Assembly: GCA_963675375.2 (NCBI GenBank)
Contig: OY776212.2
Span: 1,651,404 to 1,715,403, forward strand
Length of the DNA: 64,000 bases
Source of the DNA: Anaerolineales bacterium
Lineage (GTDB): Bacteria; Chloroflexota; Anaerolineae; Anaerolineales; UBA11579
Direction: 5' to 3'
Below, one piece after another: positions 1 through 64,000 of this stretch; the first letter of the stretch is position 1; the number at the start of each line of letters is the position of its first letter. The notes beneath the pieces were generated by a model. The model was not told where the DNA came from and did not search any database. It saw only the letters and a list, made by a program, of their open reading frames with translations. Both the position numbers and the translations under genes were made by a program.

Positions 1-477
1 ACAATTAATAATGAATTACCGGTGGATATGATCTACAATCCTGTGACCACAGAAGGGCCATTGGGGGTGTTCCCGAATGTGCACATGACTCATATTCCAT
101 TGCTGTGTATGCACTGTGATAACCCACCCTGTGTGGATGTTTGCCCGACGACCGCTTCTCAGCAGCGCGAAGATGGGGTTGTGTGGGTGGACGCCGATAA
201 ATGTGTGGGATGCAAAGCCTGTGTGATGGCTTGTCCGTATGGCGCACGCCACCCCAACCTGGAAACCGGCGTGGTGCAAAAATGCGATTTTTGTAAGGAT
301 CGGCTTGCTGAAAACGAAGAGCCGTTTTGTGTTAAAACCTGCCATCAACGGGCGCGTATTTTTGGCGATCTGGATGATCCAAACAGCGAAATTTCTAAGC
401 TGGTGAACAAAGAACGAACGGTTCGGCTGCTGCCTGAATTGGGCACAGATCCGTATGTTTTCTACATTATGGATTAG
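1..477 (+). CDS. 4Fe-4S cluster electron-transfer subunit (PsrB/DmsB/NrfC-like), 5' end cut by window edge
   Basis: The frame stays open to nt 1 (no stop in nt 1-21). Cys clusters CMHCDNPPCVDVCP, CVGCKACVMACP and CDFC...CVKTC are typical of the DMSO-reductase-family beta subunit. The first cluster motif is missing, so the N-terminus lies left of the window. Confidence 0.8.
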   Translation, partial: TINNELPVDMIYNPVTTEGPLGVFPNVHMTHIPLLCMHCDNPPCVDVCPTTASQQREDGVVWVDADKCVGCKACVMACPYGARHPNLETGVVQKCDFCKDRLAENEEPFCVKTCHQRARIFGDLDDPNSEISKLVNKERTVRLLPELGTDPYVFYIMD

Positions 478-488
478 GAAGGTGGCAT

Positions 489-1394
489 ATGGCACAACAT
501 AAAGAAACGACCTGGGGCTGGATGCTGGCAGTTGATTTTTTCTTTGCCGGAATGGGCGGCGCAATGGTAGCGATTGCCGGGATCGTACATTTGTTTTTTA
601 AGGATATGCACACTTCCCTGGTAGGGAATTTTATCGGCCCGGTGGGGGTGGCGATTGGGGCGGGATTCCTGATCTTTGAATTGGGGCGCCCTTTCCAGGC
701 GTGGCGGGTGTTCGTCAATCCCAAGGCGATTTTGACTTTTGGAGCATGGTGTATGACCCTGGCGATTGGATGCGGGCTGCTGCTGGCATCTTTTGGGATT
801 GAAAGCTTGCCCTGGGCTGATTGGGCTTGGGCACAAAATACGCTTTCCGTGCTATCTATTATCTTTGGCCTGATTGTGGCAACCTACCCCGGCGTGCTGC
901 TGGGGTCTCATAAGGGGCGTCCCTTCTGGACCGGGCCGGGAATGATCAGCCTGTTTTTGCTCTCTTCTTTGGTAACTGGGTTAGCCGGACACAGTCTTGC
1001 GGGGGTTTTATTTGGCGATGGTTTTCGGGTGAACATATTGCTTGCCACTTTGCTGGGACTGCAAATTTTGCTTTGGAGCATGTACCTGTACGTGAAGTGC
1101 AGCGGCACCACAGACCGGGAAGCGCAAGCGGCGGCTGAGTGGGTGAGCGGGAAATATGCGCCCGGCTTTTTGGGGATTCTGATGGGGTTAGGGTCTTTGG
1201 TTCCGGCAATGCTCTATGCAGTTGATACAACTGCCCTGACCGTGGTTGGCGGCGTGTTGGTGCTGCTGGGCGGAATTTGGATGCGCCTGACGGTGATAAA
1301 AAGCGGTGAAGCCCGCACCTGGCTGCCGGGAGAAGAATTTTATCTTTCGCAGCTGCCAAAAGGAGACGAAGATTTCTTAAAGGTATTAAAATAA
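489..1394 (+). CDS. NrfD/PsrC/DmsC-type polytopic membrane anchor subunit
   Basis: 301 aa and very hydrophobic, with about 8 helices. The N-terminus WGWMLAVDFFFAGMGGA is typical of the NrfD family. It sits 11 nt after the ferredoxin gene. Confidence 0.75.
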   Translation: MAQHKETTWGWMLAVDFFFAGMGGAMVAIAGIVHLFFKDMHTSLVGNFIGPVGVAIGAGFLIFELGRPFQAWRVFVNPKAILTFGAWCMTLAIGCGLLLASFGIESLPWADWAWAQNTLSVLSIIFGLIVATYPGVLLGSHKGRPFWTGPGMISLFLLSSLVTGLAGHSLAGVLFGDGFRVNILLATLLGLQILLWSMYLYVKCSGTTDREAQAAAEWVSGKYAPGFLGILMGLGSLVPAMLYAVDTTALTVVGGVLVLLGGIWMRLTVIKSGEARTWLPGEEFYLSQLPKGDEDFLKVLK

Positions 1395-1438
1395 GTGTAG
1401 AAATTCACAAATAGTGTTTGAAATTACAGGTAACCTAG

Positions 1439-2587
1439 ATGAATGACAAAATTTATATTCACTTACAGGACTTTGCAGACGACTGCATTCAGTGCGGGGA
1501 ATGTCTGCAAGCTTGTTCTTGGTTGGAAGATTTGGGCATGACCCCCGGCGAAATTGCCGAAAAGGTGGTCAGCGGGGAGTATGATGATGCCTTTATCCGC
1601 TCTCTACAACGCTGCGCCCTGTGTGGGTTGTGCAGCCAGATTTGTGTGGAAGAGCTGAACCCGGCTGAGATGATCCAGGCCTCCCGCGAAGTGCTGATGG
1701 AGCAGGGCAAGATCGTACTGGATGATTACGACCTGATGCAGGTAGACCGGGATTGGCACTATTTCAGTTTGTACCGCTCTACCTACGATATTAACTTTGA
1801 CGACCTGTACGCTGACAAGTATGACATGCTCTTTTTCCCTGGATGCACGTTGGCCAGTTATGCGCCTGAATTGACACGAGAAGTGCATGCCTGGCTGCAA
1901 GGGCAGGGCTACAAAATGGGCTTCACGGAAATATGCTGCGGGAAACCTTTGGTCAGTATCGGCCTGGGCGAACGCACAAAGCAGTGGCTTGGCCGTTTGC
2001 AAGCCGAGATGGAAGCTGCCGGCGCAACCAAACTGGTGACCGCCTGCCCCAACTGTTTACATTTGTTGGGGCAATATTTAGAGGGAATCGAGTTTATTTC
2101 GCTCTATGACTTGCTGCACGAAGCAGGGTTCCATGTGGAAGGGGCCGAGCGGCTGACGATTCACGATTCGTGCCCCGACCGTTATGAGCTGGAGGTTGGC
2201 AAACAAATCCGCGTGCTGCTGGACGGGCATCCCCTGGTAGAGATGGAGCATCATGGCAGCAATACAATTTGCTGTGGTTCCGGGGGGATCGTATCCATGA
2301 TAGACCCGCAGTTGTCCGAGGAGCGCGCCCGCCAGCGGTTGGATGAATTTGAAGCCACCGGGGCGGAACGCGTGGTGACTGCCTGCATGGCGTGCAGCTA
2401 TCGCCTGGCGCGGGCATCTTCTGCTGAAAAGATCGTACACTGCCTGGAACTGGTGTTTGACCATCGTGTGGACCTGACAAGTGTGACTGCCAAACTGCAA
2501 GCCATGTGGGAAGGGGAGTGGGGGCAATTCAATCAATACCGCTTATCCAATGCTCGAATCATAACCGGAGATGGGGACGACAGATGA
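1439..2587 (+). CDS. (Fe-S)-binding CCG-domain protein, HdrD/GlpC/DsrK-like
   Basis: Two ferredoxin-type motifs (CIQCGECLQAC, CALCGLCSQIC) followed by two CCG-type Cys-rich domains (EICCGKP...TACPNC and ICCGSGG...TACMAC). Confidence 0.75.
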   Translation: MNDKIYIHLQDFADDCIQCGECLQACSWLEDLGMTPGEIAEKVVSGEYDDAFIRSLQRCALCGLCSQICVEELNPAEMIQASREVLMEQGKIVLDDYDLMQVDRDWHYFSLYRSTYDINFDDLYADKYDMLFFPGCTLASYAPELTREVHAWLQGQGYKMGFTEICCGKPLVSIGLGERTKQWLGRLQAEMEAAGATKLVTACPNCLHLLGQYLEGIEFISLYDLLHEAGFHVEGAERLTIHDSCPDRYELEVGKQIRVLLDGHPLVEMEHHGSNTICCGSGGIVSMIDPQLSEERARQRLDEFEATGAERVVTACMACSYRLARASSAEKIVHCLELVFDHRVDLTSVTAKLQAMWEGEWGQFNQYRLSNARIITGDGDDR

Positions 2588-3894
2588 ACATTAAACCCGA
2601 AGTATTGACCTATACCAAAAGCCTGTGCCCCAAGTGTTTGAAAGTGATCGACGCCAGGATCGTGGAAATTGATGGGGCGGTGTACATGAAAAAAACGTGC
2701 CCGGATCACGGGCCGTCTATGGTATATGTGTGGCCGGATGTGGCGCATTACAACTGGACGCGTGCTTTCCGCGTGCCTTTCCGGGTGCAAAAGCACGACC
2801 CCAATTTCGATGACCGCTGCCCGACAAGCTGTGGACTGTGTTCGCTGCACAAACGCCATTCCACCTTGATCGAACTGGAAGTGACCCAACGCTGCAACCT
2901 ACGCTGCCCGGTATGTTTTATGTCTGCCGAGGCAGCATCGCCAGACCCTTCTGTGGCGCAGCTGACCCGAATTTATGCCGACATCCTGACCAAAGCGGGT
3001 GGACAGACCAGCATTCAACTGACCGGCGGCGAACCCACCATCCGTAAAGATTTGCCGGAGATCGTAAGCGCGGGGAAGCAGGTGGGCTTTTCGGCAATTG
3101 AGATCAACACCAATGGATTGGTCATTGCCCAAGATTTTGCATATTTGCAATCGCTGGTGCAAGCCGGGGCAACGGGGGTTTATTTGCAGTTTGACGGTCT
3201 TTCTGCTGAAATATACGAGCAAATCCGCGGGCGGGACCTATTAGCGCACAAGCTCCAGGCCATCGAAAACTGCCGCAAAGCCGGCATCCAGGTGGTATTG
3301 GCGATGACGATCATTGATGGGATCAACCACGACCAGATCGGGACGGTGCTTCAATTTGCGTTGGATAACCTGGATGTGATTGCCGGGGTTGCTTTGCAGC
3401 CTGCCTTTATGTCCGGGCGGTTTGATGTGGAAAATCCGCGCCAGATTACCATGGGGGATGTGGTCTTTATGCTGGCCGAACAAACGGGAGGGCTGATCGA
3501 ACCCTACGAGATGTGGCCGTTAGGTTGCTCCCACCCGTTGTGCTCCAGCGGCACCCAGCTGATCAAACAGGGAGATACCTTTACTCCCGTTACCCGTCTG
3601 ATCACCAGAGAAGAATATCTCGCCGCATTTGATGCCAACAGCCCGCAGGGGTCGATCTTTGCCGATATTCTGGCGCGAAAGACCGGTGAAGTGGTGCCGG
3701 GGCTGGCTGTGGTGGTGATGAATTATATGGACGCCGCGTCGATGGATATTGACCGTTTGATGGAGTGCAGCATGACGGTCTCTATGGATGATGGCCGTTT
3801 AATCCCTTTCTGCGCCTATCAGATGACGGATAGCAATGGGGGGCGTGTCTACCCGGCCTGGATCAGACCAGAAACGGCACCCATAGGTAAGTAG
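2584..3894 (+). CDS. radical SAM enzyme with N-terminal Cys-rich (zinc-ribbon-like) region
   Basis: The CNLRCPVCF CxxxCxxC motif is preceded by CPKC...CPDHG and CPTSCGLC. ATG 2584 overlaps the upstream stop (ATGA). The longer track ORF from 2506 would overlap the previous gene by 82 nt. Confidence 0.75.
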   Translation: MNIKPEVLTYTKSLCPKCLKVIDARIVEIDGAVYMKKTCPDHGPSMVYVWPDVAHYNWTRAFRVPFRVQKHDPNFDDRCPTSCGLCSLHKRHSTLIELEVTQRCNLRCPVCFMSAEAASPDPSVAQLTRIYADILTKAGGQTSIQLTGGEPTIRKDLPEIVSAGKQVGFSAIEINTNGLVIAQDFAYLQSLVQAGATGVYLQFDGLSAEIYEQIRGRDLLAHKLQAIENCRKAGIQVVLAMTIIDGINHDQIGTVLQFALDNLDVIAGVALQPAFMSGRFDVENPRQITMGDVVFMLAEQTGGLIEPYEMWPLGCSHPLCSSGTQLIKQGDTFTPVTRLITREEYLAAFDANSPQGSIFADILARKTGEVVPGLAVVVMNYMDAASMDIDRLMECSMTVSMDDGRLIPFCAYQMTDSNGGRVYPAWIRPETAPIGK

Positions 3895-3895
3895 T

Positions 3896-6118
3896 GTGGC
3901 GGAGATCAGGACCAACTGCCGGTTGTGCGGGTATCTCTGCGGCCTGATCGCTGAGGTCGAGGAGGGGCGGGTGTTGGGGATTACCCCAGACCCCAGCCGG
4001 TATCCTTATGATGCCGGGATTGTGCGCGGCTGCCGGCGTTTTCGGGGGAATATGGATTTCTTGGATCACCCCCAACGGATCAATTTCCCCATGAAGCGGG
4101 TAGGGGCACGCGGCAGTGATTCCTGGGAGCGGATTTCTTGGGCGCAGGCTTTGGATGAAATTGCCTCGCGGTTGGATGCTCTAAAAGCTGCTCATGGCCC
4201 CGAAACACTGTCGACCAGCATTGGCGGGCCGCATTCTGTGTATTGGCCGCTGCACCGCTTCATGAATCTGTTTGGCAGCCCGAACAATTTGGGGATTGGG
4301 CAAATCTGCTGGAACCCCGGCATCTGGGTCAACACGTTGACATTTGGCTGGCCGCTGGATTATGAATTGAACCCGGAAGCCACCCAATGCGCCATCATTT
4401 GGGGGATGAACCCGGCCGAATCGGACCAGTCTCTTTTGTGGCGCACAATTTTGAGGTATACGCGGGAAGGGGGAAAACTGATTGTGGTCGACCCGCGGAA
4501 AACGCGCACCGCCCGCCGGGCGGATACCTGGATTGCGCTTGAGCCGGGGAGTGATGCGGCGCTGGCGATGGGGCTGCTGCATGTCATCATCACGGAAAAG
4601 CTGTACGATGCCGCGTTTGTGCAAGCGTGGTGCCGCGGGTTTGAAGCCTTGGCGGCACAGGCGGCGCAGTACACGCCGTCTTATGTCGCGCACGCAACCG
4701 GTGTCCCGGTGGAAGTGATCGAACAAACGGCACGCGATTACGCCGAAAATTTTCCGGCAGCGCTGATTACCGGACGGGGGATTGACCAGCTTGGGGCGAA
4801 CAGCCTGCCAACACACCGGGCGCTGGCCTGCCTGAAGGCAATTACGGGGAATGTGGATATACCGGGGGCAGCCCATCTGGCAGAACCGCCCGACTTTTAC
4901 CCCGAAATAGCGTTCGAACTCAGCGACAGCCTGCCGGAAAGCCAGCGGGAGAAGCAGCTGGGCAGGGAGCGGCTGCAGCTGCAAAGTTATGCGGGGTACG
5001 ACCATGTGGCGCAAGCGACCCAAAAGGCTGGGGGGTATCTGCCGCACCGCTATATGACCTCTATCCATCCCGATCTGCTCTGGAAGGCGATGCTGGCGGG
5101 TGAACCTTACCCGGTGCGGGCGATGATCGCCATGGGGAGCAACCCACTGAGCGCACACGCCAATACTTCTGTGATCTACCAGGCGTTGAAGAGTCTTGAT
5201 CTTCTGGTAGCGTTGGAATTGACCCGTACACCCGTCACGATGCTGGCAGATTATGTGCTGCCGATTGCGGGAAGCCTGGAGCGGGCTACCTTCCAGACGA
5301 ACGCCGGGGTTGCCAACATCGCATACGGCGGGAAAGCGGCTATCGCCCCGCTGTACGAGCGGCGCACCGATTACGACTTCTGGCGGGGGCTAGGTTTACG
5401 GTTGGGGCAGGGGGAATTTTGGCCCTGGAAAACATTTGAAGAAAGTCTGGATGCAACCTTGTCTCCCGTGGGGCTTACCTGGGAGGCGTTTTGTGAAAGC
5501 GGGCTGTACGTGCCGCCCCCTGCGTATAAAAAATATGAGCGTGTAACTTCCGAAGGCTCTCCGGTGGGCTTTGCCACCCCCAGCGGCAAAATAGAACTGT
5601 ATGCCGCGATTTTAGCCGACCTGGGTGCGGAGCCTTTGCCGGCGCCCAAGCCGCTGCTGGCAGTGGATGCCGAGTACCCACTGCGGTTGATCAGCGGGGC
5701 GAGGGTGCTGCCTTATTATGCTTCTGGCTTCCGGCAAGTTGAGACGCTCCGAAGCATCCACCCCATTCCGCTGGCCGAGATGGGCAAAGAAACTTCGGCG
5801 CGGTTGGGGTACCAGGATGGGGACGCCGTATGGGTGGAAACTGAACACGGGCGCGCTTTGTTCTTGCTGAAAGTAGTGGAGATGCGGGAAGATGTGGTCA
5901 GTGTGGAATATGGCTGGTGGTACCCTGAATTGGAGAACGGCGATTTTGAAGGCGGCGTTTTGATCTCGAATGCCAACGTGCTCACCAGCGCAAAATTTGA
6001 GGCGTGCGACCCGGTATTGGGGCAGTGGCAGTTCAACGGGCTTCCCTGCCGTATCACGCGTGCAGGTGCAGACGAATTGGAATTTTTGAAGGCAAGAAGT
6101 GCGCCAATCGGTATCTGA
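3896..6118 (+). CDS. molybdopterin (bis-MGD family) oxidoreductase catalytic subunit, no Tat signal (cytoplasmic)
   Basis: 740 aa. The N-terminal CRLCGYLCG...C is the CX2CX3C...C Fe-S motif of the MopB superfamily. There is no RR leader. The GTG start lies 1 nt after the radical SAM stop. Confidence 0.8.
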   Translation: MAEIRTNCRLCGYLCGLIAEVEEGRVLGITPDPSRYPYDAGIVRGCRRFRGNMDFLDHPQRINFPMKRVGARGSDSWERISWAQALDEIASRLDALKAAHGPETLSTSIGGPHSVYWPLHRFMNLFGSPNNLGIGQICWNPGIWVNTLTFGWPLDYELNPEATQCAIIWGMNPAESDQSLLWRTILRYTREGGKLIVVDPRKTRTARRADTWIALEPGSDAALAMGLLHVIITEKLYDAAFVQAWCRGFEALAAQAAQYTPSYVAHATGVPVEVIEQTARDYAENFPAALITGRGIDQLGANSLPTHRALACLKAITGNVDIPGAAHLAEPPDFYPEIAFELSDSLPESQREKQLGRERLQLQSYAGYDHVAQATQKAGGYLPHRYMTSIHPDLLWKAMLAGEPYPVRAMIAMGSNPLSAHANTSVIYQALKSLDLLVALELTRTPVTMLADYVLPIAGSLERATFQTNAGVANIAYGGKAAIAPLYERRTDYDFWRGLGLRLGQGEFWPWKTFEESLDATLSPVGLTWEAFCESGLYVPPPAYKKYERVTSEGSPVGFATPSGKIELYAAILADLGAEPLPAPKPLLAVDAEYPLRLISGARVLPYYASGFRQVETLRSIHPIPLAEMGKETSARLGYQDGDAVWVETEHGRALFLLKVVEMREDVVSVEYGWWYPELENGDFEGGVLISNANVLTSAKFEACDPVLGQWQFNGLPCRITRAGADELEFLKARSAPIGI

Positions 6119-6140
6119 TTGGCGAATTGAATGAAATGGA

Positions 6141-7001
6141 GTGTTCTTGATGACAACGAAACATGCTTTTTTACTGTTTACCAAAGCGCCGATGCCCGGC
6201 CTGACCAAAACCCGGTTGACTACCGCACGCGGGGGTATCTTGACCGAAGCTGAAGCGGCGGAGTTTTATCAATCCACCCTGTTGGATGTGGCTGAAATTG
6301 GCTTCCGGGCGTTGGAAGAACTGAATGCGGCCGCCCAAAATGGGAATGGGACGGCCCCCGCACAGTACGATTTTGTGGTCTGCTGTTCCCCGCCGACAGA
6401 GCAGCCCATGCTTGAGAAAATATTTGCGGATGCCGGCCCCTGGCCCGGCCCGATGGCTTTTATCAATGACCGGGGGAAAAACTTCGACGAACACTTCGAC
6501 GATGCTTTCCAGCAGTTGTTCGACCATGGATACCATTCGGTGGTGTCCATTGGCGGCGATCTGCCCAATATGCCTGTTTCGCATCTGGTGCGGGCGTTTG
6601 AATGGCTGGCCTATTTTGATTCCTTTTCCGACCGGGGCGGCTTCGTGCAAGCGCCCTGCCAGGCATGCGGGGTTTCGCTGGTCGGGTATACCAAAGACAC
6701 CCCGATGGACTCGGAAGGCGTTTTCTATAACCTGAACGGGGTTCCGGCACTGGACGCCTACACGATCAAAGCACAGCAAAGAGGCGTGCCGGTCGCCTTG
6801 CTGGATGCAGTTGCCGATGTGGACGATGTTGAAGACCTGGCGCATGCCATTTCGATCATGCGGGCGGCTTCCTATTCGAGTATCTACCAGAAAGAATTGT
6901 TTATCCCACACCGGACGCTGGCCTGGATCGAAAAAACCGGGATTGTGATCAGCACCCCGCCCAACACGCTGCACGATCCACGGGAGCGGATTGATGCCTG
7001 A
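6141..7001 (+). CDS. DUF2064 / TIGR04282-like nucleotide-transferase-fold protein
   Basis: The N-terminus AFLLFTKAPMPGLTKTRL is characteristic of DUF2064. The likelier start is ATG 6150, 8 nt after GGAG. Confidence 0.55.
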   Translation: MFLMTTKHAFLLFTKAPMPGLTKTRLTTARGGILTEAEAAEFYQSTLLDVAEIGFRALEELNAAAQNGNGTAPAQYDFVVCCSPPTEQPMLEKIFADAGPWPGPMAFINDRGKNFDEHFDDAFQQLFDHGYHSVVSIGGDLPNMPVSHLVRAFEWLAYFDSFSDRGGFVQAPCQACGVSLVGYTKDTPMDSEGVFYNLNGVPALDAYTIKAQQRGVPVALLDAVADVDDVEDLAHAISIMRAASYSSIYQKELFIPHRTLAWIEKTGIVISTPPNTLHDPRERIDA

Positions 7002-7986
7002 AATCCAGATTGATTACGCCCGCTGTACGGGGTGCGGCTATTGTGTTGATTTTTGTCCGGTGGAAGTGTTTGATCTTGTCAGTGCCAATGGGGGCAGCAC
7101 GGGGAAGATGATTCCGCAGGCGACGCGGGCGGAGAACTGCTGGGCGTGTGATACTTGTGTGGGGCAGTGCCCGACGGGCGCTATCCGGGTGATTGAAGCG
7201 CCGGAAGAAGCCGCCGAAAAATATGCTTGTGATGAATCTTTTGCAGAGCCGATCCCGCAGACTGAAAAACGCCTGTATGCAGAATGGCACAACACACTGA
7301 TGCAGGTATTGGGTCTGCGCTGGAATCCGGTGGCCATCAAGCTGATCCCGGTAGGCGCGCCTTTGCCGGATGTGCACATGCCGCGCGTAAAACTGCGGCA
7401 CTGCCAATCGCTGATGATGGCTCGCAGGGGAAAGTCGCTGCTGATGCCGGCACAATGTCATGCCTGCCCGGACGGCACCCATATTCTGGGGTTGACCGAA
7501 ATCCCGCCCAAACTGGCCAGCGGAGAGTTGTATATTCACTTTAAGAAGTTAGCTTCTATCGAAGCCGCCCGCCAGATGATTGCGGAACGGCCGCGGCTGC
7601 CGGAACGCTCTATGCGGGCCACCCTGGTTACCCCCCTGGCGGATGCCGCACTGACACCGGACGTGGTGGCGGTGATTGCACAGCCGGAGCAAATGATGTG
7701 GTTGGTGATGGCTTCTTCATTCTATACCGGGCACCGGCCGACGTTCCAGGTGTCGGGGTACAATGCCCAATGTGTGGAAACGACCTTGATGCCGTATACC
7801 AGCGGGCAGTTCAATATCTCGCTGGGGTGCTATGGCTGCCGCGCCAGTTCAGATATCAGTGACGACCTGATGTTTATGGGCATTCCGTTGGCGCAAATGC
7901 CGGACCTGATGGCGGGCCTGAAAGCGCTGGGTAAAAAGGCGATCAAGGATTCTCGCAATAAAGTCTATCTGCCGCCCAATTTATGA
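6994..7986 (+). CDS. 2x[4Fe-4S] ferredoxin domain fused to a DUF169-like domain
   Basis: CTGCGYCVDFCP and CWACDTCVGQCP motifs, followed by a WNPVAIKLIP...RHCQSLMMARRG...CHACPDGTHILGL region that resembles DUF169. The start overlaps the upstream stop. Confidence 0.6.
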   Translation: MPEIQIDYARCTGCGYCVDFCPVEVFDLVSANGGSTGKMIPQATRAENCWACDTCVGQCPTGAIRVIEAPEEAAEKYACDESFAEPIPQTEKRLYAEWHNTLMQVLGLRWNPVAIKLIPVGAPLPDVHMPRVKLRHCQSLMMARRGKSLLMPAQCHACPDGTHILGLTEIPPKLASGELYIHFKKLASIEAARQMIAERPRLPERSMRATLVTPLADAALTPDVVAVIAQPEQMMWLVMASSFYTGHRPTFQVSGYNAQCVETTLMPYTSGQFNISLGCYGCRASSDISDDLMFMGIPLAQMPDLMAGLKALGKKAIKDSRNKVYLPPNL

Positions 7987-8528
7987 GGATGCCTGCAATG
8001 AACACTGTGACCGGCCGTGAGATTGCGGCCATGTTGAACCCCCGCCTGGCGGTATTGGTGACCTGCTGCGCACCGGACGGCACACCCAATGTGCTCACGG
8101 TGGCCTGGCATACGCCGCTTTCGCATTATCCACCGATGGTTGGCATTGCCATTGCCCCTACGCGCTACTCCCACCCGTTGATCGCGGGGGAAGGGACCTT
8201 TGTGTTGAATATCGTGGGACAATCTTTGCTCGCGGCAGTAAAAATTTGCGGGACCTATTCGGGGTTGAATGATAATAAATTTGAGATCGGCGACCTGCAC
8301 ACCCGCCCGGCCGAACTGATCCGCCCGCCGGTGCTGGCAGATGCGTTAGGGGTGCTGGAATGTAAGGTGGTAGAGGCGGTTGAAACCGGCGACCATACCT
8401 TTTTTGTCGGGCAGGTGCTGCTGGCGCAGGCGCGGCAAGACAGCTTTGCGCACAGCTGGAAAACATCCGGCACAGACCCTGTATTGCTCTGTTTGCAGAA
8501 AGATCAGTACGGCACATTCATGGAGTGA
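7983..8528 (+). CDS. flavin reductase-like (FMN-binding split-barrel) protein
   Basis: VLVTCCAPDGTPNVLTVAWHTPLSHYPPMVGIAI is typical of the flavin reductase-like domain. ATGA overlap with the previous gene. Confidence 0.7.
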   Translation: MRMPAMNTVTGREIAAMLNPRLAVLVTCCAPDGTPNVLTVAWHTPLSHYPPMVGIAIAPTRYSHPLIAGEGTFVLNIVGQSLLAAVKICGTYSGLNDNKFEIGDLHTRPAELIRPPVLADALGVLECKVVEAVETGDHTFFVGQVLLAQARQDSFAHSWKTSGTDPVLLCLQKDQYGTFME

Positions 8529-8535
8529 GACGTAG

Positions 8536-9045
8536 ATGGTACTGCCCCCCACTGAAAGTTATTTGAGAGATTCATCTGTGCAGGTGCGTCCGGCCGCGCA
8601 AGGCGACTTGCCCGGTATTCAAACCCTGATGGCGCAATCGGACATGTACGGCGAATTTTTGGCCGAAGAATGTGTGGTGGCAGAAATTGGTGGCCGCATG
8701 TGCGGGTTTGTCAGGATCGAGGTGGTGGATGCGCAGCCTTATTTGCGTCCAATCGTGGTGGATTTCCATGCGCAAGGCAGAGGGGTAGGGACGGCTTTAC
8801 TGCACTATGTCTTTGAGCGGACGAAGAGTGTGATTGCCATTGCGCGGGGAAGCGCAGCCGGTTTTTATACGAGGTTAGACTTTCAGCCGGTGGCGTGGGA
8901 TCAAATTTACGAGCCTTTCCGCCAGGAGTGTGCGGCGTGCCCGGACCTGGCAGAATGTCAGCCGCAGCCGATGATTGCGGTGACAAAATCGAAGGGTGAC
9001 AGAAACTACCCGATAAGTAATCCCAATGATAACCCGGATGGGTGA
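8536..9045 (+). CDS. GNAT family N-acetyltransferase
   Basis: 169 aa. The acetyl-CoA motif region RPIVVDFHAQGRGVGTALL (Q/RxxGxG/A) is present. It is the last gene of the tightly spaced operon. Confidence 0.65.
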   Translation: MVLPPTESYLRDSSVQVRPAAQGDLPGIQTLMAQSDMYGEFLAEECVVAEIGGRMCGFVRIEVVDAQPYLRPIVVDFHAQGRGVGTALLHYVFERTKSVIAIARGSAAGFYTRLDFQPVAWDQIYEPFRQECAACPDLAECQPQPMIAVTKSKGDRNYPISNPNDNPDG

Positions 9046-9085
9046 TGACAGAATGACCAGGACTTGATAGTATTTTTATACAACT

Positions 9086-9220
9086 GATCTCCGAAGTTTC
9101 TCGACCTAAGGCACTCGCTATGGTTGGGAAAACATCCCCTCTGGCGAGGAGCGGGTCTTGGATGGAAACATCTGGCCTCCCGACGTGCTGAATACGCAGC
9201 ACCGAATTGGAAAGGAGTAG
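9086..9220 (+). ncRNA. candidate molybdenum/tungsten cofactor (Moco/Wco) riboswitch aptamer
   Basis: Sequence blocks CUCCGA (9089-9094), GGCGAGGAG (9143-9151), GGCCUCCCGAC (9174-9184) and GGAAAGGAG (9209-9217) match my recollection of the Moco RNA motif. Local hairpins are ggga/tccc (9126-9138), gatg-GAAA-catc (9161-9172) and gtgctg/cagcac (9185-9202). CUCC at 9089 can pair with GGAG at 9214. Downstream genes are Mo/W-linked (FmdE, DUF364). Confidence 0.5.
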
Positions 9221-9248
9221 CTATACAAGGTATATTTACTATTCCATT

Positions 9249-9277
9249 TCGCCGGCAGATATGCTGGCGATTTTTTT
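9249..9277 (+). terminator. intrinsic terminator (candidate riboswitch expression platform)
   Basis: Stem tcgccggc / gctggcga with loop agatat, followed by TTTTTTT. It lies between the aptamer and the strong RBS (aaggagg) of the FmdE gene. Confidence 0.6.
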
Positions 9278-9352
9278 ATTTACTACATGACAGGCATTTT
9301 CTTTTCCCAACAGGTGGATGCTTAAAGGAGGAAAAGAAAACAAGGAGGTACT

Positions 9353-9937
9353 ATGACTGCTCAAAATGAACTGCTGGAAAGGTCGGCGGTAGAACACGAT
9401 CATTTATGCCCGCGCCAGGTGTTGGGGGTGCGCATGGGAATGTATGCGGCGGATATATTGGATCTAGCACTGCCGCAGGACAATAAACGCGTGTATGCCT
9501 TTATCGAAACGGACGGATGTTTTGTGGATGGCGTCAGCACGGCTACCGGATGCACCGTGGGGCACCGCACCATGTATGTGTTAGATTTCGGAAAAATGGC
9601 AGCCACATTTGTGGATACGCTTACAGACCGGGCGGTGCGCATTGCCCCGCATCCCGATATTCGCAATAATGTGTCGGTGTATGCGCCGCATGTGGAAGAT
9701 CCCTGGCAGGCGTATCTGGCGGCGTACCAGGTGATGCGATTCGATGAAATGTTTGTTGCCACGCCGGTCTTGCTAACCGTGTCTATGGAGAAGTTGATCA
9801 GCCGGGAAGGCATACGGGTGTGCTGCGAGCAGTGCGGTGAGGAGATTTTCAACGAACGCGAAGAATGTGTGCATGGAAAAGTACTATGCCGTGCCTGTGC
9901 CGGGGCGGCGTATTATCGACTGCCTGCTTCCTGGTAG
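9353..9937 (+). CDS. FmdE/FwdE-domain protein with C-terminal Cys4 zinc ribbon
   Basis: The HLCPRQVLGVRMG and TDGCFVDGVSTATGCTVGHRT motifs belong to the FmdE family. The C-terminus reads CEQCGE...CRAC. Confidence 0.75.
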   Translation: MTAQNELLERSAVEHDHLCPRQVLGVRMGMYAADILDLALPQDNKRVYAFIETDGCFVDGVSTATGCTVGHRTMYVLDFGKMAATFVDTLTDRAVRIAPHPDIRNNVSVYAPHVEDPWQAYLAAYQVMRFDEMFVATPVLLTVSMEKLISREGIRVCCEQCGEEIFNEREECVHGKVLCRACAGAAYYRLPASW

Positions 9938-10025
9938 CAAGAGGCTTTTATAGAAGGCCGGGATGATGATAGGATTGTTTTACCGGGTGTAGTATTCTCA
10001 ATGAAGATTACAAGAAAGGGATGAA

Positions 10026-10766
10026 ATGGATTGTTTATCGGAAGTAATGAATGGTTTGGGGGATGGCGTTGTTGAGAAAATCTCTGTGGGGACGCATTGG
10101 GCTTCTGTGGTGGTCTCTCAAAATGGGGAACGACATTGTGGGTTGGCTTCAAACCCGGTGAAGGATTTTCAGGCAGATGAAGCGTTTCGATCTGCCCTGG
10201 CTGCCTACGAGAAAAAAACTGCTTTAGAATTGTGCCAACTGGCATTGGACCAGGAAGCGCCTTTTTCCAGTATTGGCGTGGCCGCGATCAACGCACTGCT
10301 CCCGATGCAGCCAGAACGATGGGTAGACCGCAACGCCGGGGAGGTGCTGGCCGAAAAAGGGAAGGGAAAACGGGTAGCCCTGGTAGGCCATTTTCCCTTT
10401 GTGCCGGAACTGCGAGAGCAAGCCGGGCACCTGGATGTTTTGGAACTGCGCCCGCGCGATGGAGACACCCCGGCAAGCGAAGCCCCCAGGGTTATTCCAC
10501 AGGCGGATGTGGTGGCGATCACAAGTATGGCGTTTGTCAACGGCACCATGCCGGGATTGCTGGATTTGTGCGTACCGGAGACGTACCTGGTGATTCTGGG
10601 GCCGAGTACACCGCTTAGCCCGATCTTATTTGATAAGGGCGTTAATATGCTGTGCGGCAGTATTGTGGAAGATATTGATCCTGTTGTAGTGGGTGTGGAA
10701 AGCGGAGAGAGTTTCCGCCAGTTCAAATCTCGGGGAGTACGATTGGTGACGATTGAGCAAGTATGA
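10026..10766 (+). CDS. DUF4213/DUF364 Rossmann-like putative metal-chelation protein
   Basis: The pattern RVALVGHFPFV...ADVVAITSMAFVNGTMPGLL...LVILGPSTPLSP matches the DUF364 family signature as I remember it. Confidence 0.55.
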   Translation: MDCLSEVMNGLGDGVVEKISVGTHWASVVVSQNGERHCGLASNPVKDFQADEAFRSALAAYEKKTALELCQLALDQEAPFSSIGVAAINALLPMQPERWVDRNAGEVLAEKGKGKRVALVGHFPFVPELREQAGHLDVLELRPRDGDTPASEAPRVIPQADVVAITSMAFVNGTMPGLLDLCVPETYLVILGPSTPLSPILFDKGVNMLCGSIVEDIDPVVVGVESGESFRQFKSRGVRLVTIEQV

Positions 10767-11785
10767 TCGATTTGCCGGAAGTACGCGCCTATTTGCAATC
10801 GGTAGACTTTTCTGATGTCCCTGGTTGGGAGGTCGGGCGAGATTTTGAGATTCTGCCCCTGGCCCAGGGGGAATATAATGTAAATTACCGCTTGCGGCAG
10901 GGGGAACGGGAGTGGGTTTTCCGCGTCAATCTGGATACGCAAATTGGGCGTGATGACCAGATTGTGTATGAATATGAGGCTTTGCGGCTGTTGGCCGAGA
11001 TAGGCATGACGCCCAAACCGTATTTTGTGGATGATACCCGCCAGAATTTCCCCCACGGCGTGCTGCTGATGGAGTATTTGGTAGGCGAGCCGTTGGCCTA
11101 CCGGCGCGACCTGGAAGCGGTGGCGCAGCTGTTTGCCCGCATCCATGAGGGCTCTCACCATTTTGGCCCCCATCATCTGATCGTGGAAGAACACCCGCTG
11201 AGCATGACCTATGAGGAATGCACCCGTTTATTACAGGTTTATTTTGAGAGTGATTTGGGTGACCGGGAAATAAAGAAGTACTTAATAGAAGTGATGGTCT
11301 GGGCAGAAACAGCCCGCCGGAAAGAGTCGTATTTTTCTTCCGATCCGTGGAACTGCATCATCAACACCGAGCTGAATTCGGGGAATTTCATTGTCAACCG
11401 GGCGGCGGATAAGATTTTCCTGGTGGATTGGGAGAAGCCGCTGTGGGGAGACCCTTCGCAAGACCTGTCGCATTTTTGTGCGCTGACCACGACCTTGTGG
11501 AAAACCGACTTCCGCATGTTGGAAGCCGACCGGCAGCGATTTTTGCAAGCCTATAAATCCTGTCTCACTGATGCACATTTACGCGATACGATCGAGGAAC
11601 GCGTGCGGTTGCGCGACCCCTTCAACTGCCTGCGGGGAATTTCGTGGTCGGCAATGGCCTGGGTGTCGTACCAGAGCGGCACACATCTATTGAAAAACTC
11701 GGATACGTTTGAAAAGATGGAACAATATTTGCAAATGGATTTTTTGCGGGGTTTGTTTGACCCGCTTTTGTCGGTGAGAGGATGA
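10763..11785 (+). CDS. APH/choline-kinase-fold phosphotransferase
   Basis: 340 aa with ATGA overlap to the DUF364 gene. A C-terminal-lobe motif LVDWEKP (the DxE metal-binding motif) is present. The catalytic loop reads INTELNSGNF instead of HxDxxxxN. Confidence 0.6.
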   Translation: MIDLPEVRAYLQSVDFSDVPGWEVGRDFEILPLAQGEYNVNYRLRQGEREWVFRVNLDTQIGRDDQIVYEYEALRLLAEIGMTPKPYFVDDTRQNFPHGVLLMEYLVGEPLAYRRDLEAVAQLFARIHEGSHHFGPHHLIVEEHPLSMTYEECTRLLQVYFESDLGDREIKKYLIEVMVWAETARRKESYFSSDPWNCIINTELNSGNFIVNRAADKIFLVDWEKPLWGDPSQDLSHFCALTTTLWKTDFRMLEADRQRFLQAYKSCLTDAHLRDTIEERVRLRDPFNCLRGISWSAMAWVSYQSGTHLLKNSDTFEKMEQYLQMDFLRGLFDPLLSVRG

Positions 11786-11812
11786 GTTGGCAACACGTTG
11801 TCCAGCGGTTAT

Positions 11813-11840
11813 AAAAAAGTGCCCCTTCGGGCACTTTTTG
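11813..11840. terminator. bidirectional intrinsic terminator
   Basis: aaaagtgccc-cttc-gggcactttt: a 10-bp stem flanked by an A-run and a T-run, 28 nt after the kinase stop. Confidence 0.7.
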
Positions 11841-11895
11841 GTACATACCATAATGATACCTGTATCTGAAAGGGGTTTTGCCTATTCTCCCTCTC

Positions 11896-12000
11896 TTACA
11901 TACACCTCAAGCGGCTGCTCGTAGACACAAAACTGCTCGGCCCACACGCGGTTAGGACAACGCCCAACCATATAGCTGTAATTGTTTTGTAAGTTTTTTT
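11896..12000 (-). pseudogene. remnant of a lipoprotein 5' end (signal-peptide fragment, no start codon)
   Basis: The minus-strand translation reads ..KKTYKTITAIWLGVVLTACGPSS..*, matching MKPWKILSTITAIWLVFVLTACGQSS of the 12194-13669 gene. At the nucleotide level, 11964-11985 and 13624-13645 are identical at 21 of 22 positions. There is no ATG/GTG/TTG after the upstream in-frame stop. Confidence 0.5.
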
Positions 12001-12150
12001 GCCCCACCCGCCAGTATTTTGTTTAGAAATGGCTCTTCAGCCCTCCCCAATTTGGGGAGGGTGATCGTACCTTAGAAATTTAGGGCATCAATTGGGGTGG
12101 GGCGTGATAGAAATATTCTTCTCACGCAACGTTATGCCTCGATGAAACCA

Positions 12151-12350
12151 TATTCCCCCCTGAGCCGGATCTTCTGGGATCTTGAATGACAGATTATTCC
12201 AAATAGCGCACTTCAGCCAGCTTGTGCGGCGGTGCGGTGTGATAGATATATTTGGGGTAACCCAGGGTGAGGCTGGCGTACACTTCGCGGTCAGCGGGCA
12301 AGCCCAACAGTTCCCGAATTTCCGGCACGCGGTTGCAGGCCGGGGGGATG
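12151..12350. repeat. copy 2 of a duplicated segment (nitroreductase 3' end plus downstream flank)
   Basis: Aligns by eye with 13831-14023, with scattered substitutions and one short indel just after the stop codon. Confidence 0.8.
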
Positions 12351-13669
12351 GTGAATAGGTTGCTTTTGAACAGTATGTGGTTGGATTCGAGGCCGCTGTT
12401 GTTAAAGATGAAAGGGATCGGTTCACCGGCATTGTAGGTCTGGAAACGGCCGCGCTCGCGGTAGTATTCAAACAGCTCATCGGCATTTATCGGCGTGTCG
12501 AAAAGCTGGATGCTGTGCAGGATATAGCTTTCCGGCGCAAAATCCCCTAAGTCTGGGGTGCCAAACGCGGCAGAGAAGATGTATCCGAAAGGGGACAGTT
12601 CTACGCCGTAGCGCGTGTGGGCGCATCCATTGCAGCGTTCTAAATCGTCGAGGGTGACTAGATAGGGCAGGATTGAAATTGGATCGGGCCAGGTGAGGGC
12701 TTGTGCGTCGTTTTGCGTCTCTGTGGGGGCTGCTCCCTGGGTGTTATCCTGGGCTTGCTCTCCGGTATCTTCGCTTTCTTCGCTTGCGGTGGCGGGCATT
12801 TCTTGCGCTGCGTCCTGGGGGCCGCGAAGTTCGGGCAGGGGGGCGGGTGTTTGGGAGAAGAAGCTGTTCAATTCATCTTGATTTTCCAGGTAGGCCGGGA
12901 CGCTGTGGTACAGATAGTTGACCAGCGGACCCTGCCCGATGCGAATGAAGTCAATATCTAAAGCGGTTTGGGGTGTGGCGTCTGTGCTATCGTCAAAATA
13001 TGCGGTGATGCTGACATTCCAGCGGTTGACCTGCCAATCTTCGGGCAGCGATGTGGCCCCATACATGATAAAAGCGGGGTCGTCCGGGTCGCTGACCAGG
13101 AGGTAAAGCTGGTCGCTGCCGGGGGGTAGCCACAAAATCAGGTCGTTCCACGCATCTTGGTTGGCAAGCACGGTGCCGGAGAGGGGCAGCTGGGCAAAAA
13201 TGCTGTTGCCAAAATGGTCGAGGTTAAAAACGGCCCCGGCGTTGTAGGCGTTATTGGTGCAGGCGTCCAGGCCGATCGATTGGCTCTGGTTGGGGGTATC
13301 GCTGTATTCCAATCCAACCCCGTAGCAGACCTGTCCCTGGCTGGGGCGCACGCGCAGGTGGACAAAGTGGTTGGGTTCCAGCGAGTACTGCAAGCCGGCA
13401 GCGAAGAAGTGATTTTCTTTGCTCAGTTTGAGCGTGCCAGCTGAAAGCGCCGAATTGGGGCTGGTGGATGGGGACCCCTGGTTGGAAATCAGGTTCATCC
13501 AATTGAGGTCGTCTTCCGACTCAAATTCAAGATCGAGTTTTATTTTGGGTGGTTCGGGGGTTGCGGTAGGCGGTACGGGATTTTCCGACACACTGCTCTG
13601 ACCGCAAGCGGTCAGGACGAAAACCAACCATATAGCTGTGATTGTGCTGAGTATTTTCCAAGGTTTCAT
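12194..13669 (-). CDS. predicted lipoprotein of unknown function; the last 50 codons derive from a duplicated nitroreductase 3' end (chimeric ORF)
   Basis: Signal peptide plus lipobox (VLTACGQ) and an acidic low-complexity linker. The C-terminal IPPACNRVPEIRELLGLPADREVYASLTLGYPKYIYHTAPPHKLAEVRYLE differs at only one position (I/T) from the C-terminus of the 13867-14757 product. Confidence 0.6.
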   Translation of the reverse strand: MKPWKILSTITAIWLVFVLTACGQSSVSENPVPPTATPEPPKIKLDLEFESEDDLNWMNLISNQGSPSTSPNSALSAGTLKLSKENHFFAAGLQYSLEPNHFVHLRVRPSQGQVCYGVGLEYSDTPNQSQSIGLDACTNNAYNAGAVFNLDHFGNSIFAQLPLSGTVLANQDAWNDLILWLPPGSDQLYLLVSDPDDPAFIMYGATSLPEDWQVNRWNVSITAYFDDSTDATPQTALDIDFIRIGQGPLVNYLYHSVPAYLENQDELNSFFSQTPAPLPELRGPQDAAQEMPATASEESEDTGEQAQDNTQGAAPTETQNDAQALTWPDPISILPYLVTLDDLERCNGCAHTRYGVELSPFGYIFSAAFGTPDLGDFAPESYILHSIQLFDTPINADELFEYYRERGRFQTYNAGEPIPFIFNNSGLESNHILFKSNLFTIPPACNRVPEIRELLGLPADREVYASLTLGYPKYIYHTAPPHKLAEVRYLE

Positions 13670-13830
13670 TATTCCCAGTGGTCTCCATGATTGTATAGGT
13701 TAAGAATGGGGGGATGCGATTAACCCCTCTTGGATTTTACGGTGAGCAGGTGTTGCACTCGTGCCTTTCCTCACAAGATTTAGTGTAGCATACATTTAAA
13801 AGGCAGGGTAGAGCGGAGACCGGTAAATCG

Positions 13831-14023
13831 TATTCCCCCCTGTGATGGATCGCCTGGGATGGTGGATTATTCCAAATAGCGCACTTCGGCCAGCTTGTGC
13901 GGCGGAGCGGTGTGGTAGGTGTATTTGGGGTAGCCCAGGGTGAGGCTGGCGTACACTTCGCGGTCAGCGGGCAAGCCCAACAGTTCCCGAATTTCCGGCA
14001 CGCGGTTGCAGGCCGGGGGGATG
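13831..14023. repeat. copy 1 of the duplicated segment (authentic nitroreductase 3' end plus flank)
   Basis: Partner of 12151-12350. Confidence 0.8.
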
Positions 14024-14757
14024 ATGTCGTTGAAGCAGGTGCCAATCCCCAATACTTCTGCCATCAAGACGGCATGGAAGGCGGCGACCAGGCAGTTCTC
14101 TGCGGCAACAGGTTCGTTGACCGGGCTGTGGAAGAGGAGCAAGGCGGGGCAGTCCCGCAAGATTTCGTTGCTTTTGCCCTCCCGGTACCAGCGGATATAC
14201 CAGTGCATGCCGGGCATGAGAAATTCTTGCAGGGTGCGCAGCTGCTTTTTGCCCGCGCTGCGGCCGATGAAGATACGGGCGATGGGGTTCTTTAGGCCGG
14301 CTTCCAGCTTTTCGTACAGTTGGTATGCCAATTCGGAAAAGGCAGCCAAGGTATCGGGGTTGTCCATCACGATCACCCCGGTGGTGGCGCGGCCGGTGCC
14401 GGTGGGGGCAGATTGGGCTGCGCCAATCATCTGGTCGATCACCGGGCGGGGGACCGGTTTGTTTTTATAGCGGCGGATTGAGCGGCGCTGACGAAAGAGG
14501 GTTTGCAGCTGGCTTTCATCTATTGAGAGTGGGTGGATGGGTTGGTAATCTTCTGTATTCAAACCTGCCACCTGGATAGCCTGATTGGGACATGCCGCGG
14601 CGCAGTGCCCGCAGGTCATACATAGGTCAATTCGTTGGGCGGAGACCTGTGTGGTTTTCTTCCCGTCAATTTTGACGGTTTCTAAAATATAGCGCGGGCA
14701 AACCTGGCCGCATACACCGCAGGCGGTACAAAGCTTTTGGTTGATTTCAACGATCAT
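13867..14757 (-). CDS. nitroreductase-family protein with N-terminal 2x[4Fe-4S] ferredoxin domain
   Basis: CTACGVCGQVCP and CMTCGHCAAACP motifs followed by a nitroreductase-like region (RRSIRRYKNKPVP...). Confidence 0.8.
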   Translation of the reverse strand: MIVEINQKLCTACGVCGQVCPRYILETVKIDGKKTTQVSAQRIDLCMTCGHCAAACPNQAIQVAGLNTEDYQPIHPLSIDESQLQTLFRQRRSIRRYKNKPVPRPVIDQMIGAAQSAPTGTGRATTGVIVMDNPDTLAAFSELAYQLYEKLEAGLKNPIARIFIGRSAGKKQLRTLQEFLMPGMHWYIRWYREGKSNEILRDCPALLLFHSPVNEPVAAENCLVAAFHAVLMAEVLGIGTCFNDIIPPACNRVPEIRELLGLPADREVYASLTLGYPKYTYHTAPPHKLAEVRYLE

Positions 14758-14775
14758 TGTGTTTCCTTTTCCGAC

Positions 14776-15390
14776 TTATTTACTTTGTCCGGCTAACAAC
14801 CCGTGAAGCCACGAGTGGGGGATGGTTTCTGCCGTGCTTTGCCAATCTACGGCGCTTTCTTGCAGGGTGAACTGCACCATCAGGCCGTCGAACACGGCAA
14901 TAAATATGTTTGCCAAAGTTTGCGTATCGACCGGGTTGAATTCCCCGCTGGCAACACTTTGTTCGATCAGCTCGGTGAATAGGGCGCGCAGTTGAGCGTA
15001 GTTTTCTGCAAGTTTGTGTTGGATATCGGCATCGAACTGGGCCTGCACCCAGGCATCCATCAGCAGGGCGGCGTAGGAGGGGTAGAGGGGTGAGGTGGTA
15101 AAGCCAATCATGCTTGTGAGGGCGGCATTCAACCTTTGCCGGCCGGTAGGTGTATCTCCGCCATGGGTGGGGGATAAGCCTGTATCGGTCAGTAATTTCT
15201 CTAGCAAGGCAAGGTAGAGCACTTTCTTGCTTTTGTAATAAGTATAGATGCTTCCTTTGCTCAGCCCGGCTTCCCCAACAATATCGTCCATCGTGGTGCG
15301 GCTGTACCCGCTGCGTGCAAAGCAGGTCAGGCTGGCTTGCAGGATTTGTTTTTTACGAGCGGCAATGGTGGCGGGGGTTAGCTTGGGCAT
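14776..15390 (-). CDS. TetR/AcrR family transcriptional regulator
   Basis: The HTH region is SGYSRTTMDDIVGEAGLSKGSIYTYYKSK. I prefer ATG 15390; the track ORF starts at TTG 15411. It lies 19 nt upstream of the nitroreductase gene on the same strand. Confidence 0.8.
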   Translation of the reverse strand: MPKLTPATIAARKKQILQASLTCFARSGYSRTTMDDIVGEAGLSKGSIYTYYKSKKVLYLALLEKLLTDTGLSPTHGGDTPTGRQRLNAALTSMIGFTTSPLYPSYAALLMDAWVQAQFDADIQHKLAENYAQLRALFTELIEQSVASGEFNPVDTQTLANIFIAVFDGLMVQFTLQESAVDWQSTAETIPHSWLHGLLAGQSK

Positions 15391-15552
15391 ACAGAATTTG
15401 TCTCCATACAAACTGACTGGTCGGTTTGTATGTATTATACAGATGATTTCCTGTGCGTGTCAAGTAGATTGCCAGTATCCCTTATATATTCTAATTTGGA
15501 TAAATTAAGTGTAAAATAATTTAAGAAAAACCTTTGAAAAGGAGTATGAGAA

Positions 15553-16041
15553 ATGCAAAAGATCACCCCCTCATTATGGTTTGATGACCTGGCCGAAGAA
15601 GCGGCTGAATTTTATACTGCCATATTCCCCAATTCGCATATAGAGCATGTCTCTCGATATACGGCCGAAGGATTCGAGATCCACCAAAAGCCGGAAGGGA
15701 GCGCAATGACGGTTTCGTTCACGCTGGCAGGGCAGAACTTCACGGCAATCAACGGCGGCCCGCAGTTCCCTTTCACCGAGGCAGTTTCTTTTGAAATCAG
15801 CTGCGAATCGCAGGAAGAGGTAGATTATTACTGGGAAAAGTTGGGCGAGGGCGGCGACCCTGCTGCCCAACAGTGTGGTTGGTTGAAGGACAAATTCGGC
15901 CTCTCCTGGCAGATTGTGCCCACCGCCCTGGCTGAGATGATGTCGCATACGGATGGGGAGAAGGTGGCGCGCATGGTCAAGGCCATGTTGGGGATGAAGA
16001 AGCTCATTATTGCCGAATTGCGGGCCGCGATGGAGGCATGA
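15553..16041 (+). CDS. VOC-superfamily PhnB-like protein (3-demethylubiquinone-9 3-methyltransferase-type domain)
   Basis: The N-terminus KITPSLWFDDLAEEAAEFYTAIFPNS and the region YYWEKL...CGWLKDKFGLSWQIVP are typical of this family. Confidence 0.7.
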   Translation: MQKITPSLWFDDLAEEAAEFYTAIFPNSHIEHVSRYTAEGFEIHQKPEGSAMTVSFTLAGQNFTAINGGPQFPFTEAVSFEISCESQEEVDYYWEKLGEGGDPAAQQCGWLKDKFGLSWQIVPTALAEMMSHTDGEKVARMVKAMLGMKKLIIAELRAAMEA

Positions 16042-16418
16042 TGGTTAAAGTAATTGTGAAGCCGGATTGTGGGAATGCTCCTAAAAAGGAATTTATCAAG
16101 AATGTGATGGTTGCTTTTGTGGAAGGCGGCTTCGACTTTTTGATGAACAGTGTCACCGAGGATGTCAGCTGGCAAGTGGTGGGCCAGGAGTATTATGAGG
16201 GGAAAGCAGCTTTCGAGACAGTTTTGCAAGGCATGACCATCCAACCGGTCGAATCTCTACTGGTTGACAGCATCATCACCCACGGCCGAGAAGGTGCGGC
16301 GGCCGGCACGATCCGGTTTAAAGATGGCCGTGAATACGGCTACTGCGATGTTTACAAATTCAGCGGGGCAAAGGGAGACAAGATCAAATCGATTACATCG
16401 TATGTGATTGAACTATAA
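16038..16418 (+). CDS. small NTF2/SnoaL-like fold protein (tentative)
   Basis: 126 aa with ATGA overlap to the previous gene. The assignment rests only on size and pattern and is weak. Confidence 0.4.
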   Translation: MMVKVIVKPDCGNAPKKEFIKNVMVAFVEGGFDFLMNSVTEDVSWQVVGQEYYEGKAAFETVLQGMTIQPVESLLVDSIITHGREGAAAGTIRFKDGREYGYCDVYKFSGAKGDKIKSITSYVIEL

Positions 16419-16450
16419 AGATTCCTCCGTTAAAGTCAGAAAAAATGATA

Positions 16451-16487
16451 AAGCGTATGGCTGGATAACAGCGATACGCTTTTTTTT
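16451..16487 (+). terminator. intrinsic terminator
   Basis: Stem aagcgtat / atacgctt followed by a T-run. Confidence 0.6.
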
Positions 16488-16721
16488 GATCGAACGAAGT
16501 TCGATTTAATACATATGAGTGGCGCAAGGTATTCATATTTATTTGCTTCGCTTGTAGGGGAAAGGGTGTTTTCGTTCAGCGCTTGCCGATCTAAGTTTTG
16601 TATTTCAATATTGTTACAAAATTTACCATATAAATGACAAATTTTAGTGTCATAATAGAGATAATATTCTTATGCTTAACAATATTTTATAGGTGCATGT
16701 ACTTATTTTCTGGATTCCCTT

Positions 16722-19475
16722 TTGATAGAGAATCCAGATCTCATTCCTTGGCAAATAAGTTTTGGAAGGTTTTATGTTCCAATGGCAGGAAGATATGATA
16801 ATGACAGGTTTCAGGAGAATATCAAAATGAGCCGCGAGGAAAATGAAATTAAACGTCTCAATAAAGAAGTATTGGAGCTTCGTGCGCAGATTGAGGGGTT
16901 AAAAGAAGAACTTACCCAAAAAAGCTGGGAAAGACAGGACCGTTGGTGGGAAGTCCTTGAGAATATGTTTGAGGGCTGCCAGATCATCGGTTTTGATTGG
17001 CGCTATCTATATATCAATGAATCTGTTGCGGGACATGCTCAACTGCCCAGGGAGGATTTATTAGGCAAAACAATGATGGAAGTTTTTCCGGGCATTGTGG
17101 ATACCAGGGTGTTTAAAGAGCTGAGGCGGTGTATGGAAAAACACACTCCCCATGTGATGGAAAATAAATTCATCTATCTGGATGGTACCTCAAGATGGTT
17201 TGAACTGCGTATTCAGCCTGTGTCCGAGGGGTTGATTATCTTTTCGGAAGATATTTCTCAGAAAAAACGAGACCAAGAAATTTTAAATGAAAATGAGGAA
17301 AAGCTCCGGCTGTTTACCGAGCATGCACCGGCTTCCTTGGCGATGTTTGATAAGGAAATGTGTTATCTTGCCGTCAGCGACCGGTGGCTTAAAAGTTACG
17401 GTTTGGAAGGACAGAATATTATCGGCCGCTCACATTATGAGATCTTCCCGGAGTCAGCAGATGAGTGGAAACAATTCCACCAGCGCGGGTTGGCTGGGGA
17501 AGCGTTCACAGTAGATGAAGATAAAATTATCCTAGAGGATGGCACATTGCTATGGCTGCATTGGGAAATTTACCCGTGGTATGCGATGGATGACAAGGTG
17601 GGCGGGATTGTTATCTTTACCGAGGACATTACTCGAAGAAAAATTGCTGAAGATCGTTTTAGAGAAAGTCAGCGTAAACTTTCCACGTTGATGAACAATC
17701 TGCCGGGTTTGGCTTATCGCTGCAAAAACGATCAGGATTGGACGATGGAGTTTGTTAGTGAGGGGTGTTTTCCATTGACTGGCTATCATGTTGAGGACAT
17801 GATAGAGAATAAGAATATTGCCTTTGCAGACATTATCCACCCGGAAGATTTAGATCAGGTATGGAAAAATATCCAAATCGCTTTAGAAGAAAAATCCCAT
17901 TTTCAGCTTATCTACCGGATATACACTGCGGAAAACCAAATGAAGTGGGTATGGGAACAGGGGCAAGGAGTTTTAGATGAGAATGGGGAAGTGATCGCCC
18001 TGGAGGGGTTTATTACCGACATTACCCAGGCGAAGATGGCTGAAGAAGCACTGATCCGCAGCGAGGATTTGTTGAATAGAACCGGGGAGGTGGCCAAGGT
18101 AGGGGGATGGGATGTGGACCTGGAAACTAATTTTGTTGTTTGGACGGAAACGACCAAAATGATCCATGAGGTGCCTTTGGATTACCTCCCGACTGTGGAA
18201 ATGGCGCTTCAGTTTTACACACCTGAAAGCCAAGAATTACTCACCCAACGGCTGCAAGAGGCGATTGAACTTGGTAAATCTTACGACCTGGAATTGGAAA
18301 TGATCACCGCCAAGGGAAATCATCTAAAGGTACGCGCGATTGGCAACCCCATTTTTGATCAGGGTAAATGCGTGCACTTGTCCGGGACGATCCAAGATAT
18401 TACTGCCCAAAAAGAAGCGGAAGAAGCGCTGCGGGAGAGCGAGGAAAAATATCGTCTGTTGTTTGAAAATGCCGGTATGGGTATTGCGTATTATTCCCTG
18501 GATGGCAGAGTGCTGGAATATAACAAGATTGCCGAAGAAAATGTGGGCCTGCGAACAGAAGAAGTGGAGGGAAAATCTTTAATTGAGTTGTTTGACGAAG
18601 AATACGGTTCACTGTATTACAACCGGTTGAAAGATGTGGTTAAGACGCGTGAAACAGTGATCTACGAAGATTTTGTGGAAATCCCTACAGGTGAGAGGTG
18701 GTTCAGCTCGTCCTATACCGTGATCACAGATGCTGCCGGTAACCCTACCGGGGTACAAATAATTTCTAACGATATTACCGAACAAAAACTGGCGGCTTTG
18801 TCGCTCAAAGCAAACGAACAGCAGCTCAGGTCTCTTTCGCAACAGTTGTTAACCCTACAAGAAGATGAGCGTAAAAGACTGGCGCAAGACCTGCATGATG
18901 AAGCCGGTCAGGCGATTTCAGTCCTCAAAATATATTTAAATTTGCTGTCCAAAAAGGTAGATGGCAAGTACTCTGAACTCCAGCCGGATATTGATAAATT
19001 ATCTGAGGCGATCAATACCGCCCACGATGATATCCGTGAGTTGGCGTTTTCTCTCCGCCCATCTACCCTGGACTCGTTGGGGCTAGGGGCAGCAGTGGAA
19101 AAATTGTGCCAGTTGATCTCAGAGAACAGCAAGGTAAATATTTCGGTCCAAATTGGAGAAACACCGGCATTATCCGATCAGGCAGGGATCGCGTTATACC
19201 GCATCACGCAAGAGGCATTAAATAATGTCATTATGCATGGAAAAGCGGAGAATGTGTGGGTACAGTTACAGTTTGAAGCGCAAGATGGCCGTATTTGTCT
19301 CTCAATTCGAGATGATGGGATTGGCTTTGTCCCCATTTTATTGCAGGATGTTAAAAGCGGGCTGGGCATTTTGGGGATGCGGGAACGCATGGATTCGATT
19401 GGTGGTGATTTTCAGATCACCTCGGAACCTAGAAAGGGGACTACTATTCTGGCCTGTTATCCGCTGCCAAAGTAG
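16722..19475 (+). CDS. soluble multi-PAS sensor histidine kinase (HisKA_3/NarX-type transmitter)
   Basis: Several PAS/PAC-like repeats, an H-box LAQDLHDEAGQ, and an HATPase region GIGF...GLGILGMRERMDSIGG. No obvious TM helix. The start is uncertain: TTG 16722, ATG 16782 or ATG 16827. Confidence 0.85.
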   Translation: MIENPDLIPWQISFGRFYVPMAGRYDNDRFQENIKMSREENEIKRLNKEVLELRAQIEGLKEELTQKSWERQDRWWEVLENMFEGCQIIGFDWRYLYINESVAGHAQLPREDLLGKTMMEVFPGIVDTRVFKELRRCMEKHTPHVMENKFIYLDGTSRWFELRIQPVSEGLIIFSEDISQKKRDQEILNENEEKLRLFTEHAPASLAMFDKEMCYLAVSDRWLKSYGLEGQNIIGRSHYEIFPESADEWKQFHQRGLAGEAFTVDEDKIILEDGTLLWLHWEIYPWYAMDDKVGGIVIFTEDITRRKIAEDRFRESQRKLSTLMNNLPGLAYRCKNDQDWTMEFVSEGCFPLTGYHVEDMIENKNIAFADIIHPEDLDQVWKNIQIALEEKSHFQLIYRIYTAENQMKWVWEQGQGVLDENGEVIALEGFITDITQAKMAEEALIRSEDLLNRTGEVAKVGGWDVDLETNFVVWTETTKMIHEVPLDYLPTVEMALQFYTPESQELLTQRLQEAIELGKSYDLELEMITAKGNHLKVRAIGNPIFDQGKCVHLSGTIQDITAQKEAEEALRESEEKYRLLFENAGMGIAYYSLDGRVLEYNKIAEENVGLRTEEVEGKSLIELFDEEYGSLYYNRLKDVVKTRETVIYEDFVEIPTGERWFSSSYTVITDAAGNPTGVQIISNDITEQKLAALSLKANEQQLRSLSQQLLTLQEDERKRLAQDLHDEAGQAISVLKIYLNLLSKKVDGKYSELQPDIDKLSEAINTAHDDIRELAFSLRPSTLDSLGLGAAVEKLCQLISENSKVNISVQIGETPALSDQAGIALYRITQEALNNVIMHGKAENVWVQLQFEAQDGRICLSIRDDGIGFVPILLQDVKSGLGILGMRERMDSIGGDFQITSEPRKGTTILACYPLPK

Positions 19476-19675
19476 CGCAAAAGAAAGCCTGCTAAATTTT
19501 TCCAAAGCGAATGTGGTAGATGAACGCTTTTAGAGATATTTATAAGATGGATTGTATTTGATTTGAGATTATTGTTATAATGTTCACAACGCGTCTATTG
19601 ACCGTAATTTTAAATCTGCCCTTATATAGGAAAACACGCCAATTATTATAAATTTACGCATTAGAAAATGCCTTT

Positions 19676-22372
19676 ATGAATAAATCTCCAGACATTATTA
19701 TTCCGACCAAACTCAGTCAGCCGCCTGTCAGGCAAAATTTGGTAGCCCGCCAGGAGATTTTTAAGCGGTTGTCAGAGGGAATTTCACGAAAACTGACCCT
19801 GGTTTCTGCCCCCGCGGGGTTTGGAAAAACTTCTTTAGTGAATGCCTGGCTGCAAATGCAGCTTGCGCCAGTTTCCTGGCTGTCGCTTGATAAACGCGAT
19901 AATGACCTCTCTCGCTTCCTGACATATCTGGAAACATCAATCAGTTCCTCCGTACCTCTGCGGTTCAGCAGCATATTAGAAAGTGAAGGCGGGTCGGACC
20001 AATTTGCCTCCGATTCTATGCTGAAAAATATTCTGGAAAAGCTGTCAAACCAATCCGATTTCAGAATCATTGTTCTAGATGATTATCACTTGATCACTTT
20101 GCCTGCTATTCACGAGGCAATGATCTTCCTGCTGAGCAATTTACCGCAGCCCGAAATGGATGGGAAAGTGCCTGTGCGCGGGTGTCATTTTATGATCATG
20201 ACCCGGTCAGACCCGCCGTTCCCGCTGGCGCGCTGGCGGGTGAGTGGAGAAGTGAATGAGGTTCGCACGGATGATTTACGCTTCTCCTTGGAAGAATCGG
20301 CGGAATTATTGAACCATAACCTCTCACTCGACCTTACCCTGGAAGATATTGCCGAGTTGAAATCTCGCGCCGAGGGGTGGGTGGCAGGGCTGCATCTGGC
20401 CGCGGTCTCCATGCAGGGGCAAGATGCCAAGTTTTGTCATCAATTTATCAACCAACTCAAAGGCAGTTATCGTTTACTGTCCGATTATCTGATCGAAGAA
20501 GTATTCTTACAGCAGCCGAAAAAGGTGCAGGATTTTTTGCTCAAATCCAGTATTCTGGAACGGATGAACGGCGAGCTGTGTGACGCAGTCTTAATGGATC
20601 ATGGCAGCAAAGTGATTTTAGAGTCATTAGACCGGCACAATGTTTTTGTAGTTCCGTTGGACCACGAGCGCCAGTGGTACCGGTATCATCATTTCTTCGC
20701 CGATGTACTCTCGGAGCGTTTTAAGGCATCGGAACAGGAAGATTTTGCCCTGCTGCATGCCCGTGCAGCTCAATGGCTGCAAGATCATGGGTTTATCGAA
20801 GGTAGTGTACATCATTGGTTGTTGGCAGGTGAAGAAGATCGTGCCGATAAGTTGGTGGTAGATGTTTCTACTAAACTACTGGATACCGGGAAATTTTACG
20901 AACTGCGTACCCTCGTGGAGCTTTTCCCGGAAGAAAGCTTTAAGGATCGTCCCTGGCTGTGTGTGCTGCGTGCTTGGGTTTGTTATTTCTACCAACCAGA
21001 TGAGATGGAAATGTGGTTGGTACAAGCAGAACGGATCATTGCCGAAAAGGAAGAAGATACCCAGGAAGTAAGAGAAATTCTCGGGCATGTAGCTGCACTG
21101 CGCTCGATTATACGGATCAACATGGGAAGATTAGAGGAAGCCCTGGGGATTGCTGCGGAAGGGATTGCGATCCTTCCAAAGAAAAACTTTAGTATCAGCG
21201 GCTTGCTGCTGAATGCCATGGGAATTATCTGGATGTTGAAGGGGGATTTCAAGAAATCCCTCGATTATTATATGCAGGCAAAAACCACCCTGCTGCAGGG
21301 CGGTAACTACACAGCGGCGGCCAGAGCTTTAGATCTGGCAGGCAACATTGAAGTGGAGCGGGGAAGTCTGCACCACGCGCTGAGCATCTATAAAGAAGGA
21401 TATTCCTTGTCGGGGGTGGGCAAGGTGATGTATGAGTGGAACCAGTTGGATGAAGCCTTGGAAGCCTTTGAAAGAGCGTATGATTACAGCAAACGAGACG
21501 GCATCGCGGTAGAGATTTCACGATGTGTCCCCCTGGCTCGCGCTTTGGTGGAACTGGGGAAAATGGAGAAAGCTAAAAAGTTCTTTGACCGCTATGCCGA
21601 GTATATCGGCTATTCCAGCCTGACCCCGTGGCTCGATTCGGAATTGGTCGCTTTCCAGATTGAATATTTATCTGCATTAGGTGATTTCCGGGCGGTCGAT
21701 TATCTGGCTTCTAACCGGGGAATTGTGCTGGATAAAGATTTTGAACCGGCCTTAGAGGCAGAATATACCGCTTATGCCTTCTCTTTCCTCAGGCGCGGTG
21801 ATCTTGATGAGGTGATGCGGACAGCGCCGGTGTTGGAACAACGCATGGCACAATGGGGGCTGACCGGCAGGCAGATCAACCTGCTGGCCATCCAGGCTGC
21901 TGCCTACCAACTGGCAGGCGAAACAGACACTGCCCAGACATTGATCGCCAAAGCACTTACGTTGGGCGCTGAAGAGGGGCATATCCGTACCTTTGTTGCC
22001 CTAGGAGAACCGGTCTTAGAAGTGATTGCCGGACTTTCCCAAAATGAATTTGAGCTAGATCGCGCTTATGTGCGCGAAGTGATTGCCGCCTTCCTGAACA
22101 GTCCCAGTGGGGGGACGCTCAGCAGTCCGGTCCACCATGAATATATGGGCGACCAACCGGATCAGCAAGGGGTGCTGATTGAGCCGCTGACTTCTCGCGA
22201 ATTAGAAGTGCTGCATTTGGTGGCGGCCGAACAAAATAACCAGGAAATTGCCGGTAAGTTAAATATTTCGATCAATACGGTCAAGACACATGTTTCGAAT
22301 ATCTTTACCAAGCTGGGGGTCAGCAACCGCCTACAGGCGGCTAACCGCGCACGTCAGTTAGATATTATCTAG
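19676..22372 (+). CDS. LAL-type regulator A (MalT-like ATPase + helical repeats + LuxR HTH)
   Basis: 898 aa. Walker A LVSAPAGFGKTSL, a long helical/TPR-like middle region, and a C-terminal LTSRELEVLHLVAAEQNNQEIAGKLNISINTVKTHVSNIFTKLGV. Confidence 0.85.
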   Translation: MNKSPDIIIPTKLSQPPVRQNLVARQEIFKRLSEGISRKLTLVSAPAGFGKTSLVNAWLQMQLAPVSWLSLDKRDNDLSRFLTYLETSISSSVPLRFSSILESEGGSDQFASDSMLKNILEKLSNQSDFRIIVLDDYHLITLPAIHEAMIFLLSNLPQPEMDGKVPVRGCHFMIMTRSDPPFPLARWRVSGEVNEVRTDDLRFSLEESAELLNHNLSLDLTLEDIAELKSRAEGWVAGLHLAAVSMQGQDAKFCHQFINQLKGSYRLLSDYLIEEVFLQQPKKVQDFLLKSSILERMNGELCDAVLMDHGSKVILESLDRHNVFVVPLDHERQWYRYHHFFADVLSERFKASEQEDFALLHARAAQWLQDHGFIEGSVHHWLLAGEEDRADKLVVDVSTKLLDTGKFYELRTLVELFPEESFKDRPWLCVLRAWVCYFYQPDEMEMWLVQAERIIAEKEEDTQEVREILGHVAALRSIIRINMGRLEEALGIAAEGIAILPKKNFSISGLLLNAMGIIWMLKGDFKKSLDYYMQAKTTLLQGGNYTAAARALDLAGNIEVERGSLHHALSIYKEGYSLSGVGKVMYEWNQLDEALEAFERAYDYSKRDGIAVEISRCVPLARALVELGKMEKAKKFFDRYAEYIGYSSLTPWLDSELVAFQIEYLSALGDFRAVDYLASNRGIVLDKDFEPALEAEYTAYAFSFLRRGDLDEVMRTAPVLEQRMAQWGLTGRQINLLAIQAAAYQLAGETDTAQTLIAKALTLGAEEGHIRTFVALGEPVLEVIAGLSQNEFELDRAYVREVIAAFLNSPSGGTLSSPVHHEYMGDQPDQQGVLIEPLTSRELEVLHLVAAEQNNQEIAGKLNISINTVKTHVSNIFTKLGVSNRLQAANRARQLDII

Positions 22373-22389
22373 TTCCTTGTAACTTTCTG

Positions 22390-22458
22390 AAATCATACCG
22401 GGGGGTGATGACATCTCACCCGAACTTTGTATAATGGCAATGTGTAAATTTTCACAAT
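22390..22458 (+). promoter_or_regulatory. conserved upstream element of cytochrome cassette A
   Basis: The 29-nt block aaatcataccggggggtgatgacatctca (22390-22418) is identical to 31189-31217. A second shared block, attttcacaat (22448-22458), matches 31249-31259. Confidence 0.55.
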
Positions 22459-22483
22459 AATTGTCTAATATGTAAAGGAAGAG

Positions 22484-23299
22484 ATGAAGAATAAACTACA
22501 TTCCCCCCACAAACTGCTGCTGTTGATGAGCCTGATCGCAGTATTGCTCGTTAGCGGTTGTTCATCTAATTCAGCAGTTCCATCTACTTACCAGCCTGAT
22601 CCCGCCGATGTAGACCTGGAAGGGTGGGCAGAAGCCTATCCCCAAATCTATGCGGACTGGGAATCTTCCATTCACGGTACTGCCTACTTGAGTGGAGATG
22701 AGAACGCCCCAACCTGTAACGACTGCCACGATGCCCCGGTTGAGGGTGAGGTGGTCAATACGGCCGAGTTTCATCTGCAAGTCCCCAACCGCTGTGCCCG
22801 CTGCCACAACGACGACGCACTGATGGCCGATTATGGGATTGCCGATGATGTGTACGAAACCTACCTAGCAGACTTCCACGGGACGACGATCCAGTATTAC
22901 GCGGAAAACGACCCGACTGCGCTGCGCGACGAAGCAGTGTGCAGTGACTGCCACGACAGCCACGCCGTTTACCCGCAGGACGATGAACGTTCCAGCGTAG
23001 CGGCGGTCAATTTACAAACTACCTGTGCCAAGTGCCATGCCGGTGCCAGCGAAGCTTTCACCAGTGCATACGGACACTACCGCCCGATCCAGGACCCGGT
23101 ATCAAAAGCCGATACCACCATCGTTTTCATTGTCAAACTGGCTTACCAGGCCCTGATCCCGATCACCCTGGGCGGTATGTTGGCCTACATCGGCCTGGAT
23201 ATCTTCTTCCGCATCAAGAAGAAAAACACCGCAGCCCCAGCGGAAGAAACCACGGAAACCCCCGAACCTGAGACAAACGAAAGTGAGGCGTCATCATGA
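22484..23299 (+). CDS. tetraheme c-type cytochrome lipoprotein with C-terminal membrane helix (module A)
   Basis: Lipobox LLVSGC, four CxxCH motifs (CNDCH, CARCH, CSDCH, CAKCH), and a hydrophobic C-terminal segment. The stop overlaps the next start (ATGA). Confidence 0.85.
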
Positions 23300-24500
23300 G
23301 CAGCGTTACGACAACTTCCCCCATTCAACAAGAAGAAACCCTCATTCGTTTCGACCTCAGCCAGCGCATTCAGCACATTGTGATGATGGTTTCTTTCATC
23401 ACCCTGGCGCTGACCGGCTTGCCGCAATCCTTTTCAGACGCCGGCTGGGCTAAAGCCTGGATGTCGCTGTTCGGGGGTATCGCCGGGGTGCGCAAGGTGC
23501 ACCATCTGGCAGCTGTATTGATGGTCTTTGTGTTCGTCTACCACTTCATTGTGGTGATCGGCGACCTATTCAAGAAAGACACCGGACGCTGGATGCTGCC
23601 GGTCAAGCAAGACCTGACCGATGCTTCCCATGCAGTCAAGTACCTGCTGGGCAAGGTAGACAGCCCCCCGCAGTACGGGCGTTTTGACTTCCGCCAGAAG
23701 CTGGAATACTGGGCCTTGATCTGGGGGACGATCCTGATGGGGATCACCGGGTTGGTGCTCATGTTCCCGGTGGCGTTTGCCAACTTTTTGCCGGGCGAGG
23801 TGATCTATGCCGCCAAAGCGGCGCATGGGTTAGAAGCTTTGCTTGCAGTGGCATCCATTGTCAGTTGGCACATGTACAATGCGCACTTTGCGCACGGTAT
23901 CTTCCCGATGGATAAGAGCATCTTCACCGGCAAGATCAGCGTGGAGCGCATGAAGGAAGAACACCCCTTGGAATACGAAGCCTTGATGTCTGCCCGAGCG
24001 GCGGAAGCACAGGCTGTTGAAGCAAGCGAACAGAGCGAAGTGGCAGAAACCACTTCGGATGAGAAATAGGGATTAGCCATGTCAAACAAACTAAAACTAA
24101 TCATCGCCATTGTGTTGGTGATCGTGATGATCCCGACCATGGGCAGTGTGTATGTCAAAGATAACCTGCACAGCAGCAACTACTGCGCCGGCTGCCACGA
24201 AGATCACTACACCACCTGGGCAGCACCGGAGAGTGAATACTCCCTGGCGCACCAGCATGCCGAAATGGGTGTCTCTTGCCAGAGCTGCCACCAGCGCACA
24301 ATGGGCGAGTCGGTCATGGAAGTGGTCAACTATGCGACGGGTAATTACTATTACCCCTTCCCGGAGATCGAATTGGGGATGGATACCTGCTTTGCCTGCC
24401 ACGGCAGCTATGCGGAGATCATCCCGCTGACCGATCCGTTGATCACGGGGGAAGAGCGCAACCCGCACGATGGACACTGGGGTGAGCTGGAATGCGGCAC
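22589..24500 (+). repeat. near-identical copy A of the three-gene cytochrome cassette
   Basis: Collinear with 31394-33239. By manual comparison, 22589-23218 differs from 31394-32023 at 7 positions in 630 nt. Only the gene termini and linkers diverge. Confidence 0.85.
23296..24069 (+). CDS. membrane b-type cytochrome, FdnI/PhsC/Ni-hydrogenase cytochrome b-like (module A)
   Basis: About four TM helices with candidate heme-ligand His residues ([29 protein letters not shown]). Confidence 0.75.
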
Positions 24501-24594
24501 ATGCCACAATGCGCACCGAGATTCTGTGGATTACTGCGCGGACTGCCACAACCCGGTCACCGATATGCCCGGATGGGTAAGCGGCACAAAGTAG
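24079..24594 (+). CDS. membrane-anchored small pentaheme c-type cytochrome (module A)
   Basis: An N-terminal TM helix LKLIIAIVLVIVMIPT and five CxxCH motifs (CAGCH, CQSCH, CFACH, CGTCH, CADCH) in 171 aa. Confidence 0.85.
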   Translation: MSNKLKLIIAIVLVIVMIPTMGSVYVKDNLHSSNYCAGCHEDHYTTWAAPESEYSLAHQHAEMGVSCQSCHQRTMGESVMEVVNYATGNYYYPFPEIELGMDTCFACHGSYAEIIPLTDPLITGEERNPHDGHWGELECGTCHNAHRDSVDYCADCHNPVTDMPGWVSGTK

Positions 24595-24713
24595 TATCTG
24601 AGGGGCGGTTCCCGATTGGAACCTGAAAATAGTTAGGAAATTAGAGATTAGGAAAGAATTAATATCTCTTGATACAAATTTTATAAAAATAAAGTAACGA
24701 AGGAGATTTAACA

Positions 24714-26333
24714 ATGAAGCAAGAAGAGTTCGACAAGAAAAATTTGTCCCGCCGAGAGTTTCTCAAGGGCGCAGGGGTAAGTGTAGCCGCATTGGCAGGT
24801 AGCAGTGTGCTGACCGGCTGCAAACCGAAAGCTGCCCCTGCAGAAGGCGAAGCAACCGATACCCCCGCGGCCGGTGGAACGTACTCATTCGAGACACCCC
24901 CGGAACCGATTGCGGACAAAGATATTACCGAAACCGTGACCGCCGACGTAGTTGTGGTTGGTGCCGGTGATGCCGGCCTGGCTGCCACTTTGGCTGCGGC
25001 CGAAGCGGGTGCAAGCGTTATTTTGCTCGAAAAGAGCGCGTCTTTCAACTCGCGCGGTTTTGGCAATGGTGCGCTGGATACCAAGTACCACAAAGAACAA
25101 GGCATTGAACTGGACAAAGGCGCCATCGTCAATGACCTGGTAGAGTTTGCCGGTGCAAAAGTGGACCAGGCAAAGATCGAGTTGTGGGCCGACCACAGCG
25201 GTGAAGTGTACGACCACCTGATCGATCTGGCAACCGAAGCTGAATTACCGATCATGCTGTTCCCCGCCGGACAAGACCCAGAAGCCCGCTACTTTGAATA
25301 TCCCACCTGTTTGGTCTTTGGTTCCACCATGCAGCAGGCCGACCTGCTGTCTGTGGTAGAAGCCGAAGCGATCAAGCAAGGCGCTGACATTCGCTACGAA
25401 ATGACTGCTCAGCAGTTGGTGCAGGAAGATGACGGCACGGTGAGCGGTGTGATCGTTACCAATGCTGCTGGTGAATATGTCAAGTTCGTGGGAGAGAAGG
25501 GCGTTATCCTGGCAACCGGTGACTATGGTCATAACGAAGAAATGATGGATAAGTGGTGTTCCTGGGCAAAGAACGTAGACATGAATGTGTACGTGCCCGC
25601 AGTGAACACCGGCGACGGCCACAAGATGGGTTTGTGGGCCGGCGGCCAGATGGAAATTGGCCCGCATGCACCCATGATCCACACCTTGGGCGGCGGTACC
25701 TTCTCCATGAACCCGGTGCTGCGCGTGAACGGCAAGGGCTTGCGCTACGAGAACGAAGACATCCCGAACCCCTATATCTGCAACAGCCGTCTGCGCCAAC
25801 CGGGCAACGTTGCTTACGCAATTTTTGACTCCAACTACGCAGAATATATCCCGAACACCATCCCCGGCTTTGCCCGCACCACGGCCGTCTCCGAAATGAC
25901 CGCCGAAACGCTGGCATCTGAAGTGGAAAGCGGCGCAGTGCTGAAAGCCGATACCCTGGAAGATTTGGCCGAGCAGATGGGTGTACCGGCAGACAACTTT
26001 GTTGCCACCGTAGAACGCTACACCGAGTTGGCCTTGGCCGGCGAGGACGAAGATTTCCATAAGAATCCCCGCATGATGGCTGCCATCAACCAGGCACCGT
26101 TCTATGCCTCCAAGGTATTCGCCGTACTGCTGGTCACCCTGGGCGGTTTCCGCACCAACACAGACCTGCAAGTTTTGGACGACAACTTTGATGTGATCCC
26201 CGGCCTGTACGCTGCTGGGAATGTCTCCGGCGGTTTCTACGCCAACGACTACCCGGTTTTGGCTGCCGGTCTGAGCCACGGCCGCTGCATCACCGAAGGG
26301 TACCTGGCAGGAAAGCACGCTGCCAACGCATAA
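24714..26333 (+). CDS. Tat-exported lipoprotein FAD-dependent oxidoreductase A1 (fumarate reductase/urocanate reductase/KstD flavoprotein class)
   Basis: Twin-arginine motif SRREFLKGAG, lipobox LTGC, dinucleotide fold DVVVVGAGDAGLAATLAAAEAGASVILLEK, and C-terminal GLYAAGNVSGG. Confidence 0.85.
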   Translation: MKQEEFDKKNLSRREFLKGAGVSVAALAGSSVLTGCKPKAAPAEGEATDTPAAGGTYSFETPPEPIADKDITETVTADVVVVGAGDAGLAATLAAAEAGASVILLEKSASFNSRGFGNGALDTKYHKEQGIELDKGAIVNDLVEFAGAKVDQAKIELWADHSGEVYDHLIDLATEAELPIMLFPAGQDPEARYFEYPTCLVFGSTMQQADLLSVVEAEAIKQGADIRYEMTAQQLVQEDDGTVSGVIVTNAAGEYVKFVGEKGVILATGDYGHNEEMMDKWCSWAKNVDMNVYVPAVNTGDGHKMGLWAGGQMEIGPHAPMIHTLGGGTFSMNPVLRVNGKGLRYENEDIPNPYICNSRLRQPGNVAYAIFDSNYAEYIPNTIPGFARTTAVSEMTAETLASEVESGAVLKADTLEDLAEQMGVPADNFVATVERYTELALAGEDEDFHKNPRMMAAINQAPFYASKVFAVLLVTLGGFRTNTDLQVLDDNFDVIPGLYAAGNVSGGFYANDYPVLAAGLSHGRCITEGYLAGKHAANA

Positions 26334-26605
26334 ATAAAACATACTGAAAGTGCTGCGAGCACTAACATTAACACTTTGACACAAGACAGTGCCCGGTACA
26401 TTGAGAAAAGAACGTGCCGGGCACTGTCGACAAAGCAGATGAGGGAAAAGGTAAGAGAGAGAAAATCTCCTGGAGAATGAAGAGGAATTATGACAATGGG
26501 GAAGGCCTGTTAACTATGGGTTGCTAAATGCTGTGTCAGGTTTAGCCTGGTATGATGCCAGGCTAAATTAAACGTTCAATCTTTTTACACAAGGAGAAAA
26601 AAAGA

Positions 26606-28213
26606 ATGAGTACAGAAGATAAGCACAAGAAAGACCTGTCCCGTCGAGAGTTTTTGAAGGGTGCAGGGCTCGGTGTGGCAGCGATCGCGGGAGGAAGCGT
26701 ACTCTCCGGCTGCAAACCGAAAGCAGCATCAGAGGGGGAAGCCGAGGAACAAGCATCAACTGGATTTTCATTTGAAACGCCGCCAGAGCCAATTGCAGAA
26801 AAAGAGATTACCGACACCGTTACCGCAGATGTAGTTGTGATTGGAGCCGGGGTTGCCGGCGTAATGGCGGCCATGTCAGCCGCGCAAGCCGGTGCCAGCA
26901 CCGTACTGCTCGAAAAATCTGAAACCTACAATGCCCGCGGCGGCCACAACGCTGCTTTGGGCAGCAAGCTGCAAAAAGCCAATGGGATTGATTACGACCC
27001 GAACGAAGTGATCAACGCCCTTGTTCGCTGGTCTGGACACAAAGTAGACCAACGCTTGCTGATGTTGTGGGCCAACAATGTGAATGAAACCATTGACCTG
27101 ATGATTGACATGGCTGAAGCAGAAGGCATGGAAGTGATCCTGTGGGGTAATGATGTGCCCGATGCCGCTTACCCGGAATACAAGACTGTGCACATGTTCG
27201 GCGGTATGGACGAGAAAAATGTGACCATGCTGTGTGAAAAAGCGTTCCTGGAGGCCGGCGGGGAAGTGTACTACTCAACCCCTGCTGCACAGCTGGAACG
27301 GGAAGACGGCGGCCGTGTCACCGGCGTGATCGCCGGCGAACCTGGCGCTTACACGCGCTTTGTTGCCAACAAGGGTGTGATCTTATGCACCGGCGACTAC
27401 GGCAATGACCCCGAGTTGGTTGCCCGTTACTGCCCCAAAGCTGCTGATGTAGACATGAATGTGTACGCACCGCAGGTTAACACCGGCGATGGGCACAAGA
27501 TGGGTATGTGGATTGGCGCCGCCATGCAAGAAGAAGACCCGGCCGCGACTGTGATGCATAACTTGGGTGCCTTGAGCCTGACTTCCAACCCCTTCTTGCG
27601 GGTGAACGGGGTGGGCGAACGCTACGAAAACGAAGATGTACCGCTTACCTACATGGTCAACAAGATCCAACTGCTGCCCGACAACACCGCCTATACTGTC
27701 TTCGACAGCACCTACGGCGACGAACTGGCCAACTTTACGCCCAGCTTTGCGCGTGTGACCGCCATGAGCGACAGTGTGCAGGAAGAACTGGATGCAGCTG
27801 TTGAAGCCGGCACGACCGTCTTCAAAGCCGATACAATCGAAGAATTGGCCGAAAAACTCAACGTCCCCGCCGCCAACCTTAAAGCCACTGTTGACCGCTA
27901 CAATGAACTGGCTGCCAATGGTGAGGATGTCGACTTCGGTAAAGACCCCAGCATCCTGACCCCGATTGATACTGCCCCGTTCTACGGCGCACGCATCACG
28001 GTTGCCCTCCTGGTGGTTTTGGGTGGTTTGAACACCAACACCAACCTGGAAGTGCTGGATACAGAAGGGAATGTGATCCCCGGTCTGTATGCTGCCGGCA
28101 ACACAGTGGGCAACTTCTTTGCCAACGATTATCCGGTCATCGTCCCCGGCCTGAGCCACAGCCGCGCTTTGGTATTCGGCCGCCTGGCCGGTCAGACCGC
28201 TGCAAACGCCTAA
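26606..28213 (+). CDS. Tat-exported lipoprotein FAD-dependent oxidoreductase A2 (paralog)
   Basis: SRREFLKGAG, lipobox LSGC, DVVVIGAGVAGVMAAMSAAQAGASTVLLEK and GLYAAGN. Clearly paralogous to A1 over its full length. Confidence 0.85.
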   Translation: MSTEDKHKKDLSRREFLKGAGLGVAAIAGGSVLSGCKPKAASEGEAEEQASTGFSFETPPEPIAEKEITDTVTADVVVIGAGVAGVMAAMSAAQAGASTVLLEKSETYNARGGHNAALGSKLQKANGIDYDPNEVINALVRWSGHKVDQRLLMLWANNVNETIDLMIDMAEAEGMEVILWGNDVPDAAYPEYKTVHMFGGMDEKNVTMLCEKAFLEAGGEVYYSTPAAQLEREDGGRVTGVIAGEPGAYTRFVANKGVILCTGDYGNDPELVARYCPKAADVDMNVYAPQVNTGDGHKMGMWIGAAMQEEDPAATVMHNLGALSLTSNPFLRVNGVGERYENEDVPLTYMVNKIQLLPDNTAYTVFDSTYGDELANFTPSFARVTAMSDSVQEELDAAVEAGTTVFKADTIEELAEKLNVPAANLKATVDRYNELAANGEDVDFGKDPSILTPIDTAPFYGARITVALLVVLGGLNTNTNLEVLDTEGNVIPGLYAAGNTVGNFFANDYPVIVPGLSHSRALVFGRLAGQTAANA

Positions 28214-28251
28214 ACTCCTGTTTTCTTCTTTCCAGGATAGGTAACTAAACC

Positions 28252-28289
28252 TTTGCCCCTCGCAGATATGTTGATGTGCGGGGGGCAAA
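28252..28289 (+). terminator. 13-bp stem hairpin after flavoenzyme A2 (no T-run)
   Basis: tttgcccctcgca ... tgcggggggcaaa. No U-tract follows, so terminator function is uncertain. Confidence 0.35.
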
Positions 28290-28392
28290 AACCTTAACTT
28301 TGTGGTTTATAGTACAATTGGTTTGATCGACCAATTAGGAAAGGGTTTTGATCGAAAGTATGGGATAGTCTGCGGCTCACAACATAGAAAAA

Positions 28393-31161
28393 ATGCTGAA
28401 CAGATTTCCGGATATGATTATTCCCACCAAGTTGAATCAGCCGCTTGTCAGGGCGGACTTGGTGACGCGCACCAATTTGGATGAACGCTTGCGCGAAGGG
28501 CTGACAAAAAAACTGACCCTTGTATCTGCCCCGGCCGGATTTGGTAAGACAACCCTGATCTCGGCCTGGCTGAACCATTTACCTTATCAGGCTTCCTGGT
28601 TATCGTTAGATCAACGGGATAACAATTTTTCTCGTTTCCTGGCTTACTTGGAGATTTCGTTAAATCCTTTCCGGTCAAACAAAGAATGTTTGTACGAAAA
28701 CTTCACGTCTGCCGACCACCAATATACCGAACAGTTTCTTGAGAAAGCCCTGCAGAAGATGGCAAACCAACGGCCTTTCCGCCTGTTGGTGCTGGACGAT
28801 TACCATTTAATCACCAATCAAAAGGTACACAATACCCTCGTCTTCCTGCTCAACAATCTTCCCTTGCCCGATCCTTCTTTCAAGGGCGGAGGGAAAGGGT
28901 GTCATGTGGTGTTGCTCACTCGCTCAGATCCGCCTTTCCCGGTGGCGCGCTGGCGGGTGCATCATCAGGTCAACGAGATTAGAACGGATGACCTGCGCTT
29001 TTCTTTGGAAGAAACTGCCCAACTTTTCAATCATTCGATGCAGTTAGGGCTTTCTTTAGAAGATGTCGCCGAATTGAAATCGCGTGCCGAGGGGTGGGTG
29101 GCCGGTTTGCAGCTGGCCGGGGTTTCCCTGCAGGGTCAAAAACCGCGCAACCACCATCATTTCATCAGCCAGATCAAGGGGAGTTACCGCCTGCTGGCCG
29201 ACTTTTTGATCGAAGAAGTCTACTTACAGCAAACGCCGGAGATCCAAGATTTCCTCCTGAAGACCAGTATTTTAGATCGGATGAACGGCGAGTTGTGCGA
29301 TGCATTGCTGCAAAGTTTTGGCGGGAACAAAATCCTGACTTTTTTAGAGCGCAACAATGTCTTTGTAGTCCCATTAGACCACGACCGTCATTGGTACCGC
29401 TATCATCACTTTTTTGCCGAGGTGCTTGCCGACCGCCTGAAAGCGATCCAGGATGAAGAGTATAAACAACTCCATATCCGAGCGGCGCAGTGGCTGGAAG
29501 AACATGAATTTATAGAAGATAGTGTGCGCCACTGGCTGCAAGCCAAAGACTACCAACATGCCTCTAGCCTGATCGTCAGGACGGCCTCTAAATTGTTGGA
29601 TCAGGGTAAGTTTTATATTCTGCGCAGCCTGGTGGAATTGTTCCCCGAAGAATCCTTCCAGCGGTCTCCCTGGTTGAGCATTTACCGCTCCTGGACTTGT
29701 TTTATGCTGGAACCTGCTGAAATGGAGACCTGGTTGATGTCCTCTGAACGGGTGATTGACAGCATGATCGAGGAAGGCGAGACGGATACGGATGAGATCA
29801 ATGAAATGCTGGGCAATATTGCCGCTATCCGCGCTCTGGCAGCCGTGCGGCAGGGAGATTTGGAAAAGACCCTGTCGTTAGCGCCTTATGCCCTGGCACT
29901 TCTGCCTGAAAAAGCGATCAAAGTGCGCGGCCTGGTGTTCAACGCCATCGGCACCAGCTGTATGTTGAAAGGCGAGCAGGAGAAAGCGCTGGAGCATTTC
30001 ATGGAAGCCAAAACCATCCTGCGCAAGGGCGGTAATTTTGGCGGGTCGGCAGATGCGCTCAGTTTTGCCGGAGAAATTCAGCTGGACCGGGGAGAGCTGC
30101 GTCTTGCTTTAGACACCTTCAAAGAAGCCATTTCGTTGGAGAAGTACCATTCCGGCGGGGAACCTTGTTATGTCAGCCAGGCGTATAGTGGGGTGGGGCA
30201 AATTTTGTTTGAGTGGAATCAACTGGATGAGGCATTTTGGAACTTCCAAAACGGCTATCAATACAGCGGGCGGATGGGGGTTTCTAACCAGATTTCTTGT
30301 GCCATCCCGATGGTGGCAGCCTGGTTGGAGTTGGGCCAATTGGATAAAGCCGAAGAAGTCTTGAGCCAGTACAGCGGGTATATTGGGCATACTTCGCTCA
30401 CCCCGTGGGTAGACTCGCGGCTGGTTGCCACCCAAATCCATTTTCTGGCTGCTCAAGCAGATTTTCGCGAGATCGACCATTTGATCCGCTACCGGGGAAT
30501 CGATTTAGGGGAACATTTTACCCTGACGCGGGAACCGGAATACACCGCGGTAGCGCTGTCTTACTTGATGCGCGGCAATATGAAACAGGCGGTCAACCTC
30601 TCGACGCGCCTGGAGGGACGCGTGGGGGCATTGGGCAGCACAGGCCGTCAAATCCGGCTGTTGGCGATCTTGGCGGCTTCTCTCAGTTTGCTCGGCCAGC
30701 AAAAGGCCGCACTGAAAAAGGTTGCCAGAGCTTTCAAACTGGCAGGCAGCGAAGGGTTTATCCGCAGCTTTGTGGCTATGGGGGAACCGATGCTGTCTCT
30801 GATTGCCGAATTAGCCGATTCGGAATTTGTGGAAACTTACCGGCTCGACAAGGCTTACCTGGGCGAGGTGGTGTCTGCTTTCATCGCTGGCGAAGATGGC
30901 AGTGCCTTTTACAACCCGCTGCGTACCGAACCAGCCCGCGCGATGGGGAATATGCCGGGACTAATTATGGAGCCATTGACCGAACGCGAGTTGGAAGTTT
31001 TGCAGCTGCTTGCCGCCGAGAAAAACAACCGAGAAATTGCCAGCCGGTTGAGCATTTCGATCAATACGGTCAAGACGCATATCGCCAATATTTACAGCAA
31101 GCTGGGGGTCAGCAACCGGTTACAGGCCGCTAACCGGGTTCGGCAGCTTAAAATTTTCTAA
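28393..31161 (+). CDS. LAL-type regulator B (paralog of regulator A)
   Basis: 922 aa. Walker A LVSAPAGFGKTTL and a C-terminal LuxR HTH (LTERELEVLQLLAAEKNNREIASRLSISINTVKTHIANIYSKLGV). Collinear with regulator A but heavily substituted. Confidence 0.85.
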   Translation: MLNRFPDMIIPTKLNQPLVRADLVTRTNLDERLREGLTKKLTLVSAPAGFGKTTLISAWLNHLPYQASWLSLDQRDNNFSRFLAYLEISLNPFRSNKECLYENFTSADHQYTEQFLEKALQKMANQRPFRLLVLDDYHLITNQKVHNTLVFLLNNLPLPDPSFKGGGKGCHVVLLTRSDPPFPVARWRVHHQVNEIRTDDLRFSLEETAQLFNHSMQLGLSLEDVAELKSRAEGWVAGLQLAGVSLQGQKPRNHHHFISQIKGSYRLLADFLIEEVYLQQTPEIQDFLLKTSILDRMNGELCDALLQSFGGNKILTFLERNNVFVVPLDHDRHWYRYHHFFAEVLADRLKAIQDEEYKQLHIRAAQWLEEHEFIEDSVRHWLQAKDYQHASSLIVRTASKLLDQGKFYILRSLVELFPEESFQRSPWLSIYRSWTCFMLEPAEMETWLMSSERVIDSMIEEGETDTDEINEMLGNIAAIRALAAVRQGDLEKTLSLAPYALALLPEKAIKVRGLVFNAIGTSCMLKGEQEKALEHFMEAKTILRKGGNFGGSADALSFAGEIQLDRGELRLALDTFKEAISLEKYHSGGEPCYVSQAYSGVGQILFEWNQLDEAFWNFQNGYQYSGRMGVSNQISCAIPMVAAWLELGQLDKAEEVLSQYSGYIGHTSLTPWVDSRLVATQIHFLAAQADFREIDHLIRYRGIDLGEHFTLTREPEYTAVALSYLMRGNMKQAVNLSTRLEGRVGALGSTGRQIRLLAILAASLSLLGQQKAALKKVARAFKLAGSEGFIRSFVAMGEPMLSLIAELADSEFVETYRLDKAYLGEVVSAFIAGEDGSAFYNPLRTEPARAMGNMPGLIMEPLTERELEVLQLLAAEKNNREIASRLSISINTVKTHIANIYSKLGVSNRLQAANRVRQLKIF

Positions 31162-31188
31162 AATAAGTCCTCTATCAGACCATTGAAT

Positions 31189-31259
31189 CAAATCATACCG
31201 GGGGGTGATGACATCTCATCCTGCTTATCCGTATGCTAAGAATGTGGATATTTTCACAA
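31189..31259 (+). promoter_or_regulatory. conserved upstream element of cytochrome cassette B
   Basis: The same 29-nt block and the same attttcacaat block as in 22390-22458. Confidence 0.55.
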
Positions 31260-31285
31260 TCTGAATACATTTAACCAAGGAAAAT

Positions 31286-32083
31286 ATGAGAAGAAAAAGA
31301 CAAAAATATTCGATAGGCCCGGTACGTACGCTCTGTATCTGGGTCTTGCTGCTCGCCAGCGGATGTTCTAGTGTTGGCGATCTGGCGGTTGCATACCAGC
31401 CTGATCCCGCCGATGTAGACCTGGAAGGGTGGGCAGAAGCCTATCCCCAAATCTATGCGGACTGGGAATCTTCCATTCACGGTACTGCCTACCTGAGTGG
31501 AGATGAGAACGCCCCGACCTGTAATGACTGCCACGATGCCCCGGTTGAGGGTGAGGTGGTCAATACGGCCGAGTTTCATCTGCAAGTCCCCAACCGCTGT
31601 GCCCGCTGCCACAACGACGACGCACTGATGGCCGAGTATGGGATTGCTGATGATGTGTACGAAACCTACCTGGCAGACTTCCACGGGACGACGATCCAGT
31701 ATTACGCGGAAAACGACCCGACTGCGCTGCGCGACGAAGCAGTGTGCAGTGACTGCCACGACAGCCACGCCGTTTACCCGCAGGACGATGAACGTTCCAG
31801 CGTAGCGGCGGTCAATTTACAAACTACCTGTGCCAAGTGCCATGCCGGTGCCAGCGAAGCTTTCACCAGTGCATACGGACACTACCGCCCGATCCAGGAC
31901 CCGGTATCAAAAGCCGATACCACCATCGTTTTCATTGTCAAACTGGCTTACCAGGCCCTGATCCCGATCACCCTGGGCGGTATGTTGGCCTACATCGGCC
32001 TGGACATCTTCTTCCGCATCAAGCGCAAGAACGCCAAGCAAAACACCGAACCCGAAACTGACGAAAGCGAGGCGCAGTCATGA
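31286..32083 (+). CDS. tetraheme c-type cytochrome lipoprotein (module B)
   Basis: Lipobox LLASGC and four CxxCH. The conserved core (YQPD...FFRIK) differs from copy A at one residue (D to E); the signal peptide and C-terminal tail differ. Confidence 0.85.
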
Positions 32084-33239
32084 CCCATTCAACTTCCACA
32101 CCAATGCCGCAGGAAGAAACCATGATCCGTTTCGACCTCAGCCAGCGCATTCAGCACATTGTGATGATGGTTTCCTTCATCACCCTGGCGCTGACCGGCT
32201 TGCCGCAATCCTTTTCAGACGCCGGCTGGGCCAAAGCCTGGATGTCGCTGTTCGGGGGTATCGCCGGGGTGCGCAAGGTGCACCATCTGGCAGCTGTATT
32301 GATGATCTTCGTGTTCGTCTACCACTTCATTGTGGTGATCGGTGACCTGTTCAAGAAAGACACCGGACGCTGGATGCTGCCGGTCAAGCAAGACCTGACC
32401 GATGCTTCCCATGCGGTCAAATACCTGCTGGGCAAAGTGGACAGCCCCCCGCAGTACGGGCGTTTTGACTTCCGCCAGAAGCTGGAATATTGGGCCTTGA
32501 TCTGGGGGACGATCCTGATGGGGATCACCGGGTTGGTGTTGATGTTCCCGGTGGCGTTTGCCAACTTTTTGCCGGGCGAGGTGATCTATGCCGCCAAAGC
32601 AGCGCATGGGTTGGAAGCACTCCTGGCAGTGGCATCCATTGTCAGCTGGCACATGTACAATGCGCACTTTGCGCACGGTATCTTCCCGATGGATAAGAGC
32701 ATCTTCACCGGCAAGATCAGCGTAGAGCGCATGAAGGAAGAACATCCTTTGGAATACGAAGCCTTGATGGCGGCACAGACGACAGCCCGCACCGAAACAG
32801 AAGAATAGGAGCCAGCCATGTCAAACAAACTAAAACTAATCATCGCCATTGTGTTGGTGATCGTGATGATCCCGACCATGGGCAGTGTGTATGTCAAAGA
32901 CAGCTTGCACAGCACCAATTACTGTGCCGGCTGCCACGAAGATCACTACACCACCTGGGCAGCACCGGAGAGTGAATACTCCCTGGCGCACCAGCATGCC
33001 GAAATGGGTGTCTCTTGCCAGAGCTGCCACCAGCGCACAATGGGTGAGTCGGTCATGGAAGTGGTCAACTATACCACCGGTAATTACTATTACCCCTTCC
33101 CGGAGATCGAATTGGGGATGGATACCTGTTTTGCCTGCCACGGCAGCTATGCGGAGATCATCCCGCTGACCGATCCGTTGATCACGGGGGAAGAGCGCAA
33201 TCCGCACGATGGACACTGGGGTGAGCTGGAATGCGGCAC
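31394..33239 (+). repeat. near-identical copy B of the three-gene cytochrome cassette
   Basis: Partner of 22589-24500. Confidence 0.85.
32080..32808 (+). CDS. membrane b-type cytochrome (module B)
   Basis: Nearly identical to 23296-24069 except at the extreme N- and C-termini. ATGA overlap with the upstream gene. Confidence 0.75.
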
Positions 33240-33333
33240 GTGCCATAAAATGCACCGCGACTCGATTGATTACTGCGCCAGCTGCCATAACTCGGTCACC
33301 GATGCGCCGGGGTGGACGAAGCCAAGCCCATAG
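32818..33333 (+). CDS. membrane-anchored small pentaheme c-type cytochrome (module B)
   Basis: Five CxxCH motifs. Differs from copy A at a few residues, mostly in the last 35 aa. Confidence 0.85.
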   Translation: MSNKLKLIIAIVLVIVMIPTMGSVYVKDSLHSTNYCAGCHEDHYTTWAAPESEYSLAHQHAEMGVSCQSCHQRTMGESVMEVVNYTTGNYYYPFPEIELGMDTCFACHGSYAEIIPLTDPLITGEERNPHDGHWGELECGTCHKMHRDSIDYCASCHNSVTDAPGWTKPSP

Positions 33334-33438
33334 GGTATGACCGCGATTTAAGTAAGCAAGGAAAATGAAGAGTTTTCTGGGAAAGTTTTATTCCCTCAAA
33401 CTCGGAGTGAATAATCAAAAGTTCAAGGAGAAAAAAGA

Positions 33439-35073
33439 ATGAGTACAGAAGAAAAAAACAAGAAAATGCTGTCTCGCCGTGAATTCCTCAAAGGAGCCGG
33501 CATCAGCGTGGCTGCTATCGCTGGCAGCAGTGTGTTGTCCGGCTGCAAGCCAAAAACCGCACCGGCAGAAGATGCCGCTGCGGATGGCGCAGTAGAAAGC
33601 GGCGCAGCATCCTATTCGTTTGAAACCCCGCCAGACCCGATTGCCAAAAAAGACATCAAAGACACCAAATCGGCAGACGTAGTTGTGTTGGGCGCAGGAA
33701 TTTCTGGCCTGTGCGCAGCCTATGCAGCCGCCGAAAAGGGCGCCAGCGTGATCGTTTTGGAGAAGCGTGAAACCTTTACTTTCCACGGGATGGACAACGG
33801 TGTGATCGGCGACCGCCTGCATAAAGCCGAAGGTTTGGATGTGCCCAAAGACCAGGCGATGGCCGATATTATGCGCTTCGGCGGCTACCGCCAGAACCCC
33901 CGCGTGGTGTCCTTGTGGGCCAATGAGAGCGGCCGGGTGATGGATCGCTTGTTGGATATGGCCGATGAGGCTGGCTTTACTTACATCGTGGATAATGATG
34001 TCAAAGAGCATTTCCCCTACAAAGAATTTGCCACTTCCATCCAATTCCAACCGGCTCGCCAGGCTACCCTGGTACCGATGCTGGAAGGCAATGTGCGCGG
34101 CATGGGCGTCGAAATTTTATACGATACCCCCGCACGTCAGCTGCTGCGTGGCGATGATGGTAAGGTGACCGGTGTGGTCGCCGAAACCGAAGACGGCTAC
34201 CTCCAGGTAGATGCCAGCAAGGGCGTGATCATCTGCACCGGCGGGTACGGCAGCAACCAGGAAATGCTGGCGAAGTATGCCCCCCGCGCTACCAAGATCG
34301 TTAACAACCAATACGCTGAACAGAGCAATACCGGCGACGGTATCTTGATGGGGATGTGGGTTGGCGGCGCCAAGCAGGAAAGCTCCTGCCCGATGTTGTG
34401 GGACGGACATATCCCTGGGATTGGCGGCATGCATATGACCCTTGCCCGCCAGCCGTGGCTGTATGTGAATGTTTTGGGCGAACGCTATGCCAACGAAGAT
34501 GCTCCCTTTGGCTACACAGCCAACCAGGACATCATGCAGCCGACCAGCATGAAGTGGGCGGTGTGGGATGCCAAATGGGAAACCGATGTGCACCAGCTGC
34601 ATGGTACGGTTTGTGAAGCAATGCGCCCGCCGTTCTGGACAGAAGATAGTTACCAGGACTATATGGACAGAGGCGTGATTGTGGAAGCCGACACCCTGGA
34701 AGAACTGGCCGAGGTGATGGAAGTGCCGGTAGACGCCTTGATGGCGACGGTTGCCCGCTACAACGAACTCTACGAGATGGGTGAGGATGTAGACTTTGGG
34801 AAAGACCCCGCCAAACTGACCTCGATTGTAGAAGGTCCCTTCGGTGCTGCCAAAGTCGGCGCCGGGATTTTGGTCACAGTCGATGGCCTGCGCATCAACA
34901 CCGATCTGCAAGTGTTGGACACGGAAGGACAACCGATCCCTGGCTTGTACGCCGCCGGGAATGCCTCTGGTGACTTCTTTGCCCAAGACTACCCGATTGA
35001 CCTGCACGGCCTCAGCCACGGGCGTGCCCTCACCTTTGGCTGGTTAGCCGGAGAAAAGGCTGCGGAAGCATAA
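33439..35073 (+). CDS. Tat-exported lipoprotein FAD-dependent oxidoreductase B (divergent paralog)
   Basis: SRREFLKGAG, lipobox LSGC, DVVVLGAGISGLCAAYAAAEKGASVIVLEK and GLYAAGNASGD. More diverged from A1 and A2 than they are from each other. Confidence 0.85.
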   Translation: MSTEEKNKKMLSRREFLKGAGISVAAIAGSSVLSGCKPKTAPAEDAAADGAVESGAASYSFETPPDPIAKKDIKDTKSADVVVLGAGISGLCAAYAAAEKGASVIVLEKRETFTFHGMDNGVIGDRLHKAEGLDVPKDQAMADIMRFGGYRQNPRVVSLWANESGRVMDRLLDMADEAGFTYIVDNDVKEHFPYKEFATSIQFQPARQATLVPMLEGNVRGMGVEILYDTPARQLLRGDDGKVTGVVAETEDGYLQVDASKGVIICTGGYGSNQEMLAKYAPRATKIVNNQYAEQSNTGDGILMGMWVGGAKQESSCPMLWDGHIPGIGGMHMTLARQPWLYVNVLGERYANEDAPFGYTANQDIMQPTSMKWAVWDAKWETDVHQLHGTVCEAMRPPFWTEDSYQDYMDRGVIVEADTLEELAEVMEVPVDALMATVARYNELYEMGEDVDFGKDPAKLTSIVEGPFGAAKVGAGILVTVDGLRINTDLQVLDTEGQPIPGLYAAGNASGDFFAQDYPIDLHGLSHGRALTFGWLAGEKAAEA

Positions 35074-35202
35074 GAATTTTCTTTTCCTTTGATTGAAGTT
35101 TCATCAACACATTTCCCCTCTTTCGAATGTTGAAAGGGGGGAAATTGTGTATATGCGGTTACAATTATTCCTGGAAAAACATTACCTAAAGAGGAATCTG
35201 CC

Positions 35203-36255
35203 ATGACCAAACCGACCGATCTGCTGCTCAAAGATTTTCGCCCCCAACCCAAGCTGGTAGTGCCGCAAACCAGGGTGGAAAAACCGCGTTTTCCCGTATT
35301 CGATGCCCATAACCATTTAGGAGACCTGTTTGGCGGCGGCTGGATCAACCGGCCGGTCAGCCAGCTGCTGGATGTGCTGGATGAGGCCGATGTGCAGTAT
35401 CTGGTAGACCTGGATGGCGGGTGGGGGGAAGATGTGCTCGAAAAGCACTTGGCGGTCTTGAAAGCTGCTGCCCCGGATCGCTTCATCGTTTTCGGTGGGG
35501 TAGACTGGGCGCGCTGGCCGGAGCAGGGGGCGGTCTTTGGCGAATGGGCGGCCAAACGGCTACACGTGCAGGCGCAGCGGGGGGCAGAAGGGTTGAAAAT
35601 TTGGAAGCCGTTTGGGTTATCGATGACCGATGACCAGGGCGTGCTGGCCCGCCTGGATGACGAACGTCTGGCGCCGATCTGGGAGACGGCTGCCGAGCTG
35701 GGTTTGCCGGTAATCATCCATGTGGCCGACCCGGTGGCTTTCTTTGACCCCCTGGATGCCAATAACGAACGCTGGGACGAACTCAATGCCCATCCCGATT
35801 GGCATTTTCCATCTCCGCCGTACCCGCCCTTTATGGAGATCATGAACCAACTTGCCAGCCTGGTGATAAGCCACCCGCAGACGACTTTCATCGGGGCGCA
35901 TGTGGGCTGTTACTCGGAGAACCTGGCCTGGGTCGGCAGTTTGCTGGAGCGGGCGCCGAATTTCTATGTCGATATCAGCGCACGGATTGCGGAGTTGGGG
36001 CGGCAGCCGTACTCCGCCCGCAAATTCTTCCTCAAGTATACCGACCGCATTTTGTTTGGCACCGACCTACCCGCCGATGTGGAGATGTACCGTTTGTATT
36101 ACCGTTTCTTAGAGAGCGAAGATGAATATTTTAACTATTCGTTGGAAGACCTGCCGCCGCAAGGGCGCTGGCAAATCTACGGCCTGCATTTGCCGGAGGA
36201 TGTGCTGCAAAAGGTCTACAATTTGAATGCCAAGAGGATTTTTAAGAAAGATTAA
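35203..36255 (+). CDS. amidohydrolase-family (TIM-barrel metal-dependent hydrolase) protein
   Basis: The N-terminal FDAHNH HxH motif, plus later His and Asp residues (IIHVAD, GAHVG, FGTD) typical of amidohydrolase_2. Confidence 0.7.
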   Translation: MTKPTDLLLKDFRPQPKLVVPQTRVEKPRFPVFDAHNHLGDLFGGGWINRPVSQLLDVLDEADVQYLVDLDGGWGEDVLEKHLAVLKAAAPDRFIVFGGVDWARWPEQGAVFGEWAAKRLHVQAQRGAEGLKIWKPFGLSMTDDQGVLARLDDERLAPIWETAAELGLPVIIHVADPVAFFDPLDANNERWDELNAHPDWHFPSPPYPPFMEIMNQLASLVISHPQTTFIGAHVGCYSENLAWVGSLLERAPNFYVDISARIAELGRQPYSARKFFLKYTDRILFGTDLPADVEMYRLYYRFLESEDEYFNYSLEDLPPQGRWQIYGLHLPEDVLQKVYNLNAKRIFKKD

Positions 36256-36302
36256 CCTGACTGAATAATCCATATTTCGTTGATTGGACTCTATTTAATC
36301 CG

Positions 36303-36332
36303 AGACCGCCGGTGAATCCCGGCGGTTTTTTT
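36303..36332 (+). terminator. intrinsic terminator
   Basis: accgccgg-tgaatc-ccggcggt followed by TTTTTT. Confidence 0.75.
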
Positions 36333-36361
36333 GACTCAGGGGAATAAGTATGTTAAGATAT

Positions 36362-36387
36362 TGTTACCGATAACGTTAGCGATAACA
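36362..36387. promoter_or_regulatory. tandem LacI-family operator-like sites upstream of the ADH-araBDA operon
   Basis: tgttaccgataacg overlaps cgttagcgataaca. The second site contains GTTAGCGATAACA, the reverse complement of the site at 42619-42632. Confidence 0.55.
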
Positions 36388-36503
36388 TAACTATCTAATA
36401 CCATTAAATACCCATATTTCACCTTCGATAACCGGAGAGACCGTGCGGGTGGATGGGGTTTGCTGGATCAGCTTTGAGAGACCTAAAGGACAGTGACGGA
36501 TAG

Positions 36504-37511
36504 ATGAAGGCGCTTAAACTGCATGGCATTCAAGATTTAAAGTTAGAGGAAGCAGAGAAACCTACTCCTGCCCCTGGTGAGGCTTTGGTCCGGGTGACCG
36601 CGGTTGGAATTTGCGGCTCTGACCTGCATTGGTTTGCGGATGGCTCGACCGGGGATGGCGGAATCACCCAGCCTTTTGTATTGGGGCACGAGTTTGCCGG
36701 AGTGGTGGAACAGGGGGAAAAACGCGGGATGCGCGTGGCGGTTGACCCGCATATCCCTTGCGGCACATGTGAATTTTGTTTGGAAGGCAATCCCAACTTG
36801 TGTGTAGATCATACTTTTGCCGGGCAAGCCCCGCAGGACGGCGCTCTGCGCACTTACCTGACCTGGCCGGAAGAAAACCTGCACCCGCTGCCCGATTCAA
36901 TCTCGGATCAGGGGGGCGCGATGTTAGAGCCTTTGGGAGTAGCCATCCATACGGTCGATTTGGGAAAACTGCGCGTGGGGATGACGGTGGGCGTTTTTGG
37001 CTGTGGGCCGATTGGGCTGTTGGTGTTGCAGTTGGCGCGGCTGGCCGGGGCGGCGGCTGTGTTTGCCACCGATCGTCTGCCGCACCGCCTGGAAGCGGCG
37101 AAAGCGTATGGGGCAGAGGAGACCTTTTTAGTTGGGCACACAGAAGAAAGCCGGGAAATCCTGGCGCGCACGGGCGGCCGGGGATTGGATGTGTGCTTTG
37201 AGGTGGCGGGCGACAACCTCGCGGTAGAAGCTGCGGTGAAGGCCTGCAAGCCGGGGGGACGGGTTGTATTGTGCGGCATTCCGGCAGACAACCGCACCAG
37301 TTTCACGGCTTCGACTGCCCGGCGCAAGGGACTGACCATCAAAATGGTGCGGCGGATGAAACACACCTATCCTCGGGCGATTGCCCTGGTGGAAAGCGGG
37401 CAGATTGATGTGGATGGGTTGGTTTCTCATACCTTCGCCTTAGAGGAATTTGAGCAGGCGTTTGAGGTTGCTGAAAAGCGAGAAGGATTGAAAGTGGTTG
37501 TAAAACCTTAG
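36504..37511 (+). CDS. zinc-dependent medium-chain alcohol/polyol dehydrogenase (sorbitol/L-arabinitol dehydrogenase-like)
   Basis: [18 protein letters not shown] and CGTCEFC structural-zinc motifs, plus a GCGPIGL Rossmann motif. Confidence 0.8.
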
Positions 37512-37530
37512 TTCTTGGTTGGAGGAAGAG

Positions 37531-39225
37531 ATGAGTAGTACAAAATATGCAATCGGTGTAGATTTTGGCACGTTGTCTGGGCGGGCAGTGATCGTGAATG
37601 TGTCGGACGGGAAAGAACTGGCCACCGCGGTGCATGAATATGCCAATGGGGTGATTGATGAGGTTTTGCCGGAAAGCGGGGTCACACTGGAGCCGGATTG
37701 GGCTTTACAAGACCCTAATGATTATCTGGAAGTTTTCAAGCACACCATCCCGGCGGTATTGGCACAAAGCGGGGTAGCCCCAGAAGATGTGATCGGGATT
37801 GGGATCGACTTTACCGCCTGCACCATGCTGCCGACCAAGGCGGATGGCACCCCGCTGTGTTTCTTGCCCGAATGGCGGGCGCGGCCGCATGCCTGGGTGA
37901 AGTTGTGGAAACACCATGCCGCCCAGCCGGAGGCCAATCAATTAAACGAAACTGCCTATGCCAGCGGGTTTGGCGATATTTTAGACCGCTATGGGGGCAA
38001 GATCAGCTCGGAGTGGTTTTTTCCCAAAGCCTGGCAGATACTCAATGAAGCCCCCGACGTATACCAGGCAGCCGACCGCTTGATCGAAGCAGCAGACTGG
38101 GTGGTGTGGCAGCTCACCGGGGTGGAAACGCGCAATTCCTGCACCGCAGGCTACAAAGCGATGTGGTCAAAAGAGCAAGGATTCCCGCCCAAGGCGTTCT
38201 TCAAAGCCTTAGACCCCGGCCTGGAAAATATTGTGGACGAAAAAATGATGCGGGAGATTTCTCCGCTGGGTGCAAAGGCGGGCGGGCTAACTGAAGAAGC
38301 GGCGGCATGGACGGGATTGAAAGCGGGCACGGCGGTGGCGGTGGCCAATGTGGATGCGCATGTAGCCGTTCCGGCCGCCACGGTTACCCAGACGGGGCGT
38401 ATGGTAATGATCATGGGTACCAGCATTTGCCACATGGTGGTGGGAGAACAGGAAGAAATTGTGCCCGGTATGTGCGGCGTGGTAGAGGATGGCATTCTCC
38501 CCGGTTTGCCGGGGTTCGAAGCCGGGCAGTCGTGCGTGGGTGATCACTTCCAATGGTTTGTGGAAAACGCGGTGCCGGCCGCGTATGAAAAGGAAGCCGC
38601 CGCGCAGGGCATCTCTGTGCATGAATTATTAGAAGCCAAGGCCGCGGCCCAACTGCCGGGCGAACATGGTTTGCTCGCCCTGGATTGGTGGAACGGCAAC
38701 CGCAGTGTGTTGGTGGATGTGGACTTGACCGGTTTGCTATTGGGGGCTACTTTGCTGACCAAGGCCGAGGATATTTACCGCGCTTTGATCGAAGCGACCG
38801 CTTACGGCACGCGCCTGATCGTGGAGACATTTGAGCAGAACGGCGTGCCGGTCAATGAATTGATTGCCACCGGCGGGCTGCCCGACCGCAACAAGCTGTT
38901 GATGCAAATTTATTCGGATGTCACCGGTTTGCCGATCTACATTCCAGAAGCGACCCAAATTGGCGCACTGGGTTCGGCCATGCACGGAGCTGTGGCTGCC
39001 GGGGAGGCAGCCGGCGGGTATGACGATATTGTGGATGCCAGCGTGCATATGGCCCGCCTGCGAGAAGAATATTACGAACCAAACTCGCACAATAAGGCGA
39101 TCTACGACCGTTTGTTTGAGGAGTATAAGCGTCTGCATGATTATTTTGGGCGGGGCGACAACGATGTGATGAAGCGCTTAAAAGCGCTTAGAGCAGAGGT
39201 ACTCGCTACCAAAAAGGAGCGGTAA
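37531..39225 (+). CDS. araB: ribulokinase
   Basis: About 565 aa, FGGY family, with the N-terminus [15 protein letters not shown]. It sits directly upstream of araD and araA. ATG 37531 follows a GGAGGAAGAG RBS; the track ORF starts at TTG 37519. Confidence 0.85.
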
Positions 39226-39226
39226 G

Positions 39227-39871
39227 ATGCTGGAAAAAATTCGTGAGGAACTTGTTGTTCTCAACCAGGCTTTAGAAACCTACGGGCTGGTGGTATGGAC
39301 CAGCGGGAATGTCAGCATGCGGGATGTGGAGAGCGGTTTGGTGGCGATCAAGCCTTCCGGGTTGATGTTCCCTGACCTGACCCCGGAAAGCATGGTGGTG
39401 GTGGATTTGGACGGGCATGTGGTGGAAGGTGAGTTGAAACCTTCTTCCGATACAGCCAGCCACCTGTATATCTACCGCCATATGGAAGAAGTTAACAGCG
39501 TGGTGCATACCCACTCGAACTACGCCAGCGCTTTTGCCGCCAACAATATGCCTATTCCGCCGATCCTGACGGCTATTGGGGATGAGTTTGGCGGGCCGGT
39601 GCCGTGCGGCGGGTTCGCCCTCATCGGGGGGGAGGAAATCGGCAAGGTAGTGGTGGAGGCGATTGGGCGCAGCCCGGCGGTACTGCTCAAGAATCACGGT
39701 GTGTTTACGGTGGGGAAAAGCGGCAAAGCAGCCCTCAAAGCGGCCGTGATGGTGGAAGATGTGGCAAAAACCGCCTGGTTGGCCCTGGGGCTGGGGCAGC
39801 CTGACCAAATTTCCCCTGAAGATATTGAGAAACTGAATGACCGCTACTTGAATGTATATGGTCAGCAGTAA
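39227..39871 (+). CDS. araD: L-ribulose-5-phosphate 4-epimerase
   Basis: Class II aldolase/adducin fold (GNVSMRD, PSSDTASHLYIY, HTHSNYA), located between araB and araA. Confidence 0.85.
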   Translation: MLEKIREELVVLNQALETYGLVVWTSGNVSMRDVESGLVAIKPSGLMFPDLTPESMVVVDLDGHVVEGELKPSSDTASHLYIYRHMEEVNSVVHTHSNYASAFAANNMPIPPILTAIGDEFGGPVPCGGFALIGGEEIGKVVVEAIGRSPAVLLKNHGVFTVGKSGKAALKAAVMVEDVAKTAWLALGLGQPDQISPEDIEKLNDRYLNVYGQQ

Positions 39872-39913
39872 GCAGGACACAGACGACAAAGACCGGTAAT
39901 AGAGGAGATGGAT

Positions 39914-41410
39914 ATGTTCGATTTTGATAAAAAAGAAATCTGGTTTGTGACGGGCAGCCAACATTTGTACGGCCCCGGGCCATTGAAGCAGGTCGCGGAA
40001 GATTCGGCAGTGATTGCCGCCGCGCTGTCGGACGCCGAGCAGCTGCCGGTGAAGGTGGTTTTCAAGCCGGTGGTCACCCGGCCGGATGAGGTGCGCCAGC
40101 TGTGCCTGGAAGCCAATAATGCGCCAGACTGCATCGGATTGATTACCTGGATGCACACCTTCTCCCCTGCCAAGATGTGGATCGCGGGGTTAAGCGTGCT
40201 GAACAAGCCTTTTGTGCATCTGCATACCCAATTCAACCGTGATATTCCCTGGGACAGCATTGACATGGATTACATGAACCTGAACCAGTCAGCGCACGGC
40301 GGGCGGGAGTTTGGTTTTATCGGCTCACGCATGCGCCTGAACCGCAAAGTGGTGGTGGGGTACTGGAAAGACCCGGCGGTGCTGGCGGAGTTGGGCGTGT
40401 GGGCGCGGGCCGCGCTGGCCTGGGCGGATGCCCAGCAGCTTAAAGTGGCTCGCATTGGGGACAATATGCGCGAGGTGGCCGTGACGGAAGGGGATAAGGT
40501 CTCGGCACAAATACAGCTTGGCTACAGCGTGAACGGCTATGGATTGGGGGATGTGGTTGCTTTTGTGGATCAGGTGAGTGACGCAGAAGCCGAGCGGCTG
40601 ATGCGGGAATACGACGAGAGTTATACCGTGCAGCCAGATTTACAGCCGGGCGGCGCCCGCCGGGGAGAATTGAAAGAGGCGGCCAAGATCGAGCTTGGTT
40701 TGCGTGCTTTCTTAGATCAGGGCGGCTTCAAAGCCTTCACCACTACCTTTGAAAACTTGCACGGCCTGGTGCAGCTGCCCGGCCTTTCGGTGCAGCGGCT
40801 GATGAACGATGGCTATGGATTTGGTGCCGAAGGCGATTGGAAAACAGCAGCTTTGCTGCGGGCAATGAAAGTGATGGCGGTAGGATTAAAGGGTGGTACC
40901 TCTTTCATGGAAGACTACACCTATCACATGGAGCCGGGGAATAACCTGGTGCTGGGGGCGCACATGCTGGAAATCTGCGAATCGATTGCGGCCGGTAAGC
41001 CCTCGTTAGAGATGCACCCGCTGGGAATTGGCGGGAAAGCCGACCCGGCCAGGCTGGTGTTCAATGTGTCCGCCGGCCCGGCGATCAATGCCTCGGTCAT
41101 TGACCTGGGCGACCGTTTCCGCATGCTGGTCAATGAAGTAGATGTGATCGACCCGCCGCAAGATTTGCCCAAACTCCCCGTGGCGCGGGCAGTGTGGAAG
41201 CCGCGGCCCGATTTGAAGGTGGGGGCAGGCGCGTGGATATTGGGCGGGGGAGCGCACCATACCGGGTTCAGCATGGCGCTGACCAGCGACTATATGCAGG
41301 ATTTTGCCGAAATGGCCGGGATTGAGCTGGTGATGATTGATGCCGATACGACCATTCGGGAATTCAAGCAGGAATTAAATTGGAATGAAGTCTTCTTTTC
41401 CCTCCATTAG
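39914..41410 (+). CDS. araA: L-arabinose isomerase
   Basis: About 498 aa with the N-terminus [13 protein letters not shown] typical of AraA. ATG 39914 is 6 nt after GGAG; ATG 39908 is an alternative. Confidence 0.9.
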
Positions 41411-41433
41411 TAAGTTGTAGTACCTGTATCAGC

Positions 41434-41465
41434 AAAAAGAGCCTTTTTATCAAGGCTCTTTTTGT
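41434..41465. terminator. bidirectional intrinsic terminator between the convergent araA and AKR genes
   Basis: aaaaagagcc - loop - ggctcttttt. Confidence 0.75.
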
Positions 41466-41491
41466 TTAATCGAAATGTGTATCTTTTTCTC

Positions 41492-42475
41492 TTACCAGTA
41501 GTGATGCACCAGCGGCTTGATCTTTTCGGTGTAAATCGCTTTGATCGCCTGCATGGTTTCAGGTGAAATTTCCGGCAGGTCGGCAGCGGCGGTATTGTCT
41601 TCCACCTGGCTGGGGCGTTTTGCGCCGGGGATCACGCAGCTGACTGCCGGGTGCATCAAAATCCAGCGCAGGGCGAATTGTGCCATTGTCCAGCCTGCGG
41701 GGAGCAGCTGCTTCAGTTCTTCCACCGCTTCCAGCCCGGTTTTGTAATCTACCCCGGAGAATGTCTCGCCGCGGTCAAATGCTTCGCCGTGGCGGTTGAA
41801 CTTGCGGTGGTCGTCCTGCTCAAATTCGGTGTCCAGGCTCATTTTGCCGGTCAGCATCCCGGAGGATAGGGGCACGCGTGCCAGGATGGCAATTTGCTTT
41901 TCTTGCGCCAGGGGGAAGAAAAGGTCTTCGGGGCGTTGGCGGAAGATGTTATAGATGATCTGGACGGACTGCACGTTGGGGAATTCAATCGCCTTGATCG
42001 CTTCTTCCACTTTTTCTACGCTGACCCCGTAATAACGGATTTTGCCCTGGGCAACGAGGTCATCCATCACGCCAAAGGTTTCCGGCATGTAATAGACCTC
42101 GGTCGGCGGGCAGTGCAGCTGCACCAGGTCGAGGGTCTCGGTTTGCAGATTTTTCAGGCTGCGTTCGATAAAGGCGGTCAGGTTCTTGCGGTTGTACCCT
42201 GCGGCGGTGTGCGGGTCCAGCCTGCGCCCGGCTTTGGTGATGATGTAGAAATCTTCTTTGCGTTCTTTCTTCAGCTTTGCCAGCAGTTGTTCGCTGCGCC
42301 CGTCGCCGTAGACATCGGCAGTATCGAACAGGTTGATGCCGTTATCCAGGGCGGTATGCAGGGCGCGGATCGAATCCTGGTCCTGCACTTCTCCCCACGA
42401 GCCGCCGATAGCCCAGGCGCCAAAACTGACGGCAGAAACTTCCCAACCAGTTTTACCAAATTGTCGGTATTTCAT
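41492..42475 (-). CDS. aldo/keto reductase
   Basis: 327 aa. The AKR pattern GAWAIGGSWG, DTADVYGDGRSE and LDLVQLH is present. Confidence 0.85.
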   Translation of the reverse strand: MKYRQFGKTGWEVSAVSFGAWAIGGSWGEVQDQDSIRALHTALDNGINLFDTADVYGDGRSEQLLAKLKKERKEDFYIITKAGRRLDPHTAAGYNRKNLTAFIERSLKNLQTETLDLVQLHCPPTEVYYMPETFGVMDDLVAQGKIRYYGVSVEKVEEAIKAIEFPNVQSVQIIYNIFRQRPEDLFFPLAQEKQIAILARVPLSSGMLTGKMSLDTEFEQDDHRKFNRHGEAFDRGETFSGVDYKTGLEAVEELKQLLPAGWTMAQFALRWILMHPAVSCVIPGAKRPSQVEDNTAAADLPEISPETMQAIKAIYTEKIKPLVHHYW

Positions 42476-42555
42476 GTGTTTTCCTTCCTTTTACTTATTT
42501 TAACCTCTCCATAATTGTCTTTCAGAGGTGTAGATTATTTCATTTAGAGTTGGTT

Positions 42556-42632
42556 GTGATTGCACAATCACATTGGCTTGACGGTGAATCTTGGATATGC
42601 TAAACTCATTTTTAATTTTGTTATCGCTAACA
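42556..42632 (+). promoter_or_regulatory. promoter/operator region of the LacI-family gene
   Basis: A palindrome gtgattg-ca-caatcac (42556-42571). A sigma70-like promoter TTGACG (42578-42583), 17 nt spacer, TAAACT (42601-42606). An operator-like TGTTATCGCTAACA (42619-42632). Confidence 0.5.
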
Positions 42633-42654
42633 TCGGTGTCTATAGGAGATTATA

Positions 42655-43719
42655 ATCGCTAAATCAAAAGTAACCATTAAAGACGTTGCGGATGCAGCGG
42701 GGGTATCCACGCAGACCGTCTCTCGGGTGATCAACAACCGGGTAGATGTTTCCTCTCAAACACGCGCACATGTGAAGAAGATCATCAAGCAGTTGGGGTA
42801 TGCACCCAATACGATTGCCCGCAGCCTGAGCCGGGGACATACCAATACGTTGGGAGTGGTCGGCTTTGGGCTGGAATATTTTGGGCCTTCCAGTGTGCTA
42901 ACCGGCATCGAGCAAAAAGCCAGTGAAATGGGATACTCCATCCTGCTGAGCCTGTTTGATCCTTTTGGCGGTGAATACGCCGAAAATATTCTTATGCAGC
43001 TCAGCGCCCAGCAGGTAGCCGGGATCATTTGGGCGGTACCCGCCTTTACCGATGCACCTGAATTGGATCAGAGTGTAAAAGAAGCGTTGGATGTCCCCAT
43101 TGTTTTCCTCAACCGCGACCGCTTACAAGGTTCGATTGTCGTCTCGATGAACAACTATGTTGGCGGGCAGTTAGCCACCCAGCATTTATACGACCAGGGG
43201 TACCAAAAAGTCGGTATCATCACCGGCCCGAAGTCGTGGTGGGAAGCCAATGAGCGCATGCTGGGGTGGCGGCAGGTATCGGAAGCGCAGGAGCAATCGA
43301 ATATTGAGTCGCTCATCTTTGAGGGCAATTGGGAAGCCGAGAGCGGCGTGCGCGGCTTTGAAATGTTGAAGGCCAAAAATCCCGATCTGGATGCGATCTT
43401 TGTTAGCAACGACCAGATGTCTTTGGGCGTCATCCAGGCGGCGCACCGCATGGGGATTCGAATCCCGGAAGAGTTGGGCATTGTGGGCTTTGACGGCATC
43501 CGCGAATCCGGTTATTTTATTCCGCCGTTAAGCACCGTGCGGCAGGACGCCAATCGATTGGGTGCGCTGGCGGTGACCCAACTGCTGCAGCGCGTAGATG
43601 CCTTGCACAAGCGGGATGCCGGAGAGGGTGGGGAAGAAAAAGAGCGCTCGGCGGTGAGTGAAACTTTGGTCATGCCAGAGTTGGTGGTGCGGAAAAGCAC
43701 ACTGCGCATAGATAAATAA
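42655..43719 (+). CDS. LacI family transcriptional regulator (start apparently non-canonical, ATC 42655)
   Basis: The HTH sequence KVTIKDVADAAGVSTQTVSRVINNR is encoded at 42667-42741, mostly upstream of the first canonical start (GTG 42727). An in-frame stop lies at 42643-42645. AGGAG (42644-42648) is 6 nt before ATC 42655. Confidence 0.7.
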   Translation: MAKSKVTIKDVADAAGVSTQTVSRVINNRVDVSSQTRAHVKKIIKQLGYAPNTIARSLSRGHTNTLGVVGFGLEYFGPSSVLTGIEQKASEMGYSILLSLFDPFGGEYAENILMQLSAQQVAGIIWAVPAFTDAPELDQSVKEALDVPIVFLNRDRLQGSIVVSMNNYVGGQLATQHLYDQGYQKVGIITGPKSWWEANERMLGWRQVSEAQEQSNIESLIFEGNWEAESGVRGFEMLKAKNPDLDAIFVSNDQMSLGVIQAAHRMGIRIPEELGIVGFDGIRESGYFIPPLSTVRQDANRLGALAVTQLLQRVDALHKRDAGEGGEEKERSAVSETLVMPELVVRKSTLRIDK

Positions 43720-43744
43720 TTTTTTAAAGATCCGAGATAACACG

Positions 43745-43779
43745 AAAGCACCAGGGAATAGACACTGGTGCTTTTTTTG
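43745..43779. terminator. bidirectional intrinsic terminator
   Basis: aaagcaccag - loop - ctggtgcttt followed by a T-run, between the convergent LacI and ABC ATPase genes. Confidence 0.75.
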
Positions 43780-43820
43780 ATTTTATTTCACCACATGAAG
43801 TTTATCTGCGGTTGGGCTGC

Positions 43821-45338
43821 TTACTCGGCGCCCGCAATGGACTGCATGATCTTGCGTTCGCCAACTTCGCCGGTAAATTCGATGATCTTTTGTTTGTCGC
43901 GCAGCACCACAATGCGGTGGCTGGTGCGCAGCACTTCTTCCAATTCCGATGAGATGAACAGACAGGATTTGCCTTCCTCTGCCAGCAGAAGTACCAACTT
44001 TTGAATCTCGGCTTTCGCGCCCACGTCCACGCCGCGGGTTGGCTCATCCAGGATGAGCAGCTTGGGGTTGGTTGCCAGCCAGCGGGCCAGGATCACTTTT
44101 TGCTGGTTGCCGCCGCTCAGGTTCTTTACCGGCTGATCGGGGGAGGGGGTGGAAATATTCAGCAGTTGGATGTATTTGTCGGCAATTTCGTACTGCTGCT
44201 GCAAGCTGATATATTTGAACCATCCCTGGCGAGCCTGGATGGCGAGGATGATGTTTTCCCGCACGGTCAGGTCGCCGGCAATTCCTTCGGCTTTGCGATC
44301 TTCGGGGCACAGCCCAACCCCACGTTCAATGGAGGAAAGCGGCGAGTAGTCGGTGATCTTTTTCCCGTCCATCAAGATGTCCCCATGGTCGGGGGCGTCG
44401 ATGCCAAACAATAATTTGGCAATCTCTGTGCGTCCCGAACCAAGCAGGCCGGCCAAACCAACCACTTCGCCTGCCCGCATTTCCAGGTCGAAGGGCTCTA
44501 TCGAGCCGGTGAGGCCGAGGCCATCGGCTACATAAAGCGGCTCTTCTTTGATGTTCTTGCTGGCTTCTAGCTTGGTGGCTTTCATATCATCGTAGTCGGA
44601 AAGGATGCGGCCAATCATCTTGGAGATCAACTCCAGGCGCGGCAGAGTGGCGGTTTCGAAAGTGCCGACCAGCTTACCGTTGCGCAGGATGGTGATGCGG
44701 TCGGAGGCTTCGTACACCTGGTCGATAAAGTGAGTGATGAAGATGATCCCCACGCCGTCATTTTTTAATTTCTCCATGACCCGGAAGATTTGCTCGGTTT
44801 CGTGGGCATCCAGGCTGGAGGTGGGTTCGTCCAGGATCAAGACGCGCGCCGAGGCGACCTCTAGCGCCCTGGCAATGGCGGTGATCTGCTGGATGGCAGT
44901 GGAATACGACCCCAAAGGCTGTGAGACATCGATAAAAACGTCTAAGCCTTCCATAATTTGCTGGGCACGTTGATTGGTTGCATTCCAATCGATCCCTATG
45001 AGCTTGTGGGGTTCACGGCCTAACAAAATATTCTCGGCAACCGTGAGGTAATCGCACAGGTTCACTTCCTGGTAAACTGTGCTGATCCCTGCCGTTTGCG
45101 CGTGTTGGGGGGACTTGATTGAGACTTCCTTGCCATCCAGCATCACAACCCCTTGGTCCTGCTCTTCTACGCCGGTCATTACTTTGATCAGTGTAGATTT
45201 TCCTGCACCGTTCTCCCCAACTAGTGCATGGATTTCTCCTTTACGGAGGCAAAAATCAACGTCTTCGAGGGCCTGCACACCGGGAAAGGACTTGTAGATA
45301 CCTTCCATTCGGATAATTTCTTGGTTAGATTCTGACAT
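43821..45338 (-). CDS. sugar ABC transporter ATP-binding protein (duplicated ABC domains; YtfR/RbsA/AraG-like)
   Basis: 505 aa. Walker A GENGAGKST, a signature LSGGNQQK, and a second ABC domain. Confidence 0.85.
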   Translation of the reverse strand: MSESNQEIIRMEGIYKSFPGVQALEDVDFCLRKGEIHALVGENGAGKSTLIKVMTGVEEQDQGVVMLDGKEVSIKSPQHAQTAGISTVYQEVNLCDYLTVAENILLGREPHKLIGIDWNATNQRAQQIMEGLDVFIDVSQPLGSYSTAIQQITAIARALEVASARVLILDEPTSSLDAHETEQIFRVMEKLKNDGVGIIFITHFIDQVYEASDRITILRNGKLVGTFETATLPRLELISKMIGRILSDYDDMKATKLEASKNIKEEPLYVADGLGLTGSIEPFDLEMRAGEVVGLAGLLGSGRTEIAKLLFGIDAPDHGDILMDGKKITDYSPLSSIERGVGLCPEDRKAEGIAGDLTVRENIILAIQARQGWFKYISLQQQYEIADKYIQLLNISTPSPDQPVKNLSGGNQQKVILARWLATNPKLLILDEPTRGVDVGAKAEIQKLVLLLAEEGKSCLFISSELEEVLRTSHRIVVLRDKQKIIEFTGEVGERKIMQSIAGAE

Positions 45339-45368
45339 GAATATTTACTCCATGAGTTGTGTAACAGA

Positions 45369-46349
45369 CTATGAGTGTTTCTTTCTCATATAGAACAGGC
45401 TTTGGATGCCGATAAAGATCAATGTGAGGGCACCCACCCCAATGCGGGTCCACCAAGAACTAAGTGTGCCGTTGAACTGTAAAATAGAAACAATTGTGCC
45501 GTTGATCAGCACGCCAAATAAAGTGCCGATCACATTGCCGACCCCGCCGGTCAGCAGGGTGCCGCCAATCACGACAGATGAAATTGCATCCAATTCCATG
45601 CCGGGGGCATACCCGCCGTACCCGGAGAGCAGCGAGATGCTGAACACTACCCCGCCGAGGGCTGAACAGAACCCGCCGATGGAATACACGGCAATCTTGG
45701 TGCGTTCCACAGGCAGCCCCATCAGACGGGCAGATTGCTCGTTATTGCCGATGGCGTAAATTGTGCGCCCAAAGCGGGTGTATTTCAGTATGTAGAATAC
45801 AACCACCAGCAGGATTGGCCCGATCAGCGAAGGGATATAGACATAGGCTTTTTGGAAGAATGGAATATTGATCTTGGTGAGCGCCAGATAGCGGTAGGTA
45901 TCGTCGCTGATCGTCAGGGAGGTGAGGGTGATAATGTATGCCATTCCCCTGGCAAACCATAATCCCATCAGGGTAACGATAAAGGGTTCCACTTTAAAAT
46001 TGTGGATGATCCACCCCATGATGAAACCCAGGGCGGTCCCCATCGCCAGCATCAAAGCCATCACCGCCCAGGCATTTCCGCCATCCTTCAGTAATGCTGC
46101 TGAGGCAGCCGAAGTAAGGGCGATGATTCCGGCAACGGAAAGGTCAATTCCCTTAGTGAGGATCACAAGGGTAGAGCCAATGGAGATAATCAGTAAACTG
46201 GCGTTGTTAATAAACAGGTTAAAGAAAACCTGTGGTTTTTGCATCGCCGGGTAGAGCTGCCCCCCGACAATATAAACAATCATAAAGATACCAATGGTTG
46301 TCAACAGCGGGGCATGATTTTTTATGAAGGTTTTAATTCGATGTGCCAC
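45369..46349 (-). CDS. sugar ABC transporter permease (YjfF/RbsC-like)
   Basis: 326 aa polytopic protein of the BPD_transp_2 type. Overlaps the upstream permease gene. Confidence 0.8.
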   Translation of the reverse strand: MAHRIKTFIKNHAPLLTTIGIFMIVYIVGGQLYPAMQKPQVFFNLFINNASLLIISIGSTLVILTKGIDLSVAGIIALTSAASAALLKDGGNAWAVMALMLAMGTALGFIMGWIIHNFKVEPFIVTLMGLWFARGMAYIITLTSLTISDDTYRYLALTKINIPFFQKAYVYIPSLIGPILLVVVFYILKYTRFGRTIYAIGNNEQSARLMGLPVERTKIAVYSIGGFCSALGGVVFSISLLSGYGGYAPGMELDAISSVVIGGTLLTGGVGNVIGTLFGVLINGTIVSILQFNGTLSSWWTRIGVGALTLIFIGIQSLFYMRKKHS

Positions 46350-47412
46350 GTTGACTTCCTTTCCGCTCGAAGAGCCTGGTGATCAATTTGCGGGTGTAAT
46401 CCGAATACAGCAGGATCACCACCAGAACGAGAACGGCCCGGCCGGCCAGCAGGGCATTGGCAGGTACGCCAAAGGTATACATGGTGATGGTAAAGTTCCA
46501 GATGAGGAGGGCGCCGATCATGCTGGCAAATAAGGAAAAACGCCCGCCGGACATGAGCGTGCCGCCGATGACCACCGCCAAAATTGCATCCAGTTCGTAG
46601 CTGAGGCCAATATTGTTGGCATCGCAGCCATGGATGTAGGAACTGAGGATCAGCCCGGCAATTGCACTGCAAAACCCGCAGAAGGTGTAGGCGAACAGCT
46701 TGACATTCTTCTCGCTGATCCCGGAATAATAAGAGGCTTTGGCATTGATGCCAACCGTCTCTATAAACAGCCCGATGGACGTTTTGCGCACCAACAGCCA
46801 GGCGAGCACGAACACCAGGGCGACAATATACATGGAAACCGGCAGCCCGAGGATAAAACCATTCCCAAACCACCAGTAAGGTTTGTAGTAGACGGTCATG
46901 ATTTGCCCATTGGTGATCAATTGGGCAATCCCGCGCCCGGCTACCATTAAGATCAGGGTGGCGACCATTGGCTGGATCTTCCCCCGTGAGACCAGCATCC
47001 CATTCCACAAGCCACACAATGTACCTGCGGCAAGGTTGGCTATCACCACCAGCCACAGGGGGGTGTTGGTGGTGTTGGCGGCGAGGATATCGTTGGTGAT
47101 CAGCTCATTCCCCAGGGCAGGGTTGATCAGCACCGTGCCCATTGCCGCAGAGATGGCGATCACTGCTCCCACAGAAAGGTCGACCCCTTCGGTGGCAATC
47201 ACCATGGTCATCCCCAGCGCCACCAGCATCAGCGGAGCGGCATTGTTGATCACATCGATCAGGTTGCCATATAAGTGCCCCTGTACAATCCCGAATTTAA
47301 AGAATCCAGGCGCAAAAATGGCATCTACGATCAAGAGAATTGCCAACGCAACCAAAGGCCAGAAAAGCTGGCTCTCTCGAAAACGTTTGGAAAAAGGCGT
47401 GTTTTTTTTCAT
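46333..47412 (-). CDS. sugar ABC transporter permease (YtfT/RbsC-like)
   Basis: 359 aa polytopic protein, paralogous to the downstream permease. Confidence 0.8.
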   Translation of the reverse strand: MKKNTPFSKRFRESQLFWPLVALAILLIVDAIFAPGFFKFGIVQGHLYGNLIDVINNAAPLMLVALGMTMVIATEGVDLSVGAVIAISAAMGTVLINPALGNELITNDILAANTTNTPLWLVVIANLAAGTLCGLWNGMLVSRGKIQPMVATLILMVAGRGIAQLITNGQIMTVYYKPYWWFGNGFILGLPVSMYIVALVFVLAWLLVRKTSIGLFIETVGINAKASYYSGISEKNVKLFAYTFCGFCSAIAGLILSSYIHGCDANNIGLSYELDAILAVVIGGTLMSGGRFSLFASMIGALLIWNFTITMYTFGVPANALLAGRAVLVLVVILLYSDYTRKLITRLFERKGSQRGTSN

Positions 47413-47564
47413 AACTGTCCAGTCTTAAACCCAGGTTATTGTTTGGGGCATTGGTCATAAAAGCCGGAATTTGGGTTGAGAAGCGGCGTATCAGAACGCC
47501 GCTCCTCGTCTACGATAAGTGAGGCAGGGAAGTTTGACACTGCCTCACTCAGTACAGAAAGTGT

Positions 47565-48539
47565 TTAGTATTTACGGCTGGGCAGCAGTTCTTCTGCCTC
47601 ATCCGGGAAGTATACGGTTTCGTCGGTGAGCACTTCGCGGTTAATGGTTTCACCGTTCATCAGTGAGAGTGCCATTTCGTATACTTGCGGGCCAAGCAGC
47701 GGGTTGCATTCCACGTCTGCCTGTACCCACCCATCAATCATCAGCTGGAAGCCGCCGCGGGTGCCATCCACAGAGACGATCACGATGTCTCCGGGTTCCA
47801 GGCCGGCCGCTTTCATTGCTTCAACCGCGCCGATCGCCATGTTGTCGTTGTGGATGAATGCGCCGTCGATTTCACCTTCGTATTTCTTCAAGAAGGCTTC
47901 CATCACGGGTTTGCCTTCGGCGGTGGTGAAGTTACCGGTCTGGGAGTCGATGATTTCGATGTTGTCATTCAGGTTTGCGCGGAAGCCTTCTGCACGGCCA
48001 ACCGCAGCGCCAGAGCCAGGGGTGCCGCTCAGTTCTACAATTTTGCCGCCGTCAGGGAGCAGGGCATTCATTTCATCGGCAGAACGCTGGCCTTCCAGAT
48101 ACATGTCGGAGCCGATATGGGCCGCATAGAGTGATTCGTCTGCGGTCACAGAGCGGTCGACGATGATGACGGGGATGCCCGCTTCTTGTGCCTCGGTGAG
48201 TACGGTTTCCCAACCGTCTTCAACCACAGGCGGAAGCCCGATCACATCTACTTCTTGCTGAATGCAGGCACGCATGGCGGAAATTTGGTTTTCCTGTTTT
48301 TGCTGCGCATCGGAGAAGATCAAGCGGACGCCCAGTTCGCCGGCGGTTTCCTTGAAGGAAGCGGTGTTGGCGGTGCGCCAGTCACTCTCGGCACCGAGCT
48401 GTGGGTAGCAAAAAGTCATATCCGTATATTCACAGTTGGGGGCGCAGCTCTCTTCAGCCGCATCTGGTGCATTGCCGCAAGCTGCCAGCAGCACAGCCAG
48501 GATCAGGACCAAAAATCCAATTTTCTTGAACCGAAACAT
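47565..48539 (-). CDS. sugar ABC transporter substrate-binding lipoprotein (periplasmic binding protein type 1; YtfQ/AraF/RbsB-like)
   Basis: Signal peptide plus lipobox MFRFKKIGFLVLILAVLLAACG. ATG 48539 follows an AAAGGAGAGA RBS; the track ORF extends to 48578. Confidence 0.8.
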   Translation of the reverse strand: MFRFKKIGFLVLILAVLLAACGNAPDAAEESCAPNCEYTDMTFCYPQLGAESDWRTANTASFKETAGELGVRLIFSDAQQKQENQISAMRACIQQEVDVIGLPPVVEDGWETVLTEAQEAGIPVIIVDRSVTADESLYAAHIGSDMYLEGQRSADEMNALLPDGGKIVELSGTPGSGAAVGRAEGFRANLNDNIEIIDSQTGNFTTAEGKPVMEAFLKKYEGEIDGAFIHNDNMAIGAVEAMKAAGLEPGDIVIVSVDGTRGGFQLMIDGWVQADVECNPLLGPQVYEMALSLMNGETINREVLTDETVYFPDEAEELLPSRKY

Positions 48540-48938
48540 TCTTCTCTCCTTTATAGGCATTGTTCCGTATCGGAACATATTGTCGTATAATATTTACGCG
48601 AAATTCCCCTTCAAATAGAAGGTGAGATCGCACAACCGAAGTGCTTGCTTGGGCCGCAAATCCGGGCAAGCGCTTCTCTTTGTGAGCACATTTATTTTCT
48701 ACTCGATAGGAACCTCCTTCCTTGTATATTTTCCAAATTACATCGGGTTGATTCCTGAATTGTCGTAGTGATAAATCTTTTATATGACCTAAAGTGTTCG
48801 GTTTGTGGGTGCCTGGCTGAGAATGTCGCCAGAGTCATGCTGATTTGTACTTACAGCTTAACAAAAAGTTAATATCTCACTCAAGGTTATTTCATTGGGA
48901 CTATGTTAAGAATTTTTGGGGCTTTATATAGCAAAATA

Positions 48939-48968
48939 TACCCTGCCAACCCAGGGTGTATTTTTATT
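48939..48968. terminator. hairpin with flanking T/A runs, probably the displaced terminator of the sensor operon
   Basis: accctg-ccaacc-cagggt with a T-rich flank. It lies immediately beyond the IS insertion point relative to the 50202-51209 gene. Confidence 0.4.
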
Positions 48969-48988
48969 TTTAAAAGGTTAATATTTTT

Positions 48989-50183
48989 CTAGCCACCTGA
49001 CAGTTTCAAAAATCATCGATACACACAGGTAGGAACGGCAACAGGTAGGGCATTGGTAAGTCGCCTTTCGATAAATCGCAATCCAATTTGGAAGATACTC
49101 AAGTCTCGACGCTCATTGCGATCAACGAGATGGCGCTGACCACGATGGATAACCCGTGTGCCAGTCGCAATGGCCCACAAGTAAAGCAAAGCGACAACCA
49201 GGGTCAGCCGAGATAATCGCAAAAAGGATTGCAACATTGAAGCTTCCAAATCAAAACCATGTCCTTTCATATCACCAAACATTTCTTCGATCCACATTCT
49301 TCTTTTGTAGAATGCGAGCGTCATTGGCTTGTCGGGCAGGTTGGTCGCCAGCAGCCAGGGCTCCTTTTCTCCGACTTTCCAATGAGCACATAAATTGACA
49401 GGAAAAATATCCGTCTCGGTCAGATAGCCAGCGCCCAACCAGATACTTTGTCCAGCTCGCTCAATGGTCGATGAAAATGAGACCCAGACTTGCTCAAGTT
49501 CTGTCCAGATTTTTGTGCGCCCTGTTTGGCGCAAAACATAGTACCAGTGCCATTCATTCAGCTGTTTGAGTACCTTTATGGCGCCAAATTCGACGTCTCC
49601 GACCAGAAAAACAGCTACTCCTTCTGGCAGTAAATTCCTGACATAGCTCAATAATGCGATTTGTTTGCTGGCTGTACTGTGCCCACGAACATGTTTGACC
49701 CATGTCCATACGATCGGGATCGCCCGACGTCGATAGGCGATACTCACCATCAAGAGTTGATGTGAAAATCCTACTTTTGTGCCATCCACAATCAATCGGA
49801 TCTCTTTCAGATTGGCATATTGTGCTTGCAGCCAACTTCTCGCTAGCGGTTCATACCATGGCCTCACCCGAATTGCTGGATTATCTAAAAATCGAGATAC
49901 TCGTCTGGTGATGCTCACCAACTTCGCTTTTCCTGGTATCTTGCCAGCGATCTTGCTCAAATACACAGAACGACTTTCATGGATGCCAATCATCATCCAG
50001 GCTAAATTCCTTACGCGTGTCATTCTTTCTTGAGGATACAGTTCCATAATTCGTTGTTTCCAGATATGATACAGTTGAGTGATCGGCATCTTTTACTCCG
50101 TTTCTAAAATGGTTTTCGCAAACTCATTTTATGGCAGAATTGATGCCGATTGCTCCTTTCTCACCAAACTGTCAGGTGGCTAG
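48989..50183 (-). mobile_element. IS4-family insertion sequence, apparently intact
   Basis: Perfect 18-bp terminal inverted repeats: ctagccacctgacagttt (48989-49006) and aaactgtcaggtggctag (50166-50183). They are flanked by the 8-bp direct repeat atattttt (48981-48988 and 50184-50191). A single transposase ORF lies inside. Confidence 0.9.
49013..50089 (-). CDS. IS4-family DDE transposase
   Basis: 358 aa. The Y-(2)-R-(3)-E-(6)-K signature is visible in YKRRMWIEEMFGDMK. Confidence 0.85.
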   Translation of the reverse strand: MPITQLYHIWKQRIMELYPQERMTRVRNLAWMMIGIHESRSVYLSKIAGKIPGKAKLVSITRRVSRFLDNPAIRVRPWYEPLARSWLQAQYANLKEIRLIVDGTKVGFSHQLLMVSIAYRRRAIPIVWTWVKHVRGHSTASKQIALLSYVRNLLPEGVAVFLVGDVEFGAIKVLKQLNEWHWYYVLRQTGRTKIWTELEQVWVSFSSTIERAGQSIWLGAGYLTETDIFPVNLCAHWKVGEKEPWLLATNLPDKPMTLAFYKRRMWIEEMFGDMKGHGFDLEASMLQSFLRLSRLTLVVALLYLWAIATGTRVIHRGQRHLVDRNERRDLSIFQIGLRFIERRLTNALPVAVPTCVYR

Positions 50184-50201
50184 ATATTTTTTAGATTTGC
50201 T

Positions 50202-51209
50202 TCAATATTTGCGGGTAGGTAATATTTCCGCCGCATTTTCGGGGTAGAAAATCGATTCTTCGGAAGGAATCCATTTGGGCACTTCTTCGCCATTGACCAC
50301 TTGCAGGGCGATTTCAAAAAATTGGGGACCCAGCAGCGGGTTGCATTCGATGGTGGCATTCAACTTGCCATCGATCATGGCCTGGAAGGCGTCCCGGATG
50401 GCATCAATGGAAACGATGATGATGTCTTCGCCCGGTTTGAGGCCGTAGGCTTCAATCGCCTTGATCGCCCCAATCGCACTGTCATCGTTGTGGGCAAACA
50501 CGGCATCAATCTGTTCGCCATATTCCAATAAGAGGTTTTCCATCACTTCTTCCCCTTTGGCGCGGGTAAAATCGGCAGACTGCGAGGCGATAATGTGCAT
50601 GTCGGGGTAGTCGCGCAGTACTTCCCGGAAACCATTGTAGCGGTCATTGGCGGGGGCGGAGCCGAGAGTGCCCTCTAACTCGACAATATTCCCCTGACCT
50701 TCGAGTAGGTCGGCCATCACGCGGGCCGCGTTTCGCCCTTCTTCTACAAAGTCAGAGCCGAGATGGGTGGCGTACAGGTCTTCGGGGACATCTGCCCAAC
50801 GATCTACCAGGATGATGGGAATGCCGGCGTCTTTCGCTTCCTGAAATACCGATTCCCACCCGGTTTCCACCACAGGGGAGACGCCGATCACATCGACTTG
50901 CTGGGCGATGAAGGTGCGGATCGCTTTGATCTGATTTTCTTGTTTTTGCTGCGCATCTGAAAAGATGAGTTCTACGCCTAACTCTTGGGAGGCTTCCTTG
51001 ATCGATTCGGTGTTCCCGGTGCGCCACTCGCTTTCATCGCCAATCTGCGAAAAGCCCACCACCAGGTTTTGGTAGGTCTTTTTCCCGTTGACGATTTCCG
51101 GGGTGGAGGTAGGGGTCTCAATAATAGCGCTCTGACACCCGCTAATTGTTACCGCTAACAATGTAAAAACAATAAAATTCTTAACCACCTCTTGTAGTTT
51201 GTACCTCAT
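50202..51209 (-). CDS. sugar-binding lipoprotein (type 1 PBP), sensor-associated paralog of the transporter binding protein
   Basis: Lipobox ISGCQS. Long stretches are shared with the 47565-48539 product (ELIFSDAQQKQENQI, DAGIPIILVDR). It is the last gene of an operon with the kinase and response regulator. Confidence 0.8.
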   Translation of the reverse strand: MRYKLQEVVKNFIVFTLLAVTISGCQSAIIETPTSTPEIVNGKKTYQNLVVGFSQIGDESEWRTGNTESIKEASQELGVELIFSDAQQKQENQIKAIRTFIAQQVDVIGVSPVVETGWESVFQEAKDAGIPIILVDRWADVPEDLYATHLGSDFVEEGRNAARVMADLLEGQGNIVELEGTLGSAPANDRYNGFREVLRDYPDMHIIASQSADFTRAKGEEVMENLLLEYGEQIDAVFAHNDDSAIGAIKAIEAYGLKPGEDIIIVSIDAIRDAFQAMIDGKLNATIECNPLLGPQFFEIALQVVNGEEVPKWIPSEESIFYPENAAEILPTRKY

Positions 51210-51212
51210 TTT

Positions 51213-52736
51213 TTATTCCTTTTTGGTTGATGGGGAATCTACTTGAAGGGGAATCTTAACCGTTACGAGCGTACCTTCCTGGTATTGGCTTTCAATGGTA
51301 AGCCCGTATTCATTACCATAATACAGCTTGATGCGTTTGTTGACATTTGCCAGGCCAAATCCTTCTCCTTTTTGTGCGTTTTCGTCGATGGATTCGGTCA
51401 ACCCCTCCCTGATCTTGGCGAGTTTATAAGGGGTACAGCCAACCCCGTCGTCCTGCACTTCGATCAGCACCTGATTGTTGTTCGTCCTTTTGGCGCGGAT
51501 CCAAATCTTGCCGCCGTTGCGCTTGTTCTTGATGCCATGGTAGAGGGCGTTCTCTGCCAGGGGCTGCAAAGTTAGTTTTAGGATGGTGCCGTCCAGGATG
51601 CCTTCATCAATGTCGATCTGATAATCCAAAATATCCCGGTAGCGAATTTTTTGGATATACAGGTAGCTTTGCACGTGTTCGATTTCCTGCTGGATCGATA
51701 TCCAATCTTTGCCGCGGCTGAGCGCGATCCGGAAGAAGCTGGAAAGCGCCCGCACCAGCTCAATCACCTGGGCAGATTTATTGCCTTCCGCCATCCACAC
51801 GATGGTATCCAGGGTGTTGTACAAAAAGTGGGGGTTGATCTGTGCCTGGAGGGCTTTCAGCTCGGCCTTTTTTAGGTTCTCCTGTTCCTGCACTTTGGCG
51901 TCCAGCAGTTCGCGGATTTTGCTGGTCATGATGTTGAAGCTCAAGCCCAGCTCGGTGATCTCGTCCACATTTGAGCGGGTCACCAGGGCTTGCAGGTCGT
52001 TTTTGGTGATGGTGGTGGTCAGGTCTTGCAGTTTCTTGATCGGCAGGTAGATGCTGGCAGAAATGACCCAGGCAGCGGCGAAGGAGAACCCGATCACACA
52101 GGGGAGCAGGATGAAATAGATCATCACCCAGCGGTTGAAGTGGGATTGATTTTCCAGGTACTGCTGTTCGGCTTGCTGCACTTCAAAGATCATGTAATCT
52201 TGCACGGTTTCCTCGACCACTTCGGAAACGCCGCGGATATTTTCCAGCACCAGTTCATTTTCCGCCACCCGGCTGCCCTGCTCGATCTGCTCCCCCATTT
52301 TGTTCACGTAGCTGGTCAGGGTCGCCAGCGTCCGGCGAATGACTTCCAGCTTGATTTTTGATTTATCCGAGTCGGTGTTTTCATGCAGCTGGTCGAGCTG
52401 CTGGTTGACCTGGTTGATGATTTCGTATTGATTGCCTTCATCAAATTCCATTTTGCCCGCTACAATGTTCCACATCTCGGTATCGATGGCGGGCTTGATG
52501 TAGCCGTTGATGCTGTTTGCCAGGGTGATGTTGGTGATGAGGGCGTCATAATCGCGGTTAAAGCGCAGCACTTCCAAGATCATCATGGTGTTAATCGCAA
52601 CCATGAGGACGATCACGGTAATAAACGAGATCAATATCTTGGAGCGCAGAGAGATATTGATGCGGCTGAACAGGTCGATGAATCTGTTCAGGTATTTAGG
52701 CGTACTGCCGGGGGTGGTCGTATATCCAATTTCCAT
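51213..52736 (-). CDS. sensor histidine kinase, YesM/LytS-type (His_kinase PF06580-like)
   Basis: An N-terminal TM helix, an extracytoplasmic region, a HAMP-like segment, the LQAQINPHFLYNTLDTI H-box and an HATPase domain. Confidence 0.85.
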   Translation of the reverse strand: MEIGYTTTPGSTPKYLNRFIDLFSRINISLRSKILISFITVIVLMVAINTMMILEVLRFNRDYDALITNITLANSINGYIKPAIDTEMWNIVAGKMEFDEGNQYEIINQVNQQLDQLHENTDSDKSKIKLEVIRRTLATLTSYVNKMGEQIEQGSRVAENELVLENIRGVSEVVEETVQDYMIFEVQQAEQQYLENQSHFNRWVMIYFILLPCVIGFSFAAAWVISASIYLPIKKLQDLTTTITKNDLQALVTRSNVDEITELGLSFNIMTSKIRELLDAKVQEQENLKKAELKALQAQINPHFLYNTLDTIVWMAEGNKSAQVIELVRALSSFFRIALSRGKDWISIQQEIEHVQSYLYIQKIRYRDILDYQIDIDEGILDGTILKLTLQPLAENALYHGIKNKRNGGKIWIRAKRTNNNQVLIEVQDDGVGCTPYKLAKIREGLTESIDENAQKGEGFGLANVNKRIKLYYGNEYGLTIESQYQEGTLVTVKIPLQVDSPSTKKE

Positions 52737-52740
52737 TTGT

Positions 52741-54357
52741 CTACTCTACATTCTTGTTTTCTTTAAATTGTTCCCGGAATTTTTGAGGGGATAAACCGGT
52801 TTTCTTTTTGAAAACAAAACTAAAATAATGGGAGTCGTTATACCCACTCTGATAGGCAATTGTGGCGCATTTGAGGTTGGTGGTGACGAGCAGCTCTTTA
52901 GCATGACCGATCCTCAGTTTTGCCAGGTAGTCTTTAAAAGGTTCGCCCATTTCCTGGCTGAAGATGGTGCTGAAATAACTGGGGGTGATGTTGTACAGCT
53001 CTGCCACCCGGCTCATTTTTAGATCGGGGTTGGAAAAGTTTTCTTCCAGGTAAGTTTTGGCGTGCTGTAAGGTGCGGGAGCGCTCCCGATTGGTCTGGTT
53101 GCTGCGGGAAGCCAGCGCAGTGGCGAAGGTCTCCTGCATATATGCTTTGATCTTCTCCATATTGTCCAGGTCATTGAGCGTGTTCTCAATCTTTTGCAGG
53201 TCTACGGAAAACGCCTCGGCTTGCTCCCCCAGATTGCTGATGAATTGTGCCACCGTGAGGATGATGTCGACGAACATGTAATGCTTCATCACATAAGACT
53301 GCAAGGAGAGACGGGCGGCGGGTGCGATGGTGGCAGCAAAGAACGGTTCAAAGTTTTGCATATCCCCAAACTTTAGATAATTCTCAATGGCGGCGTGGTC
53401 GATTTTGAGGATTTCTACCGGTTCGCTTTGGGTGGGTGGGGCAGTTTGGGAGGGAGGCGTGGCTTTACTTTTTGCCAAGGCTTCTGCAAAGGAGCGGTGG
53501 ATATTCCCTAACCGATCCTGCGGGCGGCCTAATGCTACAACCGCACGGCAGTCGATCCGCTTTTCAATCTCTTTTTTCAGCAGACCGCCCAAGAAGGCAC
53601 CTTCCTGAATCAATTGTTCTGGGCTTTCCCCTTTCATCAGCAAGACCAGTTCTTCAAAGTCCTTTTTGGTCAGGAAAATATCCAGGTTGTTGCCGGCAAA
53701 TTCAGAAACAATCTTTTCAACTTCCTGATACAGCTGGTAGTCAAAGGGGCCGTGTTCGTCACATAACTCGATTTTTATCAGGATCACGAGGTAATGTTTG
53801 GCAATCAGCGCCAACCCCAGCTGGCGGCTCTGTTCAAAAGCCTCGACAGATGAAATTCCGCCCATCACCAATTGAAGTAAAAATTTCTCCCTGCTGAGGG
53901 CTAAAGTGTTTTCTATTTTGTGTTCCAGCTTTTTTAGTTTTTCGCGGGCTTGTTGTTCCTGGTCTAGTTTTGCGGCGAGATCGATCAGTACTTGTTTTAA
54001 GTCCCCCGCGCTGATCGGTTTGAGCAGGTATTCGGTGATACCCAGTTTGACGGCCGACTGGGCATAGTTGAATTCGTCGTGCCCGCTGAGGATGATGACC
54101 TTGATCCAGGGCATATGTTCACGGACGATTTTACTTAGCTGTAATCCATCCATGAAGGGCATCTTGATATCGGTGATCAGAACATCAGGCTTAGCTTCTT
54201 CTATCAGAGGAAGGGCGATCTCTCCATTTGGTGCTTCCCCGCAGAATTCGAACCCGGCTGCTCCCCAATCCACGTTATCCCGGATGCCTTCTCTGGTGAT
54301 TATTTCGTCCTCAACCAGGAAAACCTTGTAGTTCATAATTTCATTATACATTAACAA
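52741..54357 (-). CDS. response regulator with AraC-type HTH output (YesN-like)
   Basis: A receiver domain (KVFLVEDE...DVLITDIKMP) and a C-terminal AraC double HTH. The likelier start is ATG 54336 (MNYKVFLVEDE). Confidence 0.85.
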   Translation of the reverse strand: MLMYNEIMNYKVFLVEDEIITREGIRDNVDWGAAGFEFCGEAPNGEIALPLIEEAKPDVLITDIKMPFMDGLQLSKIVREHMPWIKVIILSGHDEFNYAQSAVKLGITEYLLKPISAGDLKQVLIDLAAKLDQEQQAREKLKKLEHKIENTLALSREKFLLQLVMGGISSVEAFEQSRQLGLALIAKHYLVILIKIELCDEHGPFDYQLYQEVEKIVSEFAGNNLDIFLTKKDFEELVLLMKGESPEQLIQEGAFLGGLLKKEIEKRIDCRAVVALGRPQDRLGNIHRSFAEALAKSKATPPSQTAPPTQSEPVEILKIDHAAIENYLKFGDMQNFEPFFAATIAPAARLSLQSYVMKHYMFVDIILTVAQFISNLGEQAEAFSVDLQKIENTLNDLDNMEKIKAYMQETFATALASRSNQTNRERSRTLQHAKTYLEENFSNPDLKMSRVAELYNITPSYFSTIFSQEMGEPFKDYLAKLRIGHAKELLVTTNLKCATIAYQSGYNDSHYFSFVFKKKTGLSPQKFREQFKENKNVE

Positions 54358-54498
54358 ACTTTTAATCTAAGGATGTTTTGTACAAAGTCTGGAAATTTCC
54401 TGGGTATTTTGGTTTTAGTTTTCATTTGGTATACTAAAGGTGCATATGGGTGAGAATTACTGCACATCCGTGAATGGATCAAGATAATATTTATTCAT

Positions 54499-54515
54499 TA
54501 ATCAATCATTGATTA
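54499..54515. promoter_or_regulatory. AT-rich perfect palindrome (Fur-family-box-like) 24 nt upstream of the LRR protein start
   Basis: taatcaat-c-attgatta, embedded in gataatatttattcattaatcaatcattgattatcatt. Confidence 0.35.
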
Positions 54516-54538
54516 TCATTGTTTGTCTGGAGGGGAAG

Positions 54539-57334
54539 ATGCTGCCTCACGAACCTAATTGGAAATTTGTATTTGCTGCTGTCGTCTTGGTGGGGGTAAT
54601 AGCCTTGCTGACGCCGTTTTCTGCACGGGGAGAAATCTTTTCTCTGCAAGGGAATGATCCGCAGCCAACACCACAGCCTTCTAATCCTGCTCCTAATTAT
54701 CGCCCCAGCTCTTCTGTCCCGTCTGAGGTGGTGGAAAGTATGGGTTTGATCACCCCCAGCATTGTAGGCGGTTCCATCGTAGAACCGGAAAACAAATACC
54801 CGTGGATGGTTTCACAGCAGATGGATGGAGAGCAATACTGCGCTGGTATTTTGATTGGTGGGGATGGCAGTACATCTGAGTGGGTGCTGACCTCCGCACA
54901 CTGCTGGGTAGATGGTGAAGGTATGCTCTATTCGATAACAGATGAAGTCATAGTATTAGGGGAATACAATTTGGTAACTGACTCAGGACATGAACAGGTG
55001 ATTGCCCCAGCCGCGGTATATATTCACCCTGAGTATGTGTACTTTCCTAAACAGTACGATCTGGCACTGGTGCAGTTGAGCACGCCTGCGGTGCTCAATG
55101 ACTACGTCCAGCCGATCTCGCTGACGCCATATAATCATATGGAAAACACCCCAGCGATCATTGCCGGGTGGGGAGCGACTTCCTTTGAAGGGGAATTCCC
55201 TGATGTGCTGTATGAGGCAGCAGTGGATATCTTGCCGGACAGCGCTTGTGATAGCTACAATGAGTTGTTTTACCCCGATTCGATGTTGTGCGCTGCATCA
55301 TCTGATTTTAGCCAGGATACCTGCTCTGGAGACAGGGGCGGCCCGCTCTTCTTTCAGGATGAGGGTGGGAATTGGGTGCTGGCCGGGGTAACCAGCTTTG
55401 GTTTTGAGTGTGCCCGGCCAGATTATCCTGGTATCTATGCAGATGTTTCTGCGGCCTTAGGCTGGATCCAAAATTATGTAACCTATGACTGCTCGCAGGT
55501 GACCACCATCCCGCAGAGTGAGTGTGAAGCTTTGGTGAGCCTGTATACAGCGACGAATGGGCCTGACTGGGATGAAAATACAGGTTGGCTGGAAGATGTG
55601 GAAATTTGTGATCAATGGTTTGGGGTAGATTGTGAAGATGGGCATGTAACTGGGATTGATTTTGAATATCTTTGGGTGGATCAAGAATTATCCGGCGTTA
55701 TTCCTTTTAGTATTGCAAATTTACCTTTTCTCAAAGTATTTGCTATACCTCACAACCAGGTCTCTGGTCCCATCCCAGCAGAATTGTGGACGTTATCTCA
55801 GCTAGAGGTATTGAATTTAGAGGACAACTTGTTTGATGGAGAGATTCCAGCAGCCATCTCAGCATTAAGTGCTCTCAAAGACATCAATCTACGAGAAAAT
55901 GCGTTTAGCGGTGACATTCCAGCAGAGATTTGGACGATGGATACTCTCGAGAAGCTGGTATTGGCGGAGAACGAATTTAGCGGTGAGCTTTCTAGTGCAA
56001 TTGTAAACTTGACTAATTTGGAATGGCTTGATCTGGCAGATAATTCTTTGGAGGGTAATATCCCATCTGAAGTCGGCGATAACCCTAATTTAGATCATGT
56101 GTCTTTGGCGTACAACAATTTCACAGGAGAGATTCCTTCCTTTGCCAATACTTTCAATTATTTGAATCTATCTCATAATGAATTAGAAGGAAATATCCCT
56201 GCGAGTTTATCGATTGAGTCTGCTTCAGATTTTAATCAAACCATTTTATTCCTTTCCCATAATAATCTAACCGGAATCATCCCGGATAACTTTTTAGAAG
56301 TGGCTTGGGTAGATCTTTCATATAATGCGTTGACTGGCGATGTGCCTGGATTCAGATCAAGTAGTTTGAACCTTTCTCATAATGAATTAGATGGGGTTGT
56401 TATTGAACCCAGTGGCCCCCGAGTTTATCCGGCTTTATCGCCATGGATAGATTTGTCTTACAATTATTTGAAAGGAACGCTTCCCGATTTTTATAAAGGC
56501 TTTTCGCAAATAAACCTATCTCATAATGAATTTACCGGTTCTATTTCGACACTACTAGCTACTATGAACCCTGATTTGGAAGATCTAAATGTTAGCTTTA
56601 ACCAACTTTCGGGAGATTTGCCAGAGGAATTTAGTACGCTGCGTTACTTTTCTGGTTTTTGGATGAACGATAATGCGATTTCGGGGGCTATTCCTTTGGT
56701 GTATATGGACCAGACTTTTGAAAATTTCCATTTTGAGAATACAAATATTTGTGAGCATGGCGGGCGGGATTTTCAAGATTGGTTGATGGGAATTCAGGAT
56801 TTGGAAAGATCAGGGCTTTTGTGCCCTGCCCCCGATCCGGTAGTCACATTTCTATCCCCGAAGGCCGGCGGTGTGCTTACCCAGCCGCGGGCGAACATTT
56901 TTATTGATGCCGAGGAAAATGGCAGTACGGTCACCGGGGTTGATTTTTATGCGTACTATTCAGGCGCGTGGCATCTTCTTGGGACTGATGAAAATGGGGA
57001 TGATGGCTGGCTGTATAAGTGGACGACACAGGATATTCCTGCGGAGACGGTGGATATCAAGGTGGTGGTCACCGATAATGTGTTGAACGAGGTAACCGCC
57101 CAATTGGATGACATCCGCGTGAGTGCGGTGAAATCTGTGGGGGATGAAGAGAACGGCTTTACCACCAGAGGCGGGGAGGACGATGAAGAAGAATCTCCAG
57201 CAGAAACAGCAGAAGAAACACCTGCACCTGTTGTGCAAGCGCCTGTTGTGGTGATTCCACTCGCACCTGTCGAAGCAGTGCATTTCCCGCCGCGGGCCGA
57301 TATTCTGGATGGGGGCAGGCAGTATTTGCAGTAA
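54539..57334 (+). CDS. secreted trypsin-fold (S1) domain + plant-type leucine-rich repeats + Ig-like domain protein; catalytic Ser replaced by Arg
   Basis: A signal or anchor helix, then IVGG, TSAHC (His57) and DLALVQL (Asp102), but DTCSGDRGGP instead of GDSGGP (codon AGG at 55334-55336). An LRR cap (LVSLYTATNGPDWDENTGW...WFGVDC) is followed by about 24-residue LxxLxLxxNxLxGxIP repeats. Confidence 0.8.
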   Translation: MLPHEPNWKFVFAAVVLVGVIALLTPFSARGEIFSLQGNDPQPTPQPSNPAPNYRPSSSVPSEVVESMGLITPSIVGGSIVEPENKYPWMVSQQMDGEQYCAGILIGGDGSTSEWVLTSAHCWVDGEGMLYSITDEVIVLGEYNLVTDSGHEQVIAPAAVYIHPEYVYFPKQYDLALVQLSTPAVLNDYVQPISLTPYNHMENTPAIIAGWGATSFEGEFPDVLYEAAVDILPDSACDSYNELFYPDSMLCAASSDFSQDTCSGDRGGPLFFQDEGGNWVLAGVTSFGFECARPDYPGIYADVSAALGWIQNYVTYDCSQVTTIPQSECEALVSLYTATNGPDWDENTGWLEDVEICDQWFGVDCEDGHVTGIDFEYLWVDQELSGVIPFSIANLPFLKVFAIPHNQVSGPIPAELWTLSQLEVLNLEDNLFDGEIPAAISALSALKDINLRENAFSGDIPAEIWTMDTLEKLVLAENEFSGELSSAIVNLTNLEWLDLADNSLEGNIPSEVGDNPNLDHVSLAYNNFTGEIPSFANTFNYLNLSHNELEGNIPASLSIESASDFNQTILFLSHNNLTGIIPDNFLEVAWVDLSYNALTGDVPGFRSSSLNLSHNELDGVVIEPSGPRVYPALSPWIDLSYNYLKGTLPDFYKGFSQINLSHNEFTGSISTLLATMNPDLEDLNVSFNQLSGDLPEEFSTLRYFSGFWMNDNAISGAIPLVYMDQTFENFHFENTNICEHGGRDFQDWLMGIQDLERSGLLCPAPDPVVTFLSPKAGGVLTQPRANIFIDAEENGSTVTGVDFYAYYSGAWHLLGTDENGDDGWLYKWTTQDIPAETVDIKVVVTDNVLNEVTAQLDDIRVSAVKSVGDEENGFTTRGGEDDEEESPAETAEETPAPVVQAPVVVIPLAPVEAVHFPPRADILDGGRQYLQ

Positions 57335-57356
57335 TTTCGGCTAAAAAATTTAATTC

Positions 57357-57398
57357 AAGACAGGACGTGCCTTTCAGGTGTGTCCTGTCTTTGCTTTT
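57357..57398 (+). terminator. intrinsic terminator
   Basis: aagacaggac - loop - gtcctgtctt followed by tgctttt. Confidence 0.7.
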
Positions 57399-57447
57399 CG
57401 GAGTAGGGGGCATTTTCCCAATCTATCGTGAATAAAAAAACAATTTC

Positions 57448-57506
57448 TTGACAGCCGGTTTTTTATTCTATATAATGACTTTGTAAGTTCGGCGAACAAA
57501 CAAAGT
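57448..57506 (+). promoter_or_regulatory. consensus sigma70-type promoter with overlapping palindromic operator
   Basis: TTGACA (57448-57453), 17 nt spacer, TATAAT (57471-57476). Immediately after comes the 29-nt near-palindrome actttgtaagttcggcgaacaaacaaagt (57478-57506), with 24 of 29 positions self-complementary. Confidence 0.65.
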
Positions 57507-57525
57507 AAACAGAATAGACTTTGAT

Positions 57526-58716
57526 ATGATGAAAAAAGCGACTCGTGAACAATCTAAGTTCCACAATAAATCCCTGATTCTCAACACAATCTATAACGCG
57601 AAACATATTTCTCGCGCAGACATCGCCCGTACCACCCATCTGACCCGCAGTACGGTTTCCGATACGGTTTCGGAGCTGATCGAGGAAGGTCTGGTAGCAG
57701 AAATTGGCTACGGCCAATCGGCAGGGGGCAAACCCCCCGTGCTGCTGCAAGTGGTGGATGATGCCCGCCAGATCATTGGCATTGACCTTGCCAGCGGTGA
57801 ATTCCGCGGGGCATTGGTGAACCTGCGCGGCGAAATAAATGAGCGCATCAATATTCCGATTGACGAGAAATCAGGCGACATGGCACTGGAGTTTGTGTAT
57901 GTGCTGGTCGAAAAACTGCTGGCCGCCGCCACCCAGCCGATCATGGGGATTGGCATCGGCGCCCCTGGGTTGATGGATTCGGATGAGGGCGTTGTGCTTA
58001 CGGCCGTCAACCTGGATTGGCAGGATTTGCCCCTCGTAGATCTGTTACAAGAAAGATACGACCTGCCGGTTTATATTGCCAACGACAGCCAGGTGAGCGC
58101 GTTGGCAGAATCTAAATTTGGCGCCGGAGATAAATCCCCCAACTTGCTGGTTGTCAAGATCAGCCGTGGTGTGGGTTCCGGTATCGTGATCGACCACCAG
58201 CTGTACCAGGGCGACAAGTACGGTGCCGGCGAAATCGGCCATATCAAGGTAGAAGAAGACGGCGAGCTGTGCCGCTGCGGCAATTACGGTTGTCTGGAAA
58301 CCAAGATCAGCAGCCGGGCCATTCGTAAGCAGGCCGGGCAGCTCTTAGCAGCTGACCCCGATTCAATTTTGCATGAATATGTCTCACCGGGCACCTCGGT
58401 GAGTTTAGAGAATGTGTATGCTGCCTATCAGGCTGGCGACCCGGCCGTGACTGAATTGATCGCCGCTGCCGGGCAGGATTTAGGCCGCTCGTTGGCCTTT
58501 ATCATCAGCGTTTTGAACATCAACCAGGTGATCGTGGCAGGCAGTATGTCGGTCTTTGAGGATGGACTTCTCAACCCGGCTTTAGAAGTGCTGCGCAAAA
58601 GCGTGCTGCCCAATATTGCCTATGACGTACAAATGGGGGCCAGCGTCTTGGGAGAAGAGATCGTGATATTAGGCGCGGCCGGCCTGGTGCTACAGCATGA
58701 ATTAGGACTTTTGTAG
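57526..58716 (+). CDS. ROK family transcriptional regulator (NagC/XylR-like)
   Basis: An N-terminal winged HTH (ISRADIARTTHLTRSTVSDTVSELIEEGLV) and the ROK zinc motif GHIKV...CRCGNYGCLE. Confidence 0.85.
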   Translation: MMKKATREQSKFHNKSLILNTIYNAKHISRADIARTTHLTRSTVSDTVSELIEEGLVAEIGYGQSAGGKPPVLLQVVDDARQIIGIDLASGEFRGALVNLRGEINERINIPIDEKSGDMALEFVYVLVEKLLAAATQPIMGIGIGAPGLMDSDEGVVLTAVNLDWQDLPLVDLLQERYDLPVYIANDSQVSALAESKFGAGDKSPNLLVVKISRGVGSGIVIDHQLYQGDKYGAGEIGHIKVEEDGELCRCGNYGCLETKISSRAIRKQAGQLLAADPDSILHEYVSPGTSVSLENVYAAYQAGDPAVTELIAAAGQDLGRSLAFIISVLNINQVIVAGSMSVFEDGLLNPALEVLRKSVLPNIAYDVQMGASVLGEEIVILGAAGLVLQHELGLL

Positions 58717-58735
58717 AAGGAAGAGACCCTACCGT

Positions 58736-60127
58736 ATGAATGATAGAAAATTCCTCACTCCCCCTGCAATCCTCCCACCACTAGACCCGGATTTCCGTCC
58801 GGCGGTGTTAGCGAACCGCGCTTTTCAGCAGGCAGTGGCAGCTTTAGAAAACCCGCAGAAATTGGTCATCGGCCTGGAACGGGTGGATGGCGCATTTACC
58901 CGCTATGAAATGGATGTGTTTCCAGAAGACCACCCCGATGCGCCCCATAATGGGTGGGTGGTAGAACGGATCCTCAAATTTTTGTTGTGGCAGCGCGGCG
59001 GCTGGAAGGTGTATATTGGCGGTTCTGAGCGCATTGGCCGCTACATTCAGGCAATTTATGCATCGGAAGGCCGCCAAAAATTTGATTATGACTTTATGGG
59101 CGAGATTTATGACCATCCCTTCACCGTCATTTCTTGCCCGGTAGAAGATGTGCCCCAAGAGAACGAACTGGAAAAAGCCTTAGGCCGCAATTTAGAAGGC
59201 AGCCGGATTGGCTTTGACCTGGGTGCCTCTGACTTGAAGGTCTCGGCTGTGGTGGATGGGGAGGCCATCTTCAGCACCGAGATCGAGTGGCAGCCGGTAG
59301 AACAGACGGATCCCGCGTATCATCGTGAGCGCATCCAGTCTGCCATAAACCTTGCCGCATCTAAATTGGCCCGGTTGGATGCCATAGGGGGGAGTTCAGC
59401 CGGGGTTTATGTCAATAACCGCCCGATGATCGCTTCGCTGTACCGCGGCATTCCCAAAGAGAAGTTCGACCGCATCCACAGTATGTTCCTCGACATCCGG
59501 GACGAGATGGGTGTGCCTTTGGAAATCGTCAACGATGGCGAAGTGACTGCCCTGGCAGGCTCCATGTCCCTGGAAGATAACAGCGTTTTGGGGATTGCGA
59601 TGGGTTCCAGCGAGGCGGCGGGTTATATTACCGAAAAGGGCAAGATCACCGATTGGCTCAACGAGCTGGCTTTTGCCCCGGTAGATTACCAGCAAGACGC
59701 CCCCCTGGATGAATGGTCTGGCGACCGGGGCGTGGGCGCTTTGTATTTCTCCCAGCAGTGTGTTTTCCGGCTGGCGCCTAAAGTGGGTATTCAGATTCCG
59801 GATGACTTGACCAATGCCCAGAAATTGAAATTCGTGCAGGAAAAATTAGAAGCCGGTACGGATAACGCCCATCAAATTTGGGAGAGCATGGGCGTATACC
59901 TGGGGTATGCAATTGCCCATTATGCCGATTTTTATCAGATCAAACATGTGCTCATCCTGGGGCGCTGCACTTCTGGCAAGGGCGGCACGCTCATTCTGGA
60001 AAATGCACAGCATGTCTTAGAAACCCAATTCCCAGCCCTGGCAGAGCAAATTGTCGTGCAGCTCCCGGACGAGAAAAGCCGCCGGGTAGGCCAGTCGATT
60101 GCGGCTGCCAGCTTACCACAACTATAA
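58736..60127 (+). CDS. ROK/ASKHA-fold sugar-kinase-like protein with an N-terminal extension
   Basis: 463 aa. The GFDLGASDLKVSAV phosphate-1-like motif starts near residue 170. No HTH is evident. Confidence 0.55.
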   Translation: MNDRKFLTPPAILPPLDPDFRPAVLANRAFQQAVAALENPQKLVIGLERVDGAFTRYEMDVFPEDHPDAPHNGWVVERILKFLLWQRGGWKVYIGGSERIGRYIQAIYASEGRQKFDYDFMGEIYDHPFTVISCPVEDVPQENELEKALGRNLEGSRIGFDLGASDLKVSAVVDGEAIFSTEIEWQPVEQTDPAYHRERIQSAINLAASKLARLDAIGGSSAGVYVNNRPMIASLYRGIPKEKFDRIHSMFLDIRDEMGVPLEIVNDGEVTALAGSMSLEDNSVLGIAMGSSEAAGYITEKGKITDWLNELAFAPVDYQQDAPLDEWSGDRGVGALYFSQQCVFRLAPKVGIQIPDDLTNAQKLKFVQEKLEAGTDNAHQIWESMGVYLGYAIAHYADFYQIKHVLILGRCTSGKGGTLILENAQHVLETQFPALAEQIVVQLPDEKSRRVGQSIAAASLPQL

Positions 60128-60143
60128 GAAGGATCACAGTTAG

Positions 60144-60992
60144 ATGAAGTTACGACACCCAAACGCACAAATTTATGTTCCCGACGGTTCTGACCCGGAA
60201 ACCGCCCTTTCCCGCACCACCCACCTGGGCATCAGCGCCCACCAGGACGATTTGGAAATTATGGCCGTAGACGGCATTCTGGCTTGCTTCCAGCAGCCCG
60301 GTAAATGGTTTACCGGTGTGGTGGTTACCAACGGCAGGGGTTCGCCGCGGGCAGGCATGTATGCCGACTACACGGATGAAGAAATGATGGCTATCCGGGT
60401 AGAAGAACAGAAAAAAGCGGCCTATGTGGGTGATTATTCCGCGCAGGCTTTTTTGGCTTACCCCAGCTCGGCAGTCAAAGACAAGAACAACACCGACCCG
60501 GTGGAAGACCTCAAAGCGATCATCACTGTCGCTCAGCCGGAAGTGGTTTACACCCATAACCTGGCCGACAAACACCCCACACATGTGGGTACGGTGGTTA
60601 AAGTGATCCGTGCGCTGCGCGAGCTGCCCGAAGCAAGCAAACCGAAAAAGGTGTACGGCTGCGAGGTGTGGCGCGGGTTGGATTGGGTGATGGATGAGGA
60701 GAAAGTGGTCTTCAACTGCTCCCAGCAGCCCAGCTTGCAGGAAGCTTTGTTGGGTGTCTTCGACTCCCAGATCACCGGCGGTAAACGCTATGACCTGGCG
60801 ACCATGGGACGCAGGACGGCGAATGCCACCTATTATGCTTCTCACAACACGGATGAAACCGACAGCCTGGCTTTTGCCATGGATTTAACCCCTTTGATTT
60901 ATGACGCCGAACTAGATATTCAGGCGTATGTCCTTGCATTTATCGAAAGATTTTCCCAAAATGTATCCCAATTAATAGGAGGTGTTTTATAA
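60144..60992 (+). CDS. PIG-L/LmbE family deacetylase
   Basis: GISAHQDDLEIM (AHxDD motif) and HPTHVG (HxxH). Confidence 0.75.
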   Translation: MKLRHPNAQIYVPDGSDPETALSRTTHLGISAHQDDLEIMAVDGILACFQQPGKWFTGVVVTNGRGSPRAGMYADYTDEEMMAIRVEEQKKAAYVGDYSAQAFLAYPSSAVKDKNNTDPVEDLKAIITVAQPEVVYTHNLADKHPTHVGTVVKVIRALRELPEASKPKKVYGCEVWRGLDWVMDEEKVVFNCSQQPSLQEALLGVFDSQITGGKRYDLATMGRRTANATYYASHNTDETDSLAFAMDLTPLIYDAELDIQAYVLAFIERFSQNVSQLIGGVL

Positions 60993-61077
60993 CGCGATTT
61001 TTCACACGTTATGGATTGAAAATAAGATTTTCAAAAATCTGAAACACAATTTGTATACAAAAGGAAACGGAGAAAAG

Positions 61078-62526
61078 ATGAAAAGCAAGAAACTCATTGT
61101 AGTACTTAGCATGCTCTTGATCGTAGCGATGCTCGCAGCATGCGGCGGTAACAATACGGCTAATACTGAAAATAACACCGCCAACAATATGGAAGAAAAC
61201 ACGACCAATGACATGGCGAATGAACCCGCCAATGACACCGCCAACACCCCCGCCGAGGATGAAGCCGAAGAGGCCGACACCGCAGACGAAGGTGAAGCGA
61301 TGGATTCAACCACCCTCAAGATCTATCTGTTGGACTACACCCCGGAGACGATTGAATGGTTGAACAGCGAGATTAACCCTGCTTTTGAAGCCGAACACCC
61401 CGGCGTCAAGGTTGAGATCACCGAAGGTTCGTGGAGTGGTTGGGACACCACCTTCAGCGGCTTCTTTGCAGCTAGCGAAGGCCCCGACATTATCAACCTG
61501 GGTTCCGAAATGAACACCCTCTACGGCGAAAGCCTGGCCGACATGGATGCCTACCTTGGCGAAGCTGCCTGGGCAGACATTGCTAACTTTGGCCCTGCGC
61601 TGGAAAATGCCAAATACGATGGCAAACTGCGCGGCCTGCCGATCTTCACCGCGCCTCGCTACGTGTTCTGCCGCGAAGACCTGATGGAAGACGCTGGCTG
61701 GACCACCGGCACCCCCCAGAACTTCGCTGAATGGGTGGCATTTGGTGAACAGGCTTCCGTGATTGATCCCGCAACCAATTCCCTCACCCAGCAGGCTTTA
61801 GTACCGGTAGATGCCGGCTCCATGGCCGACTGGCAGTGGTGGCTGTTGGTCTACTACTCCTTGGGCGGCGAACTGTACAAAGCAGACGGCACCCCCAACT
61901 TTGATTCCCCCGAAGCACTGGCAACAACCCAGTTCATGCTGGATATGCGCCAGTCCATCTACGGCTCTGCCCTGGACGCAGTTGGCTCTCTGCCCACCGG
62001 GCAAGGCTCTGTGATCGACGTTAATGACGAAACCGGCGAGAACAACGGCGGCGTATGTCTGGCACACTCTGGCTGGGCAGCCCCGGCCTTCGACCGAGAG
62101 ATCTGGGACACAATTTCCATCGACCCGTTCTATGGCGATCCGGAAAACTTCCCGAACAGCACCCCCGTAGTGTTGGCCTTCAACGACTGGTTGGCCGTAC
62201 CGGAATACAGCGACAATAAAGAATTGGCTGCTGAGTGGTTGAAGATGGCCTTCAGCAAAGAAGCTAACCACCGCTGGAACGAGACCATGGGTCTGATCCC
62301 CGCCCGCAATGACGCCCAGTATGGGTATGTCACCGACTCCCCGCAGCTGGCCCGCGAAGCGGAACTGGCCGCCGAATACGGCGTTGGTTTTGCCGGCATC
62401 GAAGAATCTGCGAAACTCTCCACCATCATGCAGGAAGCCTTGGGTAAATTGGTTACCGAAGAGCTGACCGTAGAGCAGGTTGTGGAAAAGATTCAGCAAG
62501 AATACACAGACGCACTGGCTGAGTAA
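61078..62526 (+). CDS. ABC transporter substrate-binding lipoprotein (solute-binding family 1, CUT1)
   Basis: Signal peptide plus lipobox MKSKKLIVVLSMLLIVAMLAACGG, followed by an Asn/Thr/acidic low-complexity linker. The track ORF begins earlier, at 60982. Confidence 0.8.
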   Translation: MKSKKLIVVLSMLLIVAMLAACGGNNTANTENNTANNMEENTTNDMANEPANDTANTPAEDEAEEADTADEGEAMDSTTLKIYLLDYTPETIEWLNSEINPAFEAEHPGVKVEITEGSWSGWDTTFSGFFAASEGPDIINLGSEMNTLYGESLADMDAYLGEAAWADIANFGPALENAKYDGKLRGLPIFTAPRYVFCREDLMEDAGWTTGTPQNFAEWVAFGEQASVIDPATNSLTQQALVPVDAGSMADWQWWLLVYYSLGGELYKADGTPNFDSPEALATTQFMLDMRQSIYGSALDAVGSLPTGQGSVIDVNDETGENNGGVCLAHSGWAAPAFDREIWDTISIDPFYGDPENFPNSTPVVLAFNDWLAVPEYSDNKELAAEWLKMAFSKEANHRWNETMGLIPARNDAQYGYVTDSPQLAREAELAAEYGVGFAGIEESAKLSTIMQEALGKLVTEELTVEQVVEKIQQEYTDALAE

Positions 62527-62648
62527 ACTACCCACCTTAGAACCAATCGGGCTGGCGGGACCCCGCCAGCCCGATTGGCCACTCTAGTGCACAAGATGAT
62601 GTATCAAAAAGGAGATCGGACTTCCTTTTTGATTGAGGAGTAAATCTT

Positions 62649-63803
62649 ATGATGGAAAATCCTTATCTGAATGCGCTCATTACCGCAGCGGGGGCACTTC
62701 TTTTTATTTTGCTTTCCAGCTTGGGGATTGGGGCATTTTCTCGCTGGGTAGCTAAATTGCGCGGCGCGTCGGCCAAAAAACAGGAAGAGACCTTTTCCGG
62801 TTATTTGTTTGCTGCGCCGTGGATCGTAGGTTTCTTGATCTTTGTGGTCATCCCACTCGGTTTCTCGCTCTATTGGAGCTTTACCGACTACCGGGTGACC
62901 TCCAGCACCCCGGCAGAATGGGTGGGTTGGGAGAATTATGCCAAACTGCTGCTTAAAGATGATGGTTTCCGTCAATCGATTGTCAACACGCTCTACCTGA
63001 CCGTGATCGGCCTGCCGCTCCAGATTGGAGTGGCGTTGGCTTTGGCAGTTTTGCTGAATCAGAAAATGCGCGGCGAGCGCGTTTTCCGTATGGCGTTTTA
63101 CCTGCCGGTGATCTTGGGCTTTAATACCGCGGTGCTGCTGTGCTGGCGCCTGATGCTCAACACCGGCACAGGCATTATCAACCAGCTGATCCGCGGCCTG
63201 GGCAATGTGTTTCCCCCCTTCCAGCTTTTCAACCGGGTGGTTATTTACGTTCAGGAAATCTCCAGCGCTTTTTTCCTCGGCATCAGCAACGGCAACTTTA
63301 ACCTGATGCAAAAGGTGATTGAAGCCGGTTTGCCGGTGGAGACGCGGGTGCCTTTGTGGGTGCAAAGCCCGCTGTGGTCTAAGATGTCGGTGGTGCTGCT
63401 GATGGTTTGGGGCTGCGGCACGATGATGCTGATCTTCTTGGCCGGGCTGAACAACATCCCCAAGGAGCTGAATGAAGCCGCCGAGGTGGATGGCGCTTCC
63501 CGCTGGAAACAGTTCTGGAAAATTTCCCTGCCGCTGCTCACCCCGCACATCTTCTATAACCTGGTGGTGGGGATGATCAATGCCCTGCAAATCTTTGAGC
63601 CTATCTTTGTGCTCTACCGGGATAACCAACCTTTGGTGTCCTCCTCTATTTCGATGGTCTATTATCTGTGGCAGGCCAGTTTCAGCCACTTCGAGATCGG
63701 CTACGGCTCTGCCATTTCGTGGGTCATCCTGGTGATCATCCTGATCATTACGTTCATCCAGTTCCGGCTGCAAGACCGCTGGGTGACCTACGACTTGTAT
63801 TAG
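62649..63803 (+). CDS. carbohydrate ABC transporter permease (MalF-like)
   Basis: Polytopic. The EAA-type loop EAAEVDGASRWKQFWKISLP is present. Confidence 0.85.
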   Translation: MMENPYLNALITAAGALLFILLSSLGIGAFSRWVAKLRGASAKKQEETFSGYLFAAPWIVGFLIFVVIPLGFSLYWSFTDYRVTSSTPAEWVGWENYAKLLLKDDGFRQSIVNTLYLTVIGLPLQIGVALALAVLLNQKMRGERVFRMAFYLPVILGFNTAVLLCWRLMLNTGTGIINQLIRGLGNVFPPFQLFNRVVIYVQEISSAFFLGISNGNFNLMQKVIEAGLPVETRVPLWVQSPLWSKMSVVLLMVWGCGTMMLIFLAGLNNIPKELNEAAEVDGASRWKQFWKISLPLLTPHIFYNLVVGMINALQIFEPIFVLYRDNQPLVSSSISMVYYLWQASFSHFEIGYGSAISWVILVIILIITFIQFRLQDRWVTYDLY

Positions 63804-63812
63804 GAGACTGCC

Positions 63813-64000
63813 ATGCAAAATGTTTGGACGATCCTCAAAAAACTGATCCTCTATATTTTACTGACGGCTGCCAGCGTGATCATGTGCTTCCCGTTGTTCT
63901 GGATGATTTCTTCCTCGCTAAAGACGATTGAAGAGACCAACTCCCCCGGCATTATCTGGATCCCCGACCAGCCGAGCCTGAATGCTTATATTGATATTCT
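63813..64000 (+). CDS. carbohydrate ABC transporter permease (MalG-like), 3' end cut by window edge
   Basis: AGGAG lies 6 nt upstream of the ATG. My translation reads MQNVWTILKKLILYILLTAASVIMCFPLFWMISSSLKTIEE..., a typical MalG-type N-terminus. The frame is open to the window end. Confidence 0.75.
   Translation, partial: MQNVWTILKKLILYILLTAASVIMCFPLFWMISSSLKTIEETNSPGIIWIPDQPSLNAYIDI

Follow-up and report, generated by a model that had tools for sequence, protein, structure and literature searches.

The leader of an fmdE gene in an Anaerolineales bacterium contains a riboswitch aptamer of the molybdenum-cofactor (Moco) class at 9077–9233, an assignment that we regard as nearly certain. This P3-containing RNA probably heads the fmdE–DUF364–APH transcript and turns it off by transcription termination, and the leader in which it stands looks like a relic of a longer operon. 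Positions refer to the window, the whole 64,000-nt (64-kb) stretch of DNA that was analysed.

A Moco RNA motif upstream of fmdE

The non-coding gap of 307 nt (9046–9352) runs from the GNAT gene stop (9045) to the fmdE ATG (9353), and ORF and Pfam annotation bore out its placement upstream of the FmdE gene. The covariance model of the Moco RNA motif (RF01055) matched 9077–9233 on the plus strand from model position 1 to 135 of 135, and scored 44.4 bits (E = 2.5e-7 in the 64-kb window), the gathering score of the family being 36. When both strands of the 64-kb window were scanned with all 4227 Rfam families, this was the sole match to reach its gathering score, and no second Moco motif was found elsewhere in the window. 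A permissive E-value scan of 1–16000 returned the RF01055 match alone (E = 6e-8), with no competing family at E ≤ 1. An earlier reading of the DNA made from the sequence alone, here called the sequence-only reading, had recognised the Moco motif; RF01055, covariation and the terminator bear it out, the covariance search that it proposed being positive above the gathering score over the entire model. Its location of the aptamer held as to the motif being there, although the match begins at 9077 and not at 9086. As to the conserved blocks that it listed, CUCCGA is present at 9089–9094, and GGCCUCCCGAC (9174–9184) and GGAAAGGAG (9209–9217) also stand, but GGCGAGGAG (9143–9151), though present, is not conserved in the family; it is the variable P3 3′ strand.

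The unconstrained minimum free energy (MFE) fold of 9077–9290 had z = −3.65, and none of 200 shuffles was as stable. It contains P2, P3, P4, the P5 hairpin and the terminator, so the proposed folding of the region returned stems P2–P5 together with the terminator. By all features testable by sequence, the RNA belongs to RF01055.

Aptamer architecture and subtype

Members of the family have up to five paired elements, P1–P5, around a conserved core; P4 is capped by a GAAA (GNRA) tetraloop, and a bulge of P2 contains the receptor for it (PMC2408646). The P1–P5 architecture is present in the window RNA (Table 1), as seen in the Rfam alignment and in an RNAalifold consensus on 36 sequences. The closing helix that had been proposed between CUCC and GGAG was recovered as P1 (C9089–C9092 with G9214–G9217), which has four canonical pairs only. 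The receptor in P2, read from the sequence, is canonical (CCUAAG 9105–9110, UAUGG 9119–9123), and the GAAA tetraloop that had been noticed capping a hairpin is the loop of P4 (9165–9168). P3 pairs C9138–C9141 with G9146–G9149 around the loop UGGC, and P5 carries a 25-nt insertion, in which the Rfam alignment forms a hairpin of G9185–G9190 with C9197–C9202. A candidate promoter upstream would start the transcript a few bases 5′ of the aptamer.

Table 1 Features of the fmdE leader and operon in the window, and state of the NTPase ORF behind the aptamer in the window and related loci
Feature	Position or locus	Strand	Description
Promoter-like site	9045–9073	+	ATGACA, 17-nt spacer, TG-extended TAGTAT; consensus scan, 9/12 matches; candidate
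Moco RNA motif aptamer (RF01055)	9077–9233	+	Covariance model
P1 5′ strand CUCC	9089–9092	+	Pairs with GGAG, G9214–G9217; Rfam alignment
P2 with 11-nt GAAA-tetraloop receptor	9096–9133	+	MFE fold, covariation
P3 hairpin CCUC-UGGC-GAGG	9138–9149	+	Rfam alignment, MFE fold
P4 with GAAA tetraloop	9153–9178	+	Rfam alignment, MFE fold
Conserved core and P5	9176–9217	+	Core CCUCCCGA at 9176–9183; then GAAUUGGAAAGGAG, ending in GGAG 9214–9217
Hairpin H	9204–9250	+	Long imperfect hairpin, base abutting the terminator; MFE structures
Intrinsic terminator	9249–9277	+	Stem 9249–9257 with 9262–9270, loop GAUA, U7 9271–9277
Shine–Dalgarno and start codon of fmdE	9342–9355	+	AAGGAGG 9342–9348, ATG 9353; read from sequence
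fmdE, 194 aa	9353–9937	+	PF02663, E = 1.5e-28 (Pfam); C-terminal DksA/TraR-type zinc finger
DUF4213 + DUF364, 246 aa	10026–10766	+	PF04016, E = 3.9e-34, and PF13938
APH-family phosphotransferase, 340 aa	10763–11785	+	PF01636, E = 3.1e-15
NTPase ORF, full length, 187–194 aa	L061, L007, L037		
NTPase ORF, 72–98 aa	L060, L029		P-loop lost
NTPase ORF, 22–58 aa	L078, L137, L082		58, 39 and 22 aa
NTPase ORF without start codon	L104, window		

P3-containing RNAs are associated only with Moco/molybdopterin genes and P3-less RNAs with tungsten-cofactor genes, a rule that is a correlation over 176 sequences of other phyla and was never biochemically confirmed (PMC2408646). Because the P3 stem is present, that correlation places the window RNA in the P3-containing 'Moco' subtype and not in the P3-less 'tungsten' (Tuco/Wco) one; the distinction between Moco and Wco types, which the sequence-only reading had left to the P3 stem, thus falls on the 'Moco' side by the published correlation. 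The assignment is to the subtype, ligand specificity itself being only correlative.

We consider it quite unlikely that the aptamer responds to the tungsten cofactor (Tuco/Wco), with or without a response to Moco, and that the operon serves tungsten-enzyme maturation. FmdE-family genes do accompany both Mo- and W-dependent formylmethanofuran dehydrogenases, the FmdE relative PDB 3d00 bears the name of a tungsten enzyme subunit E, tungstate transporters occur among DUF364 neighbours (PMC2954201), and the P3 rule is a correlation from other phyla (PMC2408646). However, P3 is present and covaries in the window's own lineage, RNAs that have it are associated only with Moco/molybdopterin genes (PMC2408646), and genes for MobA and MobB (MGD synthesis) and for MoeA are found in the related operons. 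No tungsten-specific family matched among the proteins scanned (window 1–35073), and the periplasmic binding protein encoded at L029 has no homologue anywhere in the window by tblastn.

Covariation and distribution of related leaders

Searching metagenomes for the pattern CCTCCCGA-N(8–38)-GAATTGGAAAGG gave 120 loci, and an alignment of 36 aptamers, that of the window included, was used for covariation. In this alignment 94.5% of cells were paired (slid controls, 30–47%), and conservation with compensatory change was found in the stems of homologous leaders: 25 of the 37 pairs showed compensatory changes, a count reached by 0 of 500 shuffles. Among them were pairs of P2 (7 of 9), P3 (4 of 4), P4 (6 of 9) and the inserted P5 hairpin (5 of 5). 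P1 and the CCGA/UUGG helix are invariant and partly fixed by the search pattern, so covariation is uninformative for both.

FmdE homologues in species-representative genomes came from Chloroflexota MAGs (Anaerolineae and relatives) in 34 of 35 cases, the best being 61% identical; the sole exception is a locus labelled Pleurocapsa (L022). One of the genome loci (L029) and at least 12 metagenome loci have the Moco RNA directly upstream of fmdE homologues. Behind the motif, the first gene that can be recognised is fmdE in at least 13 loci (L029, L060, L078, L081, L082, L099, L103, L104, L117, L119, L133, L137 and L140), which include the closest FmdE relatives (69–73% identity), and at least two riboswitch–fmdE loci, those from named genomes, are from Chloroflexota. 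All 12 of the complete loci tested passed the gathering score with 46–65 bits, the 44.4 bits of the window being the lowest of the group.

Among the 35 genome loci, RF01055 was found upstream of fmdE once (L029) in flanks fetched up to 4 kb, and in 33 the motif was absent within up to 4 kb upstream; at L007 the fetched sequence opens with the 3′ part of an aptamer, some 3.9 kb before fmdE. As evidence against conservation the rate of 1 in 35 is weakened, because at least three loci (L001, L007 and L013) have fmdE far down a longer operon, whose start a 4-kb flank does not reach. At L029:3494–3634 the Rfam alignment sets the P1 3′ strand on GAACGGGAU; judged by the window and L007, UCCC-AGAAC-GGGA seems to be the inserted P5 hairpin, and an exact GGAAAGG farther downstream the true P1/P5 strand.

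Two other gene sets follow the motif in the loci collected here. The commonest consists of NTPase_1, a double ABC ATPase, a 202-aa protein with no Pfam match, a short Oxidored_molyb-like protein and CbiQ (ECF T-component-like), often with FmdE and MoeA/MobB (L007:1–4627, L037, L045, L087, L092, L108, L111, L116, L146 and others); it has the appearance of a Moco-controlled uptake system of the ECF type. At L042 and L132 the P1 3′ strand is the Shine–Dalgarno sequence of a TauE/SafE-family membrane protein gene (PF01925, E = 3.9e-30 for L042), a layout recognised by eye also at L036, L043, L049, L052, L066, L144 and L148. These loci are AT-rich and guessed to be Bacteroidota-like, with the ATG 2–6 nt after the matched GGAAAGG, and their TauE/SafE-family protein could be a Mo/W-related transporter.

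Terminator and predicted switching

Pattern scanning and folding confirmed the clean intrinsic terminator that the sequence-only reading had placed at 9249–9277. Its stem has 9 bp, including six G–C pairs, and a 4-nt loop, and folded alone it has −16.4 kcal/mol. Hairpin H, which precedes it in the MFE structures, sequesters the P1 3′ strand and is mutually exclusive with P1; it is specific to the window leader and has no comparative support.

For a transcript ending at 9262, before the terminator 3′ arm, the MFE structure (−63.9 kcal/mol) has hairpin H capturing the P1 3′ strand, while the P1 5′ strand A9087–G9093 pairs with C9253–U9260, leaving C9256 bulged (the P1′ pairing). The terminator 5′ arm 9249–9258 is thereby sequestered, nine of its ten bases with p of about 0.92–0.99 and C9252 unpaired. 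Enforcing P1 in the same transcript gives −49.3 kcal/mol, a cost of 14.6 kcal/mol. An antiterminator formed instead by the P3 3′ strand (C9141–A9147 with U9249–G9255) reaches −58.8 kcal/mol, compared with −63.9 for the P1′ type, which is itself only marginally above chance, an equally good pairing with the P1 5′ strand being formed by 14 of 300 shuffles of the arm. In the full-length RNA the terminator conformer has −70.6 kcal/mol versus −65.6 for P1′ and −61.8 for the P3 type; since it is the most stable, by about 5 and 9 kcal/mol, any read-through would have to be under kinetic control. At L142, whose aptamer is the most like that of the window by eye on the alignment, the antiterminator is the P3 3′ strand, GGCGAGGG pairing with CCCUCGCC. 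The fmdE-linked relatives have a clear P1-3′-strand antiterminator, AGGAGAAUC with GGAUUCUCU; the window has lost the pairing of GGAGAAUCC with GGAUUCUCC, the conserved antiterminator of its closest fmdE-linked relatives. The folding models leave the choice between the P1′ and the P3 type uncertain.

The E. coli moaA representative, the only RNA for which repression dependent on Moco biosynthesis has been shown, is an OFF switch (PMC2408646). Because the characterised member of the family works in this direction, we propose that ligand-closed P1 permits the terminator. With enough Moco, or a close pterin derivative, the ligand would lock the aptamer including P1, the hairpin 9249–9270 with its U7 tract would form and RNA polymerase would stop before fmdE. 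In the ligand-free RNA, P1 would be open and its 3′ strand captured by hairpin H, and the terminator 5′ arm would be held by A9087–G9093 or by C9141–A9147, through the pairings given above, allowing read-through. We infer which ligand is bound, in which direction the RNA switches and which strand is the antiterminator; as modelled, a terminator-based OFF switch acting on the fmdE operon is probable.

The window RNA resembles the E. coli moaA riboswitch (PMC2408646) in belonging to RF01055, in having P1–P5 with P3, the P4 GAAA loop and the P2 receptor, in the common core CUCCGA, CCUCCC and GGAAAGG, and in the OFF-switch logic expected of both. In E. coli the ribosome-binding site is hidden in P1 and control is translational, whereas the P1 3′ strand of the window precedes no start codon and control would be exerted through a separate intrinsic terminator. 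Unlike the E. coli RNA, that of the window has a 25-nt extra hairpin in P5, and it precedes fmdE, DUF364 and APH genes rather than moaABCDE. Clostridial Moco/Tuco RNAs, such as those of Syntrophomonas wolfei, likewise place an intrinsic terminator after the aptamer (PMC2408646), but the S. wolfei RNAs are tandem and P3-less (putative tungsten-cofactor type; PMC2408646), whereas the aptamer of the window stands alone and has P3. Within the Chloroflexota, Dehalogenimonas has Moco riboswitches upstream of moaA/moaC (PMC13390414). By description these are like the window RNA in phylum, family and Moco-related context (PMC13390414), but they precede core biosynthesis genes and the window's precedes fmdE, DUF364 and APH.

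Origin of the leader

At NTPase-operon loci the P1 3′ strand GGAAAGGAG is the Shine–Dalgarno sequence of a GTG-start NTPase gene, and the first codons of that gene, VQVLIDSPDSLLASF, hold the hairpin CUCGCCAG-AUUCUCUC-CUGGCGAG exactly 27 nt past the aptamer. Aptamer-bearing loci had a post-aptamer hairpin in 31 of 122 cases. In the form CUCGCC(A/G)G-AUUCUCUC-C(U/C)GGCGAG it lies within the first 15 NTPase codons, at a fixed 27 nt after GGAAAGG (L061, L037, L104, L082, L078, L137, L060 and L029), and its loop is the pairing partner of the Shine–Dalgarno-containing P1 3′ strand (AGGAGAAUC with GGAUUCUCU). The NTPase ORF itself shows graded decay (Table 1), from 187–194 aa through 98 and 72 aa and then 58, 39 and 22 aa to loci with no start codon; at the intermediate stage the NTPase N-terminus is recognisable by blastp (E = 7e-17 for L060, 6e-12 for L029). 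The hairpin is kept despite loss of the start codon (L104, and L082 with GTG changed to GCG), which argues for selection at the RNA level.

Six relatives (L078, L082, L104, L137, L029 and L060) share with the window the order of riboswitch, conserved hairpin with U-rich tail and then fmdE; their FmdE proteins are 45–73% identical to that of the window and their leaders are homologous to its leader. Behind the aptamer, the window sequence can be aligned with the leaders of relatives, and its terminator is homologous to their hairpin at +27 nt. The six keep the AGGAGAAUC/GGAUUCUCU antiterminator, often with a short or decayed NTPase ORF, whereas the window segment is remodelled, with hairpin H, a different loop and U7; the U-tract is GUUUU or GUUU in fmdE- and NTPase-linked leaders, with L029 closest at U6. 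They also differ in what follows fmdE, which is DUF364 and APH in the window and MoaA or a periplasmic binding protein in the relatives.

We infer from these comparisons that the window leader is a relic of the leader of a longer NTPase–transporter operon. An ancestral Chloroflexota operon would have comprised the riboswitch, the NTPase, an ECF-like transporter, fmdE and Moco genes; deletion of the intervening genes would have brought fmdE next to the riboswitch, and of the NTPase gene only the hairpin in its opening codons would remain, as a terminator.

A relic leader might also be a decaying one, in which the switch became uncoupled when the NTPase and transporter genes were deleted and the hairpin is now a constitutive or leaky terminator, perhaps closing the upstream GNAT operon, with fmdE expressed by read-through or from another start. 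That the aptamer has the lowest Rfam score of its group and a 4-bp P1, that the ancestral P1-3′-strand antiterminator and the start codon after the Shine–Dalgarno-like P1 3′ strand are lost, that the full-length unconstrained MFE structure forms the terminator without P1, and that the antiterminator barely exceeds chance would all fit such decay. We nevertheless hold it to be very unlikely: all five stems and every position invariant in the alignment of 36 aptamers are intact, which is unexpected for a neutral relic; the U7 tract is longer than in most aligned relatives, which suggests selection for termination control; and independent lineages (L078, L082, L104 and L137) keep the aptamer–hairpin–fmdE layout without the NTPase ORF. 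Chance resemblance in a gap that has no functional RNA, or that is coding, is effectively refuted, for although two mechanical ORFs overlap the gap (9124–9369 on the plus strand and 8711–9202 on the minus strand), neither gives a Pfam hit at E ≤ 0.1, the first reads across the terminator and the second lies antisense to part of the GNAT gene, and against both readings stand the RF01055 match above the gathering score (E = 2.5e-7) and strong covariation.

The fmdE operon and its surroundings

The preferred reading, a Moco-class switch heading an fmdE operon, puts three genes downstream of the terminator (Table 1). Pfam confirmed the FmdE and DUF364 genes named by the sequence-only reading, and the strong ribosome-binding site that it saw after the terminator is the AAGGAGG listed in the table. 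FmdE has the PDB relatives 2gvi and 3d00. No terminator was found in the 88-nt spacing between fmdE and the DUF364 gene, and the start of the APH gene overlaps the DUF364 stop by 4 nt. NCBIfam offered no informative name for the FmdE or the DUF364 protein; its matches to the APH protein (thiamine kinase, GntI) were weak, far below cut-offs.

A molybdopterin oxidoreductase cluster does lie immediately upstream (3896–9045), as had been stated. The plus-strand cluster from 2506 to 9045 encodes a radical SAM protein with an HMPTM-type zinc ribbon, a 740-aa molybdopterin oxidoreductase, a DUF2064 protein (TIGR04282-like), a ferredoxin–DUF169 fusion, a flavin reductase and the GNAT protein, and is preceded by Fer4_11 and NrfD subunits (22–1394). 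Since no terminator was found to separate the GNAT gene from the riboswitch, transcription of the cluster may continue into the riboswitch. Farther downstream, 19676–26333 and 28393–35073 (plus strand) hold two similar, apparently duplicated cassettes, each with a MalT-TPR/LuxR-type regulator (about 900 aa), a multihaem cytochrome (Cytochrome_C7/MtrC-like), a cytochrome b561-type membrane protein and FAD_binding_2 flavoprotein reductases.

DUF364 genes neighbour molybdate and tungstate transporters (PMC2954201), and a DUF364 gene in a modABC operon is cofit with nifH in Methanococcus (bioRxiv 10.1101/2024.03.05.583561). Homologues of fmdE share operons with MoaA, MobA, MobB, MoeA and binding-protein genes. 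Among the closest genome relatives, the tight operon at L001 runs from an ABC ATPase, an unknown protein, an Oxidored_molyb-like protein and CbiQ to FmdE, MobB, MoeA and DUF364; that at L013 has transporter genes of the same type, followed by MobB, FmdE, MobA and APH; and L007 has an L001-type operon that starts with the riboswitch and the NTPase_1 gene. Homologues of Moco biosynthesis or ECF-operon genes were found nowhere else in the 64-kb window.

Discussion

The RNA itself is an ordinary member of a well-known family, and one more copy changes little. The main value of the locus is the regulatory and positional tie of FmdE, DUF364 and an APH-type kinase to molybdenum-cofactor metabolism, a link drawn from the riboswitch in front of these genes and from the operons of relatives with MobA/MobB/MoeA and an ECF-like transporter; fmdE, DUF364 and APH thereby make a small, testable set of genes. 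Our literature searches found no paper linking a Moco riboswitch with FmdE and no relevant paper linking one with an ECF transporter, and the main text of PMC2408646 mentions neither FmdE nor an ECF-like transporter. What the RNA regulates is the useful point, FmdE (PF02663) and DUF364 (PF04016) being families for which crystal structures exist. The locus would also illustrate the recycling of an expression platform, the starting hairpin of a deleted gene now serving as a terminator.

It is conceivable, if unlikely, that FmdE, DUF364 and the APH-type kinase are parts of an undescribed branch of Moco handling, downstream of an ECF-like uptake system; if they were, salvage, re-phosphorylation or delivery of the pterin or cofactor would be candidate roles.

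Follow-up and report, generated by a model that had tools for sequence, protein, structure and literature searches.

Two tandem gene modules in the window, a 64,000-nucleotide stretch of contig OY776212.2 from an Anaerolineales bacterium, constitute a real, coherent and uncharacterised system in which a flavin reductase of the Fcc3, ArdAB, Mrd/Mcc and Cgr1/2 type would be combined with a quinol oxidase of the Cbc type. The modules most likely represent a familiar type of anaerobic respiration wired in a new, uncharacterised way, and it is rather probable that each is a separately regulated, inducible operon whose products form a menaquinol-dependent reductase system at the outer surface of the cytoplasmic membrane. 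Both modules encode a LAL regulator, a tetrahaem cytochrome (c4), a cytochrome b, a pentahaem cytochrome (c5) and one or two flavoenzymes, all on the plus strand (Table 1), and every feature described by the sequence-only reading, including this repeated gene order, was recovered. The ATGA stop-start overlap of the c4 and cytochrome b genes is likewise present in module A (23296-23299) and module B (32080-32083), the gap between the cytochrome b and c5 genes is 9 nt, and a 272-nt spacer containing two strong hairpins lies ahead of the A2 gene. The upstream gene at 16722-19475, considered as a third LAL, was rejected, its product being a PAS-HisKA_3 histidine kinase.

Table 1. Genes and repeated elements of the two modules, in window coordinates
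Feature	Position	Strand	Description
LAL-A	19676-22372	+	ORF, 898 aa
24-nt element, copy 1	22395-22418	+	ATACCGGGGGGTGATGACATCTCA; upstream of c4-A, overlaps -35 of best promoter-like site
c4-A	22484-23299	+	ORF, 271 aa
cytb-A	23296-24069	+	ORF, 257 aa
c5-A	24079-24594	+	ORF, 171 aa
Flavoenzyme A1	24714-26333	+	ORF, 539 aa
Flavoenzyme A2	26606-28213	+	ORF, 535 aa
LAL-B	28393-31161	+	ORF, 922 aa
24-nt element, copy 2	31195-31218	+	exact copy, upstream of c4-B
c4-B	31286-32083	+	ORF; 90% identity to c4-A
cytb-B	32080-32808	+	ORF; 93% identity to cytb-A
c5-B	32818-33333	+	ORF; 92% identity to c5-A
Flavoenzyme B	33439-35073	+	ORF, 544 aa
Amidohydro_2 gene	35203-36255	+	Pfam PF04909; directly 3' of flavoenzyme B gene

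A Pfam domain search assigned the cytochrome b as Ni_hydr_CYTB/FdnI-like, and its family profile matches FdnI (1kqf_C) at E=1.3e-18; the TIGR01583 score is 75.6 bits against a cutoff of 115.85. The FdnI haem ligands H18, H57, H155 and H169 correspond to H27, H69, H177 and H192 of cytb-A and are invariant across 25 sequences, and the FdnI-like cytochrome b proposed earlier is thus a dihaem protein with the fold of E. coli FdnI (1KQF) and each of its four haem-b ligands. It departs from E. coli formate dehydrogenase-N in that no FdnG or FdnH genes are found at the modules, its partner is a c-type cytochrome and it probably oxidises quinol. Given that FdnI in formate dehydrogenase-N natively reduces quinone, the direction of electron flow is not fixed by homology. 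The partner, c4, has four CxxCH motifs and a lipobox, which reads VSGC in A and ASGC in B; at its C-terminal end RIKKK comes after a hydrophobic helix, and c4-A is predicted to be a Sec lipoprotein with a C-terminal transmembrane anchor. In other phyla the cytochrome b family pairs with 7-15-haem cytochromes (71 loci), some of them fused to it, and residues ~50-250 of c4 align with the final ~200 residues of 9-11-haem proteins adjoining cytochrome b homologues; by this alignment, c4 corresponds to the C-terminal four-haem and transmembrane part of CbcL-like 7-15-haem cytochromes. Geobacter CbcL and CbcBA, in which a dihaem b protein is joined to a periplasmic multihaem c that is C-terminally anchored or fused to it, are a precedent for such chains (bioRxiv 10.1101/2021.04.15.440034), the likeness being one of description and not of the sequence of GSU0274, but c4 has only four haems and its proposed output is a flavoenzyme, not extracellular metals.

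The c5 cytochrome has five CxxCH motifs and an N-terminal transmembrane helix (residues 8-26 in c5-A), and scores 17.6 bits against Cytochrom_NNT, below cutoff. Residues 57-164 of c5-A align with residues 7-96 of Fcc3 (1d4c) at E=8.5e-6; haems 2-5 are homologous to the tetrahaem domain of Shewanella Fcc3 and, by this alignment, c5 and the flavoenzyme together are a split flavocytochrome c. Flavoenzymes A1, A2 and B each carry the expected Tat motif and lipobox (SRREFLK at residue 12, L[TS]GC at residue 33), and match Pfam FAD_binding_2 and, under threshold, TAT_signal. A2 is 53% identical to A1, and B 47-49% identical to both. The RR motif is found in 112 of 120 homologues, with a lipobox-like Cys after it in 85. 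These signals place both c cytochromes and the flavoenzymes facing outwards, in agreement with the location outside the membrane previously supposed.

By sequence comparison the flavoenzymes match the Fcc3 flavin domain, but none of the Fcc3 residues H365, E378, R381, R402, H504 and R545 is kept in A1, A2, B or the 120 homologues; the R545 position is Tyr in 122 of 123 sequences and the R402 position is variable. The string IHTLGGGTFSMNPVLRVNGKG, from which a substrate other than fumarate had been suspected, is present in A1, and the absence of all the fumarate residues bears that suspicion out. An ordinary split flavocytochrome c3, the case that had been set against the novelty of the modules, therefore stands for the split pair and falls for the complete fumarate site. 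An AF2 model of A1 (pLDDT 90.3, residues 1-53 disordered) is closest by Foldseek to UrdA, Fcc3 and KstD, with cyclohexanone dehydrogenase also near; the substrate bond of all four enzymes is a C-C bond alpha,beta to a carbonyl. In NCBIfam the top match, far under its cutoff, is to vinyl phenol reductase VprA. No conserved Cys was found in the flavoenzymes and, unlike in Cgr2, no Fe-S cluster is expected. Judged from these comparisons, the flavoenzymes most likely reduce unsaturated organic compounds other than fumarate.

The arrangement of the modules is more than chance, because 14 further loci, from Anaerolineae and Thermoguttaceae, carry the c4-b-c5 triad. A flavoenzyme lies within 4.5 kb at 12 of these 14 loci, compared with none of the 71 non-triad loci with long cytochromes (Fisher p=7e-13); at triad locus L013 no recognisable flavoenzyme was found nearby. 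Every locus with cytochrome b and c5 also has c4, that of L013 being counted with three CxxCH, and overlapping genes occur in L002, L082 and L084 as well. Cassettes A and B undergo gene conversion, the entire cytochrome cassette being homogenised as a unit. The cassette may serve as a generic wire, its near-identity between modules maintained by this conversion, and specificity would be set by the flavoenzyme together with the MalT-like regulator in the cytoplasm. No paper describing the gene order was found in the literature searched, in keeping with the earlier view that the combination is not a described system.

The sequence itself shows the identity of the domains, the ligands of the haems, the topology signals, a fumarate site that has been lost and a gene set that is conserved; we infer that quinol is the donor, that b precedes c4 and c4 precedes c5, that the chain runs reductively, that its role is respiratory and that it is coupled to energy conservation. 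Electrons would pass from the quinol pool to the dihaem cytochrome b and from there to c4, whose C-terminal helix would lie next to cytochrome b in the manner of the CbcL haem domain. FdnH sits beside FdnI in a comparable manner. From c4 they would reach membrane-anchored c5, the last four haems of which would be the counterpart of the flavocytochrome c3 cytochrome domain, and then the FAD of the flavoenzymes (one or two per module), which are exported by Tat, tethered by lipid and would reduce a C=C adjoining a carbonyl or carboxyl group of an organic acceptor other than fumarate.

Thermacetogenium phaeum encodes an orthologue-like c5, two flavoenzymes of the same subfamily and ResB/CcsA, with no cytochrome b or c4 beside them, and its cytochrome aligns with the window c5 over the full length with the same five haem motifs. 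The b/c4 pair is therefore an add-on and the window system a recombination of known modules, and b/c4 may not be an obligatory upstream step. In that case c5 itself would be a quinol dehydrogenase in the style of NapC/NirT, CymA or Cgr1, feeding the flavoenzymes directly, and cytochrome b-c4 an entry alongside it or an auxiliary one, which might serve a different quinone, a pmf-assisted route or the passage of electrons to other extracellular acceptors. A weak NapC/NirT match of the c5 N-terminus and the proposal that Cgr1 taps the quinone pool directly (PMC5953540) are consistent with this. However, this is unlikely for several reasons: first, c4 is never missing where cytochrome b and c5 occur together, and the genes are translationally coupled; second, the short four-haem c4 has no other conserved partner; third, the whole cassette is homogenised as one; and the Pfam NapC/NirT score is under cutoff.

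A reversal of the chain is improbable. The flavoenzymes would then be dehydrogenases or desaturases, KstD- or cyclohexanone dehydrogenase-like, oxidising an extracellular substrate; electrons would run from c5 by way of c4 and cytochrome b into menaquinone, on the pattern of formate dehydrogenase-N, with pmf generated by a redox loop. The solved protein closest to the cytochrome b, FdnI, does act as a quinone reductase, both types of dehydrogenase are among the structural neighbours, and the Tyr in place of R545 would also fit. Nevertheless, the redox potentials of enoate and enone couples are generally higher than that of menaquinone, so that menaquinone would be an uphill acceptor, and every c5 or flavoenzyme homologue whose function is known (Fcc3, ArdAB, Mrd/Mcc, Cgr1/2, UrdA) is a reductase. 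Furthermore, the closest relative encodes, within the same operon, a Tat-lipoprotein ene-reductase of the FadH/OYE type, related to BilR and BaiCD. Least probable is a non-respiratory detoxification or biotransformation (of plant phenolics or xenobiotics, for instance) in which the cytochromes would only take up or supply electrons and no energy would be conserved: the VprA match, the conserved downstream Amidohydro_2 gene and the action of Cgr2 on a plant toxin (PMC5953540) favour it, but it overlaps mechanistically with the main explanation, and the dedicated quinol-linked haem chain and the multiplicity resemble respiratory arsenals (bioRxiv 10.1101/2022.12.26.521950).

For the respiratory reading, Cgr1/Cgr2 (PMC5953540), Mrd/Mcc (PMC4427408) and ArdAB (bioRxiv 10.1101/2024.02.11.579808) are precedents, as are substrate-induced flavin reductases (bioRxiv 10.1101/2022.12.26.521950). 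The split flavocytochromes c, namely ArdAB of Shewanella woodyi (acrylate), Mrd/Mcc of Geobacter AM-1 (methacrylate) and Wolinella FccA with its cytochromes, share with the fused Shewanella Fcc3 and the window modules an exported FAD_binding_2 reductase fed by an adjacently encoded small multihaem cytochrome c. Further shared traits are export of the flavoprotein by Tat and of the cytochrome by Sec, as for Mrd/Mcc (PMC4427408), and substrate-specific paralogues (bioRxiv 10.1101/2024.02.11.579808). In contrast, the window flavoenzymes have lost all fumarate residues and are lipid-tethered, c5 has one haem more and a membrane anchor, the operons contain a dedicated cytochrome b and c4, and the hosts belong to Chloroflexota or Planctomycetota, not to Proteobacteria. 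Eggerthella lenta Cgr1/Cgr2 offers a membrane-anchored Cytochrom_c3_2 cytochrome, a Tat-exported FAD_binding_2 enzyme and an adjoining regulator with LuxR/GerE output, and the flavin reductase arsenals of the gut include many paralogous modules per genome; however, the Cgr regulator is a transmembrane LuxR-type protein and those of the window are cytoplasmic and STAND/MalT-type, the cytochrome b and c4 genes are additional, and c5-A, although it matches the Cgr1 model, does so at 59 bits, far under the cutoff of 340.

The LAL proteins (TPR_MalT, GerE and AAA_16 in Pfam; LAL-B 55% identical to LAL-A) are full-length MalT-like STAND proteins, as first described: LAL-A has the Walker A motif GFGKT, a TPR_MalT sensor and a GerE/LuxR HTH, and its residues 8-895 align with 2-896 of the 903 positions of the NCBIfam MalT model (424.5 bits, under the equivalog cutoff of 537). 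They share the NTPase, winged helix, TPR_MalT and GerE architecture of MalT, but their neighbours are respiratory-type and not maltose genes. No transmembrane or hydrophobic segment was found in LAL-A; that the regulators are cytoplasmic and the flavoenzymes act outside the cell tells against the main reading. Related loci have response regulators, a GAF-GerE protein or TetR, and LAL control is therefore lineage-specific and not, as had been proposed, a defining feature. The 24-nt element occurs in two exact copies in the window, with none expected; the promoter-like site it overlaps (ATGACA-16-TATAAT, 22408-22435) is an 11/12 match, and the 12-nt core of the element, GGGGGGTGATGA, occurs twice in relative L001, 5' of both c4 genes. 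The element is a candidate LAL operator/promoter, and the LAL regulator would probably bind it and activate the promoter bearing it.

An NCBIfam search with the Amidohydro_2 protein gave no match. The Amidohydro_2 family includes aromatic acid decarboxylases. The protein is a possible accessory gene product of module B, and an Amidohydro_2 gene also follows the flavoenzyme B orthologue in the relative's contig.

The ORF map gives modules A and B the same gene order (see table), as the sequence-only reading had claimed: a MalT-like STAND regulator (LAL-A or LAL-B) is followed by a tetrahaem lipoprotein (c4), an FdnI-type cytochrome b (cytb), an anchored pentahaem cytochrome (c5) and then the flavoenzymes, A1 and A2 in module A and B in module B. 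The finer claims of that reading also held: a motif script recovered the ATGA overlap between the c4 stop and the cytb start in both modules, four CxxCH motifs plus a lipobox in c4, five CxxCH in c5, and, in each of the flavoenzymes, SRREFLK at residue 12 and L[TS]GC at residue 33; Pfam and NCBIfam bore out its LAL, cytochrome b and FAD-enzyme assignments. Carrying S/T-R-R-x-F-L-K and then a lipobox Cys, A1, A2 and B are predicted Tat-exported lipoproteins; residues 1-53 are disordered in the AF2 model of A1 (pLDDT 90.3), as expected of a signal peptide and tether. By hydropathy, c5 has a helix at its N-terminus, whereas that of c4 is at the C-terminus and is followed by RIKKK, which places the c4 tail in the cytoplasm.

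Genes of modules A and B, with the additional flavoenzyme gene of the closest relative
Feature	Position	Strand	Source	Remark
LAL-A	19676-22372	+	ORF map	
c4-A	22484-23299	+	ORF map	
cytb-A	23296-24069	+	ORF map	
c5-A	24079-24594	+	ORF map	
Flavoenzyme A1	24714-26333	+	ORF map	
Flavoenzyme A2	26606-28213	+	ORF map	
LAL-B	28393-31161	+	ORF map	
c4-B	31286-32083	+	ORF map	
cytb-B	32080-32808	+	ORF map	
c5-B	32818-33333	+	ORF map	
Flavoenzyme B	33439-35073	+	ORF map	
FadH/OYE-type enzyme (Oxidored_FMN + Pyr_redox_2)	relative locus L087 16837-19113 (ena:ERZ21878137:contig_80)			own Tat motif and lipobox, SRRDFLKGAVIGVTATGLAGC

The three flavoenzymes, 47-53% identical to one another in protein sequence, belong to FAD_binding_2 (144-160 bits, Pfam), align with the flavin domain of Fcc3 (residues 125-566) and, by Foldseek against Fcc3 (1qjd, E=9e-36), have the flavin and clamp fold of that family. 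Unlike the fused Fcc3 they contain no CxxCH, the haem domain being a separate protein: c5 is a Cytochrom_c3_2 member (Pfam/NCBIfam) whose residues 57-164, spanning haems 2-5, match the tetrahaem domain of Shewanella Fcc3 (residues 7-96, E=8.5e-6). Given that c5 corresponds to the haem domain and the flavoenzyme to the flavin domain of Fcc3, the pair is, by homology, a split flavocytochrome c that has gained a membrane anchor and a further haem. Wolinella FccA is another comparator.

Comparison of the active sites, for which a fragment of Fcc3, A1, A2, B and 120 homologues were aligned with MAFFT, indicates that the determinants of fumarate reduction are gone. Fcc3 H365 falls in a gap and the proton-path residues E378 and R381 are lost, both in the three enzymes and in the family; the R402 position holds N, L or F in the three enzymes and varies in the family, while H504 is replaced by Leu in 116 and R545 by Tyr in 122 of the 123 sequences. 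With these residues replaced or deleted, A1, A2 and B are not fumarate reductases, in line with the earlier remark that the substrate was not obviously fumarate. Against curated models the enzymes stay below the cutoffs: the score against TIGR01813 (flavo_cyto_c) is 168.7-177.5 bits, below the cutoff of 285.45, and the best NCBIfam match, vinyl phenol reductase VprA (NF053717), reaches 189-239 bits against a cutoff of 600. A [4Fe-4S] cluster like that of Cgr2 is unlikely, since an alignment of 57 members of the subfamily shows no Cys position that is invariant or nearly so, and the FMN_bind domain, the site of electron entry in UrdA, is absent from the Pfam results. The solved structures nearest to the A1 model are UrdA, Fcc3, KstD, delta-4-(5-alpha) ketosteroid dehydrogenase and cyclohexanone dehydrogenase, all of which act on a C-C bond alpha,beta to a carbonyl or carboxyl group; UrdA (6t86) has a similar fold (TMt 0.86) and the D-Y-P of the flavoenzymes may resemble the T-Y-P motif of KstD. 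Among the matches listed for a PDB search with the C-terminal fragment of A1, there were only Fcc3 mutants.

The cytochrome b is Ni_hydr_CYTB/FdnI-like (Pfam, NCBIfam), and a profile of 25 sequences aligns end-to-end with FdnI (1kqf_C, E=1.3e-18), such that the FdnI haem ligands H18, H57, H155 and H169 correspond to H27, H69, H177 and H192 of cytb, which are invariant in the family and supply the four His ligands of a dihaem cytochrome b from TM1, TM2 and TM4. Cytb scores 75.6 bits against TIGR01583 (FdnI formate dehydrogenase gamma; cutoff 115.85), and its neighbours are cytochromes c, whereas FdnI associates with FdnG/FdnH. No meaningful sequence relative of c4 was found among solved structures, and Rpb9 zinc ribbons, the top structure matches, were judged spurious. 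However, c4 residues ~50-250 can be aligned to the C-terminal ~200 residues of 9-11-haem cytochromes adjoining cytb homologues in other phyla, a region holding their final four haem motifs and C-terminal helix. These belong to a large family of 7-15-haem cytochrome c/FdnI-like cytochrome b pairs, some fused, in Chloroflexota, Acidobacteriota, Myxococcota and other phyla (relative loci L010-L081; for example L027 8955-10675 and L079 8069-10669), often with a ~217-aa LuxR-type gene 2-4 kb 3' of the pair. The pairs resemble quinol oxidases of the CbcL type, and c4 seems to derive from their cytochromes by truncation. In CbcL-type enzymes a dihaem b domain is paired or fused with a multihaem cytochrome c, an arrangement matched by the overlapping c4 and cytb genes, and the homologues carry 7-15 haems, some in fused form such as the 866-aa protein of L079; the likeness to CbcL of G. 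sulfurreducens is one of architecture, as described in bioRxiv 10.1101/2021.04.15.440034. The cassette would then illustrate how a split flavocytochrome c can be joined to a CbcL-like quinol oxidase of reduced length.

It is suggested, as the probable reading, that electrons would pass from quinol to cytochrome b (two haems b), to c4 (four haems), to c5 (five haems) and to FAD, where the C=C bond of an organic acceptor would be reduced outside the membrane, each module being induced through its own MalT-like sensor. The genomic context is consistent with such a chain. The best cytochrome b matches come from Anaerolineae MAGs (70% identity, cytochrome b search and genome scan), which assigns the window to Anaerolineae, and a neighbourhood script run over the fetched loci and additional contigs found cytb and c5 together at 14 loci, all from Anaerolineae/Anaerolineales and Thermoguttaceae MAGs, with a c4-like gene of four CxxCH at 13 and of three at L013. 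A FAD_binding_2 gene lies within 4.5 kb at 12 of these 14, against none of 71 loci that have cytb and a 7-15-haem cytochrome without c5 (Fisher p=7e-13); at L003 it lies ~5 kb downstream, beyond a LAL gene, and at L013 there is no flavoenzyme nearby. Of the five-gene order described earlier, the triad of c4, cytb and c5 recurs with the flavoenzyme, while the regulator varies.

A second possibility is that c5 itself oxidises quinol, as was proposed for Cgr1 of the Cgr1/Cgr2 pair (PMC5953540), with cytb and c4 auxiliary. By its profile score c5 is homologous to Cgr1 but not its orthologue (59.4 bits, E=3.7e-16; equivalog cutoff 340), and its match to NapC/NirT (PF03264) covers residues 7-73 only, at 17.6 bits (cutoff 24.1); the quinol dehydrogenases of that family, CymA and NrfH, have four haems, whereas c5 has five CxxCH. 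The c5 family is modest, with 116 representatives at E<=1e-10 among 1.84 billion. In favour of quinol oxidation by c5 is a locus of Thermacetogenium phaeum (L088 5794-10326) with two flavoenzymes of the subfamily, one 43% identical to A1, a pentahaem cytochrome orthologue-like to c5, ResB/CcsA and a PucR-like regulator, and no cytb or c4: in Firmicutes the c5 and flavoenzyme pair is a stand-alone unit. Given the strict co-occurrence and coupling of c4, cytb and c5 in the triad loci, however, this alternative is unlikely. Oxidative flow into menaquinone, in the manner of Fdn-N, is less likely again, for two reasons: first, the redox potentials of enoate couples disfavour it; second, the characterised relatives work as reductases. 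That the modules perform a biotransformation without conserving energy is very improbable.

With a quinone site at the cytoplasmic haem, as in FdnI, quinol oxidation would, speculatively, spend membrane potential in a reverse loop. It is tentatively raised, though rather unlikely, that the triad is a distinct three-cytochrome menaquinol:flavoenzyme oxidoreductase complex, so far found only in Anaerolineae and Thermoguttaceae, through which bacteria usually taken for fermenters would respire a variety of organic acceptors, this genome holding at least five cassettes. Its FdnI-type cytochrome b would oxidise quinol on the cytoplasmic side and, as a pmf-assisted 'reverse redox loop', set the working potential of the chain, something that c5-only systems in Firmicutes and Coriobacteriia would not have.

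The two cytochrome cassettes (22484-24594 and 31286-33333) show 90.6% DNA identity over their whole length, rising to 99% within a single 300-nt stretch. In a comparison that took in 9189-11299 and 17999-20046 of the relative locus L001, this paralogue identity exceeds that between the B cassette and its orthologue in the closest relative (86.9%). Across orthologous genes that relative is ~91-94% identical in DNA. LAL-A and LAL-B, by contrast with the cassettes, share only 61% of their DNA sequence, and the flavoenzymes 47-53% of their protein sequence. This pattern is a signature of gene conversion, which on the sequence evidence homogenises the cassettes and implies that the cassette acts as an interchangeable wire. 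By inference, three further cytochrome b paralogues (P0003, P0123 and P0004) were assigned to the source genome, which would then hold at least five cassettes. In module B of the closest relative, an extra 758-aa FadH/OYE-type Fe-S flavoenzyme lies between c5-B and the orthologue of flavoenzyme B; it was inserted before that orthologue, which rules out a swap of the two enzymes, and one cytochrome wire may serve a second ene-reductase class. An Amidohydro_2 gene (35203-36255), without an NCBIfam match, lies 130 nt 3' of flavoenzyme B and also follows its orthologue in the relative; non-oxidative decarboxylases of aromatic acids belong to this family, possibly hinting at phenolic substrates.

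The LAL proteins contain TPR_MalT, GerE and AAA_16 (Pfam/NCBIfam) and no hydrophobic segment by hydropathy. They align end to end with the MalT model NF003420 at 424.5 bits, below the equivalog cutoff of 537, and by this measure have a MalT-like architecture without being MalT orthologues. An exact 24-nt element, ATACCGGGGGGTGATGACATCTCA, occurs 5' of both c4 genes (22395-22418 and 31195-31218; chance expectation 0 copies), overlaps the -35 of the best promoter-like site and has a 12-nt core, GGGGGGTGATGA, with two copies in the closest relative; it is inferred to be a candidate LAL operator. The flavoenzyme genes have no such element in front of them, which makes co-transcription of A1 and B with the cytochromes probable. 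The A1-A2 spacer (26334-26605, 272 nt) forms two long, perfectly paired hairpins (MFE -85 kcal/mol, z=-5.74), both missing a clear U-tract, which could be terminators, processing sites or stabilisers; an Rfam scan of 16000-37000, spacer included, returned no regulatory RNA. Among the triad loci the regulator is a LAL protein, GAF-GerE, a HisKA_3 kinase with a GerE response regulator, or TetR, and LAL control is therefore no defining feature. A third LAL upstream of LAL-A was rejected, the gene at 16722-19475 being a PAS-HisKA_3 kinase (Pfam). This kinase (PAS x3-HisKA_3-HATPase) occupies a low-GC stretch (0.43-0.46 vs ~0.53) and keeps its position directly 5' of LAL-A in the relative; there is no receiver-domain partner near it.

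Both halves of the system have close precedents: Fcc3, ArdAB (bioRxiv 10.1101/2024.02.11.579808), and Mrd/Mcc and Wolinella FccA (PMC4427408) for split or fused flavocytochromes c, Cgr1/Cgr2 (PMC5953540), and Cbc-type bc quinol oxidases (bioRxiv 10.1101/2021.04.15.440034). Substrate-induced flavin reductase arsenals have been described (bioRxiv 10.1101/2022.12.26.521950) and expanded fumarate reductase paralogues have long been known in Desulfitobacterium (PMC3306737). The system is thus built from recognisable modules; it is coherent, conserved and uncharacterised. The sequence-only reading did not recognise the combination as a described system, and a literature search of limited coverage agrees: an operon of b, c4, c5 and a Tat-lipoprotein flavoenzyme is undescribed in the literature searched, and searches on Chloroflexota and Anaerolineae turned up no relevant account of the gene order.

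With several inducible, quinol-linked ene-reductase modules outside the cell, Anaerolineae would be able to respire organic acceptors such as unsaturated acids, phenolics or humic fragments. These bacteria abound in sediments, digesters and wastewater, and fermentation is the lifestyle usually ascribed to them. The 'reductase arsenal' idea, developed for gut bacteria, would then also cover environmental Chloroflexota and Planctomycetota, with the modules as paired regulator-enzyme units for substrate discovery. Further genes were noted 3' of the modules. Those for a zinc alcohol dehydrogenase, FGGY kinase, class II aldolase and L-arabinose isomerase (36504-41410) apparently represent ordinary pentose catabolism with no link to the modules. 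A DDE transposase gene (49013-50089) adjoins a cluster of sugar-binding protein, histidine kinase and AraC-type response regulator genes (50202-54357), and 54509-57334 encodes a 941-aa protein that joins a trypsin-like protease domain to leucine-rich repeats, an unusual pairing for a bacterium.

What the first reader, a model, noticed from the sequence alone, without database searches (positions are those of the whole stretch)
22390..22458. Identical 29-nt element plus a second shared block between each LAL gene and its cytochrome cassette
- The block aaatcataccggggggtgatgacatctca occurs at 22390-22418 and, identically, at 31189-31217.
- These positions are 18 and 28 nt after the two LAL stop codons. 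The surrounding intergenic sequence is otherwise dissimilar.
- A second shared block, (a)atgtg.a.attttcacaat, lies 20-23 nt further on (22448-22458 and 31249-31259).
- The first block contains an imperfect inverted repeat (tcatacc-gggg-ggtgatga). It could be a protein-binding site for the LuxR-type HTH proteins or a short RNA hairpin.
- Conservation inside diverged spacers argues for function as a promoter or operator of the cassette.
- The G-rich GGTGATGA core is only loosely reminiscent of MalT boxes.
Basis: seen in the sequence. Interest (0 to 1): 0.6.

Follow-up and report, generated by a model that had tools for sequence, protein, structure and literature searches.

The report
MalT-type operator plus Rex box promoter
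The repeated 29-base element is most likely the docking site for the neighbouring MalT-like (LAL) activators, built into the promoters of two respiratory reductase operons, and the second shared block looks like a site for the redox-sensing repressor Rex. It is a well-supported but fairly ordinary promoter design.

Summary
It lies in spacers that are otherwise 40-60% alike, about 170 nt upstream of the gene-conversion tract.

Box 1:
- It reads as a MalT-type palindrome, TCATAC-N4-GGGTGA.
- Its right arm runs into a weak -35 (ATGACA), followed after 16-18 nt by TATAAT or TATGCT.
- The same module occurs only twice more in the 4.87-Mb genome, before two enoate-reductase-like genes on the second replicon.
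- A diverged form (TCATCC-N4-GGATGA) follows a third LAL gene and its ortholog in another genus.
- It matches published MalT sites in sequence and in predicted position.

Block 2 (nGTGn-N6-TCACAAT):
- It lies at about +1 to +16.
- It fits the Rex operator TTGTGAA-N4-TTCACAA at 12 of 14 positions.
- The genome has a rex gene, and similar boxes sit before other reductase and redox genes.

An RNA hairpin, a terminator and a passive duplication remnant are not supported. No transcription or binding data could be obtained. Verdict: a new member of a known kind, of moderate interest.

The parts
19676..22372 (+). lalA: MalT-family (LAL/STAND) regulator, 898 aa, with a C-terminal LuxR/GerE HTH
   Evidence: Pfam TPR_MalT 1.3e-41, GerE 5.8e-19, weak AAA_16. 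The N-terminal 420 aa match the E. coli MalT structure 8bob at 1.3e-49.
22390..22418 (+). Box 1, copy 1 (the 29-mer). Left arm TCATAC 22393-22398, spacer CGGG 22399-22402, right arm GGGTGA 22403-22408, -35 ATGACA 22408-22413.
   Evidence: Layout shared with the C2, LAL3 and G017 copies.
22430..22435 (+). -10 hexamer TATAAT, 16 nt after the -35. Predicted transcription start about 22442 (inferred, not measured).
   Evidence: The promoter scan scores 11 of 12.
22440..22457 (+). Block 2, copy 1: Rex-operator-like box ATGTGTAAATTTTCACAA, 12/14 to TTGTGAA-N4-TTCACAA, at about +1 to +16
   Evidence: Consensus from PMC2883068. A rex gene is present.
22484..28213 (+). Cassette A: multihaem cytochrome c lipoprotein, cytochrome b561, cytochrome c3, and two Tat-exported FAD flavoenzymes (24714-26333, 26606-28213)
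   Evidence: Pfam.
28393..31161 (+). lalB: MalT-family regulator, 922 aa, about 53% identical to lalA, with the same recognition-helix motif ISINTVKTH
   Evidence: Pfam TPR_MalT 6.7e-53, GerE 3.7e-19. tblastn and C-terminal sequences.
31190..31218 (+). Box 1, copy 2 (identical 29-mer). TCATAC 31193-31198, GGGTGA 31203-31208, -35 ATGACA 31208-31213.
31232..31237 (+). -10 hexamer TATGCT, 18 nt after the -35. Predicted start about 31244 (inferred).
31242..31259 (+). Block 2, copy 2: Rex-operator-like box ATGTGGATATTTTCACAA (12/14)
31286..35073 (+). Cassette B: the same three cytochromes plus one Tat-type FAD flavoenzyme (33439-35073)
   Evidence: Pfam.
19572..19589 (+). Further Rex-like box, TTGTTATAATGTTCACAA, 86 nt upstream of lalA. 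It contains a TATAAT.

Best explanation
Each LAL-to-cassette spacer holds one activator-dependent sigma-70-type promoter under two controls.

Box 1 is the operator of the MalT-family activators LalA and LalB. It is an imperfect palindrome, TCATAC-N4-GGGTGA, preceded by a G-run. Its right arm abuts and overlaps a suboptimal -35 (ATGACA). The ligand-activated, oligomerised LAL would bind there and recruit RNA polymerase, as MalT does at its promoter-proximal box.

Block 2 (nGTGn-N6-TCACAAT) lies just after the -10, across the predicted start site. It is most likely an operator for the NADH/NAD+-sensing repressor Rex, so the reductase operons would be released only when reducing equivalents accumulate.

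LalA and LalB share the same recognition helix, and the operator is identical or nearly so at four promoters: two cytochrome/flavoenzyme cassettes and two enoate-reductase-like genes on the second replicon. These four probably form one joint regulon.

Shown here: the sequences, their architecture, their rarity, their recurrence and conservation, and the presence of the regulator genes.
Inferred: the start sites, who binds what, and the direction of regulation.
For: 1. Promoter:
- ATGACA-16-TATAAT scores 11/12, and ATGACA-18-TATGCT scores 9/12.
- There is no terminator between the LAL gene and the cassette.

2. Recurrence:
- The 23-nt core occurs exactly four times in 4.87 Mb.
- The two C2 copies keep box 1, the -10 and block 2 in register, while everything between differs.
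- Their single difference within the core falls in the N4 spacer.

3. Paralog and ortholog:
- Downstream of a third LAL gene (C1:962686-965406) the module reads GTCATCATCC-ATTT-GGATGATGACATCTCATCC...TATTAT...TAGTGAAATTTATCACTA.
- In another genus (G017, L063) it reads TCATCC-GAAA-GGATGAcGACATCTCACCC...TAATAT...TAGTGAAACATTTCAC.
- That module is conserved in an otherwise indel-ridden spacer.

4. Published match (PMC7567727):
- E. coli MalT boxes are GGGGA(T/G)GAGG with core GGA(T/G)GA, lying over the -35.
- The Actinoplanes MalT motif is TCATCC-N5-GGATGA, ending 34.4 +/- 1 nt before the start site.
- Here GGGTGA ends 34-36 nt before the predicted start.

5. Specificity:
- A GGG run upstream of the -35 is rare in this genome's promoter-like sites (10 of 214), and T rather than A precedes TGACA in 74%.
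- Across LAL loci of the bacterial family, a G-rich box fused to the -35 goes with the NT[VI][KR]xH helix type. KGH-type LALs have a different motif.

6. Regulators:
- LalA and LalB are true MalT relatives and share ISINTVKTH.

7. Rex:
- There is one rex gene, matching solved Rex proteins at 8e-54.
- 44 sites lie within 2 mismatches of the Rex consensus, against 13 in the reversed-sequence control.
- About 30 of them are intergenic, although only about 11% of the genome is. They lie before NfnAB-like genes, ADP-forming acetyl-CoA synthetase, another Tat flavoenzyme, a Mo-oxidoreductase, lalA and the third LAL gene.

8. Not a conversion tract: identity is 40-60% on both sides, and the 97-100% tract starts at about 22590.
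Against: - There is no transcription start, expression or binding evidence.
- The window's own arms are only 5/6 to the MalT core, and the spacing is 4 nt against 5 nt in Actinoplanes.
- No ortholog of lalA, lalB or their cassettes was found in relatives or metagenomes. Conservation of this exact box therefore rests on paralogs within one genome.
- The four copies descend from one ancestral block. A remnant of an LAL 3' end precedes the C2 copies. They are not independent inventions.
- Identity over all 29 positions exceeds what a degenerate operator needs, so some homogenisation by conversion cannot be excluded.
- The left half of block 2 is degenerate. The genome also has a few CRP/FNR-like HTH proteins that could bind a GTG-N8-CAC site.
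- GGGTGATGACA also heads a promoter that has no adjacent LAL gene (9040-9050).
Confidence: 0.68

Rival explanations
1. Box 1 and block 2 are passive leftovers of the duplication, or short gene-conversion patches copied between the two modules. They have no regulatory role.
For: Identity at 29 of 29 positions is more than an operator needs. All copies share ancestry.
Against: - The box is separated from the conversion tract by about 170 nt of 40-60% identity, and is flanked by dissimilar sequence on both sides.
- The same blocks, and only they, survive in the C2 copies, which precede unrelated genes.
- They also survive in the LAL3/G017 pair across genera.
- The blocks coincide with a -35, a -10 and two known operator consensuses.
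Confidence: 0.07
2. Box 1 acts as RNA. It would be a hairpin (UCAUACC-GGGG-GGUGAUGA) in read-through transcripts from the LAL gene, serving as a terminator, processing site or attenuator.
For: - There is an inverted repeat with a 4-nt loop.
- The C-to-T change in the C2 copies would keep a G-U pair.
- The paralogs have perfect 8-10 bp inverted repeats.
- No terminator separates the LAL gene from the cassette, so read-through is possible.
Against: - The minimum-free-energy folds do not use that hairpin and are no more stable than shuffles (z -0.02 and +0.35).
- No T-run follows.
- There is no Rfam match; the best is a chance 12-bit hit.
- The half-site sequences themselves are conserved (TCATCC/GGATGA). 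That is expected for protein recognition and not for a stem.
- The right arm is fused to a -35 at a fixed distance from a -10.
Confidence: 0.05
3. Box 1 is a real operator, but for a regulator other than LalA/LalB: another LAL paralog such as the one at C1:1638761-1641502, or an unrelated factor. The LAL genes are merely neighbours.
For: - Two of the four copies have no adjacent LAL gene.
- GGGTGATGACA also occurs at the Moco-riboswitch promoter (9040-9050) and at C1:1648226, and GGGGGTGATGA lies downstream of another LAL gene.
- The genome has nine LAL paralogs.
Against: - Only lalA, lalB and the third LAL share the NT[VI]KTH helix together with the full palindrome plus GACATCTCA.
- The C2 copies carry a decayed LAL 3' end next to an IS element, so they once had their own LAL gene.
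- The motif and its position equal those of MalT-family sites.
Confidence: 0.12
4. Block 2 is not a Rex site. It would be bound by a CRP/FNR-family protein (TGTGA-N6-TCACA-like), or be a conserved 5'-UTR or initial-transcribed element.
For: - GTG-N8-CAC also fits the CRP consensus.
- The left half-site is degenerate.
- The genome has a few HTH_Crp_2 matches (best 41 bits).
- The 5'-UTR copies can form a small hairpin.
Against: - The invariant half TTCACAA is the exact Rex half-site (PMC2883068).
- A clear rex gene exists.
- Similar boxes lie before typical redox and energy genes.
- A position at +1 to +16 cannot activate.
- UTR folds are not significant (z -0.4 and -1.1).
Confidence: 0.25

Closest known systems
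MalT boxes of the E. coli / Klebsiella maltose regulon
   Same: - A G-rich box with core GGA(T/G)GA lies over the -35 of an activator-dependent promoter and is recognised by a STAND/LAL protein with a LuxR-type HTH (as summarised in PMC7567727).
- Here GG-GGGTGA-TG sits at the same predicted place.
- The regulators match the MalT nucleotide-binding domain (8bob, 1.3e-49) and Pfam TPR_MalT.
   Different: - The core is GGGTGA (5/6) in the window copies.
- The boxes are arranged as an inverted pair with a 4-nt gap. E. coli has a proximal box plus upstream direct repeats.
- The target genes are respiratory reductases, not maltodextrin genes.
- The inducers are unknown.
- The phylum is different, probably Anaerolineae.
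MalT-like regulon of Actinoplanes sp. SE50/110 (PMC7567727)
   Same: A palindrome of MalT half-sites, TCATCC-N5-GGATGA, overlaps the -35 of 17 mapped promoters and ends 34.4 +/- 1 nt before the start site. The third LAL locus here and its G017 ortholog carry TCATCC-N4-GGATGA. The window copies carry TCATAC-N4-GGGTGA, ending 34-36 nt before the predicted start.
   Different: - The spacer is 4 nt, not 5.
- There are only four or five promoters, not 17.
- A second, Rex-like operator is added.
- There are no experimental start sites or mutants here.
Rex operators (ROP) of Gram-positive bacteria, e.g. S. aureus TTGTGAAW4TTCACAA (PMC2883068)
   Same: An 18-bp inverted repeat with an exact TTCACAA half-site lies in the core promoter of genes that dispose of reducing equivalents. 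A Rex homolog is encoded in the genome.
   Different: The left half is degenerate (ATGTGTA, ATGTGGA). No binding or NADH response has been shown. The combination with a MalT-type activator site at respiratory reductase operons has, to my knowledge, not been described.
Substrate-induced respiratory flavin or molybdopterin reductases with adjacent LuxR-type regulators in gut bacteria (Eggerthella cgr operon, PMC5953540; bioRxiv 10.1101/2022.12.26.521950). These were seen only as titles and abstracts; the comparison rests on my own knowledge.
   Same: Expanded families of Tat-exported flavin reductases, each next to its own regulator gene.
   Different: Different phylum, different regulator architecture (full MalT-type STAND proteins here), and no operator comparison was made.

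Membership tests
MalT-type operator (MalT box) | Core hexamer GGA(T/G)GA, flanked by G residues | tested here: inconclusive
   - The window copies have GG-GGGTGA-TG (5/6 to the core, with G flanks on the 5' side) and a left arm TCATAC (5/6 to TCATCC).
- The paralogous LAL3 promoter and the G017 ortholog have exact GGATGA and TCATCC.
- Consensus taken from PMC7567727.
MalT-type operator (MalT box) | Promoter-proximal box overlapping the -35, ending about 34-35 nt before the start site | tested here: inconclusive
   GGGTGA ends at 22408 and 31208. The -10 hexamers at 22430-22435 and 31232-31237 predict starts near 22442 and 31244, which is 34-36 nt. The start sites are predicted, not measured.
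MalT-type operator (MalT box) | Bound by, and dependent on, a MalT-family activator | not testable with these tools
   Only indirect evidence: adjacency to lalA/lalB, a shared recognition helix, and the correlation between helix type and box type across loci.
LAL / MalT (STAND) regulators (for lalA, lalB) | N-terminal nucleotide-binding oligomerisation domain, TPR-like sensor region, C-terminal LuxR/GerE HTH | tested here: met
   TPR_MalT 1.3e-41 and 6.7e-53; GerE about 1e-19; AAA_16 below the cut-off. lalA residues 8-427 match the MalT structure 8bob at 1.3e-49.
Rex operator (ROP) | Inverted repeat TTGTGAA-N4-TTCACAA | tested here: met
   12/14 in both window copies, with an exact right half. 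11-12/14 in the C2, LAL3 and G017 copies. Consensus from PMC2883068.
Rex operator (ROP) | A rex gene in the genome and a regulon of redox or energy genes carrying the box | tested here: met
   - One Rex homolog (PF06971 72 bits; 8e-54 to 5zz5).
- 44 against 13 sites at up to 2 mismatches, about 30 of them intergenic.
- They lie before NfnAB-like genes, ACS(ADP), flavoenzyme, Mo-enzyme, SDR and LAL genes.
Rex operator (ROP) | Rex binding that is relieved by NADH | not testable with these tools
   Needs EMSA or in-vivo data.
Intrinsic terminator / structured cis-RNA | Stable stem followed by a T-run, or a match to a curated RNA family | tested here: not met
   No terminator-like site. Fold z-scores -0.02 and +0.35. 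No Rfam match above chance.

The most novel reading that the evidence does not exclude
Two LAL sensors that have diverged to about 53% identity, and so presumably bind different ligands, keep the same recognition helix. They converge on one strictly identical operator at four promoters. The organism would then run an OR-gate regulon: either signal, gated by Rex, switches on both interchangeable, conversion-homogenised cytochrome modules together with four different terminal reductases. The second-replicon genes lost their own LAL gene to an IS event and are held in the regulon in trans. The operator identity may itself be maintained by concerted evolution.
Probability: 0.25. Interest if true: 0.5.

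Novelty: new member of a known kind. Interest (0 to 1): 0.35.

Why it matters
It gives a concrete, testable wiring diagram for respiratory-type reductase operons in a poorly studied, probably Anaerolineae, bacterium. In that diagram a substrate-sensing MalT-like activator is placed at the -35 and a redox-state repressor at the start site. It defines a small regulon that links two cytochrome/flavoenzyme cassettes with two enoate-reductase-like genes on another replicon. It also extends the MalT-box logic known from Proteobacteria and Actinobacteria to a third phylum. It does not reveal a new kind of mechanism.

Tried and rejected
Searches for the box elsewhere:
- Exact core in the representative genomes: 0 hits.
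- Core with up to 3 mismatches in 40 relatives: 8 hits, all inside long ORFs, so chance.
- Degenerate palindrome in 200 genomes of the order: many hits, but all 30 inspected are coding (ATC-ATC...GAT-GAT-GAC codon runs), so uninformative.
- Metagenome scan: 3 hits. Two are coding. One lies in an unrelated AT-rich mobile-element context, with a GGGGGG-TGATGA-CCCCCC hairpin.

Searches for orthologous modules:
- The cytochrome gave only relatives at 42% identity or less.
- lalB gave none in the representative-genome collection and only paralog-level matches of 30-37% in the family.

RNA readings:
- Rfam on the window, the spacer and the C2 leaders gave nothing relevant.
- RNA folds of box 1 and of the 5' UTR are not significant.

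Other:
- The 290-nt C2 leader is not a decayed cytochrome 5' end; local alignments are no better than shuffles.
- A G-run before the -35 is not a general promoter feature of this genome.

Full report
**Observation.** The 29-mer AAATCATACCGGGGGGTGATGACATCTCA is present without mismatch at 22390-22418 and at 31190-31218. No shuffle of the window gives even one match at up to 3 mismatches. The box begins 17 nt after the stop codon of the ORF at 19676-22372 and 28 nt after that of the ORF at 28393-31161. The second block, aatgtgNaNattttcacaat, is at 22439-22458 and 31241-31260. A pairwise identity profile shows:
- about 70-87% identity in the last 150 nt of the two regulator genes;
- 40-60% in the rest of the spacer and in the signal-peptide part of the first cassette gene;
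- 97-100% only from about 22590 onwards.

The box is therefore an island.

**The genes.**
- Both upstream ORFs are MalT-family STAND regulators. They match Pfam TPR_MalT and GerE, and the N-terminal 420 residues match the E. coli MalT structure 8bob at 1.3e-49.
- They are about 53% identical overall and share the HTH motif ISINTVKTH.
- The ORF at 16722-19475 is a PAS/HisKA_3 kinase, not an LAL.
- Each box precedes a cassette: a multihaem cytochrome c lipoprotein, a cytochrome b561, a cytochrome c3 and Tat-exported FAD flavoenzymes.
- The genome has two contigs, 4.43 Mb and 446 kb, at 50% G+C. The closest AraA relatives are Anaerolineales MAGs at 68% identity, so the organism is probably an Anaerolineae. 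This placement is inferred, not proven.

**Anatomy.** The consensus scan finds ATGACA-16 nt-TATAAT (11 of 12) at 22408-22435 and ATGACA-18 nt-TATGCT (9 of 12) at 31208-31237. It finds no terminator-like site between regulator and cassette. The -35 lies inside the 29-mer. Block 2 begins 4 nt after the -10, at about +1 to +16 of the predicted transcript.

**Recurrence in the genome.** The 23-nt core AAATCATACYGGGGGGTGATGAC occurs four times in the 4.87 Mb and nowhere else. The other two copies are on contig C2, 312313-312335 and 315085-315107, minus strand.
- They precede two tandem 757-aa genes of the OYE plus pyridine-nucleotide-disulphide-oxidoreductase type, which is enoate or 2,4-dienoyl-CoA reductase-like.
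- In a four-way alignment only box 1, the -10 (TATAAT) and block 2 (GTG...ATTTCACAAT) are conserved and in register. All else differs.
- The only difference within the core, C to T, falls in what turns out to be the spacer of the palindrome.
- The roughly 50 nt upstream of the C2 copies resemble the 3' end of lalA (local score 16.5 against 7.4 +/- 1.2 for shuffles, 0 of 2000). A transposase gene lies just upstream.
- So the C2 promoters descend from an LAL-promoter junction whose LAL gene was lost. The copies are paralogous footprints, not independent inventions.

**A diverged paralog and an ortholog.** Downstream of a third LAL gene (C1:962686-965406, 32-34% identical to lalA/lalB) and before another Tat flavoenzyme gene, the spacer reads tatGTCATCATCCatttGGATGATGACATCTCATCCatccttttgaTATTATcaaaataaaTAGTGAAATTTATCACTAg. 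The best LAL match outside this genome lies in another genus of the same family (G017, locus L063). There the orthologous spacer reads TCATCCgaaaGGATGAcGACATCTCACCCatcctattgaTAATAT...TAGTGAAACATTTCAC. The module is conserved while the rest of the spacer is full of indels. Aligning on the -35 gives GG[A/G]TGA-[T/C]-GACATCTCA[C/T]CC in all of W1, W2, LAL3 and G017. Box 1 of the window is therefore TCATAC-CGGG-GGGTGA, with each arm one base away from TCATCC...GGATGA.

**Comparison with known operators.** PMC7567727 reports that:
- E. coli and Klebsiella MalT boxes are GGGGA(T/G)GAGG with core GGA(T/G)GA, and overlap the -35;
- a MalT-like regulator of Actinoplanes uses TCATCC-5 nt-GGATGA over the -35 of 17 mapped promoters, ending 34.4 +/- 1 nt before the start.

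Here GGGTGA ends 34-36 nt before the start predicted from the -10.

**Is the G-rich -35 specific?**
- Among 214 intergenic TGAC[AT]-N16-18-TAnnnT sites of this genome, the base before TGAC is T in 74% and A in 13%.
- G is depleted upstream, and only 10 sites have a GGG run. Four of those ten are the copies discussed here.
- Across LAL loci of the bacterial family, regulators with an NT[VI][KR]xH recognition helix are followed by promoters such as GGGGTATGACA, GGGTGATGACC or GGTGGATGACA.
- Regulators with a ...KGH helix are followed by a different motif, AACACTTAAGTGT.

This co-variation of helix type and box type is the best available indirect evidence that the LAL proteins are the binders.

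**Block 2.** All copies fit nGTGn-N6-TCACn. The window copies match the Rex operator TTGTGAA-N4-TTCACAA (S. aureus consensus, PMC2883068) at 12 of 14 positions, with an exact right half.
- The genome has one rex gene (PF06971 72 bits; 8e-54 to solved Rex proteins).
- Genome-wide there are 44 sites within 2 mismatches, against 13 in the reversed sequence.
- About 30 are intergenic by a crude ORF-based mask, although only about 11% of the genome is intergenic.
- They lie before NfnAB-like genes, ADP-forming acetyl-CoA synthetase, another Tat flavoenzyme (two boxes), a Tat molybdo-enzyme and an SDR. They also lie before lalA (19572-19589), the third LAL gene and the gene after a further LAL.
- A position across the start site suits a repressor.
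- A CRP/FNR-type binder cannot be excluded.

**Rivals.**
- RNA hairpin or terminator: folds are no better than shuffles (z -0.02 and +0.35), there is no T-run, and there is no Rfam match.
- Passive remnant or conversion patch: contradicted by the island pattern and by the C2 and cross-genus footprints. Even so, identity over all 29 positions is more than an operator needs, so some homogenisation may contribute.
- Another regulator: possible, since GGGTGATGACA also heads the promoter of the Moco riboswitch (9040-9050) and one at C1:1648226, and nine LAL paralogs exist.

**Limits.**
- No orthologs of lalA, lalB or their cassettes were found.
- The broader pattern searches returned only coding matches.

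**Verdict.** The best model is a MalT-type class-II-like activator site fused to a weak -35, plus a Rex-like operator over the start site, shared by four reductase promoters. This is a new member of a known kind and of moderate interest.

Noticed in passing
L005 (G000 contig C2:300001-320000) 12266-12335 and 15040-15107, minus strand: Two further copies of the whole promoter module precede tandem 757-aa OYE/Pyr_redox_2 (enoate-reductase-like) genes. The ~50 nt upstream resemble the 3' end of lalA (z about 7.6). A transposase (rve) gene lies at L005 15622-16482, which suggests an IS-mediated loss of a former LAL gene.
   Followed up: partly
L005 11970-12266 and 14754-15040, minus strand: About 290-nt leaders lie between the promoter module and the enoate-reductase-like start codons. 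They are 86% identical to each other, have no conserved ORF (the frames differ) and no Rfam match. They may be an unrecognised cis-regulatory RNA.
   Followed up: partly
window 8994-9073: The promoter just upstream of the Moco riboswitch (9077-9233) has the same G-rich -35, GGGTGATGACA (9040-9050), then 17 nt and TAGTAT. A second GGGTGA lies 46 nt upstream. No LAL gene is adjacent.
   Followed up: partly
window 19572-19589; also genome C1:962504-962521: Rex-like boxes lie upstream of lalA (TTGTTATAATGTTCACAA, containing a TATAAT) and of the third LAL gene (TTGTGTAAATTGTCACAA). Regulator and target operon may therefore both be under Rex control.
   Followed up: no
loci L067, L069-L073, L076, L077, L080, L090 (LAL loci of the same bacterial family): Many LAL genes of other subfamilies are followed by a small ORF beginning like M..Y.I.I.G.L...W.DWF. 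Some have a different palindromic motif (AACACTTAAGTGT) in the spacer. This looks like a separate, uncharacterised LAL-target pairing.
   Followed up: no
G015:C1:11572-21688: Three LAL genes lie in tandem in a related genus. The own genome has nine LAL paralogs, so the family is strongly expanded in this lineage.
   Followed up: no
genome C1:3613769-3613828: Two adjacent Rex-like boxes (TTGTACATTTCTTCACAA and TTGTACAAATTTTCACAA) lie before another Tat-exported FAD flavoenzyme gene (C1:3613920-3615758). No MalT-type box is present.
   Followed up: no
window 22414-22422 and 31214-31222: The first part of the promoter spacer, TCTCACCC / TCTCATCC, is also conserved in the LAL3 and G017 promoters. 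In three of the four it contains TCATCC or TCACCC, an inverted third MalT-like half-site inside the spacer.
   Followed up: no

Follow-up and report, generated by a model that had tools for sequence, protein, structure and literature searches.

Two adjacent modules of regulator, cytochromes and flavin reductases

The window (the whole 64-kb stretch of DNA that was analysed) carries two modules side by side, A (19676-28213) and B (28393-35073), and all of their features described below are on the + strand. Each module is composed of a LAL regulator, a four-heme lipoprotein cytochrome c, an FdnI-like cytochrome b, a five-heme anchored cytochrome c, and Tat-exported FAD reductases, of which there are two in A and one in B. 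The conserved cytochrome copies lie 8.8 kb apart. No further copy of the cassette and no further LAL regulator were found within the window. The 941-aa ORF at 54509-57334 was considered as another LAL regulator and rejected as a trypsin/LRR protein, and the ORF upstream of module A (16722-19475), read as a LAL regulator in the initial annotation, is actually a PAS histidine kinase.

LAL_A (19676-22372, 898 aa) is a large ATP-binding LuxR-family regulator that matches Pfam TPR_MalT (1.3e-41) and GerE (5.8e-19). Its counterpart LAL_B (28393-31161, 922 aa) is 52.6% identical to it over the full length by tblastn. The features of the LAL class are present, namely an N-terminal NTPase, a MalT-like TPR sensor region, and a C-terminal GerE/LuxR helix-turn-helix (HTH), with the AAA_16 match being weak (7e-4, below cut-off).

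The first cytochrome gene, cytC1_A (22484-23299, 271 aa), encodes a tetraheme c-type cytochrome lipoprotein with four CXXCH motifs, the lipobox LVSGC, a match to Pfam Cytochrome_C7 (1.9e-8), and a C-terminal TM helix followed by a cytoplasmic tail. The corresponding tetraheme lipoprotein of module B is cytC1_B (31286-32083, 265 aa). Between the tetraheme and pentaheme genes sits a third gene that was missing from the cassette as first annotated, encoding the FdnI-like membrane cytochrome b: cytB_A (23296-24069, 257 aa; Pfam Ni_hydr_CYTB 3.9e-14, PDB 1kqf_C (FdnI) 3.5e-10) and cytB_B (32080-32808, 242 aa; Ni_hydr_CYTB 5e-14). CytB belongs with the FdnI/HydC-type dihaem cytochromes b (PF01292), scoring 53.2 bits against Ni_hydr_CYTB (cut-off 30.1), and histidines H27, H69, H70, H83, H177, H192, and H197 are invariant in an alignment of 33 homologues. 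Assignment as the formate dehydrogenase gamma subunit (TIGR01583) was rejected: the score is 75.6 bits against a cut-off of 115.85, and the genes next to cytB encode multihaem cytochromes and flavoenzymes instead of FdnGH. The cytC1-cytB pair is conserved in many phyla. Last in the cassette are cytC2_A (24079-24594) and cytC2_B (32818-33333), pentaheme c-type cytochromes of 171 aa, each with five CXXCH motifs and a match to Pfam Cytochrom_c3_2 (5.4e-18 and 1e-17, respectively); cytC2_A has an N-terminal membrane anchor.

The flavoenzymes are flav_A1 (24714-26333, 539 aa), flav_A2 (26606-28213, 535 aa), and flav_B (33439-35073, 544 aa), which match Pfam FAD_binding_2 at 2e-46, 7.3e-46, and 9.9e-42. 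The two module A enzymes share 53% amino acid identity with each other and 46% with flav_B. A FAD_binding_2 domain, an export signal, and cytochrome genes immediately upstream place all three among the respiratory flavin reductases of the fumarate-reductase/flavocytochrome c superfamily. Pfam TAT_signal matches score below the cut-off; the twin-arginine motif (SRREFLKGAG in flav_A1) and lipobox (LTGC) were read from the sequence, flav_A1 being a lipoprotein. Vinyl phenol reductase VprA is the best NCBIfam match, but at 189-239 bits against a cut-off of 600, and flavocytochrome c TIGR01813 reaches 169-178 bits against 285, so both were rejected. No flavoenzyme scored above the cut-off of an NCBIfam equivalog with a defined substrate (VprA, urocanate, and fumarate reductases).

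From homology alone (Pfam, NCBIfam, and PDB matches), we infer the electron path and the substrates of this three-protein wire. The FdnI-like cytochrome b would oxidize quinol in the membrane, and the tetraheme lipoprotein and anchored pentaheme cytochrome would act as electron carriers on its outer face. The pentaheme cytochrome is probably the haem domain of a flavocytochrome c, split off as a separate protein. The cytochromes would then hand electrons to the Tat-exported FAD reductases, which would reduce organic acceptors.

Two known systems resemble these modules. In Shewanella flavocytochrome c3 fumarate reductase (FccA/Ifc3; PDB 1d4c, 1qo8, 1qjd), the N-terminal tetraheme domain aligns with residues 57-164 of cytC2_A (1d4c_A, 8.5e-6), and the flavoenzymes match the flavocytochrome c flavoprotein model. 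Unlike in Shewanella, the haem domain and flavoprotein are separate polypeptides here, the haem protein carries a membrane anchor and a fifth haem, and one haem protein may serve two flavoenzymes (module A). The terminal haem of cytC2 lies in its last ~30 residues and would be the counterpart of the FAD-proximal haem IV in flavocytochrome c3.

The second is the cgr operon of Eggerthella lenta, with the Cgr1 cytochrome, the Cgr2 flavin reductase, and a LuxR-type regulator (Koppel et al. 2018, PMC5953540), together with the flavin-reductase arsenals of gut bacteria (Little et al., bioRxiv 10.1101/2022.12.26.521950). As here, a regulator, a membrane-anchored multihaem cytochrome c, and a Tat-exported FAD_binding_2 reductase adjoin one another, and a genome holds many paralogous modules. 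CytC2 finds its best NCBIfam match in Cgr1 (NF051471 equivalog), yet this identification was rejected, like that of the flavoenzymes as vinyl phenol reductase, with a score far under the equivalog cut-off (59.4 bits against 340, over residues 55-169 only). In contrast to cgr, these modules add two components to the wire (a tetraheme lipoprotein and the FdnI-like cytochrome b), have a cytosolic, MalT-like LAL as regulator, and occur in a host of the Anaerolineae. The 'regulator plus cytochrome plus flavin reductase' module of gut Eggerthellaceae would thus extend to Anaerolineae, with a richer wire of three proteins.

Near-identical cores within diverged modules

The two modules were aligned with MAFFT (--auto). 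The initial annotation had described 22589-24500 as collinear with 31394-33239 and almost identical in nucleotides. The two segments are indeed collinear, and the 66-nt difference in length is made up of spacer indels of 21, 3, and 42 nt. Sliding-window identity is 93-100% in three blocks and 13-70% elsewhere, and together the three blocks are 97.5% identical (43 differences in ~1706 nt). In the tetraheme core (22589-23218 versus 31394-32023), exactly 7 of the 630 nt differ, six of them synonymous and one changing an amino acid, as had been counted by hand. Near-identity of ~99% is limited to this core; the cytB and cytC2 cores are 96-97% identical.

Identity breaks at the places first noted. 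At 22586/22589 (residue 36, about ten residues past the lipobox Cys26), the break separates the signal peptide and tether from the folded domain. Further breaks fall at the C-terminal tails, at 23219 in the cytoplasmic tail after the cytC1 TM helix and at 23989-24074 in the cytB tail, and at ~24500, 94 nt before the cytC2 stop codon.

Synonymous divergence between the paralogs is far from uniform. The tetraheme, cytB, and cytC2 cores have dS values of 0.044, 0.187, and 0.111 (dN 0.002-0.013), while dS exceeds 1.4 in the flanking genes. These are, as had been claimed, homologous but heavily diverged: the LAL regulators have ~53-54% amino acid identity and dS >2 (2.1), and the flavoenzymes 46-53% and dS 1.4-1.8. 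Even the non-core parts of the same cytochrome genes have a dS of 1.5-1.7 or more.

Probable gene conversion and a sister genome

We compared the module copies in the window (wA, wB) with their orthologues (lA, lB) in a sister genome, where the locus (contigs L001 and L082) is syntenic and 90.6% identical in nucleotides over 19.7 kb, with synteny continuing beyond. Nucleotide comparison of orthologues rests on this one genome; a scan of genome contigs found no other closer than 70% cytB identity. The orthologue of LAL_B is a 915-aa LAL in L001 (dS 0.38), and WHD_MalT is recorded for the L001 LAL orthologues. Flanks and spacers follow orthology (wA with lA, wB with lB), but in the cores wA is nearer to wB than either is to its orthologue. 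Core dS is 0.04-0.19 between wA and wB versus 0.30-0.65 between orthologues (0.30 for the tetraheme core) and 1.05 between lA and lB. Orthologous cores differ at 38-40 nt in the tetraheme gene, 52-57 in cytB, and 54-55 in cytC2.

Informative sites in the four-sequence comparison show the same switch. Across the flanks and inter-core spacers, 224 sites support orthology and 3 the concerted pattern (wA=wB versus lA=lB), and across the cores 72 are concerted and 12 support orthology (Fisher p = 1e-53). The LAL genes (738 orthology, 11 concerted) and flavoenzymes (563 and 2) give almost only orthology sites. In a GENECONV-like permutation of polymorphic sites (our own implementation, 2000 shuffles), the wA-wB fragment at 22594-24486 was reached in 0/2000 shuffles (p <= 0.0005). 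Two other fragments were significant at the same level (permutation p <= 0.0005), wB-lA at 22646-23200 and lA-lB at 24138-24483. Four signs of gene conversion are found here: paralogues closer than orthologues, depressed dS within tracts, a significant fragment, and a switch of signal between tract and flank.

Three tracts can be delimited in the window by sites with the orthology pattern. Tract 1, the tetraheme core, spans 22587-23218 (partner 31392-32023), bounded by such sites at 22586 and 23219, and holds no orthology sites, 13 concerted sites, and 87 lB singletons. Tract 2 covers the cytB core at 23347-23988 (partner ~32128-32769), with bounding sites at 23346 and 23989 and about 24-31 A-B differences. 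It may be more than one tract, because orthology sites at 23820 and 23839 mark a short internal stretch near 23820-23844 that escaped conversion. Tract 3 comprises the RBS and cytC2 core at 24075-24506 (partner 32814-33245), bounded at 24074 and 24507. A and B differ there at 12 positions, and 36 sites are concerted against 4 that support orthology; the tract leaves out the final ~90 nt of cytC2. The sister genome has tracts of its own in cytB and cytC2 and none in the tetraheme gene, and these are different from, and independent of, those in the window.

We consider it highly probable, on these sequence comparisons, that recurrent interlocus gene conversion homogenises the cores of the three cytochrome genes between two anciently duplicated modules. 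Non-reciprocal homologous recombination would repeatedly copy core DNA between A and B. Since the two genomes split, the lineage of the window would have gained three or more separate tracts, of which the youngest is the tetraheme core of A copied onto B, and the sister lineage would have gained tracts of its own in cytB and cytC2. The apparent direction in the tetraheme core is clear: the wB core differs from lA at 38 nt and from lB, its own orthologue, at 109, and it carries seven A-derived residues where lB matches outgroup paralogues. Thus, 31392-32023 in cytC1_B would be the recipient of an A-to-B conversion. The initial annotation had proposed ongoing homogenisation of the shared wire, and the quartet sites, core dS, and independent tracts of the sister lineage all speak for it.

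Collapsing homology probably sets the ends of the tracts, which stop at the signal peptide with its tether, at the cytoplasmic tails with their many indels, and ~30 codons before the end of cytC2. Exact matches between A and B reach no more than 7 nt in either inter-core spacer, 11 nt across the cytC2 tail and the intergenic sequence downstream of it, 12 nt for the flavoenzymes, and 23 nt for the LAL genes, compared with 24-59 nt in an unconverted core pair (wA versus lB). The regulators and flavoenzymes may therefore have escaped conversion by being too diverged for RecA-type exchange (runs of 12-23 nt). The earlier claim that substrate-specific parts are kept distinct is borne out in part: neither LAL nor the flavoenzymes give a conversion signal, but low homology may explain this as well as selection would. 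No indel marks the right edge of tract 3 (~24500), and limited homology is therefore not by itself a full explanation of that edge.

One alternative, to which we give a small probability, is that conversion is real and the donor of some tracts was a third cassette, or DNA of a closely related strain, that overwrote both A and B. The genome of the window holds at least five cassettes, and the cytC2 core differs between the genomes by more (dS 0.54-0.70, 13-17 aa) than the genomic background of ~0.3. This excess needs either a third donor copy or opposite directions of conversion in the two lineages, and the latter accounts for it. The wA and wB tetraheme cores are both closest to lA (38-40 nt) and so are A-type, while the genome's other tetraheme paralogues, which like a third genome were compared as proteins only, have core identities of 87-88% (wC) and 70% (wD, wE). 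A third cytC2, P0151, also stands clearly further away.

The chance is very small that module B's whole cytochrome cassette was replaced once and recently by that of A, through a swap or fresh segmental duplication, and then diverged in the ordinary way. A single recent replacement had been raised in the initial annotation, and would suit three collinear blocks contiguous over 1.9 kb and the clear A-to-B direction in the tetraheme core. However, the signal-peptide region, the spacer between cytC1 tail and cytB head, and the cytB tail retain wB=lB orthology and B-specific indels, with orthology-pattern sites at 23219-23346 and 23989-24074. The dS values of the cores also differ four-fold, and the sister genome has a different set of tracts. 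Slighter still is the chance of an assembly or polishing artefact, in which cross-mapped reads homogenised the consensus of two more divergent copies. The genome, a single contig of 4.43 Mb, was probably assembled from long reads. Against an artefact, 43 scattered differences persist between the copies, tract edges match biological boundaries and orthology switches, A and B copies at ~82% identity would seldom cross-map, and an independent ENA assembly has the same two modules with its own, different tracts. Least credible is that stronger purifying selection on the cores (including at the codon or mRNA level) makes an old duplication look young: the core proteins are highly conserved (dN as above, the cytC1-cytB pair in many phyla, and even the unconverted lA-lB tetraheme cores 89% identical in amino acids), but selection cannot give paralogues common lineage-specific synonymous changes such as the 72 concerted sites, nor does it fit the contrast in core dS between wA-wB and the orthologue and lA-lB pairs.

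Gene conversion is already a known mechanism, and this locus is a new example and a clear case of it in bacteria. We found no report in the literature of gene conversion in Anaerolineae multihaem cytochromes or flavin-reductase modules; the nearest is in the Nitrosomonadales, where the multi-copy haoAB-cycAB (cytochromes c554 and cM552) and amoCAB operons evolve in concert (Wang and Chen 2018, PMC6053082). There too, multi-copy respiratory c-type cytochrome genes are near-identical in nucleotides through gene conversion, recognised by paralogues that are closer than orthologues despite conserved synteny. Those are whole operons redundant for one function, whereas homogenisation here is confined to the folded cores of three genes for electron carriers, the surrounding regulators and catalysts are only 46-54% identical, and unconverted spacers interrupt the tracts. 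The conversion of tufA/tufB and the general model in which genes partly escape concerted evolution (Lathe and Bork 2001; Kondrashov 2007, as cited in PMC6053082; reviews PMC3924837, PMC3966226) likewise involve homology-dependent, non-reciprocal exchange between dispersed paralogues, low dS, and tracts that stop where similarity falls. Unlike those functionally identical single genes, conversion here is inside a functionally diversifying multi-gene module and occurs independently in two sister lineages with different tracts.

If conversion is recurrent, the outcome would be a standardised, interchangeable wire with module-specific sensors and catalysts. Wire cores would then be expected to work in either module, and the unconverted cytC2 tail may hold docking specificity. 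Sets of respiratory reductases could then evolve in parts, with the electron-delivery components standardised by recombination (the sister genome serving as an internal control) while sensors and catalysts diversify. Cytochrome trees would be expected to mirror recent conversion and not the history of the modules, and trees of flavoenzymes and regulators would not be so affected.

Catalyst-gene indel, shared upstream element, and other cassettes

Module swapping had been offered as an alternative to conversion. A swap of whole cassettes is not supported, but module remodelling is seen at the catalyst position, where a gene for a 758-aa OYE-like protein is present in the sister genome and absent from the window. 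The 75-nt stretch at 33425-33499, containing the RBS and first ~20 Tat-leader codons of flav_B, is the hybrid junction of this 3-kb indel. It aligns twice in L082, at 10608-10682 and 13611-13685; it matches the OYE-like gene's leader in the upstream part and first codons, and the flavB leader in the remainder. The indel is thus bounded by repeated Tat-leader sequence, and catalysts may be gained or lost at this conserved leader junction.

A 29-nt promoter/operator-like element lies upstream of cytC1_A (22390-22418), with an inverted repeat (GGGTGA-N7-TCACCC) that overlaps a -35-like ATGACA. The promoter-like site at 22408-22435 matches at 11 of 12 positions. A second copy at 31190-31218 is an exact match, where chance would give 0. 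Both intergenic regions of the sister genome have the element unchanged, and it is also present in a distant Anaerolineales MAG (L003).

We regard as doubtful a broader hypothesis in which the conversion boundaries do not simply follow from homology but mark a selected 'plug-and-socket' design: wire cores interchangeable genome-wide, insulated adaptors, the Tat leader as a joint for catalysts, and a shared operator. Module-specific information for assembly and docking would reside in these short adaptors, comprising the signal peptide with its tether, the cytoplasmic tails, and some 30 residues at the end of cytC2. The repeated Tat-lipoprotein leader would serve recombination as the joint for adding or removing catalysts, the OYE-like indel being an example, and the identical 29-nt operator would be a common regulatory layer above the module-specific LAL sensors.

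A similar mosaic appears among the other cassettes of the genome, where two near-identical pairs were compared as proteins, each pair on its own. The tetraheme proteins P0168 and P0204 are 99% identical in amino acids in the core and 53% in the non-core parts, the same pattern as between modules A and B. In the cytB pair P0003/P0145, 2 of 243 residues differ.

Organization of the two modules

The window holds two modules in tandem on the same (+) strand. Each opens with a LAL regulator with MalT-like TPR and GerE HTH domains (19676-22372 in module A, 28393-31161 in module B). A three-gene cassette follows, made up of a tetraheme c-type cytochrome (cytC1; 22484-23299 and 31286-32083), an FdnI-like cytochrome b (cytB, PF01292; 23296-24069 and 32080-32808), and a pentaheme cytochrome c (cytC2; 24079-24594 and 32818-33333). 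FAD_binding_2 flavoenzymes complete the modules, with two in A (24714-26333 and 26606-28213) and one in B (33439-35073). The initial annotation left out the cytochrome b gene. No third copy of the cassette is found within the window. CytC1 carries a lipobox (LVSGC) as well as a C-terminal TM helix and a short acidic tail; cytC2 has its membrane anchor at the N-terminus; and the flavoenzyme leaders combine a twin-arginine motif (SRREFLKGAG) with a lipobox.

Judging from homology, the cytochrome b would take up quinol-pool electrons, which the tetraheme lipoprotein and the anchored pentaheme protein would relay on the outer face, and the Tat-exported lipoprotein flavoenzymes would reduce an organic acceptor. 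Vinyl phenol reductase and flavocytochrome c are the families that the flavoenzymes match best, in all cases below threshold. Presumably, each LAL regulator senses the substrate of its own module, by analogy with the flavin reductases of gut bacteria, where substrates are sensed by adjacent regulators.

Directly upstream of module A, the ORF at 16722-19475 encodes a PAS histidine kinase (917 aa, multi-PAS, HisKA_3 type), which is conserved in the sister genome too and could feed additional regulatory signals into the modules. Both cytC1 genes are preceded by the same 29-nt element, AAATCATACCGGGGGGTGATGACATCTCA (22390-22418 and 31190-31218), with an inverted repeat (GGGTGA-N7-TCACCC) that overlaps a -35-like hexamer. 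Conserved copies of the element occur in the sister genome (locus L001, 9097 and 17903) and in a distant Anaerolineales MAG (locus L003, 9087). That modules with distinct LAL sensors share this putative operator points to cross-talk or to a global regulator common to both.

Divergence between modules and between genomes

Pairwise alignment of the two modules gave three blocks at 93-100% identity, with the remainder at 13-70%. These blocks are the cores of the three cytochrome genes. In the tetraheme core (22589-23218 versus 31394-32023), exactly 7 of 630 positions differ, and one of these changes an amino acid, which matches the initial count made by eye; the cytB core (23347-23988) has twenty-four differences and the cytC2 core (24075-24506) has twelve. 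Indels of 21, 3, and 42 nt in the spacers between blocks account for the 66-nt length gap between 22589-24500 and 31394-33239. Two small clusters of A/B differences (23820-23844 and 24162-24186), with six sites each, lie within otherwise homogenised tracts.

Synonymous divergence between the modules (NG86) is 0.044 in the tetraheme core, 0.187 in the cytB core, and 0.111 in the cytC2 core; outside the cores of these genes it rises to at least 1.5-1.7. The LAL genes have a dS of 2.1 (54% aa identity) and the flavoenzymes 1.4-1.8 (46-53% aa identity). Synonymous divergence is therefore strongly non-uniform across paralogue pairs, the opposite of the uniform pattern that the initial annotation named as refuting its reading, and the initial observation of a near-identical cytochrome cassette is confirmed.

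A protein search with cytB led, through a 95%-identical protein, to a sister locus on a 116 kb ENA metagenome contig. It carries both modules (loci L001 and L082), and 19.7 kb of it are syntenic with the window, at 90.6% nt identity. We compared four cassettes: those of modules A and B in the window (wA and wB) and their sister-genome orthologues (lA and lB). In flanks and spacers, orthologues are 84-100% identical and paralogues 14-80%; in the cores, wA-wB identity (88-100%) exceeds both wA-lA and wB-lB. Parsimony-informative quartet sites favor orthology over within-genome grouping by 224 to 3 in flanks and spacers, compared to 12 versus 72 in the cores (Fisher p = 1e-53). The cores thus group by genome, and the flanks and spacers by orthology. 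As controls, the LAL genes (738 versus 11) and the flavoenzymes (563 versus 2) show within-genome sites at noise level. In a GENECONV-like permutation of polymorphic sites, with 2000 shuffles per fragment, none of the shuffles reached the wA-wB fragment at 22594-24486, the wB-lA fragment at 22646-23200, or the lA-lB fragment at 24138-24483.

In the sister genome, the module-B cassette is separated from the flav_B orthologue by an extra gene, which encodes a 758-aa OYE-like flavoenzyme (Oxidored_FMN and Pyr_redox_2 domains). This 3-kb indel is flanked by a direct repeat of ~75 nt (L082 10608-10682 and 13611-13685; window 33425-33499), consisting of the RBS and first codons of the Tat-lipoprotein leader that is common to all the flavoenzymes (family D4). 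The window copy is a hybrid junction, with an OYE-type upstream region fused to a flavB-type leader.

Direction, timing, and boundaries of conversion

It is lB that stands apart in the tetraheme core, with eighty-seven singleton sites, and wB lies 109 nt from lB, its own orthologue, but only 38 nt from lA. Thirteen changes are common to wA and wB and missing in both sister copies. In addition, the wB protein has seven A-derived residues where lB retains the residue found in three outgroup paralogues encoded in the window's genome. Hence, after the split from the sister, the tetraheme core of B in the window's lineage was overwritten by that of A. From dS, we infer that the age of this event is roughly 15% of that of the split. 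With a dS of 1.05, the lA-lB tetraheme cores, though unconverted, are less diverged than the non-core parts of these genes and than the regulators, which hints at older rounds of conversion.

CytB and cytC2 group within genomes in both lineages (twenty-three and thirty-six concerted sites), and lA and lB share exact runs of 137, 98, and 86 nt in these genes. Their conversion therefore represents independent events in the two lineages. Between genomes, the cytC2 core has a dS of 0.54-0.70, compared to a background of about 0.3. The simplest account of this excess is that conversion ran in opposite directions in the two lineages; a third donor copy is another possible source.

Within the 1.9-kb span, the spacers keep orthology signal (sites 23219-23346 and 23989-24074), as does a small island at 23820-23844. 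Because orthology sites 23820 and 23839 fall in this cluster, it is either an unconverted island or the junction of two tracts. Taken together with the unequal core dS, the spacers and island mean that the homogenised pattern needs at least three separate tracts. The initial annotation had proposed either gene conversion or module swapping; the quartet and permutation tests support the former, while the same spacers, island, and differing dS rule out a single replacement of the cassette.

Exact A/B matches do not exceed 7 nt in either inter-core spacer. Their maximum length is 11 nt across the cytC2 tail plus the intergenic region downstream of it, 12 nt for the flavoenzymes, and 23 nt for the LAL genes. 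In wA versus lB, a proxy for unconverted cores, exact runs are still 24-59 nt. These lengths appear to fit RecA-type exchange limited by homology, as well as the classical 'escape from concerted evolution' model (reviewed in PMC3924837, PMC3966226).

The right edge of the cytC2 core tract, at about 24500, is one boundary without an indel, and the fifth CXXCH of cytC2 falls in the unconverted last ~30 codons. Residues 57-164 of cytC2 align with the haem domain of the Shewanella flavocytochrome c fumarate reductase, in which the last haem adjoins the FAD. Selection for module-specific docking is therefore possible but unproven.

Known systems and related cassettes

That gene conversion drives concerted evolution in prokaryotes is well established; cases include the Nitrosomonadales c-type cytochrome genes cycA and cycB, together with haoAB and amoCAB, and also tuf (PMC6053082). 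Unlike these examples, conversion here is segmental and affects only the folded cores of three electron carriers, which are embedded in two modules with diverged sensors and catalysts, and each of the two sister lineages has independent tracts of its own. In architecture, the modules resemble the cgr operon and gut flavin-reductase arsenals (PMC5953540; bioRxiv 10.1101/2022.12.26.521950), though the window proteins fall below the equivalog cut-offs and their electron-transfer cassette has two extra components. Our literature search found no report of such gene conversion for Anaerolineae or flavin-reductase modules. The locus is a clean new example of a known mechanism in an interesting setting.

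Outside the window, the same genome carries at least three further cassettes (at least five in all), represented by proteins P0003, P0145, P0004, P0151, P0158, P0168, and P0204. In protein comparisons, identity between the tetraheme paralogues P0168 and P0204 is 99% for the core and 53% for the signal peptide and tail, and the cytB paralogues P0003 and P0145 differ at two of 243 residues. The mosaic of identical core and diverged ends is therefore not unique to modules A and B; at the protein level, a second pair appears to repeat it. A fifth copy (P0158 and P0004) shares 82-88% identity with the others.

Among species-representative genomes, the closest relatives found are the Anaerolineae loci L002-L006, the only ones where cytC2 and flavoenzymes were seen to be added to the cytC1-cytB pair. 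The window therefore probably comes from a member of the Anaerolineae. The pair itself is spread over many phyla. In loci L007-L081, from phyla including Acidobacteriota, Nitrospirota, Gemmatimonadota, Bipolaricaulota, and Binatia, the tetraheme cytC1 and FdnI-like cytB are kept as a unit without cytC2 or flavoenzymes, often in two or three tandem copies.
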